Below, piece after piece: positions 1-32,122 of a DNA stretch of 32,122 nucleotides (positions are counted from its first letter, which is position 1; each line of letters opens with the position of its first letter). The position numbers and the translations under genes are program-made. The notes below the pieces were generated by a model. The model was not told where the DNA came from. It made no database searches and saw only the letters and a program-made list of their open reading frames with translations. This DNA comes from a virus (taxonomy: Duplodnaviria; Caudoviricetes), in IMG/VR virus record IMGVR_UViG_3300005326_000098, positions 1 to 32,122 of that record. One strand, 5' to 3'.

Positions 1-104
1 TGAAAACACGCTGCCGCTTGTTCCGCTTGCGCCTCTAACATTTCCCATAAACCGCTATATGTGCGTTTGGGAACGAAGAATGGTGAACTATTAACTGTAA
101 TCAT
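1..104 (-). CDS. Partial hypothetical protein running off the left edge (MITVNSSPFFVPKRTYSGLW...)
   Basis: ATG at 104 preceded by AAAGGAACGCC; frame open to the window edge (manual translation). Confidence 0.5.
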   Translation of the reverse strand, partial: MITVNSSPFFVPKRTYSGLWEMLEAQAEQAAACF

Positions 105-123
105 GGCGTTCCTTTTTCATTTT

Positions 124-644
124 CATTGTACGTTTTCCCCTTTCTTCTAATAGGTTTAACTACTCGATACTGTCAACAGGTTGACCGTTTGCAATGTCAA
201 TATCTCTTATTGCACCAAAATAGAATGATCCATCCCCTTCCAACCAAGCAAAGAAAAGGGAAAGGGAAAAGCCAAAATATGACTTTATCTTTTCTGTGAG
301 AATATCAGCCGCATTGTCGAACAAAGGCTCACAATACCAATCCCAAAATTCACAATCCAGCGCATTACCAAAAAGCGTATCATCTTCCCCATAGATGTAC
401 GCATGAGAGAAATTTTTAGGGAAAACGATACCAAAGTCACTACACACTTCCCCTGTCTGATATATTCCGGCTGCCCCACTGCCCAAAATGTCAATTACCA
501 TTTCTTCTTGCCAATCATTCGGATCCCGTGCGAACCAGTCCCCGTTCTCGATTGTGGATATGAGCTTTTCAATATCAAAGCAATCCACAATACGCTGCGT
601 GTTAATACTTACCCTTTTAGACATTGTACGTTTTCCCCTTTCTT
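124..644 (-). repeat. Exact 23-bp direct repeat (124-146 and 622-644) comprising RBS plus start codon, AAGAAAGGGGAAAACGTACAATG
   Basis: cattgtacgttttcccctttctt occurs at both positions. Confidence 0.9.
160..624 (-). CDS. Acidic, aromatic-rich hypothetical protein (early-gene type)
   Basis: 154 aa ORF with strong RBS; roughly 28 D/E versus 9 K/R by manual count. Confidence 0.75.
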   Translation of the reverse strand: MSKRVSINTQRIVDCFDIEKLISTIENGDWFARDPNDWQEEMVIDILGSGAAGIYQTGEVCSDFGIVFPKNFSHAYIYGEDDTLFGNALDCEFWDWYCEPLFDNAADILTEKIKSYFGFSLSLFFAWLEGDGSFYFGAIRDIDIANGQPVDSIE

Positions 645-732
645 GTGTTTTCCCCTTGTTCCAAGGCTTAGAACTTTGTAAGCATGTTTACAATGGATGT
701 ATAGTCCATTGTCTTCACATTGCAAGGGAATG

Positions 733-1341
733 TTACAAGCTATAACAGTTATGACCGTCTTCCGTGTAGTTCTCCCCATTGTTTTCCAAGTCTTCCTTGA
801 TAGCTTCTTCACTCATATAATATTCAGCTTCCTTTTCGAGCATAAACCGGGTTTCATCAGCCAGTCCAAGCAACGCATCTTTGACAGTATCACCTTGCAA
901 CAATGCCTTTTTCAGCAAATCCAGCAAGTCTTCGTCAAAGCAATAGCCCGTGAAAGGGCAAGGTTTAACCATTCCCGCCCTATAGTAACTACCATACTTT
1001 GACAATTTCCAGCGTTCCTTACCATACCAGGGTATACGCAAATATGACAACAGGTTATTTTCCAACCATGCGAAAGCACGTTTCCCTGTCAATTCCCCAG
1101 TTGCGTCTTCATCAAAGTCAATACGAATGTAGTTATTTTGGTTATATGCACCAATATTCCAGTCTTTCAGGGTTATACCATGGATTGCATTGATCAAGGC
1201 TTTAAGACTGTCCACGGTTTCTTCCAACCAGGGAATATCCCCATACTCTTCCCTTTTGCTGCGTTCCCGTTCGATGACTTTCTCCTGAATATCTTCTGTC
1301 AATTCGGAAAATTTGAAAGTGCTAATAGTAATGGTATTCAT
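733..1341 (-). CDS. Hypothetical early protein (start revised to ATG 1341, 202 aa); N-terminus resembles the 'F.ELS...KEKA' family of phage/plasmid leading-region proteins
   Basis: RBS AAGGGGTAACAAC-ATG; MNTITISTFKFSELTEDIQEKVIERER; acidic C-terminus. Confidence 0.7.
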   Translation of the reverse strand: MNTITISTFKFSELTEDIQEKVIERERSKREEYGDIPWLEETVDSLKALINAIHGITLKDWNIGAYNQNNYIRIDFDEDATGELTGKRAFAWLENNLLSYLRIPWYGKERWKLSKYGSYYRAGMVKPCPFTGYCFDEDLLDLLKKALLQGDTVKDALLGLADETRFMLEKEAEYYMSEEAIKEDLENNGENYTEDGHNCYSL

Positions 1342-1432
1342 GTTGTTACCCCTTGTACAATACTTTAAATGTTTGTATGTAGGTTTATACCCTTGTGGTA
1401 TGTACAAGGGTATTATCACCTTTCAAGGGATA

Positions 1433-1972
1433 TTACCTTATTACAGGAGCAAAACCCGCTTGTATCGCCGCATTTTTCAAGTCAACAATACACATGTTAT
1501 TACCGTCTTTTCTGCCAACAAAATTGTACATTTCTGCTCCTGCCTCATTCCAACGATTTGCAGTAATATCAACAGTTACCTTTTCTTTACTGCAAAGATA
1601 CGCAATTTCCTTTTTGATACTGTTTTCCAGTCTTCCCCATGCTGAAACAAGTATTGCGTCCCAGGATTCAATTTCAGGCAATCCTTCCACAGTCACCCAA
1701 CCACTGGACCTGCCAGCGGAATACACCTTGACAGAATATTTTGGGAAGTAGTATTCCACCGTATCCTGCACACAATCCCAGAATTGTGATGTTGAGCTGT
1801 CCCAGGCGTATTCCAGCGCCTTTTCCAGTGTCGTTTCATCACAATGCAATTCTTCAGCTGTGATGTTTCCACCGAAACGAGAATAGCATTTGACATTGAT
1901 TGCGGGATACTCTTTACCATAATATGACTGGGAATGAGTATCAATATCCGATTTGCGGAAATAGTGTTTCAT
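1433..1972 (-). CDS. Hypothetical early protein, 179 aa
   Basis: RBS AAAGGGGAAACATCACC-ATG; contains GRSSGW motif. Confidence 0.75.
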   Translation of the reverse strand: MKHYFRKSDIDTHSQSYYGKEYPAINVKCYSRFGGNITAEELHCDETTLEKALEYAWDSSTSQFWDCVQDTVEYYFPKYSVKVYSAGRSSGWVTVEGLPEIESWDAILVSAWGRLENSIKKEIAYLCSKEKVTVDITANRWNEAGAEMYNFVGRKDGNNMCIVDLKNAAIQAGFAPVIR

Positions 1973-2000
1973 GGTGATGTTTCCCCTTTCTTTCCTGGTT

Positions 2001-2240
2001 TTATCCTATGATTACAACATTATTCTTAGCTGCCCATATACGTGCTTTTTCAATAGCTTTTTCTTGGTTATTTGGGTTGTATGTACGGGAATACAATTCC
2101 ATAGGCGCACCGTCTTGATCCTGGAGGTTAGTACTCCGCAGCACAAGATAATGGTGGCTGGGAGTAAGTACGCCATTTTCCAGCCTACAGCCATTTTCAA
2201 GGCTTATACAGGCCTCGTGTTTTTGGATGTAGTATGCCAT
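2001..2240 (-). CDS. Hypothetical protein (start revised to ATG 2240, 79 aa)
   Basis: RBS GAAAGGGGAACAAC-ATG precedes MAYYIQKHEA. Confidence 0.65.
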   Translation of the reverse strand: MAYYIQKHEACISLENGCRLENGVLTPSHHYLVLRSTNLQDQDGAPMELYSRTYNPNNQEKAIEKARIWAAKNNVVIIG

Positions 2241-2859
2241 GTTGTTCCCCTTTCTGTTCCTGTTTCCATTACCGGTACTAGTAATAGTACTGTGTACCAT
2301 AGTATCATGATTGTTGTATGTGTTGTGTATAAGGTAATAAAGGGAGTATTGTGCACATTGTCAAGGGATTTTTGGGATATTTTATGGTAGGTACAAAAAT
2401 ATTTTGCACAGTTACCCACACAAGGGTATGAAACCCAGGCTCCTATACAGCGTTTTATATATCACCATTGTCATGATAATTGTGATGTATATACAATGTA
2501 TATACGTGAGAAATAGGGATAGGGGAGAGGTTACTTAGTCCAAATTTAAAGGCGATACCACGCCTGTTACCTCTGATCCGAAACAAGTTTACATAATGGT
2601 TATTATGCGCAGTGAAAATTCCTTCAATATATTAAACTTTTACCTGGGTATAATATGAATATAGTGATGTCTACCCCCCACTCCCCTATTATTATCATTT
2701 TGAGATGTAGGCAGATAGGGGTATGGTGACCCCCACTTATTACACACACAACCTACACACAATTTCTATCCATTTTCCCATAATACTATTACCAATAACA
2801 GTACTATTACCCCTTATATCCTACAATATACTCTACTACTTACCTTCTTTTCTCTATTT

Positions 2860-2919
2860 CTGTTACTATTACTGTTACTATTACTAGTACTAGTATTAGG
2901 GCTGGTATTGGTATTAGTT
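2860..2919. repeat. Degenerate hexamer tandem repeat (ctgtta ctatta ctgtta ctatta ctagta ctagta ...)
   Basis: Six clear units at 2860-2895, decaying to about 2919. Confidence 0.75.
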
Positions 2920-3022
2920 GTATTTCCAAAAATAATATTAAAAATTTTTCTGTAAACCACTGCCCAAACAGTATTTACCCCAAAAAATGTGTGGTACTGT
3001 TGCTGTTGCTGGTAAAAAGTGG

Positions 3023-3052
3023 TTGACAGGCAGCCCCCTACCCCCCTATTTT
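3023..3052 (+). promoter_or_regulatory. Sigma70-type promoter candidate TTGACA-N18-TATTTT
   Basis: Perfect -35 at 3023-3028, -10-like at 3047-3052, in a non-coding region. Confidence 0.5.
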
Positions 3053-3241
3053 ACCACCACAACGCACCGCGGAGTACAATGCACAGTCTTGGTATGGCTC
3101 ACAGTGTGTATAGGGGGAATTGGTCATGTAACGGCGTATGGTGAGAGTATAGAGATGGATTTGGGTCACCCAGGCCCTCCCCCACCTCTTCTTTGAAACC
3201 CCCTGTGACAAGGGGCCACCCCTTTCTTGGAGGGTGGGGGT

Positions 3242-3285
3242 AATACCCAGTTGAATGCACCCTGTTCGGCTGGGTATTTTTATTT
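3242..3285 (+). terminator. Intrinsic terminator, plus strand
   Basis: AATACCCAGTTGAA (3242-3255) pairs with TTCGGCTGGGTATT (3265-3278) using two G:U pairs that exist only in the plus-strand RNA; followed by a T-rich tract. Confidence 0.7.
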
Positions 3286-3409
3286 GTTAAAGGAAAATAG
3301 GCGTAAAAATCCCCCCCACCTTCCCGGTCCACCCCTACTCATTGGTAGTATGGTGTCCTGTTGTTATGGTGGGGGGTTCTTCCACCTCCTTCTTCCAGAA
3401 AGGAGATGC

Positions 3410-3808
3410 TTACCCATTCCAGCGTGCTGCCACCTCCCTTAGATCAACATGGATAAACGTCTTGTACAACCCCACACCGGTAAAATGGGTGTTGGACCAC
3501 TTCCACATACGTTCTAAGTCCCCCAAACTCCCCGACACGGGGGTGATGTCGGTGGCAAAGATGAGGTGTTGGGACCCTACCTTCCCTATCTTTGGGTCAG
3601 GCATTGCCCCACCCACTGCCTTATTGTGCTTTGGGCAGCGGTACCCACTATTCACCCGTATGGCAAACCCCACAGCATCCCTTAATTCTTGTAGCAGGGT
3701 CATGTGGTTGCAAAAGCGGATTGTGATGGGGAGGAGGTGGCAACATGGACAGGCTAACTTCCTGTCGTAATACAGGTTGAAGTTGGGGCTGACCTGTAGG
3801 TTTATCAC
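3410..3808 (-). CDS. Endolysin, peptidase M15A family (Zn peptidase)
   Basis: SGYRCPKHN..VGG, SQH-x4-TD and GVGLYKTFIHVDLR motifs. Confidence 0.85.
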   Translation of the reverse strand: MINLQVSPNFNLYYDRKLACPCCHLLPITIRFCNHMTLLQELRDAVGFAIRVNSGYRCPKHNKAVGGAMPDPKIGKVGSQHLIFATDITPVSGSLGDLERMWKWSNTHFTGVGLYKTFIHVDLREVAARWNG

Positions 3809-3996
3809 TTCTCCCCTCCCTTCTCCACCTTTTTGTCAGGTAGGGGAGTGGGGTTGGGGGTGGGTTGGGGTAGGGGTTTGAGTTTTTGCAGTACGGCTAT
3901 TTGGTTGCGCAGTCCTATTCTTTCCCGTTCAAGGTTGTAGAGACTGGCTTCCACCTCCATAAGTGCTGTGTTGAGTTGTTGGAGTAGTGCTTCCAT
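3805..3996 (-). CDS. Small coiled-coil protein with Pro-rich tail (start revised to ATG 3996, 63 aa)
   Basis: RBS AAGGGGGAAACCA-ATG; heptad Leu pattern; ATGA overlap with the endolysin. Confidence 0.65.
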   Translation of the reverse strand: MEALLQQLNTALMEVEASLYNLERERIGLRNQIAVLQKLKPLPQPTPNPTPLPDKKVEKGGEK

Positions 3997-4027
3997 TGGT
4001 TTCCCCCTTTTGTACGTGATAGGTGTG

Positions 4028-6163
4028 TTAGTTCCAGTATAACAACCCTGACCCATTTACAGTCAATACTTTCCCCGCATCCCCGGCGTCATACGCGGGC
4101 AAGACTGGTTCGTATACGCCTGAGTGGTTGTGGTCGCCAGTTGCCACTGTCCCTGCCGCAGTCCCTGTGTCGAGTGCGGCAGAGTTGCCCAGGGTGGGGG
4201 TGCCACTGGTAATGTCGGAGTAGGCGTGATTGTGGGATGTGGCCGCCGCCCCTACATCGGAGTAGGTGAGGGCTGCGGCTGTTCCAATTGCATCATAAGC
4301 AAGGTCGTGGTTGTGGTTCCACGCTGCAAAGTCACTTTCGTCGTATCCGTTGAGGGTAGCAGCATCACCTGCGGTTGTGGCACTCCCAGCCGTGGTCGCG
4401 GTAGTTGCATTGGTGGCGTTTGTCGCACTATCGGCACTATCCGCATGGGCAGAGTCAACCGCTTTCCCAGCCGATACCGTAAGCACCTGCGCCCCGTTAA
4501 GGTTCAAAATACCCGCACTAGGACAAGATAGTCCAATACTGGTTGCGCTCCCCAATCCTGCATACAAATAGAGGGTGCCACACATGGCTATATCCCCATC
4601 TGCATCCAACCGTATTGCCTCCACCACGCCACCGGAATAGGCGTTGAAACGGGCAAATACATTGGTGGTGTTGGGGGATTGCACGGTTATGGCGTCTGCT
4701 GTATTGCCTGTGATCTGTGTGATCACCAACCCGGTTACAGACGCACTTTTCGCTTCCACCTGTCCGGTGGCGTAGAGGGTGACTTTGTTGTTGGCGTCAG
4801 TTACAGCCCCTAGCGGCCCTGCTGTCTTGACATACCCCCCTGCATCATCATCTATCGTGACAATGACATTACCCGAAGCATCGTACAGTTTGAAGGTGTT
4901 GTCTGCACTGTCCAGTACAGCCCGTTTAAGGTCACCCGACGCCCCGGTTGCTGTTTGTACAGTACGGCCTGTAAGGGTGCCCGCATTGATCTTATCCGCC
5001 GACAGGTCGGCTATTTTGGCGTTGGTTATGGAGGCGTTGGCAATATACGCACTCCCAATAACCATGTTGGTGGCAGAGTTCCACACTTGGGTATGGACCC
5101 CGGATATGTTGGTGGCTATGACAAAGCCTGTGTTACCCACATCAGGGTGGGTGGCCGCCACTGAGTAGGTACTGTTGCCCACCACCCAGTATACGTAAGC
5201 ACTGGATGTGTTACCTGCCGTTATGGTGTAGGCTGTGCCGTTGTGGACGAGGGTGTGCTGGTTCCACGCTATCGACCCTGCCCCGGGTGAGTCGTCGGTC
5301 CAGCTATCCCCCGACAGTACCACCGTGTTTAGGAACATTTTGGTGGCGGTTATGGCAAAGTCATCCACACTACTCGCCACCACTGCCCCGGTTGTGGCTG
5401 ACACCCCTGACGTGGCACCGGTGGGGTGCCAGGCGGAATAGTTGCCTGATGTGTCTATCCCCCTTATCCAGTAGTAACGTGTGGCTCCGTTTGCCCCTAC
5501 AACATGGGTGAATCCTGTCCCCCGTACTTTTGCCAGCAGGGAGGCTGTGGCGCGGTTGTTGCTGTCGGCCACCCACACTTCTGTATAATCCCAGTCCACA
5601 TCGGATGGGGGAGTCCAGGTAAGCAGTACGGTTTGGATACCAGGTGTGGCAGCGAGGAGGGAGGGGGTGGAGGGGGTGGATACCTTCCCCGCCAGTGCTA
5701 TTTGGGCACGGGGGGATGTTTCCACTTCCTGTTCTTCCCCTGTTACTCTTCTACTGACAACCGCCACTTCATACGTGTGCCCGTGGAGGATGTCAATGCC
5801 ATCGATGGTAACCATGTTGTTACGGGTGGTGGTTACCAGACGCCAGGGCACCTTCACCACCCTTGTCCAGTAGGTGGAGTTGGGGGGAGGGGTGGCAAGG
5901 GGTACGTCGTCTATGGCGCGGTAGGAGGAGGTGTTTACCCCGTCGGAGTAGAGGACAACCTGGTCTGTGGTGTAGGTGAGTGCTGCGTCGTACACCCCCA
6001 CCCAGTCGAGGTTGTCAATGATCAACCCCCATTTGTCTGTACCGGCTGACAATATCCCGTTGAAGTACAACCCCCCGGCCAAATCCCCCTCCACCCATAT
6101 GACAGTATCAAGGTCACTGGTGAAGGTGAGTTGGCCGGTGAGGGAGGATTGGGTAGGGGGCAT
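4028..6163 (-). CDS. Tail fibre / gpJ C-terminal-like protein with FN3 domains and fibre repeats
   Basis: FN3 motifs (LTWTPPSDVDWDYTEVW, RYYWIRGID); IANASITNAKIADLSADKINAG repeat typical of gpJ C-termini; HNH/HDH knot motifs. Confidence 0.8.
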   Translation of the reverse strand: MPPTQSSLTGQLTFTSDLDTVIWVEGDLAGGLYFNGILSAGTDKWGLIIDNLDWVGVYDAALTYTTDQVVLYSDGVNTSSYRAIDDVPLATPPPNSTYWTRVVKVPWRLVTTTRNNMVTIDGIDILHGHTYEVAVVSRRVTGEEQEVETSPRAQIALAGKVSTPSTPSLLAATPGIQTVLLTWTPPSDVDWDYTEVWVADSNNRATASLLAKVRGTGFTHVVGANGATRYYWIRGIDTSGNYSAWHPTGATSGVSATTGAVVASSVDDFAITATKMFLNTVVLSGDSWTDDSPGAGSIAWNQHTLVHNGTAYTITAGNTSSAYVYWVVGNSTYSVAATHPDVGNTGFVIATNISGVHTQVWNSATNMVIGSAYIANASITNAKIADLSADKINAGTLTGRTVQTATGASGDLKRAVLDSADNTFKLYDASGNVIVTIDDDAGGYVKTAGPLGAVTDANNKVTLYATGQVEAKSASVTGLVITQITGNTADAITVQSPNTTNVFARFNAYSGGVVEAIRLDADGDIAMCGTLYLYAGLGSATSIGLSCPSAGILNLNGAQVLTVSAGKAVDSAHADSADSATNATNATTATTAGSATTAGDAATLNGYDESDFAAWNHNHDLAYDAIGTAAALTYSDVGAAATSHNHAYSDITSGTPTLGNSAALDTGTAAGTVATGDHNHSGVYEPVLPAYDAGDAGKVLTVNGSGLLYWN

Positions 6164-6164
6164 G

Positions 6165-6728
6165 TTATCCCCCTGCCACTACAGACAGTTGGTAGGTCCA
6201 CTCCACCTCACTGGTGGGGGTGACGGGAATACCAGCACTTTCAAACACACTCCTATCCAGCAATGTCCCCCCTGATGCTGCTGAGAAAATGCCGTGTTCG
6301 GTTATGGTGAAACCGCCGGATGTGGTGTAGGTGTGGGTGGCGACGGATTTGTAGATGTTGGCAGTGGCACCTTCTGTTTGGGTGCCTGTGTCCCGTGCTT
6401 CCCCACACGGCGTTTCGAGGGCGGTGTCCCCCTCAGCCTCTGCCGTTACCCCTGTCCCACTGTCGTGGTACTTGAAGGTGTTTATGGTGGCCCCACTTAT
6501 GCCTTGCAGTGCGTCCACCAACAGGTTGGCAAAGACGGTGGTTACCACACGGGTAGACAGTACCCCTGCGTCAACCCAAGGCGATGTGGGGGTGGGGCGG
6601 TAGCGGGCTGACAGCCTTGCCACTATCTTCCTGTGTGTAACTTCCCCCAGTGAGAGGGTTTTGCGTGGGATGAGGTCACACACCACCACACTCCCATCCG
6701 CTTGTCGTATTTTTGCAGTCAATCCCAT
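6165..6728 (-). CDS. Tail-associated structural protein (tail-collar/baseplate-like)
   Basis: GTG..A...DTAL and ITEHGIFSAASGGTLLDR motifs; located between tail tip and fibre genes. Confidence 0.6.
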   Translation of the reverse strand: MGLTAKIRQADGSVVVCDLIPRKTLSLGEVTHRKIVARLSARYRPTPTSPWVDAGVLSTRVVTTVFANLLVDALQGISGATINTFKYHDSGTGVTAEAEGDTALETPCGEARDTGTQTEGATANIYKSVATHTYTTSGGFTITEHGIFSAASGGTLLDRSVFESAGIPVTPTSEVEWTYQLSVVAGG

Positions 6729-6742
6729 ACTACCCCACCTTT

Positions 6743-9571
6743 CTATTCATTGGTGATGGGTTCATTGTTTACGTTTGTATCTTCCAAAGAAATGTAGGCT
6801 TTGCTGTTGTGTATTACTTTCTCCCCATCTGCGTAGGGGGTGATGGCATTCCACTCCCCAATCCAGTTTTGGTCATCCTCACTCACATCCCTGACATACA
6901 CCCCCCACTCCCCATACACCCCACGGTTTGTGGGTTGCCAGCTTACGTCGATGTTTGACTGGTATTCCCCCGTGACACGTCGTGACATGCGTTCGGTTAG
7001 GGTGAGGGAGGTAGCAGGGTTGAAGATGTTGGCAACCGCCTTAAACAGGCCCGTGGGGGCAGCAGGGGAGGTGTAGATGGATGTGGAGTAGTCTATGGCA
7101 GTGATTAGGCGAATTTGGTCGGAAGTACGGGTTATTGCTATTATGCGGACGAGGGTGTAGAGGAGGTTTTGGAGGCCGAAAGCGTATAGGTCATATTGTA
7201 CCGGCGTGATGGTCCATTCGGCTGCGAATGTAAGGAGGGATGCAGTGCCCGCTGCATTGGTTATGGCATTGCGTTCAATAACACCGGTAGAGGCAGAACG
7301 TATTTCCAGTTCGTATGTCCCTGTCCCTATGGTAACTTCCCTGTCCAGGAGGATGGCAGGGGTGCCAGTGCCTGGGTGGGTTGCCCAGTACTGCACTATC
7401 CTCCCCCCATTCCCCCACAGTGGTACGTTGTGTTGGACTTTTACAACGTCGCCGGGTTCTGCTGCCAATGCGTCTGCTGCCACCTCAAACGATATGGTGC
7501 GTTTTTGGTAGGTGTTACACAGTAACCGATAGGAGGCGAGGTCGTATGCCTGTGACCAATCTGTCACACCGTAAAGGTACATGCGGGCAGCATCACGTAG
7601 GGATGCGTCTGTGTCATAAGTACTGCTATATACTGAAAATATTGTGCGGGCATAGTCGCGTGTTACATCGAAAAACGTGGCTTCTATCACATTGGCTTTT
7701 TTGTTGGGGTCGAACCAATGCTCTTTAAACGAACCCGAAACAATATTGCCGACAGTGAAGAGTTGGGCAGGGGTTTCCGCCTTGTCGATCACACAGGATA
7801 TTTCTGCCCCCGCCACTGTCACCATCCCCCTCCCCTCCTCACATATTCTCAGTACTGCATCCCACAGTGTCATGAAGGAGTCGAAGGTGATGTTGAGGGT
7901 GTAGTCGAGGGTGTTGGGGGGTACTGCTGCCAACCATGTCGCCCATGTATCAAAGGCGGCGTAGTTGATACGGGAGGGGGCTATCCCCGCCCCGTATGTG
8001 AAGGGTTTGGGGTGATCAGCATGGCCAGACGCCAGTAGGTCGTAGATGGCCCATGCGTGTTTGTTGGCTGGCATGTCATCCCACACGGCTGTATCGGGGT
8101 TGTAGACTTCGACAGTGGAGCGTTCAGGAACACAGGTGAGTTCAAAGTCGTTGGAGAGTTGGCCAGATGCCAGGGCACGGATGCCAAGTAGGGCTTCTCC
8201 TGGGTAGGAGAAGTTGTCGTAGACGATGGAGGATACATTGAGAAAGGTTACAGGTACAGTGTCCCCTGCTATACCACCTGCAAACGTCCCCCTAACCACA
8301 CCAACCCTTACATAGTACTGCCCCATAGCGATAGTATTTCTTCTGTTGTAATCCACATCCACAGCACGGATTGACACAAGGAAACTCTTATTATTATTAC
8401 GGGTTATACGTCCATACCTGTAAATATTACCATCACCTGCTGTGTAATCTCCTGCATACACAAACGCTGTGGTGGGTAATGCCTCCATGTGGAAGTTGGA
8501 CCAGTTAGCGTCCCCCGCTTTTTTATACTGTGCATAGATGTAGGCGTGGCTGGTATCAGCTTCCCCCCTATTTCCTATATAATATAACCCTCCAGGGAAT
8601 TGTAGGTCTATTTGGAGGTTTTGGCTGTCTGTTGAACCCAGCAATACAGTAGTCCATAGAGGCCCTGCTGGATCGTCAGGGCTGAAATCAGGTAGTAAGG
8701 TGCCTTGAGGTTCGTTGGAATGTGTGGTGCTAAACCCACTCATCACACACTGGTCTGCTGTCCCTGGCCGTGTGTCATACTCTACATCATGGTAGTTTTC
8801 AATGGGGTTGCCATTGATTTGGATGGAGGTGATGTCGGCCAGTCCATGCCCGTACTTCCACAACCCCATTGCCCGTTGGACGATGAAGGGTTGGTTCCAT
8901 GTGGACACCCATTGGGTAAGGGTGGTGTGGTTGCGGATGAAGGTGGCACCAGGGAAGTCGGGGTGAGTGCGTTCATCCCCCACTGCCCCCACCTCACCCT
9001 GCACCCATGCTTGTATGGAAGACCGGGTATCGATTTCATGTCCAGCTACGGAGTACAATACGTGAAGGTACTGTTTGTCCCCGTCCGTTACGATGAAACG
9101 GTTTTTGATGACAGGCTTTACACGGGTTTTGCCGTAGATTACAGGCATGGCCGTACCGTCTGAGGCGGTGCGGTTGGCACTGTGACGCCAGTTGTAACTG
9201 TCAGACAGGGTTTGTTCTTTGCTTGTTTTGGCAGGGAGGAAGGCGTTGAGGAGGAGGTTGCCCCCCATATACAAGAACAGCCCCCATCTGGGTACAAAGG
9301 AGGTAGCCAACAATGCAAATTGAAGTACAGTACGGGTGGTGGCACGATCCCCCCCAGCCGGTATCAGGGCTGCCACCACCTCATCCCCTTGCATGGGGGT
9401 GAAGGTGTCGATGGGGGTGGTGAGTTCACGTTTGTTGACATACACCACCCACCCACTCTCACTTTTGGGTAGGTAGTGGGGAAGGGGGTGGCCGATTGGC
9501 AACAGTTCAGGTTTTTCGTTATTACCAGTAAAGGCAGGGGCGAGTATGGTTGTGAGCTTAAACATAATCAT
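6743..9571 (-). CDS. Tail tip / host-specificity protein, lambda gpI+gpJ-like fusion
   Basis: N-terminal gpI-like segment; MPVIYGKTRV, AWAIYDLL and EPGDVVKV motifs; follows L and K genes. Confidence 0.85.
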   Translation of the reverse strand: MIMFKLTTILAPAFTGNNEKPELLPIGHPLPHYLPKSESGWVVYVNKRELTTPIDTFTPMQGDEVVAALIPAGGDRATTRTVLQFALLATSFVPRWGLFLYMGGNLLLNAFLPAKTSKEQTLSDSYNWRHSANRTASDGTAMPVIYGKTRVKPVIKNRFIVTDGDKQYLHVLYSVAGHEIDTRSSIQAWVQGEVGAVGDERTHPDFPGATFIRNHTTLTQWVSTWNQPFIVQRAMGLWKYGHGLADITSIQINGNPIENYHDVEYDTRPGTADQCVMSGFSTTHSNEPQGTLLPDFSPDDPAGPLWTTVLLGSTDSQNLQIDLQFPGGLYYIGNRGEADTSHAYIYAQYKKAGDANWSNFHMEALPTTAFVYAGDYTAGDGNIYRYGRITRNNNKSFLVSIRAVDVDYNRRNTIAMGQYYVRVGVVRGTFAGGIAGDTVPVTFLNVSSIVYDNFSYPGEALLGIRALASGQLSNDFELTCVPERSTVEVYNPDTAVWDDMPANKHAWAIYDLLASGHADHPKPFTYGAGIAPSRINYAAFDTWATWLAAVPPNTLDYTLNITFDSFMTLWDAVLRICEEGRGMVTVAGAEISCVIDKAETPAQLFTVGNIVSGSFKEHWFDPNKKANVIEATFFDVTRDYARTIFSVYSSTYDTDASLRDAARMYLYGVTDWSQAYDLASYRLLCNTYQKRTISFEVAADALAAEPGDVVKVQHNVPLWGNGGRIVQYWATHPGTGTPAILLDREVTIGTGTYELEIRSASTGVIERNAITNAAGTASLLTFAAEWTITPVQYDLYAFGLQNLLYTLVRIIAITRTSDQIRLITAIDYSTSIYTSPAAPTGLFKAVANIFNPATSLTLTERMSRRVTGEYQSNIDVSWQPTNRGVYGEWGVYVRDVSEDDQNWIGEWNAITPYADGEKVIHNSKAYISLEDTNVNNEPITNE

Positions 9572-9989
9572 ACCACCCCTCTATACGGTCTAGCCTGGGT
9601 CGTGTGAGTCGGTCCACATGCACACCTTGTGTTGGAGTTGTGTGTAGTATTTTGTCTTCCCCTATCCATATGGCGGTATGGTTGTAATAGACAGGGTGGT
9701 TACGCATAACCACAATAAGAGGGGGTTTGTAGTAGGTGTCAGGGTCAAGTTTGGTGTGAATATACCACCTTCTCCCCCCAACCCGTCTAAACAGTCGTGC
9801 CTGTTCTCGTATAGTGTGGCTTACTTCGGTTATGCGGGTGTGGTTGACACGGGTGTATGGGGGGAGGTCAACGTGTTTAAGGTCTTTGTATACGAGCATC
9901 ACCAACCCCCAGCAGTCAAGGCCTGGGTCAGGGGGACGCCCCCCATCGACAAAAGGTATTGACAGGTACTTTTCCACGTCCAGTAGCAT
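9558..9989 (-). CDS. NlpC/P60 tail assembly protein (gpK-like)
   Basis: GLDCWGLV catalytic Cys; HTAIWIG..KILH. Confidence 0.9.
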   Translation of the reverse strand: MLLDVEKYLSIPFVDGGRPPDPGLDCWGLVMLVYKDLKHVDLPPYTRVNHTRITEVSHTIREQARLFRRVGGRRWYIHTKLDPDTYYKPPLIVVMRNHPVYYNHTAIWIGEDKILHTTPTQGVHVDRLTRPRLDRIEGWYDYV

Positions 9990-9992
9990 GTA

Positions 9993-10625
9993 TTAGCCCC
10001 CGTATACATCTTCCGCTATCCCTGGTGATCCCCCGAAGTGAAGGGAGTTGGCAAGGGTGCGGCAGCGGGTGAGGGTGTGGTTGCACGTCGTTTGGGAGCC
10101 TGTGTACTGGCAGTAATCCCCCTTGAAGAGAAAACGGCACAAACTGGGTACATAGCGGTCACGGGGGAAACGGGTGGTTAGGGGGTTGGGGATGCCGAGG
10201 GTGAAGGTGACCCAGTTGGCGTCCTGTTCGGTTTCCAATATTTCAAATATGTAAGTTAGTTCTGGTGTGAGGGCAAGGTGGTCGGAGTGGACGAGTTTTA
10301 TTGTGACTGTGGACCCTATTAGCCCGTTATAGGTGTTGAGGGAGTCTGCAAACTCATTGGTGGTGGAGCCGATATAGACATAGGGGGTGTGGCCAATGCG
10401 AAGTGTGAAGGTGGGGAGGTCACCTTGCAGAGTTTCGTTTATGTCCCCAAACTCCATCGCCGTGGGGTAATAGGTGTAGGTGTTGTAGGTGATGCTGGCG
10501 TGGTTACGCACGTAGCGGTTGGTGGAGGCTGTGGCGGGGTGGTAGAGTTCCACCAACAGTAACAGTGCCCCGGCGTCCCCTATTTGGTTTATTTCCGCCT
10601 GTATGTCCGCAGATATTGTTTTCAT
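9993..10625 (-). CDS. Minor tail protein, lambda gpL-like (Fe-S binding)
   Basis: C-terminal CRFLFKGDYCQY...CNHTLTRC...FGG.PG motif. Confidence 0.85.
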   Translation of the reverse strand: MKTISADIQAEINQIGDAGALLLLVELYHPATASTNRYVRNHASITYNTYTYYPTAMEFGDINETLQGDLPTFTLRIGHTPYVYIGSTTNEFADSLNTYNGLIGSTVTIKLVHSDHLALTPELTYIFEILETEQDANWVTFTLGIPNPLTTRFPRDRYVPSLCRFLFKGDYCQYTGSQTTCNHTLTRCRTLANSLHFGGSPGIAEDVYGG

Positions 10626-10990
10626 ACTTCCACCAATGATAGTGTCACGTTCCAGTGGGTGAAGTTGGTGTCAGGTACCGGGTCGTATTTTATGGGTTCA
10701 GCGTAACACACGTTGTAGGAGGTGGCGTTGTGGGGGGCGGTCCAGGCAAAATAGTCCCCACCTACGTTTTGGGCTACTTCGTGTGCAACCAAAAGGTCTT
10801 TGTCGGCTGTGGAGATGGAGGAGAAGGTGACCAGCCATTGTTTGGGGGATCGGGTAAAGCGAGCACGGGTGATGGTGTAACCTGCCTCCATCGGGGTACG
10901 GATGGTGGGGTCCATTGCACGGGTGATGTTTTGGACAGTGACACGGTTGGGTTTACTCAGAGTAGGCCAGGTTGCCATGTTCAACTCCAT
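10622..10990 (-). CDS. Distal tail protein, lambda gpM-like
   Basis: 122 aa, between tape measure and gpL; FAWTAP motif. Confidence 0.75.
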   Translation of the reverse strand: MELNMATWPTLSKPNRVTVQNITRAMDPTIRTPMEAGYTITRARFTRSPKQWLVTFSSISTADKDLLVAHEVAQNVGGDYFAWTAPHNATSYNVCYAEPIKYDPVPDTNFTHWNVTLSLVEV

Positions 10991-11017
10991 ATATTACTAG
11001 TACTGGTAACAGTACTG

Positions 11018-13537
11018 TTAGTATTCAGGTTGGAAAGACCGTTTGAAGGAAGGGTTGGTTCCCAGCCTCTTCATCACCACGTTTACGATATATTCTTCCC
11101 CGTTAAACCGTGCCGGTCCTTCCTGTTCTGCTTCAACTTGTACACCGGATTGGTTGACGATGTTGAACGCCACCTTGGGTGTGCCGACGTTGGGTAGGGA
11201 TGATTGGTATTGGGGGGTGTATTCAGGCAGGAGTAGGCCCCCAACAGTGGTAGGGGTGTTGCGGTTGGTAAGATCACCCCACAACGTCCCCAGGGTAAGA
11301 GGTGACCCCACCCCTTCCCCATTACGGTTTACCCCTTTCCCAAACATAGCCCAAAACATTTGGTTGGCTGCCATTTCCGCAATCATACGGGTGAAGGAGG
11401 AAAGTATAGACTGGAAGAGCTTGTCCATGAACGTGCTGAACGAAGAGCCTTTTTGCATCATATAGTCGAAAGCGTCAGCCCACCCAGTGACAATGTTGTT
11501 GAGGGCTGAATCCACCCCCTCCTGCATTGTCTTCATATTGTTTATGACGAGTTGTACGCCTTTCCTCCACTCCTCGACAATGGGGAGGGTGTTGTTGGCA
11601 CGACTGGGGGCGCGATCCCCCCACCCCTCATACATGGGTTTTTGGAGGGTGATGGGGGAGAAGTTGAACTTCTTTTCCAGTGGTGTGAGTAACTTACCGA
11701 ATATTTGATCAAAGGCTGTGTTAACCACCCCATTGATATAGGACAGTGCTGTACCCAGATCACGTTTAAGGTATGTGAGTGTAAGCCCCCCTATGTCTTG
11801 TAATGACTCATACACATAGTCGGTAGCGTTGACGATAGCCTGTCCTATTTTTGGCATTGTGTCTGCCGCTATACTGAGCATGGAATCCCAGTCTTTTGTA
11901 ATCTGGTCTACTGCTCCCCCCATCCCCATCGTCGCCTGTTTCCACGCTTCATTCCAATCACCCGAAACCGCAGCGGTGATGGCCCTTGCCCACTTATCCA
12001 CAGCCGCAGCAGGTATTTTGCCAATGAACGCCATTCCCCTCATAATAAGCACTATTGCTTTCCCAAACACCCCCAACATATCCACCAGCATAACATCCCA
12101 CTCATCCCGCAGGTAGTTGAATGTGACTTTGAAGTCTTTGGCAAGTTCGGTAAGGTAGGTGGTGGTGGCGTGGTAGAAGTTTTTGGTGACGGTCTGCATA
12201 CCGTTGAAGTTGGAACGCCACATAACCGACAGTACATACAACCCAGCGATAAGTACTGTTATGGAGTTGAAGGGGTTGGACACGACTGCAAACAACCCTT
12301 TTGCAATGTCAGCCACTGCACGAAAGGCAGAGACGAAACTGGGGAGGATGAGGGCTGCTGTCCCCAGTACCACTGCCAACGCACTGATCTTCACCACCAA
12401 CTCCCCAATGTGCTTTATGGCTTCCTGGTTGACATCCACCCACTCCCGCCACACTGCAAACTTTTCCTGTAGGGTGTTGGCCCATGTGGTGAAGGTGGGG
12501 ACCAACGCCTGGGCTATGTGACGTGTGAGGGATTGGAGGGTTTGCCACATCCGGCCTAATTGGTCGAGGAACGACTTCATCTGTCTTTGGGCTACGTTTT
12601 CAGCAGCTTGTCCTGCCCCCTCTATTTCCTGGGAGAATGCTTTGATGTTGTCCGCCCCTACCTGGAAAAGGGCGATCATGGCAGGGAGGGCACGGCGTCC
12701 AAATAGGGTTTCCAACACGATGTTTCGGGTTTCCTCTGTTGCCCCTTGCAACCGGGTTTGGAGTTGGGCAAGGATGTCAACAAAGGGTTTGGTGCGGCCC
12801 GTGCTATCGTATATTTGTAGTCCAAGGTCCCGTATCATGCGACGGGTGTCGGTCATTGGGGAGGCCAATGCCGTTAACGCAAAACGAATAGCAGTACCCG
12901 ACTTTGACCCCCGTATTCCCTCATTGGCTACCAGGGCAAGCATGGCAGATAGGTCGGATAGGGAGTTGTTCATGGCCTGGGCGGGTTTGGCGGAATAGGA
13001 TAGGGCGATGAGCATATCCCCCAAGTCCTGTGTGGAACGGTTGACAGCCTCAGTAACTATGTCCACAACTTTGCCAGTTTGGGAGAAGGAGTAGTGGAAG
13101 GCGTTCATGGTGTTGATGACGCCTTCCGTTGTTTCCTGTAAGTCCTCCAACATGGCTTTGGACGCCACAATCATATGGGGAAATGCTTGCATTTGTTCAG
13201 CAGCAGTAAGCCCCGCCCTCCCCATGTATAGGTAGGCTTTGGCTGTTTCTGTCGCTGCCATATTCCACTTGATCGCAGTGTCTTCAGCAGTTTTGGACAT
13301 AGAGGCGAAGGTTTCTTCCATCATGTCGTTCAGGACAGAAGTAGCACGACGCATCTCCCTCTCAAACTCACCATATTGCTTGGTGAGTTTGTAGATGGCT
13401 GCGGTGGCCACTGCCCCGTAGGTTACCGCCACCCTCCCCAGTGTTCTCAGGTCGGTTAGTACCTTCCCATGCCCTGTGTCCCAAGATCGGGTATTGAGTA
13501 CTATCCTCCCTACAACCGCCCCTGCATCATATGACAT
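11018..13537 (-). CDS. Tail tape measure protein
   Basis: 839 aa, Ala-rich helical; LVANEGIRGSKSGTAIR core motif; follows the tail chaperones. Confidence 0.92.
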   Translation of the reverse strand: MSYDAGAVVGRIVLNTRSWDTGHGKVLTDLRTLGRVAVTYGAVATAAIYKLTKQYGEFEREMRRATSVLNDMMEETFASMSKTAEDTAIKWNMAATETAKAYLYMGRAGLTAAEQMQAFPHMIVASKAMLEDLQETTEGVINTMNAFHYSFSQTGKVVDIVTEAVNRSTQDLGDMLIALSYSAKPAQAMNNSLSDLSAMLALVANEGIRGSKSGTAIRFALTALASPMTDTRRMIRDLGLQIYDSTGRTKPFVDILAQLQTRLQGATEETRNIVLETLFGRRALPAMIALFQVGADNIKAFSQEIEGAGQAAENVAQRQMKSFLDQLGRMWQTLQSLTRHIAQALVPTFTTWANTLQEKFAVWREWVDVNQEAIKHIGELVVKISALAVVLGTAALILPSFVSAFRAVADIAKGLFAVVSNPFNSITVLIAGLYVLSVMWRSNFNGMQTVTKNFYHATTTYLTELAKDFKVTFNYLRDEWDVMLVDMLGVFGKAIVLIMRGMAFIGKIPAAAVDKWARAITAAVSGDWNEAWKQATMGMGGAVDQITKDWDSMLSIAADTMPKIGQAIVNATDYVYESLQDIGGLTLTYLKRDLGTALSYINGVVNTAFDQIFGKLLTPLEKKFNFSPITLQKPMYEGWGDRAPSRANNTLPIVEEWRKGVQLVINNMKTMQEGVDSALNNIVTGWADAFDYMMQKGSSFSTFMDKLFQSILSSFTRMIAEMAANQMFWAMFGKGVNRNGEGVGSPLTLGTLWGDLTNRNTPTTVGGLLLPEYTPQYQSSLPNVGTPKVAFNIVNQSGVQVEAEQEGPARFNGEEYIVNVVMKRLGTNPSFKRSFQPEY

Positions 13538-13540
13538 GGG

Positions 13541-13807
13541 TTATCCCTTTTTTATGTCGTGCAATACTTCCCATGTTGCTTTCCTCCTATCCTTCCTCAC
13601 CCAAATGGGGTCGAGGGAGTGGATGAAGTCTTCGTATTGCCCTTTGTCCGCCCCTACCGCTATTCGTATGGCAGTGGTGAGGGCTTTGAGTTTGTTGGCC
13701 TCCACCTCCTTTGCCATTGAGTCGAACAGGGCGAAGAGGCGGGGGTCCATGTGGGAAAGTTGAGATAGGGTGAATAAGCCGGGGAAGACGTGGGCAATGT
13801 TGCCCAA
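13541..13807 (-). CDS. Tail assembly chaperone C-terminal extension (gpT-like, expressed by -1 frameshift)
   Basis: In the -1 frame of the upstream chaperone and open from the slippery site; lacks a good start of its own. Confidence 0.75.
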   Translation of the reverse strand: MGNIAHVFPGLFTLSQLSHMDPRLFALFDSMAKEVEANKLKALTTAIRIAVGADKGQYEDFIHSLDPIWVRKDRRKATWEVLHDIKKG

Positions 13808-13812
13808 AGCGG

Positions 13813-14121
13813 TTATACGGTTTCCCCGGCCTGTTCTTTTCCCTCTGCTGCCCCCTGCACCTGTTCGGTAAAGGCGGTTACCAGTTTTTGCAAAGCGAGT
13901 TGAACTTTGCGAAAGTCCACTCGGACAAATGTCGTGTCCCCCACCCCAAGTAAACGTGCGAGTAGGGAGGAGGCACGGGTTTGGTCATTGCCTGTGTTGG
14001 CAAACTCCCGCATGTCGTCTTCCGTCACCACTCCCAAGGTGTACTGTTTGCCGTTGAGGGTGATGGTGATGGGCGGGAAGGCTTCTTCCGCCAGCTTGTC
14101 GATGTCGATGTTCTGTGCCAC
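13813..14121 (-). CDS. Tail assembly chaperone (gpG-like; start revised to GTG 14121)
   Basis: RBS AAGGGGGAGTT-GTG; between tail tube and tape measure; slippery site near 3' end. Confidence 0.8.
   Translation of the reverse strand: MAQNIDIDKLAEEAFPPITITLNGKQYTLGVVTEDDMREFANTGNDQTRASSLLARLLGVGDTTFVRVDFRKVQLALQKLVTAFTEQVQGAAEGKEQAGETV
13837..13843 (-). other. Programmed -1 ribosomal frameshift site G GGA AAA
   Basis: GAG GGA AAA GAA gives X XXY YYZ in the correct phase; -1 slip reads RTGRGNRITALGNIAHVF into ORF 13541-13807. Confidence 0.85.
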
Positions 14122-14161
14122 AACTCCCCCTTGTGTATGGGTAAAGGTTTGGGTAAAGGTT

Positions 14162-14190
14162 TGGGTGGGGGTGGTTGGGGCCCCCACCCA
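14162..14190. promoter_or_regulatory. GC-rich hairpin after the major tail gene
   Basis: TGGGTGGGGG-N9-CCCCCACCCA, 10-bp stem. Confidence 0.6.
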
Positions 14191-14209
14191 CTGTCACGAA
14201 TGGTGAGGG

Positions 14210-14734
14210 TTACACCCCCATCCTCCACACTTCCTTTGTCGACTCGTCAGGGTAACAATGGAAGTCAACCATGTAAATGCGCTGCCCTTCCGTGTTATAG
14301 ACAGGTTCAAAGTTAGCCATAGGATAGGCGTGAAGGAATATCATGAAGTTTGCATCCGTCGTGTCATCCGTCCCATCTACAACCGGCTTCAACACGAGGA
14401 TTTGGGAGTTGGCGTAGTGTGGTGTGCCCACTTTGTTGTTGAGCACCTTCACACCCCCGCTTTCTCCACCGGAATTGGACCCACCCTTCACTACCGACGC
14501 CAGTTGCGCCATTGTAAGGCGTGTGAGGGGGACATTGACAATGACTTTTTCACTGCCGACCATCACACCATCGACAGGAGTACGGCCATTGGCATTCTCC
14601 CTCACATCCGCTACCAACTGGGCAAAATTCCACTTCACATCACCTTCCGACTTGCCCACTTCGGTAGCCCCTGCAACAGTTGAGCCATAGTATATTTTAC
14701 AGGGTCCAAGATCACGTCCCACACCCATAAACAC
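14210..14734 (-). CDS. Major tail tube protein
   Basis: 174 aa; LGPCKIYYG...VGKSEGDV N-terminus; strong RBS AAGGAG; synteny. Confidence 0.8.
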   Translation of the reverse strand: MFMGVGRDLGPCKIYYGSTVAGATEVGKSEGDVKWNFAQLVADVRENANGRTPVDGVMVGSEKVIVNVPLTRLTMAQLASVVKGGSNSGGESGGVKVLNNKVGTPHYANSQILVLKPVVDGTDDTTDANFMIFLHAYPMANFEPVYNTEGQRIYMVDFHCYPDESTKEVWRMGV

Positions 14735-14761
14735 TTCTCCTTACTTTTTCAAGCTGTACAC

Positions 14762-15154
14762 CTACGGTGTCTTGAATTTGATTGTTACGTTGAATACATA
14801 CATCTCCCTGCCTTTGTCGTCTTGCCCGATATGGTACGGGGTAGACGCCTCCAAACACCCCTCATACAACTCCCCACTCGTCACGACTGGGAAGAGGATG
14901 TGCCATTTGCCGTGGAGAGCTTTGAATACTGTTGTGGCACGACTGCGGGCGGTGAAGAAGGAGAGGGCGCGGGAAACAATACGAAACGTCTGCCACACCT
15001 CGTCAGTGTTAAGGCCGTTGGCCATGCCGGGTGTGAGTTCTTCGACAATGACAGCCGTGTCTGCACTAGCCGTGGTAATGCGTCCAGCGAACAGATCAGT
15101 GCCGATGGTGTAGCCTGTCTTGTTGTAAATATGTGTGACGAGTTCCTTTAACAT
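14762..15154 (-). CDS. Tail terminator (minor capsid-type neck protein)
   Basis: IGTDLFAG and PYHIGQDDKGR..YVFN motifs; immediately before the tail tube gene. Confidence 0.75.
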   Translation of the reverse strand: MLKELVTHIYNKTGYTIGTDLFAGRITTASADTAVIVEELTPGMANGLNTDEVWQTFRIVSRALSFFTARSRATTVFKALHGKWHILFPVVTSGELYEGCLEASTPYHIGQDDKGREMYVFNVTIKFKTP

Positions 15155-15204
15155 AGCAGTCCTAATACTGTTATTAGTAATAATTACTATTAATAGTAAT
15201 TGGG

Positions 15205-15453
15205 TTATTCGGGATCAGTGTCCGGTATGTCCCCTGTTTCATCGTCTATGTCGTCGGTTAGCGACTTCTCAGAGTATTTCCCCGTCCCCATAATAGGCCC
15301 TGTTTCCATCTTCACCACCCCACGTTCAGTAACAGTACGGTTTTTGGCTGTTTGGGACATGGTGAGGGCAGGTTCGGGTTTGGATATGGGTTTGGGTTTC
15401 TGCACTGGTTTCCGTTCTTGTACTTCCGTCATAGTGATGAAGTTGTCTGTCAT
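15205..15453 (-). CDS. Small hypothetical protein with acidic tail
   Basis: RBS AGGGGGAGGCC-ATG; ATGA overlap with the upstream gene. Confidence 0.6.
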   Translation of the reverse strand: MTDNFITMTEVQERKPVQKPKPISKPEPALTMSQTAKNRTVTERGVVKMETGPIMGTGKYSEKSLTDDIDDETGDIPDTDPE

Positions 15454-15926
15454 GGCCTCCCCCTGGTTTTTACTTTTTGTGCTATGTGGGCAAAGTATTT
15501 GTTCGCGTTGCCGTAGAGCTTCCGTTCCATGTATTTTATGCCCGCCGTGGGTTCGGAGAAGTGGCCGGATGCAGGAAGATGTTCATGCCACCTTGCCGAA
15601 TATGGAGCATTGAACACCGTTTCCCCTACAATACTTCCCATCCGGGTGCGTGTGGTGGAGGTACGGGTGAGGTACCGTGCTATGCCATGCTGTGACTTTG
15701 ATCTATACCTCCCGTTTACAAACACCGACCCTGACCCACGTAGGTATGTGTTGAGGACAGGGGCTGTGGGTATTTCCGTCACCGTATCATCCAACAACAT
15801 TTGACACGCCTCCCCCACCCCCTCCTTTGCAGCTTGCATTTTGGCTGTGGACCAAGCTACAAACTTTTTGTAAAAGGGGTCAGTGTCAAAGTGTATGGAT
15901 ACGGTTTTAGGCAACCCACACCTCAA
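15450..15926 (-). CDS. Neck / tail completion protein (HK97 gp10-like)
   Basis: APV...LRGSG, FNAPYSARWHE and KYMER motifs; synteny. Confidence 0.7.
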   Translation of the reverse strand: MRCGLPKTVSIHFDTDPFYKKFVAWSTAKMQAAKEGVGEACQMLLDDTVTEIPTAPVLNTYLRGSGSVFVNGRYRSKSQHGIARYLTRTSTTRTRMGSIVGETVFNAPYSARWHEHLPASGHFSEPTAGIKYMERKLYGNANKYFAHIAQKVKTRGRP

Positions 15927-16239
15927 GTATAAAGGTTTTGGTGAGGCTCTTTACTTTGGCAATTTTCAGTATACGATGTTCCACCCCATCTATTGTTATT
16001 CTGTCGTCAGAGTGGATGGTGGCGGTGGCACGACCTGACACTGTTGTTACTATTGTGAGGGGGCGCATACGTACAATGGCAGTACTGACCACAATAGTCC
16101 CATCAGGTGTTTGTATGTTACGGTTTTTCCAGTCGATAAGGGCTTTACGGGAAATGGAGGTGTAGGTAAACTCCCCCCATGTATCCTGGTCGGTTATCTG
16201 CTTGTGGGTGATGTCATCCACCATCTCAGCGTACAGCAT
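15907..16239 (-). CDS. Head closure (stopper) protein
   Basis: 110 aa; DTWGE and DRITIDGVEHRI motifs; follows the adaptor. Confidence 0.7.
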   Translation of the reverse strand: MLYAEMVDDITHKQITDQDTWGEFTYTSISRKALIDWKNRNIQTPDGTIVVSTAIVRMRPLTIVTTVSGRATATIHSDDRITIDGVEHRILKIAKVKSLTKTFILEVWVA

Positions 16240-16241
16240 GG

Positions 16242-16712
16242 TTAGGTTTCCCGTTCAATGTTGGTGGGAGCATCGTAGGACGTATACTGTTCTTCGTCCC
16301 TTTCCACGTCGAGTATGTACGCACCACGTACATTGTCATAATCCGACAACAGGTCTACAACAACAGCAGGGAATGGAAACTCAATACTATCCCTGTCTTT
16401 GTAGGTTTCGCGTAGTATTCCGGTTTGCAGTATGCCCTGTGCTTGCAACCCCATCCGTATGTCGAGGTCCTCCCCGTGTTGCAGGAGGAAGTAGCAGAGT
16501 TCACACTGTGCATCCTTCATCACCTGTACAGCAGTGGTGGGAAGGGAGAAGCGGCGGGAACGGGTGAGGAGTTTGTAGGCGTACAGGATAGAACGGTTTT
16601 TGTTGGCCCCACTCACCCAGTAATCTGTGGAGTTGGGTCGGTCATCGAAATAGGTGTTTGCGTCGGCCAGTGACACCCAACTGTTTGTTCCTGTGGTTAT
16701 TGTGCTTGGCAT
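16242..16712 (-). CDS. Head-tail adaptor (connector) protein
   Basis: NSWVSLADANTYF and KDAQCEL motifs; synteny. Confidence 0.75.
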   Translation of the reverse strand: MPSTITTGTNSWVSLADANTYFDDRPNSTDYWVSGANKNRSILYAYKLLTRSRRFSLPTTAVQVMKDAQCELCYFLLQHGEDLDIRMGLQAQGILQTGILRETYKDRDSIEFPFPAVVVDLLSDYDNVRGAYILDVERDEEQYTSYDAPTNIERET

Positions 16713-16978
16713 TATCTCTTCCCCGGTGCAGTATTTTTACGCCGATCTTCCCCCGCATACCCTGCATCCTCCACCTTATTCAACCTACGCTCTATCTCAG
16801 CGTGTACGGTTTCACAGAAGTGGGTGTCAACCTTGTTGACAAAAATAGATTTTAAACTATCGTCGTGGTAACTTATCTTCGTACCAAACACGCCCTTAAT
16901 ATAAGCTGCGTTGGCTATAAATGCCACGACAGTTACTATAGTAGGCAGCCACGACTCAACACTATTTTCCATACCCAC
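16712..16978 (-). CDS. Small membrane protein, holin/antiholin-like
   Basis: N-terminal hydrophobic helix followed by a charged helical tail. Confidence 0.5.
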   Translation of the reverse strand: MGMENSVESWLPTIVTVVAFIANAAYIKGVFGTKISYHDDSLKSIFVNKVDTHFCETVHAEIERRLNKVEDAGYAGEDRRKNTAPGKR

Positions 16979-16999
16979 TCCAATTTTGCAGGGTAACAG

Positions 17000-17305
17000 T
17001 TACTTACCCTCGTCAGCTATCTTTTGATTGTTGGCTCCCCAACCATATCCAAATACAGCAATCCCAGACTGCACCACAACCCAGCCAACAGTTGCAACGG
17101 TGATGGGAATGCCAGCGACGGTTGCAACGATAAGTGTTCCCCCTGTTGCCACCATTGCACCACCCACAATACCTATAGCAGTACCAATCACCCTCTTTAC
17201 CTTGTACCACGGCCTGTTGTCTTTTGCTACAGGGGATGGGGTTATTATGGAGGCAATTAGACTGGTGGGTGCCTCCTGTGTGGTTGTGGTTGTGGTTTTA
17301 GTCAT
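17000..17305 (-). CDS. Holin-like membrane protein (start revised to ATG 17305)
   Basis: RPWYKVKR followed by two hydrophobic segments. Confidence 0.5.
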   Translation of the reverse strand: MTKTTTTTTQEAPTSLIASIITPSPVAKDNRPWYKVKRVIGTAIGIVGGAMVATGGTLIVATVAGIPITVATVGWVVVQSGIAVFGYGWGANNQKIADEGK

Positions 17306-17567
17306 CGCTGTCAAGACCTGCATGCACACCGTCGAAATAGAACGCGGCCTTCTCCTGCATCAACCCCTCAATGCCTTCCCAGGAGTTGCCGAGTTTATCC
17401 TTGGCATTGGCTGTGAGCCACTTACCGTGCTTGACACCCTCAGCACGAAGAGCGTCGTTGCTGATTTGCCCGCCCAACACCATGACTACCACATCAAGGA
17501 CTACCTTAGACAGACTCCCCTTGATACCGGCGAGAATCCCGTCAAAAATCCCTTTTTCTTCTGGCAT
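17298..17567 (-). CDS. Hypothetical protein, 89 aa
   Basis: RBS AAGGAGGTTTGCA-ATG. Confidence 0.65.
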   Translation of the reverse strand: MPEEKGIFDGILAGIKGSLSKVVLDVVVMVLGGQISNDALRAEGVKHGKWLTANAKDKLGNSWEGIEGLMQEKAAFYFDGVHAGLDSDD

Positions 17568-17597
17568 TGCAAACCTCCTTGGTTTTGTAATAGATGA

Positions 17598-17699
17598 TCA
17601 ATACCCTACAGGACATGCAACAAAACAAAACAACAAACCAATAATAATCCCCACAGCGAATAGGAGAATCAGGGAAACGGTTATCATGACTGAGTGCAT
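17598..17699 (-). CDS. 33-aa single-TM peptide MHSVMITVSLILLFAVGIIIGLLFCFVACPVGY (below the ORF track cutoff)
   Basis: RBS AGGAGATAAC-ATG; fills the gap between neighbouring genes. Confidence 0.55.
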   Translation of the reverse strand: MHSVMITVSLILLFAVGIIIGLLFCFVACPVGY

Positions 17700-17707
17700 G
17701 TTATCTC

Positions 17708-18022
17708 CTATTCATACCTGTGTTTATAAAACCAAAAACTCGCTGTGCAACACCGCAGATACCACCAGTTCACGGCTCGAATATTCGTATCGGCAGGCGG
17801 ACACAACACCCGGTCGAACAGCCAATATCCGGGCCGGTACAGGATAGGGATTGTCGGTATGGGCTTAAACGCCTTGAGGTAGCGTTCCCCGGACTCGATA
17901 ACCCATGACTGATAGGTTTGTTCGGGAGTATCGGAGTGCACGCATGACACCCGCCAGAAGCACAGCACGGCCACAGCGGTGAGGATCGCCAGCCCGATGA
18001 GTATGTCTTTGAGTGTCAGCAT
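17708..18022 (-). CDS. Membrane-anchored or exported hypothetical protein
   Basis: N-terminal hydrophobic helix ILIGLAILTAVAVLCFW. Confidence 0.6.
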   Translation of the reverse strand: MLTLKDILIGLAILTAVAVLCFWRVSCVHSDTPEQTYQSWVIESGERYLKAFKPIPTIPILYRPGYWLFDRVLCPPADTNIRAVNWWYLRCCTASFWFYKHRYE

Positions 18023-18029
18023 GTAGCCC

Positions 18030-18128
18030 TCATATTGTTTGCTCCCCCCAGTTCGCCATATCGGTTTCGGCGTCCACTCGATATGACCCGTTCATCATCC
18101 AGAAGAGCCTATTAAACAACCAAGACAT
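18030..18128 (-). CDS. Possible 32-aa peptide MSWLFNRLFWMMNGSYRVDAETDMANWGEQTI
   Basis: GAGG RBS; fills the gap between two genes. Confidence 0.35.
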   Translation of the reverse strand: MSWLFNRLFWMMNGSYRVDAETDMANWGEQTI

Positions 18129-18136
18129 AGTGAGCC

Positions 18137-18967
18137 TCAGTAGAGTATCCGAGCCGAAGCGTTGTCTATAACACCAGAGAATCCGGAAGCAAAAAGTGAT
18201 ATAATGGAATTACCTGCGTTGTTTACTATTATATCCTCACTGTATGTTCCCGCACTTGACCTGACCGTCCCCGTAGTACCACCACAATACACCCGCAAAG
18301 TGCCGCCTGTCATGCTCACGATGGTATATGTGATTCGTATCTTTGTTCCGGCTGCTTTAAAGGTGTTGAGATACAACGAATAGCCAGAAGCACTTACAGC
18401 AGTAGCGACTCCGCTGCCAATCGTCCACCCTCCACTCGCTACCCATCCCGTGCCAGTGGCAAAGCCGGGGTCAGTTACAAGTTCCGCCCCCATCTTCGGG
18501 CTTTTCCCCTCCTGGTAACCCGGCCTCGTCTGGCTGTCGTTGCCAGATTTGATGGGGCGGATGCTCAGTGTCAACAACCTGACCGGCCCAGTTTCGGCTC
18601 CTCCTGCGGCTCCGCGAATACGCAATCCAGTGTCTGTTGCCGTGAAGTCAAAAGTTCTGGAAAATGTCCCCGATAGGCCCGTAGCATAGGTTGTAGAAGC
18701 TATAAAGTCTTGTATCCTAAGTGTTGGAGTTGATATACCTGAAATGCTCAGTCGGTATTGTTTTCCAATGACAAGAAAACTGCTCTTTGAAATGTGCCCT
18801 GCCAATACATCTACGGTAAATGAATCGGAATCTACTATGGTGGCATTTACCGCACTCCATCCCGAAGTGATATTTATCGGCTGAGGTATTACTTCACTCC
18901 ACAACCCTCCCCACGCACTCGCAGGGAGCAGGCCAAGCAGGAGGCATATCAGTATGAGTCGCTTCAT
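18137..18967 (-). CDS. Signal-peptide protein with two CBM-like beta-sandwich modules
   Basis: MKRLILICLLLGLLPASAWG signal; GAELVTDPGFATGTGW module start, as seen in phage fibre carbohydrate-binding repeats. Confidence 0.7.
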   Translation of the reverse strand: MKRLILICLLLGLLPASAWGGLWSEVIPQPINITSGWSAVNATIVDSDSFTVDVLAGHISKSSFLVIGKQYRLSISGISTPTLRIQDFIASTTYATGLSGTFSRTFDFTATDTGLRIRGAAGGAETGPVRLLTLSIRPIKSGNDSQTRPGYQEGKSPKMGAELVTDPGFATGTGWVASGGWTIGSGVATAVSASGYSLYLNTFKAAGTKIRITYTIVSMTGGTLRVYCGGTTGTVRSSAGTYSEDIIVNNAGNSIISLFASGFSGVIDNASARILY

Positions 18968-19206
18968 TTCGCCTCCGCTTCCGTGACCAGAGTCGCTACG
19001 GTTTTGCCCGTGAACCCTTCGAGGGCTTTCTTCAGGTCTGCGTTCTCCCGTTCCAGCGCAGCCAGACGTGCGGATACCGAGGATTGGACTGCCGGTTGCG
19101 AGGGATTGCTCTTTCCCTCTGGTATGGGCGCAGGCTCAACAACAGGTTCTTCCACCACGCCCTCTTGCAGTTTTTCGTCAGGCTCTTTATATCCTTCCAT
19201 TATCAT
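18964..19206 (-). CDS. Small acidic coiled-coil protein, possible fibre chaperone
   Basis: ARLAALERENADLKKALE; RBS AGGAGA; no signal peptide. Confidence 0.6.
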   Translation of the reverse strand: MIMEGYKEPDEKLQEGVVEEPVVEPAPIPEGKSNPSQPAVQSSVSARLAALERENADLKKALEGFTGKTVATLVTEAEAK

Positions 19207-19212
19207 TCTCCT

Positions 19213-20847
19213 TTATCTGAACCTAATGGGCGAGAAGCACCATCTTCCACCGCTCACGGATTTCATATAGACGGTCACTTGATAATACTTATCCCGCAAC
19301 ATCCACGGACTCTCTATCACAGCCGCCCAATGTTCCCAAGTGCTTGCGGTAGTTACAGTTACCCATCCCGAAGAGTAGATTGTCCCCGTCTGGTTCTTCA
19401 CCACAATCATGATTGCGCCACTGTCTGCATCCGCCTCCGTGCCGGTGAAGTACAGGTCGGTCATGATGGAGTCGGGAGTGAGGGTAACCGGCAGAAACGT
19501 CAGCCCATAAATGCCCGTCTTGAGGCTCGGCGAATCCTCGGAGTCCCATGAGAAGTACTGCGTCCACATGGTTCTGGTCATGGTCGAGTCGATGCCCACG
19601 CCCGCGCTTGTGGAGTCGGTAACAATGAGGGTGAACCGCTCGATGGGGGTATCCCATAGGGTAGCGCCGCCTTGAAATGCATCCGCTCTTATGGTATCGC
19701 TCGGAGCCGCCGCAATCACATTAGCCGATGGTGCGCTCAATGCCGTAGTCGCACTCAGCTTCAGGGAGTCCAGGAACGCGAGGAAACCCGTGAATTTCCC
19801 AAGCGAGTCAATATAGGCCTTGGTGCGGCCAGTGGAGTCTCGCCAGTTCTGAAGCGAGTCGCCATTGGCGGCGACGCCTTTAATGGTAAGCCCCGCAGTA
19901 GCGTCGAAATTTCCGCCCATGCTTACCTTGCCCGTGCTCCCGATGACCATACGGGTCCAGTCCAGACCACCCGTTCCGCTTGCCTGGTTCGTGCCAAAGA
20001 TAATCTTACCCGCCTGATTGTTGAGCGTGGCGTTTTCCTTCACCCCGGCGATATGCCCGAACCCGATATATGGGGTCGCGCCCGCGTTATATTTGCCACC
20101 AAAGATGATACCAGCGCCGACGCCAGCACTATAACTGTCGGTGGAATACAACGACATGACTTGTTGCTGCTGGGAAGGGTTTGAGCCTGAGGTTGTCCCG
20201 CGCAACTGGAACGGAAAATTCGCTGAGGGAGTCATGCCAAATCCCCAATGTCCGGACGAGTCCATGAGCGCCAGCCATGTGTTGTTGCGCCGCAGCCCAA
20301 ACACGTAGCGAGTGGTGTCGGTATTGGCAGTGTTGACTTCAAGCATTGAATTGCTTGCCGCCTGCGAACCCACGGTCATGCGGTCCGACCAGTATGATTT
20401 GTAGAGATACCGGAAAGGATTAACCAGGTCACCACCACTGACACCCTGTACTTGTGTTGAATCCGCTGGATTGCGCTTGAGAGCATCCACCACTGAGTCT
20501 GGTGCCGCAGATTTGGTGAGGTAGGTTATGGCTGCCCTAGCTTCCGCTGCCAAAATGCTGTCATTCCACGCACGGATAAACGAATCGGGGAAAGCCGATG
20601 CCCTCATAATGCTCAGTGTCCTGGCATACCACGCATTGGCAGAATCGGGGAAAGCTGTTTTCAACAAGGCAAGAAACAGGCTGTCGGATATGTCTTGTTG
20701 CAGTCGTGCTTCCACCGCCGCTGTAGTGTCTGTTAGGGCTTTGCGGGATGCACTGTTAGACTGGAAGTCCAGTTGCTTCAGCGTCTGTGTTTGGGCAAAG
20801 CTGATGATGAGCAACCCTGCTGTGAGTACAATTATAAACTTTTTCAT
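19213..20847 (-). CDS. Signal-peptide, D-S/T-rich fibre-like protein (544 aa)
   Basis: MKKFIIVLTAGLLIISFA|Q signal; fibre-type repeats (GKIIFGTN...RMVIGSTGKVSMG); 22 D-S/T dipeptides. Confidence 0.75.
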   Translation of the reverse strand: MKKFIIVLTAGLLIISFAQTQTLKQLDFQSNSASRKALTDTTAAVEARLQQDISDSLFLALLKTAFPDSANAWYARTLSIMRASAFPDSFIRAWNDSILAAEARAAITYLTKSAAPDSVVDALKRNPADSTQVQGVSGGDLVNPFRYLYKSYWSDRMTVGSQAASNSMLEVNTANTDTTRYVFGLRRNNTWLALMDSSGHWGFGMTPSANFPFQLRGTTSGSNPSQQQQVMSLYSTDSYSAGVGAGIIFGGKYNAGATPYIGFGHIAGVKENATLNNQAGKIIFGTNQASGTGGLDWTRMVIGSTGKVSMGGNFDATAGLTIKGVAANGDSLQNWRDSTGRTKAYIDSLGKFTGFLAFLDSLKLSATTALSAPSANVIAAAPSDTIRADAFQGGATLWDTPIERFTLIVTDSTSAGVGIDSTMTRTMWTQYFSWDSEDSPSLKTGIYGLTFLPVTLTPDSIMTDLYFTGTEADADSGAIMIVVKNQTGTIYSSGWVTVTTASTWEHWAAVIESPWMLRDKYYQVTVYMKSVSGGRWCFSPIRFR

Positions 20848-20853
20848 TGTATA

Positions 20854-21270
20854 TTACCTCACCCGTGCTGTAATAGCAGAGACAGAAAGTGTACCCACCA
20901 CCCTCACCACCCTGAAGCGAGTGTAGGGTACTGTGCGTAACCCCACAAACCTCCACCCCCCTGTCGTGTTGGTGGTGATGGTGCGATCCCCATCGTCATC
21001 CAAATTCATCCACCTCACCCCATCCTCACTCCCTTCCAACCTCACCACCACACTATCCGTCCCCGCAATCCCCGACGTGGTGTAAGCCCACGTTATCTCA
21101 CTACTATCCCGGCTATAGACGTAGTTGGTGGTGTCGGCGGATGTGATGGCTGTAAAGGAGATGGCAGTGGCGTTGAGTGCGTAACTATCCCCATTGACTT
21201 GTGTGTAGGACTGTGCTATCCCCACCCACACACACAGTGCCAGTACCAGTGCTAACAGTAACTTTTTCAT
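20854..21270 (-). CDS. Signal-peptide beta-sandwich protein, head decoration/spike-base-like
   Basis: MKKLLLALVLALCVWVGIA|Q signal; VRLEGSEDGVRW motif; 4 D-S/T. Confidence 0.7.
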   Translation of the reverse strand: MKKLLLALVLALCVWVGIAQSYTQVNGDSYALNATAISFTAITSADTTNYVYSRDSSEITWAYTTSGIAGTDSVVVRLEGSEDGVRWMNLDDDGDRTITTNTTGGWRFVGLRTVPYTRFRVVRVVGTLSVSAITARVR

Positions 21271-21280
21271 GGCAATACCC

Positions 21281-22255
21281 TTACACGAAATTGTGGTGAG
21301 TGATGGGTGTGAAGTATGAGTTCAACACCTGATTATACTCGTCGTAATAGCAACGGTGGCAGTGTTCCCCGTTAAAGTACTTTTGCTCCCCCCACACACT
21401 CTCTATATTGTCCAGTGTCCCTATTTGCATGTTGGTGGGGAGGGTGAGGTCCATGTCAGCATGAGCAGACGATGTACCACAACACGGGTATATTCCCCCA
21501 TCTGCCCCAATGATAGGCCGTAGGAGGGATATACGACAATCCTTACACCCCCTGACATACTGTTTGCGGGAAAGGTACACCATTACCCCTTTACTCTGTG
21601 GAAATGCCCCTTCTACTTCTTCCTTCACCCCTGCCATATCCACAGCTTTGTCCAGGTTCAACAGGTCATCCACCACCCGTACATGGGTGAAGTTGTGGGA
21701 GAGGGCGAAGTCCACATATGCTAAAAGGTTGGGGATGTTTGGTTTGTCTGTGAGGACGTAGGAAAATCCCCAATCCACCTTTGGTGCCCGTACTACTGCA
21801 TCATGCAGTATTTCAAAGAAGTGGGGGGTAAGGGGGCGGGTGTCAGCCACACTCACCCTACACCACAACACCCTGCGTAGGGCAAGGGTGGGGAGAATGT
21901 TGATGAGGGTGCCATTGGTTATCAGCCCCACCTCTATACCAAAATTGTGTATGGCAGTGATGAGTTTGGGAAGGTCAGGGTAGCAAAGTGGCTCCCCACC
22001 CCCTGACAGTGTTACGGCCTTGGTTCCCAGTTTGGAGAAGATGGGGAGAGTGGGGAGTATGGAGGACAGGGGGAGGGATATGTCCCTATTGGCATTGGCA
22101 CAAGAGCAAAACGGACAGGAGAGGTTGCAGTTGTAGGTGGGCATGAGGGTGACGTGTATGGGCTTAACCACGTCCCCCAACAACCCCTCCACAGCGTCCT
22201 TGTGGGTAACAAGTTTGAATGGGTATGTGTTTACGGCTGTGAATGTGTTTTGCAC
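21281..22255 (-). CDS. Radical SAM enzyme with SPASM/twitch-like domain
   Basis: CNLSCPFC, LSGGGEP, ITNG; C-terminal C...DGGIYPCC...CHRC. Confidence 0.9.
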   Translation of the reverse strand: MQNTFTAVNTYPFKLVTHKDAVEGLLGDVVKPIHVTLMPTYNCNLSCPFCSCANANRDISLPLSSILPTLPIFSKLGTKAVTLSGGGEPLCYPDLPKLITAIHNFGIEVGLITNGTLINILPTLALRRVLWCRVSVADTRPLTPHFFEILHDAVVRAPKVDWGFSYVLTDKPNIPNLLAYVDFALSHNFTHVRVVDDLLNLDKAVDMAGVKEEVEGAFPQSKGVMVYLSRKQYVRGCKDCRISLLRPIIGADGGIYPCCGTSSAHADMDLTLPTNMQIGTLDNIESVWGEQKYFNGEHCHRCYYDEYNQVLNSYFTPITHHNFV

Positions 22256-22258
22256 TGG

Positions 22259-22846
22259 TTACTCCCCAACTTTTTTAAATGCCAGCATTGCCGTTGCAGT
22301 CCAATCCACATCATATGATCTTTCCCAGTAAGATGGGAAGATGATGGTGAAGAAGTTTCTGTCTGCAAACTCTTTTTCTTCCATTACGCATTGGTGGTAC
22401 ATCCCGTCTATATTCTGCCGTTCTTTGTTGTAGCGATCCATCCCATCTTGCCCCAACGGTCCCCACACCACAACATACTTCCGTGCTATACGTTCTGCCT
22501 GTTCCAGTACTTTCCATGAGTTGGCTTTGACAAAATGTTCCAACACATCAAACAGTATGACAGCATCGAAAGATTTGTCAGAGTAGAGGGTGGGAAGGTC
22601 GGTGATGGCGTCCCCCACATCCCATTTCACCCCCGGCCATGTTTCCCTTGCACACGCCAACCTCTCCAACGACATATCCATCCCTGTTCGTACTGGGATG
22701 TTGTGAAACTGCCCTATTATACCCCCCTCCCCACACCCTACCTCCAACAGTGACCGTACCCCCCAGGATTGGAGTTGGTAGTGAGTAAGTTGGGTTGGGT
22801 TGACAAACACCCTTCCAGTGGGGCTATAGATTTTTGTAGAAGTCAA
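22259..22846 (-). CDS. Class I SAM-dependent methyltransferase (true start possibly GTG 22810)
   Basis: LLEVGCGEG motif I; SFDAVILFDVLEHF. Confidence 0.88.
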   Translation of the reverse strand: MTSTKIYSPTGRVFVNPTQLTHYQLQSWGVRSLLEVGCGEGGIIGQFHNIPVRTGMDMSLERLACARETWPGVKWDVGDAITDLPTLYSDKSFDAVILFDVLEHFVKANSWKVLEQAERIARKYVVVWGPLGQDGMDRYNKERQNIDGMYHQCVMEEKEFADRNFFTIIFPSYWERSYDVDWTATAMLAFKKVGE

Positions 22847-23783
22847 TGTACTTCCTCACGATGGTAGAGGGGGTGTAGTGGGTGTGTGACCAGCGTATAG
22901 CATTCTCCCCATCCTGTTGCAAGGCGTTGGGGTGTTTTACGTAGAACATTGCTATTTCAGCCATTTCATCTATGTTGGTGACGTCTCTTACAGGCACGTC
23001 TTCCCCAAACATTTTCTTATAGGCTGTAAGGGTGCGTGGGTCATAGCGGGAAAGCAACACATGTCCCAGTGCTAAAGATTCCCACCCCCACATCCCTGTA
23101 AACCCTTGGGTGAGGTTGTCAATGGATAGGTTGTAGGATCGACGCAGTTCCAATGCTTCGTAGCGGAGCATGTTACTGAAGCATTGGTGGGTGATGGGTT
23201 GGGTGTGGGAGAGATAGTCAAGGCTTTGGACTATAACCTTGTTATTGCGCCGTCCGTCGGCTGTGTCGTTGTGTATGGCCACCCTCACCCCATCGTTGTA
23301 GGGGACAGTGTGGGGACGGATGGTGGAGAGGTCCAGGACGTTGGGTAGCCAAGTTGCATAGGGTATGGGTGCAATGGGATCACATTTCAGTATGGAGGCG
23401 TCAGCCAACTTACACTCCCTCACCCAGTAGGCAGGGTTGAGTTGGTGAAACCCCCCGTGGAAGTGGAAGACAAACTTCTTCTTCCCCACCAACTTCTCAA
23501 ACGGGTGCCCTTCCCCATATTCGTTGTAGGGGTGGAAGAGGAAGGCGTTGGTGTTGGGTTTGTGCGTCCATATCCAATTGTTGAAGTGGAGGATGTCAAA
23601 CCCTTCTGCTGCCTTGGTTATGTCGTCTATCTCACAGTAGCAGTAGTCCGCGTAGGGGGCAGCAGGGGTGTGGCGTTTGACAATGGAACACGCCTCCCAG
23701 CCAGGGATGGAGTTGAGTGCATTGCGTAAATGCCACGACACCCCAGCACAGTCAAACTCAAGGTTGATTAACAGTACTTTCAC
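22824..23783 (-). CDS. GT-B-fold glycosyltransferase-like protein
   Basis: MKVLLI, DILHFN, FHFHG, LPNVLD and GMWGWESLALG motifs. Confidence 0.65.
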   Translation of the reverse strand: MKVLLINLEFDCAGVSWHLRNALNSIPGWEACSIVKRHTPAAPYADYCYCEIDDITKAAEGFDILHFNNWIWTHKPNTNAFLFHPYNEYGEGHPFEKLVGKKKFVFHFHGGFHQLNPAYWVRECKLADASILKCDPIAPIPYATWLPNVLDLSTIRPHTVPYNDGVRVAIHNDTADGRRNNKVIVQSLDYLSHTQPITHQCFSNMLRYEALELRRSYNLSIDNLTQGFTGMWGWESLALGHVLLSRYDPRTLTAYKKMFGEDVPVRDVTNIDEMAEIAMFYVKHPNALQQDGENAIRWSHTHYTPSTIVRKYIDFYKNL

Positions 23784-24490
23784 TCCAACCCCCGCCTGTG
23801 TTTAGACTTGTCCAGTACCAGTTTGGTGGCGTTCATAGGTTTGGCTTTGGTGTTGGTGATGTTACCAGCCCACCGTCTTTGCCACCCCAGACAGCGATTC
23901 AAGTGTTCAAAGGTAAAACCGGCCTCCACAGCCCGTAGAACAAAGTCGTAGTCTTCACAAGGCTCTTCTTGGAAGGGGCCTACTGTTTCCCGTAGTTTGC
24001 GTTTCCACATCCACACACACCCAAGAAAGTAACCGTTGTTAAACAGGGTGGGAAGTGACCATGTTTGGTCAACCTCTTCCCACAAGTTTCTCCTGAACAA
24101 CTCCCCCTCCCCTGTGTGGTCCATCACCCCTATTTCATTATTGCAATACACGTGATCACATTTTGGGTTGAGGGTGAGGTATTGTACCATCTCTTCAAAC
24201 GCGGTTGGGTAGAGGATGTTGTCCGACGCCCACCATGTTTCCAGTGCCCCATTGGACAACCCAAAGCCCGTATTCAACGCCTTGCCGGTCCCACCGTTGA
24301 CTAGTTGCACCACAACCCTAATTCGCCTATCCTTGAGTATGTAGCTTTGCAGGATGGAGGGGGTGGAGTCGGTACTGGCATCATCAACTATTATCAGTTC
24401 CCAGTTGGGGTAGGTTTGGGAAAGGATAGAGTCGATAGCATCCCGTACAAACAGTTCATGGTTGAATGTGGGCATGACAACCGTCAGCAT
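23780..24490 (-). CDS. Family 2 glycosyltransferase
   Basis: VVMPTFN, SILSQTYPNWELIIVDDASTD, ALNTG, SDN, EDYDF. Confidence 0.93.
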   Translation of the reverse strand: MLTVVMPTFNHELFVRDAIDSILSQTYPNWELIIVDDASTDSTPSILQSYILKDRRIRVVVQLVNGGTGKALNTGFGLSNGALETWWASDNILYPTAFEEMVQYLTLNPKCDHVYCNNEIGVMDHTGEGELFRRNLWEEVDQTWSLPTLFNNGYFLGCVWMWKRKLRETVGPFQEEPCEDYDFVLRAVEAGFTFEHLNRCLGWQRRWAGNITNTKAKPMNATKLVLDKSKHRRGLE

Positions 24491-24494
24491 GGCA

Positions 24495-25865
24495 CTAATC
24501 CCTAAATTGACGTGACGCTTGGAACTGTTCGATTACAGGGTGTTCAACATCCCCCATCAGGTCGTATATCGTGCAATACTCCTTGGGGATGTTGACGACG
24601 TTTATCTTCTTTTTGTAAGACTCCAACATGTATTGCAGCGTGAGTTGTTCTACACGGTGTGGGGTGGCAGCAGTGGCCGCTACCCAGTCCTGCAACATGG
24701 TTATGGTGCGTTTGTTGTAAGACAGGTACATGACTGCACTGTCAAGTTCTTTCTGATTGCGGCGGTTGTTGGAGTGGGTGGACCAGTCGATGTAGTGGAC
24801 ACCCACATCCCCTTTGAAGTTCACGAACAAATGGGGGTAGGAGTTGACAATGGAGTCAGCGTCCAACCACAGTATGTCACGTTTGTGTTCCAGCAGTTTG
24901 TCCAACATGAACTGGGGTTTGTGCTGCACCATATGCAACCAATCCCCTGTTTTTTCTACGTGTGTGAGTTCGACTTCAAACCCAAACCGCTGTATGCTCG
25001 CCTTCATCCTATGTGCAATGGTGGAGTATTTGTCTGTGTAAAAGTTAACGACGATGGGGTATTTGTGTTTCTTGACTTTTTCTGCTGTGATAGTCGATTT
25101 ACGAAACACATTGAGGGAGGAGGCAGGGTTGAGGTTTACAATGTCAGTGTGAAGTTCAGCCACTGCGTCCGCCGCTTCCCTCCACTCCTCTTTAAACAGG
25201 GTATACACACCCCCCTGCTGCCCGTCTTGGTCACCATAGCCATTATGCCACCACACCTTCTTTTTGTCCTGTGTAGGGGTCATGTCAAAGCCAAGGATGT
25301 AGATGGGGTTGGCCCCCAGTGCAAAGGCAAGGTTGATGGCTGCGTAACCTGTATTGCTGCCCCACCTCAACCCATCCGCCAGGTTGGTGTGAAAGGGTTT
25401 GAGGGTGGGGTTGTTCTTGAGGAAGAAGCACTCATCGGACGGTACCAAATGTGAGTTTGTGGGGAAGTAGGCCCAGCACTTCACCCCATCGTATGCGTTA
25501 TACTTTGTAAGTGTGTTTTCACCCAGTTTACCCGTAGTCACCCACCCCCAAAACCGCTCATCCATTGCAAGCAGGATAGTAGGGTCACACACCTCAAACG
25601 CCCGGTTAATACCAATGACAAGTTCCCCCTTGAGTATGGACATGTCAAAGTCTTTGAGGGATGGTCCACCCCCCACCACCCAACACCTACGCCCACCCCA
25701 ACTGTTGGAAGGGAGGATGGAGTGGAGGTAGCGAAGTTGGGTTTCATACTCGTGCAGTACGTCGTCTTTTGTGGCAGGAGATGGGGTAGAGACAGGAATA
25801 GTAACTCCCTGCATTTTTCTCCGTCTTACATCTGCCATTGTCAGTACACCCATCTCCATCTCCAT
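24495..25865 (-). CDS. Two-domain glycosyltransferase: Maf/DUF115 (sialyltransferase-like) N-domain plus DxD nucleotide-diphospho-sugar transferase C-domain
   Basis: VVGGGPSL...IGIN, SNTGYAAINLA..LGA..IYILGFD; C-domain KPQFM...ILWLDADS. Confidence 0.8.
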   Translation of the reverse strand: MEMEMGVLTMADVRRRKMQGVTIPVSTPSPATKDDVLHEYETQLRYLHSILPSNSWGGRRCWVVGGGPSLKDFDMSILKGELVIGINRAFEVCDPTILLAMDERFWGWVTTGKLGENTLTKYNAYDGVKCWAYFPTNSHLVPSDECFFLKNNPTLKPFHTNLADGLRWGSNTGYAAINLAFALGANPIYILGFDMTPTQDKKKVWWHNGYGDQDGQQGGVYTLFKEEWREAADAVAELHTDIVNLNPASSLNVFRKSTITAEKVKKHKYPIVVNFYTDKYSTIAHRMKASIQRFGFEVELTHVEKTGDWLHMVQHKPQFMLDKLLEHKRDILWLDADSIVNSYPHLFVNFKGDVGVHYIDWSTHSNNRRNQKELDSAVMYLSYNKRTITMLQDWVAATAATPHRVEQLTLQYMLESYKKKINVVNIPKEYCTIYDLMGDVEHPVIEQFQASRQFRD

Positions 25866-25887
25866 TGGTTACTGTTAATGTTATTGT

Positions 25888-25925
25888 TACTGGGTGGGGT
25901 AGGGGGAGGCTAACCCCACCCAGTA
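25888..25925. promoter_or_regulatory. 13-bp hairpin between the major capsid gene and the GT cluster
   Basis: TACTGGGTGGGGT-N12-ACCCCACCCAGTA. Confidence 0.65.
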
Positions 25926-25957
25926 CTACCCTCTTCCCCTACCTAAGTTCGGCTGGG

Positions 25958-26959
25958 TTACGAGGTCTTGCACCTACTGATCTGTTTCGTCTCAGCAATA
26001 GCCCCACCATACCGCATCCACCCCACAACCGTGTCAGTGTATGACAGAATATCAGTCATACCCATCAGGGTCAGGTTCATCCTATACCCACCCTTGATCT
26101 TACCCTTGGGGATCATGACATAGTAGTCAGTAGTGGAGGTAAGCATGAGAGTGAATACCGGCTGGATGTTGTAAGCAATGCGATTGGGGGAACCTGCCAT
26201 AGCCTGTTGGTAGTAGGCAAGGGCACGGGTGATTCGACCCCTCAGTGCTTCCGGTGCAAGGAGAATGAAGGTTGACTGCGGGTTCACCCCCATCCCCAAA
26301 TCTTTCAGCCGTGTGATGATGGCAAGACACGCTGCATTGATCGTGTTGGCGTCCCTAATTGGTATGTAGCTGTCAGATGTGGCCGGAATAGACCCATCCA
26401 CCGCCGTCCACGACACGTCGTAGGTGGCAGCCACAGCCTCAATGAGGTCGTAGAAGTCCTGGGCGCGGGACTGGTAGGCGACGTTGCGGAACTGGATGGC
26501 ATTGTCTTCCAGCGTCCAATACTGCTTGTCGTCCAACAGCAGCTTGTTCCAACTCAACCCACCCCCATACATGTCGAAACTAACCGACACCTTTGACCCC
26601 GACATTTTGTACACTTTCGCCTTCCCACCAGGTTTAACCAGGGAGAAGGTGAGGCCTGAGCTTACGTCCAAAATGTCAAAGCCGGAAAGATTGGTGCCCG
26701 TGAAGTCACGTATGTCGAAGATGAGTTCATACCCCATGTCGTAATACGGGGTTTGGTTGAAGCGGTCCAGAACAGGCAAGATTTCGGCGGGAAAGTCACC
26801 TTTATACCCGAACGCTTGCAGTCTGGCACGAAACGCCTGTACGTCTTTGTCCATATCAGGCGCATACATAAACGCCTGCAACGCCCCCCACATTTTCAAA
26901 ATGTCGGTAGGGTTGGAGGGGTTGATGGCAGCCCAGTTGTTAATAATTCTTCCCTTCAT
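25958..26959 (-). CDS. Major capsid protein
   Basis: 333 aa; follows scaffold and cement genes; ILLAPEAL and VGWMRYGG HK97-fold-type motifs. Confidence 0.8.
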   Translation of the reverse strand: MKGRIINNWAAINPSNPTDILKMWGALQAFMYAPDMDKDVQAFRARLQAFGYKGDFPAEILPVLDRFNQTPYYDMGYELIFDIRDFTGTNLSGFDILDVSSGLTFSLVKPGGKAKVYKMSGSKVSVSFDMYGGGLSWNKLLLDDKQYWTLEDNAIQFRNVAYQSRAQDFYDLIEAVAATYDVSWTAVDGSIPATSDSYIPIRDANTINAACLAIITRLKDLGMGVNPQSTFILLAPEALRGRITRALAYYQQAMAGSPNRIAYNIQPVFTLMLTSTTDYYVMIPKGKIKGGYRMNLTLMGMTDILSYTDTVVGWMRYGGAIAETKQISRCKTS

Positions 26960-26990
26960 AGCAGTAGTCCTTGTCCTTTCCGGTTACGGG

Positions 26991-27368
26991 TTAGGCTACG
27001 ATGCAGAGAGTGCCGTCGAAGTTGATCTCGACTGCCTCTGCCCCGACTGCGGGTTGGACATTGACCGTACCACACAGGTAGTTGCCAGAAGACGACTCAT
27101 TGACTTCAGCATCCGCCACATCGTAGTACACTTTCGACCCCTGGGTAAACGCACCCGATGTCACCGCCACACACGGCACAACTGCCTTCTCGCATTTCGT
27201 GACAGCGGTTACCTCTTCCCCAGAATCCACCGTTTCGGCTATGATAACCACCTGATCCCCGATAAGAACCAGGTCACCAGCAGTGTAACCGGCACTGGGT
27301 GCCGTTACCTCTATTTCCTGGTAGATGGGGGAGCGGAGTTTAAACAGAGTTTCAGCAAGATTGCTCAT
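26991..27368 (-). CDS. Capsid cement/decoration protein (DUF2190-like; start revised to ATG 27368)
   Basis: APSAGYTAGDLVLIG and FTQGSKVYYD motifs; RBS GAAGGAG. Confidence 0.75.
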   Translation of the reverse strand: MSNLAETLFKLRSPIYQEIEVTAPSAGYTAGDLVLIGDQVVIIAETVDSGEEVTAVTKCEKAVVPCVAVTSGAFTQGSKVYYDVADAEVNESSSGNYLCGTVNVQPAVGAEAVEINFDGTLCIVA

Positions 27369-27437
27369 ACAAACTACTCCTTCTTCTTCTTCTTCGTACA
27401 ATGCCCCATACCCTGACCGTAATGGTTGGCAGGGGTG

Positions 27438-28610
27438 TTATGTGTTCTTCCCCGGCGTGATGGGCTGGGGGATGAAGTCGTTCTTGGCAGGGTCGAGCAC
27501 GTCAGCTTTCAGGCCACTTTCCGATCCCGGCAAAACCGGGGGGTCACTGGGTTTGGTATCCCCAGGTTTACTATCGCCGGGTTTAATGTCATCGACCTTT
27601 ATCCCAAACATTTCCGCATACGACTTGTATTCAGTGAGTTGGGTGTCGATGAAGGTGTTCAGGTCAGTATCCACCGCTTTATCAGTTGTGGCTTCCGACT
27701 TGAACTGTCCCCAGTTCTTCTCAGCAAACTTCTTCTGCTGGTCAGAAAGTTTACGCTCCCCCATGAGAGACGAAAAACGGTCTTTGGACTTGTAACGGGT
27801 AATATCCATATCCCGCTTCTTCAACTCGTCGGCATGGGTGTTCTTCAACGTGGACACTTCATTCCGTAACGATGTGTTTTCTGTCTCCACCCGTTTGGCA
27901 TGGTTGTACGTGTCCTTGTTCGTTTCCTTGATCTGGGCCTCCACCTTTTTATCGACGAGTACTTCATCCACGGTAAAGAGGTCGGTTACACCCAGTTTCA
28001 ATTCCACGATTGCAGCCTTTACTTCTGCTAATGTCATGCTTTCCCCCTGGTTTGCGAATGCTTGGACTGTCCCAAGCAACGTGGCACCAGGAAACCCTGG
28101 GGTAGCCACGGCGCTATTCCCCAACGCAATCCCGGTGATTTTGTCAATAAGCGATGGTGTAAGCACCGTACCGTCACTGTCAAAACCCATATCAGCTTCG
28201 ATACTCGCCACATCCAACGGGTGATTTTTGTACTGCGGTTTTAAATACACTGCAACTATGCTATACACCTTATCCCCGACATTCTTCAACGTCTTCCCCA
28301 CCACCTCCCCCAACTGTTCACGGTTGGCAGTGCTGTTGGAGGTGGGGTTGTGACCGTTGAAGATGGGGGTGCCTACTGCAATTTTGTTATAGAGTTCCCC
28401 CACCATCTCCTTCACCCACCTTACCACGCGTTTCCCCATACCGACAAGGTGGAAGGTGTGGTCACCCTCATGCCCTACTGCATAGGCTTTGATGATGGGG
28501 TTGGGGTCGGTTTGTTTGATTGAGGCAAGGCGTAGGGGGTCAATCATCCCCTTTATCTCTTCCCCGTCTATATTCCCCTGTAACTGTGCTTGCAGGTATA
28601 TTCTATTCAT
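27438..28610 (-). CDS. Prohead protease-scaffold fusion
   Basis: N-domain PIFNGH...GEVV...ASIE...GIAL...PGF; C-terminal coiled coil and Pro-rich tail; follows portal. Confidence 0.7.
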   Translation of the reverse strand: MNRIYLQAQLQGNIDGEEIKGMIDPLRLASIKQTDPNPIIKAYAVGHEGDHTFHLVGMGKRVVRWVKEMVGELYNKIAVGTPIFNGHNPTSNSTANREQLGEVVGKTLKNVGDKVYSIVAVYLKPQYKNHPLDVASIEADMGFDSDGTVLTPSLIDKITGIALGNSAVATPGFPGATLLGTVQAFANQGESMTLAEVKAAIVELKLGVTDLFTVDEVLVDKKVEAQIKETNKDTYNHAKRVETENTSLRNEVSTLKNTHADELKKRDMDITRYKSKDRFSSLMGERKLSDQQKKFAEKNWGQFKSEATTDKAVDTDLNTFIDTQLTEYKSYAEMFGIKVDDIKPGDSKPGDTKPSDPPVLPGSESGLKADVLDPAKNDFIPQPITPGKNT

Positions 28611-30015
28611 TGTTGATGCCTCTGTTCTGCTGTCCCCCGGTTTTGGTGTTGGTGGGGGTGTTGGTAGACTCCTTCTTATTCATCTTCAACAGTTCCAGTT
28701 CCTTCCTGTGCTTCTCATCCATCTCCTCCTTCACCCTTCTTTCCACTTCCTCCCTGTCTATCTCTGGTACGTGGGAGAGGAAGGTGGTGAGGTCTATGAC
28801 TTCCGCTTCTTTCAACGGTAACCACACGTCTTTTAATTCCCGGAGTTTTTCTGCTGAGATGAAGGGGATGTGGGCGGAGATGCAGTCAGGATTAAAGCCA
28901 AGGTTAAAGGTGGCGTTGGCCTTCGCCAGTACTTTTTTAAACAGTTGGTCATACACCCCCACCCACACCCCTTTTTCCTCATTGGTGTTGATGACGAGGC
29001 TTTCCATGAGTGTGTCGGCGGTGGAACGGTTGGAGAGAAGGTCGGGGTAGCCCAAGAGGTGAGGGGGAACGCCGGTTATACCTGATATTGCCTTTACATG
29101 TGTCTCCACCTCGTCTTTGGTGGACGCATACCCCTCCCCCTTACTACCTATCAATTCAAAATCCGCCGTAGACACAAACGCCTTGCCAATCCGCCAATTC
29201 TTCCCCCTTATCCAATCCCACACCAACGACGCTTCCACCCTGTCCTTGGCTTTGAAGTAGGGGGTGGGGGAGGCGTAGAGGTGGTTGATCTTTCTCCAAT
29301 CCCACAACGCCTTATCCAAATCCTCAATGTTACGCAGTGCCAATGCCACCTTTGACGGGGTTTCGTCTACCTGATTCCCCAACCCCCCAAACCTTGCAAA
29401 CACAAAGTCAGCCTCCCCCCAGTCAAATGGGTCAGTGCCTTCGTATATGGCTTTGGTGTAGTGGAAGGGGTCGTAGTTGGCCTTGTCCCAGGTGATTTTG
29501 TATGACTTTTCCCGGTATGGTATGAGGATGGTGCGTATAGTGTTGTTGGTGGAAGGTAGGAGGTGGATGAGGGCTTTGCCTTCTATCTCCACCTCCCTTG
29601 CCCATGCACGGGGGAGGATGGTGTCGAGATTGTTATATCGTATGAAGTCTTTTATGTAGGCGAGTTCACGTTTTACTTCTTCCGGTTTGTACTGGGGTAG
29701 GGCAAATGGTAACACCCCCGCCCCTATGATAAATGCAGCCCGTGTGTCGATGATGGCGCGGGTGGTCCCACACCCCCAGGCATCCGACCCCTCATACTTT
29801 TTCTTTAAGGCGTCGATCTTGCCCTGGTAGGTGGTGTAGGGGTTGCCAGTGTAGTGGGTGGAGGAGGTGGTGGTGTAGTAGGTAAGGACATCCCCATCAG
29901 TCAACGCCTGTAGGGACACCATGAGGTTTTTGTTGATGGATTCTTGTTCTTGAAGTCGTTGGTTGAGGGAGATAGAGTCGAACAACCCCCTCAACCATGT
30001 GGCTGGGTTTTGCAT
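28603..30015 (-). CDS. Portal protein (start revised to ATG 30015)
   Basis: ISGITGVPPHLLG...SNRSTA motif; 470 aa; RBS GGGGGAG; synteny. Confidence 0.85.
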   Translation of the reverse strand: MQNPATWLRGLFDSISLNQRLQEQESINKNLMVSLQALTDGDVLTYYTTTSSTHYTGNPYTTYQGKIDALKKKYEGSDAWGCGTTRAIIDTRAAFIIGAGVLPFALPQYKPEEVKRELAYIKDFIRYNNLDTILPRAWAREVEIEGKALIHLLPSTNNTIRTILIPYREKSYKITWDKANYDPFHYTKAIYEGTDPFDWGEADFVFARFGGLGNQVDETPSKVALALRNIEDLDKALWDWRKINHLYASPTPYFKAKDRVEASLVWDWIRGKNWRIGKAFVSTADFELIGSKGEGYASTKDEVETHVKAISGITGVPPHLLGYPDLLSNRSTADTLMESLVINTNEEKGVWVGVYDQLFKKVLAKANATFNLGFNPDCISAHIPFISAEKLRELKDVWLPLKEAEVIDLTTFLSHVPEIDREEVERRVKEEMDEKHRKELELLKMNKKESTNTPTNTKTGGQQNRGINNE

Positions 30016-30069
30016 GAAACTCCCCCGAATTTGCACAAATGCATCAGGACCAAATGCAATTCAGGGGGC

Positions 30070-30099
30070 AATCTAAACATAACGTAGGTGTATTGTCAA
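30070..30099 (-). promoter_or_regulatory. Sigma70-type promoter candidate for the head operon, TTGACA-N18-TAGATT
   Basis: -35 at 30099-30094 and -10 at 30075-30070 in the intergenic gap above portal. Confidence 0.6.
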
Positions 30100-30144
30100 G
30101 GCACATTTTGTGGCGTCTACTGTGGACTATACAACCTATTGTGG
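30098..30144. promoter_or_regulatory. Tandem NrdR-box-like sites (30098-30113 and 30129-30144)
   Basis: ATACAACCTATTGTGG matches acaCwAtATaTwGtgt at 12/16; AAGGCACATTTTGTGG at 9/16; 31 bp apart. Confidence 0.45.
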
Positions 30145-30408
30145 TCACTCATCCAACTTCATATCCACCAGTAGTGTGTTGGCTATATCACGAATACTTT
30201 GTATATGTGCAATCATTGTGGGAGAAATTTTTTGATTAATTTCCCTCCTTCTCCCCTCTAAATGTGAGTAGGTTTCCAGTGTGGTAAACTTCTCACCACA
30301 CCTATTGCAGAGATAACGGCGTCGGCGTTGGGGTTGGTCTTTTACCAGTCGGGTGTCCAACACCTTTAACTCTGACTCCCCCCTTGCTCCACATTCAGGA
30401 CATACCAT
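30145..30408 (-). CDS. NrdR-type zinc-ribbon protein lacking the ATP-cone (start revised to ATG 30408, 87 aa)
   Basis: MVCPECG...KVLDTR...RRRRYLCNRCGEKFTTLE; RBS GGGGGAG. Confidence 0.8.
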   Translation of the reverse strand: MVCPECGARGESELKVLDTRLVKDQPQRRRRYLCNRCGEKFTTLETYSHLEGRRREINQKISPTMIAHIQSIRDIANTLLVDMKLDE

Positions 30409-30437
30409 AACTCCCCCCACTGTTACTGTTGTTGTTG

Positions 30438-31976
30438 TTATTCTGGTGTAACATCCACATTGTCGTCTGTCATAAACGCTCCACCCCCTGTCTCCCTGAT
30501 AAACTGGCACACAAACAGTCGGGTGTCGTCCATTGTGTGATCTGACTCTTTTACTATCTTGCTTTCAAACTCATTTATTTTCTTCCGTCTGTACTGTGTA
30601 TACTCCCTTCTATTGTCAAGACAGGAGTAGTGGACCCCGATCTTAGGTGACCCCAGTACCGGATGTAAAGCGTTCTTTACCGCCTCCACTCCTGTATCCA
30701 CATCCCGGTCTTCATGGGGGTGGAAGGCGATGTTGCGATTTTCAGCATAGAACGTATCCTCCCACTCCGCTATAAGGTCCGCCCGTGCAGGGTCGGCGGT
30801 GTACTGGGTTATGTTCTTCCACCACGACTTCTGTTTGCAAATGGAGAGGAGGATGTGGTTGGTGGCAGGACGCCCTACTGGGGACAAAAACACCTCTGCC
30901 ACCCTCACCCATCGTGCTATGTCTTGAAAGTATTGCCACACCCCCACGGAAAATGGGTTGACCCCGCCCCAGTCAATACTCAGTGTTACAGGTAAAGCCG
31001 CATTGAACTTAGGCATCCCCTTAACATGTCTCTCTTCATCCCACTCCTCTTCATACACCAAATCACCAAACCCCACCTTTATGCAAAACCACTCCCGCAT
31101 GAGTACAGACATGGATAGGGTTTGGAGTTTTTGGATAAGGTCTTTGACAGGGTAATAGCCGTCAGCCTGTTTCATGTGGGGGCCTGGACACCACGGGGTA
31201 AGGGGGCAAGTCGAACAGGAATAGTCCTTACAGGCTGCGAGTATTTCCCAGCAGCAATATTTGTAAATGGCAGTATTCTGTTCTTTCGACTTTGCCAGGG
31301 CTCTATCCATCGTCCCACCAATATTGTGGTTGGTGGAAAACAGCCATAGGGAGGAGTTGTGGCCATACTTGGACACCGGTTGGGACAGGGCTGCCTGGTA
31401 CACATCGTCGTCTATTTCGTCTACTTCATCCAGTTTCAGGCATTGTGGATGGGGTCCACGTACAGACTTTTGACTGGCAGTGAGGATCGACACTTCCGAT
31501 CCGTTTTGCCATTCGGTTTTTGACAACATCTTCCTCAACCTTCCCCCACGGCTTTCCCTGCCTAGCAACTCTTCCTCCAACCCTGATATACGCCAAAAGT
31601 CATCCATAGCCTTGTAGGATAGCATAGACTGGTTTTCACTCCCCCCTAGCAGCCGTGTCTCATACTTTTTGTTGTAACAGGCTTTATACCACGTATCCAA
31701 CCCCCCGAAAAGATATGTCTTGGATCCGGCCCTATTAGTCCACACCACCCCACTCTCCACCCTGCCAGTTAGCATGTCAGCCACCACGTCAAACTGAGCA
31801 CAGTGGTCTTGCTGGGCGCAGTTGTGTTTGGTGCCAATCTTAGGCTCCTTCAGGGCAAGAAGAAACTCCTGCACGTCTAAGTTGGTGTGTAGGCCGTGGG
31901 TGATGTGATGACGTATTATTTCGCGCCGTATGAGGTCTTGGGCTGTGTCACTGAGATTCAACTGTAGTTTCCCCAT
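30438..31976 (-). CDS. terL: Terminase large subunit (start revised to ATG 31976)
   Basis: Walker A NRAGSKT, Walker B LKLDEVD, RNase H-like SIDWG and DHTMDDTR. Confidence 0.9.
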   Translation of the reverse strand: MGKLQLNLSDTAQDLIRREIIRHHITHGLHTNLDVQEFLLALKEPKIGTKHNCAQQDHCAQFDVVADMLTGRVESGVVWTNRAGSKTYLFGGLDTWYKACYNKKYETRLLGGSENQSMLSYKAMDDFWRISGLEEELLGRESRGGRLRKMLSKTEWQNGSEVSILTASQKSVRGPHPQCLKLDEVDEIDDDVYQAALSQPVSKYGHNSSLWLFSTNHNIGGTMDRALAKSKEQNTAIYKYCCWEILAACKDYSCSTCPLTPWCPGPHMKQADGYYPVKDLIQKLQTLSMSVLMREWFCIKVGFGDLVYEEEWDEERHVKGMPKFNAALPVTLSIDWGGVNPFSVGVWQYFQDIARWVRVAEVFLSPVGRPATNHILLSICKQKSWWKNITQYTADPARADLIAEWEDTFYAENRNIAFHPHEDRDVDTGVEAVKNALHPVLGSPKIGVHYSCLDNRREYTQYRRKKINEFESKIVKESDHTMDDTRLFVCQFIRETGGGAFMTDDNVDVTPE

Positions 31977-32122
31977 CCTCTCTCGCTTGACACCCCTGAT
32001 TCGTGCAGGGGTAGTGATCCTGGTTATTCTCCCCGCCATTATAGTACCCGAGGTCGTGACAGACCAGGCACTCCTCTGCGGCTCTCTCATCGTCATCGGG
32101 GATATGCACCCCGATGGTTTCA
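31948..32122 (-). CDS. 3' end of an upstream gene with a zinc-finger-like C-terminus (…ECLVCHDLGYY…YPCTNQGCQ…)
   Basis: Manually translated open frame from the window edge to TGA at 31948; CxxC...CxxxxC. Confidence 0.55.
   Translation of the reverse strand, partial: ETIGVHIPDDDERAAEECLVCHDLGYYNGGENNQDHYPCTNQGCQAREDGETTVESQ

Follow-up and report, generated by a model that had tools for sequence, protein, structure and literature searches.

The current view is that tailed phages produce and assemble their components inside the cytoplasm. Glycosylation of such particles is described for mycobacteriophages, whose cluster O and cluster F1 glycosyltransferases (GTs) reportedly modify the capsid and the tail tube (PMC11600133, PMC11256854). 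The locus analyzed here shares with the mycobacteriophage systems (Che8, cluster F1, PMC11256854; cluster O, PMC11600133; cluster J insert, PMC3706429) tandem phage-encoded soluble GTs and a methyltransferase, and the capsid is the proposed acceptor here too. It differs by a first transferase (GTa) with a Maf/GT42-like domain, by a radical SAM enzyme and by its position directly behind the capsid gene; furthermore, GTa has no sequence kin among annotated cultured phages, and the host is not known to be actinobacterial. A soluble GT42-like domain beside the gene of a self-assembling structural protein is also typical of the Maf flagellin nonulosonic-acid O-glycosyltransferases (PF01973), which are GT42-like and probably cytoplasmic (10.1101/2020.06.03.131540), and would link GTa to the CstII GT42 sialyltransferases. 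However, the neighbour of GTa is a capsid or adaptor gene instead of flagellin, a GT77/GT34-like domain is joined to its GT42-like part and its Pfam score lies below the cut-off.

Further likenesses concern the three genes with predicted signal peptides (SP138, SP544 and SP276) that follow the enzymes. The RcGTA head spike (Rcc01079 base pentamer and Rcc01080 fibre, PMC7296036) likewise combines a small jelly-roll gene with an adjoining fibre-like gene, and SPbeta YomS and PBSX XepA (PMC6834076) are tied as the best PDB fold matches of SP138; in contrast to these, SP138 carries a predicted signal peptide. Consecutive genes with signal-peptide-like starts that are annotated as structural by MS/MS occur in Cellulophaga phage phi18:3 (KC821620, gp085-gp087). 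Eight other MS-annotated proteins were checked and none had a signal, and we found no paper discussing these signals. The gp085-gp087 proteins differ from those studied here in that they have no sequence similarity to them and no D-S/T excess and belong to a different phage group. The MAT fibres of Bdellovibrio (PMC10769870) also start with a signal peptide, followed by a phage-like trimeric fibre and a variable tip, but they are chromosomal bacterial surface adhesins and not products of a phage head operon. Finally, Bacteroidota possess a general O-glycosylation at D(S/T)(A/I/L/V/M/T), and in Tannerella dedicated transferases cap the O-glycans with a nonulosonic acid, and a gene for a methyltransferase lies close by (PMC5420450).

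An enzyme cassette behind the capsid gene

The window, a 32,122-nt stretch of a Caudoviricetes genome (IMGVR_UViG_3300005326_000098), carries the enzyme cassette (21281-25865) and the signal-peptide trio (18137-21270) in a variable slot behind the major capsid protein (MCP) gene (Table 1). The tight packing from MCP over five enzymes to the signal-peptide genes on the minus strand, described in the initial annotation, was borne out, with intergenic distances of -23 to +10 nt over the stretch between GTa and SP276. The order of the three proteins also held, except that a signal-less 80-aa acidic gene sits within the run; its stop overlaps the start of SP276 and its product had no BLAST homologue among 2636 genes of the fetched loci. 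Holin-like genes (by eye) separate the slot from the adaptor, and profile searches gave no family matches for the four small genes of this stretch. Promoter and terminator scans of the locus stayed at chance level.

Table 1. Features of the capsid-proximal locus (positions in the window).
Feature	Position	Strand	Basis or remark
Major capsid protein (MCP), 333 aa	25958..26959	-	PF25209 E 1.8e-6; linked family-wide to GTa
GTa, 456 aa	24495..25865	-	basic N-terminal arm, Maf/GT42-like and GT77/GT34-like domains
GT2 glycosyltransferase, 236 aa, soluble	23780..24490	-	PF00535 E 1e-27
GT-B-like protein, 319 aa (weak assignment)	22824..23783	-	PF13524 E 0.01, below cut-off
Class I SAM methyltransferase, 195 aa	22259..22846	-	PF08241 E 4e-11
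Radical SAM enzyme, 324 aa	21281..22255	-	PF04055 E 4e-12
SP138, 138 aa, predicted signal peptide and single jelly-roll	20854..21270	-	AF2 model, fold matches
SP544, 544 aa, predicted signal peptide, fibre-like body and conserved C-terminal domain	19213..20847	-	shuffle test, orthologue P0006
Acidic protein, 80 aa, no signal, short predicted coiled coil	18964..19206	-	sequence
SP276, 276 aa, predicted signal peptide and two CBM-like beta-sandwich repeats	18137..18967	-	homologues
Small genes (four, of which three contain hydrophobic segments and look holin-like)	16712..18022	-	hydropathy
Head-tail adaptor, downstream edge of variable slot	16242..16712	-	phrog_477 E 6e-4

In GTa the Maf/GT42-like domain spans about residues 55-260 and the GT77/GT34-like domain about residues 270-455. 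The protein matched phrog_4603 (E 2e-20) and, above cut-off, PF03407; the match to PF01973 (MAF_flag10) reached 25 bits (E 1.8e-5) and thus remained below the cut-off of 34.6, and the profile matches to CstII (E 0.053) and a xylosyltransferase (E 0.7) were weak. A strict regular expression for the N-terminal repeat of GTa matched 13 of 63. A tblastn search with GTa against 50,697 phage records returned a single match, to an uncultured record, and none in annotated cultured phages. The GT-B-like protein has orthologues in L006 (53%) and L038 (44%), and the radical SAM enzyme carries CxxxCxxC at C43-C50 and further cysteines C-terminally. No membrane segments were found in the five cassette enzymes, all of which are soluble. 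Neither the window slot nor the 489 slot genes of relatives include a gene with at least four TM segments, and a flippase- or oligosaccharyltransferase-like membrane gene was likewise absent from these 489 genes.

GTa lies at most three genes after MCP in all 60 non-redundant relatives whose sequence continues for 1.5 kb or more beyond MCP and is the first gene in 55 of them, a count that is partly biased by the seeding of alignment A6 with capsids from GTa loci. Counted from GTa, 53 of the 63 non-redundant loci place it after MCP or the adaptor. GTa is also found behind three unrelated capsid families (Gp13-like, SU10 and HK97-type). In MACPNOA1, whose capsid is distantly related (29%), no GT is annotated after the capsid gene. 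Ser or Thr at the capsid C-terminus was considered as the glycosylation site and rejected: either residue occurs among the last three in 48/60 relatives, but the GT-less MACPNOA1 also ends in Ser.

From this analysis, the cassette likely glycosylates the capsid in the cytoplasm. Modification by the GTs of only the cytoplasmic capsid protein, named in the initial annotation as an outcome that would speak against its proposal, is the reading favoured by the data. We consider it fairly probable that the sugar is initiated by GTa, extended by the other transferases and tailored by the methyltransferase and the radical SAM enzyme. The Maf/GT42-like domain, as the proposed initiating transferase, would transfer a CMP-activated acidic sugar to capsid Ser/Thr, in the manner of Maf on flagellin, and the fast turnover of cassette content would result in a variable glycan shield.

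Three proteins with predicted signal peptides

Signal peptides were called by our own heuristic and not by SignalP. The N-termini of SP138, SP544 and SP276 show MK(K/R), a hydrophobic core and a cleavage site of small residues, with predicted signals at about residues 1-19/21, 1-18 and 1-18/20, respectively. These three genes alone were flagged in the window, and none of 678 core genes of relatives. The same heuristic also flagged two terminase genes in relatives (L164, L175), hence a signal-like start need not mean export. All three signal-bearing starts are preceded by a purine-rich SD-like sequence, no in-frame ATG follows close behind the signals and no membrane anchor was found after them. 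For each of the three proteins, orthologues that have diverged still carry the signal, close orthologues retaining it and distant homologues being without it. By the heuristic, the three signal peptides of the initial annotation are upheld. None of the three proteins had a Pfam or NCBIfam match above threshold. A metagenome scan recovered only the window's own contig, and the orthologues P0002-4, P0006, P0017 and P0159 are known without their gene neighbourhood.

The AF2 model of SP138 (pLDDT 68) is a single small jelly-roll, which aligned with YomS in VIA at Z 10.0 (rmsd 2.1, 93 aligned). As unrelated GOLD and protease domains score Z 9.2-9.7, within 1 Z of YomS, the fold is generic; phage small jelly-rolls are among the structural neighbours and Rcc01079 is absent from the listed fold matches. 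Three orthologues are 29-38% identical in the signal region, versus 68-70% in the mature part, with the signal character kept, and L013 and L016 have homologues without a signal in the variable slot. A search of viral contigs revealed no relatives of either SP138 or SP544. On its model, SP138 is a candidate capsid-vertex spike base; this resemblance, noted initially, holds at the level of the YomS/XepA-like fold and nothing beyond. For SP544, suggested to be a fibre, no family match, no PDB sequence match and no confident structural match were obtained, and its Atlas neighbours, viral fibre-type clusters below the confidence bars, are weak leads. The CBM-like character ascribed to SP276 is supported by its homologues and by weak fold matches. 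Among the best 150 of 2833 homologues a single one was full-length, P0017 (40%), with the signal kept, and the domain also occurs in LamG, tail-tip and tail proteins. The single-sequence model of SP276 (pLDDT 45, low confidence) gave fold matches too poor to count, PDB profile matches stayed above E 0.2 and a PHROG of unknown function was weakly matched.

The D-S/T richness initially ascribed to the three proteins applies to one of them. SP544 contains 22 D-S/T sites versus 6.9 expected and 15 strict Bacteroidota motifs versus 2.9 (shuffle test, p<=0.0005), and it was the only one of 36 window proteins tested with an excess; its orthologue P0006 retains the signal and the excess (14 versus 5.6). 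In contrast to Bacteroidota substrates, neither SP138 (4 versus 2.0, p 0.10) nor SP276 (4 versus 2.3, p 0.16; no strict motif) shows an excess, and pooled they contain two strict motifs versus 2.1 expected. The supposed Bacteroidota host could not be established: its capsid relatives, none of them close and some perhaps mis-binned, come from bins that carry the labels Hydrogenedentota, Verrucomicrobia and Methanobacteriaceae.

Relation between the cassette and the proteins with predicted export signals

Five of the 60 relatives have a signal-peptide cluster in the slot. These clusters are scattered on the capsid tree, where six changes, at least five of them forced, account for six rows, which shows that they are present repeatedly and independently. 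None of these other five clusters has a D-S/T excess. Among the 37 relatives with a locus that extends to the neck genes, 34 have the cassette without signal-peptide genes. In L006, which is the locus in a 100%-complete genome, and in L038, each of the five enzymes has an orthologue, the head-tail adaptor comes immediately after this cassette and the slot holds no signal-peptide gene, and L116-L119 contain signal-peptide clusters without a GTa match in the fetched locus.

A single coupled system is not what the comparison of relatives shows. The proposal that phage enzymes edit the host lipid-linked O-glycan in the cytoplasm and that the host transfers it to exported phage proteins would agree with the co-transcription-like gene packing, the D-S/T excess of SP544, the enzyme types, which fit the Tannerella glycans (PMC5420450), and the GT-like genes just upstream of the signal-peptide cluster in L120. 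Against it stand the many cassettes without signal-peptide genes, including the two closest orthologous ones, the clusters without GTa and the lack of D-S/T excess in clusters adjoining GTa, which make this proposal improbable and leave a phage-edited glycan on the exported proteins unsupported. Of the initial interpretation, the data support export and the virion-like nature of the three proteins but not a coupling to enzymes of the phage itself. We see even chances for two independent modules sharing the variable slot, namely a capsid-glycosylating cassette and separately gained exported appendages. Within this reading export of SP138, SP544 and SP276 is very probable, and virion attachment has slightly better than even prospects. 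The appendages would attach to particles at lysis, SP138 as vertex base and the other two as fibre (SP544) and adhesin (SP276) that bind glycans, with SP544 alone likely O-glycosylated by the host. Because the phage also encodes a central fibre and a side fibre, both signal-less, the three would be accessory. Only tentatively do we extend the two modules to a two-compartment virion of these siphophages, in which a Maf-like cassette glycosylates the head in the cytoplasm, a secreted, cleaved and host-O-glycosylated spike base, fibre and adhesin join it at lysis, and across the family one and the same appendage fold has repeatedly changed from a cytoplasmic to an exported form or back.

The trio may instead never join the virion and act as periplasmic or surface receptor decoys, superinfection blockers, adhesins or lysis helpers, with the cassette still coating the capsid. 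Export of signal-bearing phage-like trimeric fibres as adhesins by bacteria (PMC10769870), the holin-like genes after the trio, a lipoprotein-like gene inside the L039 cluster and the fact that XepA, a lysis-cassette protein, is reportedly absent from the mature phage (PMC6834076) point in this direction; we nevertheless regard it as rather unlikely, as the genes lie within the head operon and no promoter signal exceeds the chance level, homologues without a signal are found at this slot in relatives, no anchor follows the signals and the phi18:3 proteins are annotated as structural. It is very improbable that the N-termini are membrane tethers, vestiges or upstream extensions and that assembly is cytoplasmic as usual. 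The flagged terminase genes would allow this, but the conserved signals, the SD-like sequences, the missing downstream ATG and a D-S/T excess that fits export-linked modification argue against it. DNA-modifying enzymes would be expected close to replication genes. This expectation and the tracking of capsid or adaptor genes by GTa across four capsid families speak against a non-protein target of the cassette, for example packaged DNA or the surface polysaccharide of the host, for which the head-operon position would only set the timing. Such a target would suit the broad substrate ranges of GTs, methyltransferases and radical SAM enzymes, the match of GT2 to GtrB-like PHROGs and the at least two GTa loci (L103, L111) that lie within sugar-nucleotide clusters and show no head gene immediately before them. 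With the membrane flippase and membrane transferase of Gtr-type serotype conversion found neither in the window slot nor in the 489 slot genes of relatives, we give it little probability.

Possible consequences for virion glycosylation and assembly

A GT42/Maf-like gene behind four capsid families suggests that capsid glycosylation is common far beyond mycobacteriophages. Our literature search on this subject, at title and abstract level with few subscription journals covered, returned one archaeal-virus paper. In a search by title and abstract start with the same coverage of journals, no exported structural proteins of tailed phages were encountered, and the proposed route, in which appendages would mature outside the cytoplasm and likely join the particle at lysis, was met in no tailed-phage paper. 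Export can be tested on homologue pairs with and without the signal, namely SP138 versus its homologues in L013 and L016 and the 268-aa family with a signal-bearing form in L039 and a signal-less form in L121, and phi18:3 offers a cultured model. If true, appendages with cleavable export signals in head operons of several unrelated lineages would imply that assembly is completed once the inner membrane has failed; receptor-binding parts would be kept out of the cytoplasm and would gain periplasmic folding and host sugars.

The capsid-adjacent region of the structural operon

In the window, a complete 32,122-base virus record, the structural operon of a siphophage runs on the minus strand in the order terminase, portal, scaffold/protease-like gene, cement, major capsid protein (MCP), the enzyme cassette and signal-peptide trio, adaptor, neck, tail tube and tape measure. 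Next come the lambda-like tip genes, then central fibre J, a side fibre of 711 aa and the M15 endolysin. The initial annotation had placed five enzymes and three proteins with signal peptides behind the capsid gene; their positions were confirmed, the spacing between neighbouring genes ranges from -23 to +10 nt, and an 80-aa acidic gene sits inside the trio.

Features of the window and of related loci
Feature	Position	Strand	Description
AT-richer block	window 1-3300		37-42% GC vs about 52%; follows the M15 endolysin; small genes of unknown type, early-gene-like
SP276	18137-18967	-	276 aa, predicted signal peptide
SP544	19213-20847	-	544 aa, predicted signal peptide
SP138	20854-21270	-	138 aa, predicted signal peptide
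Cassette	21281-25865	-	GTa, GT2, GT-B-like, methyltransferase, radical SAM
GTa N-terminal arm	25700-25865	-	basic, low-complexity, also in homologues
MCP	25958-26959	-	major capsid protein
NrdR-like gene	30145-30510		zinc ribbon, between terminase and portal
Lipoprotein-like gene	L039:13048-13269		73 aa, within signal-peptide cluster
Beta-rich protein	L164:2761-3531		256 aa, signal peptide, upstream of terminase; L164 is a capsid relative
Fibre-like protein	L034:10832-12955		707 aa, signal peptide, directly after tail-tube-like gene
Terminase-large-subunit-like genes	L164:5370-6677, L175:4152-5477		signal-peptide-like N-termini, in-frame Met near hydrophobic-core end
Weaker terminase-type starts	L068:1537, L080:1039		signal-peptide-like

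Signal peptides were called by our own heuristic, which looks for a basic N-terminus, a hydrophobic core and small residues at positions -1 and -3. Among the window genes it flagged only SP138, SP544 and SP276, central fibre J and the side fibre being without a signal, and it flagged none of the 678 core genes from 100 related loci. In relatives, two terminase genes of a different type were flagged as well, a result counted against the method. The signal-like terminase N-termini may reflect tethering to the membrane, two alternative starts or an error in start calling.

Linkage of the cassette to the capsid gene

Searches with the MCP yielded 100 loci, the last search keeping 80 of 189; 96 of these loci had a called MCP gene and fell into 71 groups at 90% identity, 60 of which had at least 1.5 kb downstream. 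A homologue of GTa, the 456-aa two-domain glycosyltransferase, was the first gene after the MCP in 55 of these 60 non-redundant relatives and lay within three genes in all 60, in a locus set part of which was retrieved with an alignment seeded by GTa loci and is therefore biased. Unseeded MCP searches gave the same pattern. No annotated glycosyltransferase was found behind the capsid of the distant cultured relative MACPNOA1 (29%). The reverse search with a GTa alignment returned 324 stretches, 80 of which were kept (63 non-redundant): GTa directly followed the MCP in 30 and lay within three genes of it in 10, the remainder being positioned after the adaptor (13), elsewhere (7) or on stretches too short to tell (3). 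Among 37 of the 49 upstream genes left unassigned, Pfam identified capsids of Gp13-like (5 loci), SU10 (3) and HK97 type (2); in L103 and L111 GTa is found among sugar-nucleotide genes instead.

The gene content of the cassette differs widely between relatives. Since GDP-mannose-dehydratase-like, transketolase-like, pyruvyl-transferase and B12 radical SAM genes are present in L005, L010, L013, L016 and L030, relatives' cassettes appear to make and tailor their own sugars. In L034, L035 and L036 the same capsid stands behind other portal and protease genes (judged by eye to be lambda/ClpP-like); GTa follows it in L034 and L035, which suggests joint movement of the capsid gene and GTa. In many homologues the N-terminal arm of GTa carries a short (I/L)(T/S)(M/L/T)xD(L/V)xxR-like motif one to three times and is possibly a capsid-docking arm.

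Signal-peptide proteins in the window and in relatives

The model of SP138 is a single jelly-roll (pLDDT 68) whose best fold matches were YomS (Z 10.0, rmsd 2.1, 93 aligned) and XepA. Unrelated domains scored within 1 Z, and the matches also included numerous small phage proteins that are uncharacterised. YomS forms a pentamer for which binding to capsid vertices has been proposed, and XepA is absent from the mature phage (PMC6834076); the RcGTA spike base is a jelly-roll pentamer (PMC7296036). A signal was present in six of nine non-self SP138 homologues and absent in three, one of which had been seeded into the query. Signal-less homologues occupy the same slot between MCP and adaptor in L013 and L016, the direct comparison with L016 being weak.

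SP544 is fibre-like on sub-threshold Atlas leads and resemblance by eye. SP276 carries a CBM-like repeat shared by 2833 proteins; among the best 150 of these, five carried a signal, including the only full-length one, and partner domains in 28 of those scanned included LamG, tail-tip and tail domains. The D-S/T richness expected by the initial annotation, examined by shuffling each of 36 window proteins 2000 times, held for SP544 alone (22 vs 6.9 expected; 15 vs 2.9 for the strict motif D(S/T)(A/I/L/V/M/T) of PMC5420450) and for none of the other 35. The single homologue of SP544, P0006, kept both the signal and D-S/T sites (14 vs 5.6).

Two to four signal-peptide genes after the cassette were found in 5 of the 60 relatives (L124, which is L039, L129, L142, L157 and L158); their bodies resemble fibres, YadA, LamG or neck proteins, mostly as judged by eye (the YadA repeat was matched). 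These clusters showed neither BLAST similarity to the window trio nor a D-S/T excess. The trio-type layout recurs independently. On the MCP tree (64 rows, comprising the window and 63 of the 71 groups; eight, including L182, were omitted for truncation or little downstream DNA) the six cluster-bearing rows need six changes, at least five of them forced, which is no better than shuffles.

One L039 protein used as query returned seven loci: L039 itself, L116-L119, L120 and L121. L116-L119 (two near-identical) have signal-peptide clusters without a GTa match, L120 has GT-like genes upstream of its cluster, and L121 carries a signal-less homologue within a shared 268-aa family. L116-L119 place two to five signal-peptide genes between terminase-like and portal-like genes (both identified by eye) and have a different capsid type. 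The L034 contig is binned as Hydrogenedentota, and the C-terminal domain of its 707-aa protein matches a signal-peptide protein of L129. For comparison, phi18:3 gp085-087 have signal-like starts and the GenBank note 'structural, MS/MS', and none of eight other MS-annotated phi18:3 proteins checked has such a start; gp085-087 show no D-S/T excess and no similarity to the window phage.

Probable acceptor of the cassette and proposed fate of the signal-peptide proteins

The N-domain of GTa matched phrog_4603 (E 2e-20), PF01973 below cut-off and CstII weakly (E 0.053), and the C-domain matched PF03407. PF01973 is the GT42-like Maf domain, whose enzymes attach nonulosonic acids or Kdo to flagellin Ser/Thr, probably in the cytoplasm (10.1101/2020.06.03.131540). 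Mycobacteriophage cassettes of glycosyltransferase and methyltransferase act on capsid and tail tube (PMC11600133, PMC11256854), and a similar insert occurs in cluster J phages (PMC3706429). The present cassette would resemble Maf and the mycobacteriophage systems in its action, its membership in either being putative. In light of the capsid linkage, we consider it likely that the cassette O-glycosylates the capsid, the candidate acceptor, with methyl and radical-SAM tailoring; a non-protein target is improbable. The initial annotation had instead proposed one coupled system, in which phage enzymes edit the glycan of the exported proteins. The window provides a test of this coupling, and it fails: 34 of 37 loci reaching a neck gene have cassettes and no signal-peptide gene, including L006 and L038, which carry orthologues of all five enzymes (37-56% and 39-49%) directly followed by the adaptor. 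The L006 genome, rated 100% complete, has only two signal-bearing genes, both short and outside the slot. Moreover, no membrane segment was found in the five enzymes, and none of 489 slot genes in relatives has four or more, so that no flippase or oligosaccharyltransferase is encoded there. Cassette and trio are independent, and a phage-edited glycan on the exported proteins is accordingly a poor prospect.

Judging from the predicted signals, the trio proteins are very probably exported and their signals cleaved; that the signals go unused is hardly credible. SP544 is probably O-glycosylated by the host. That the trio attaches to particles after failure of the inner membrane is slightly favoured. 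Surface or exclusion roles, for which the Bdellovibrio MAT fibres (PMC10769870) offer a comparison, seem rather unlikely. The literature searched, through listings of partial coverage, contained no exported tailed-phage appendages, and a term search of PMC12014285 and PMC12494034 met no mention of signal peptides. A virion built in two compartments, with the head glycosylated in the cytoplasm and the appendages exported and joined at lysis, is put forward tentatively. The window extends the idea of exported appendages to siphophage head-slot proteins with paired signal-less homologues.
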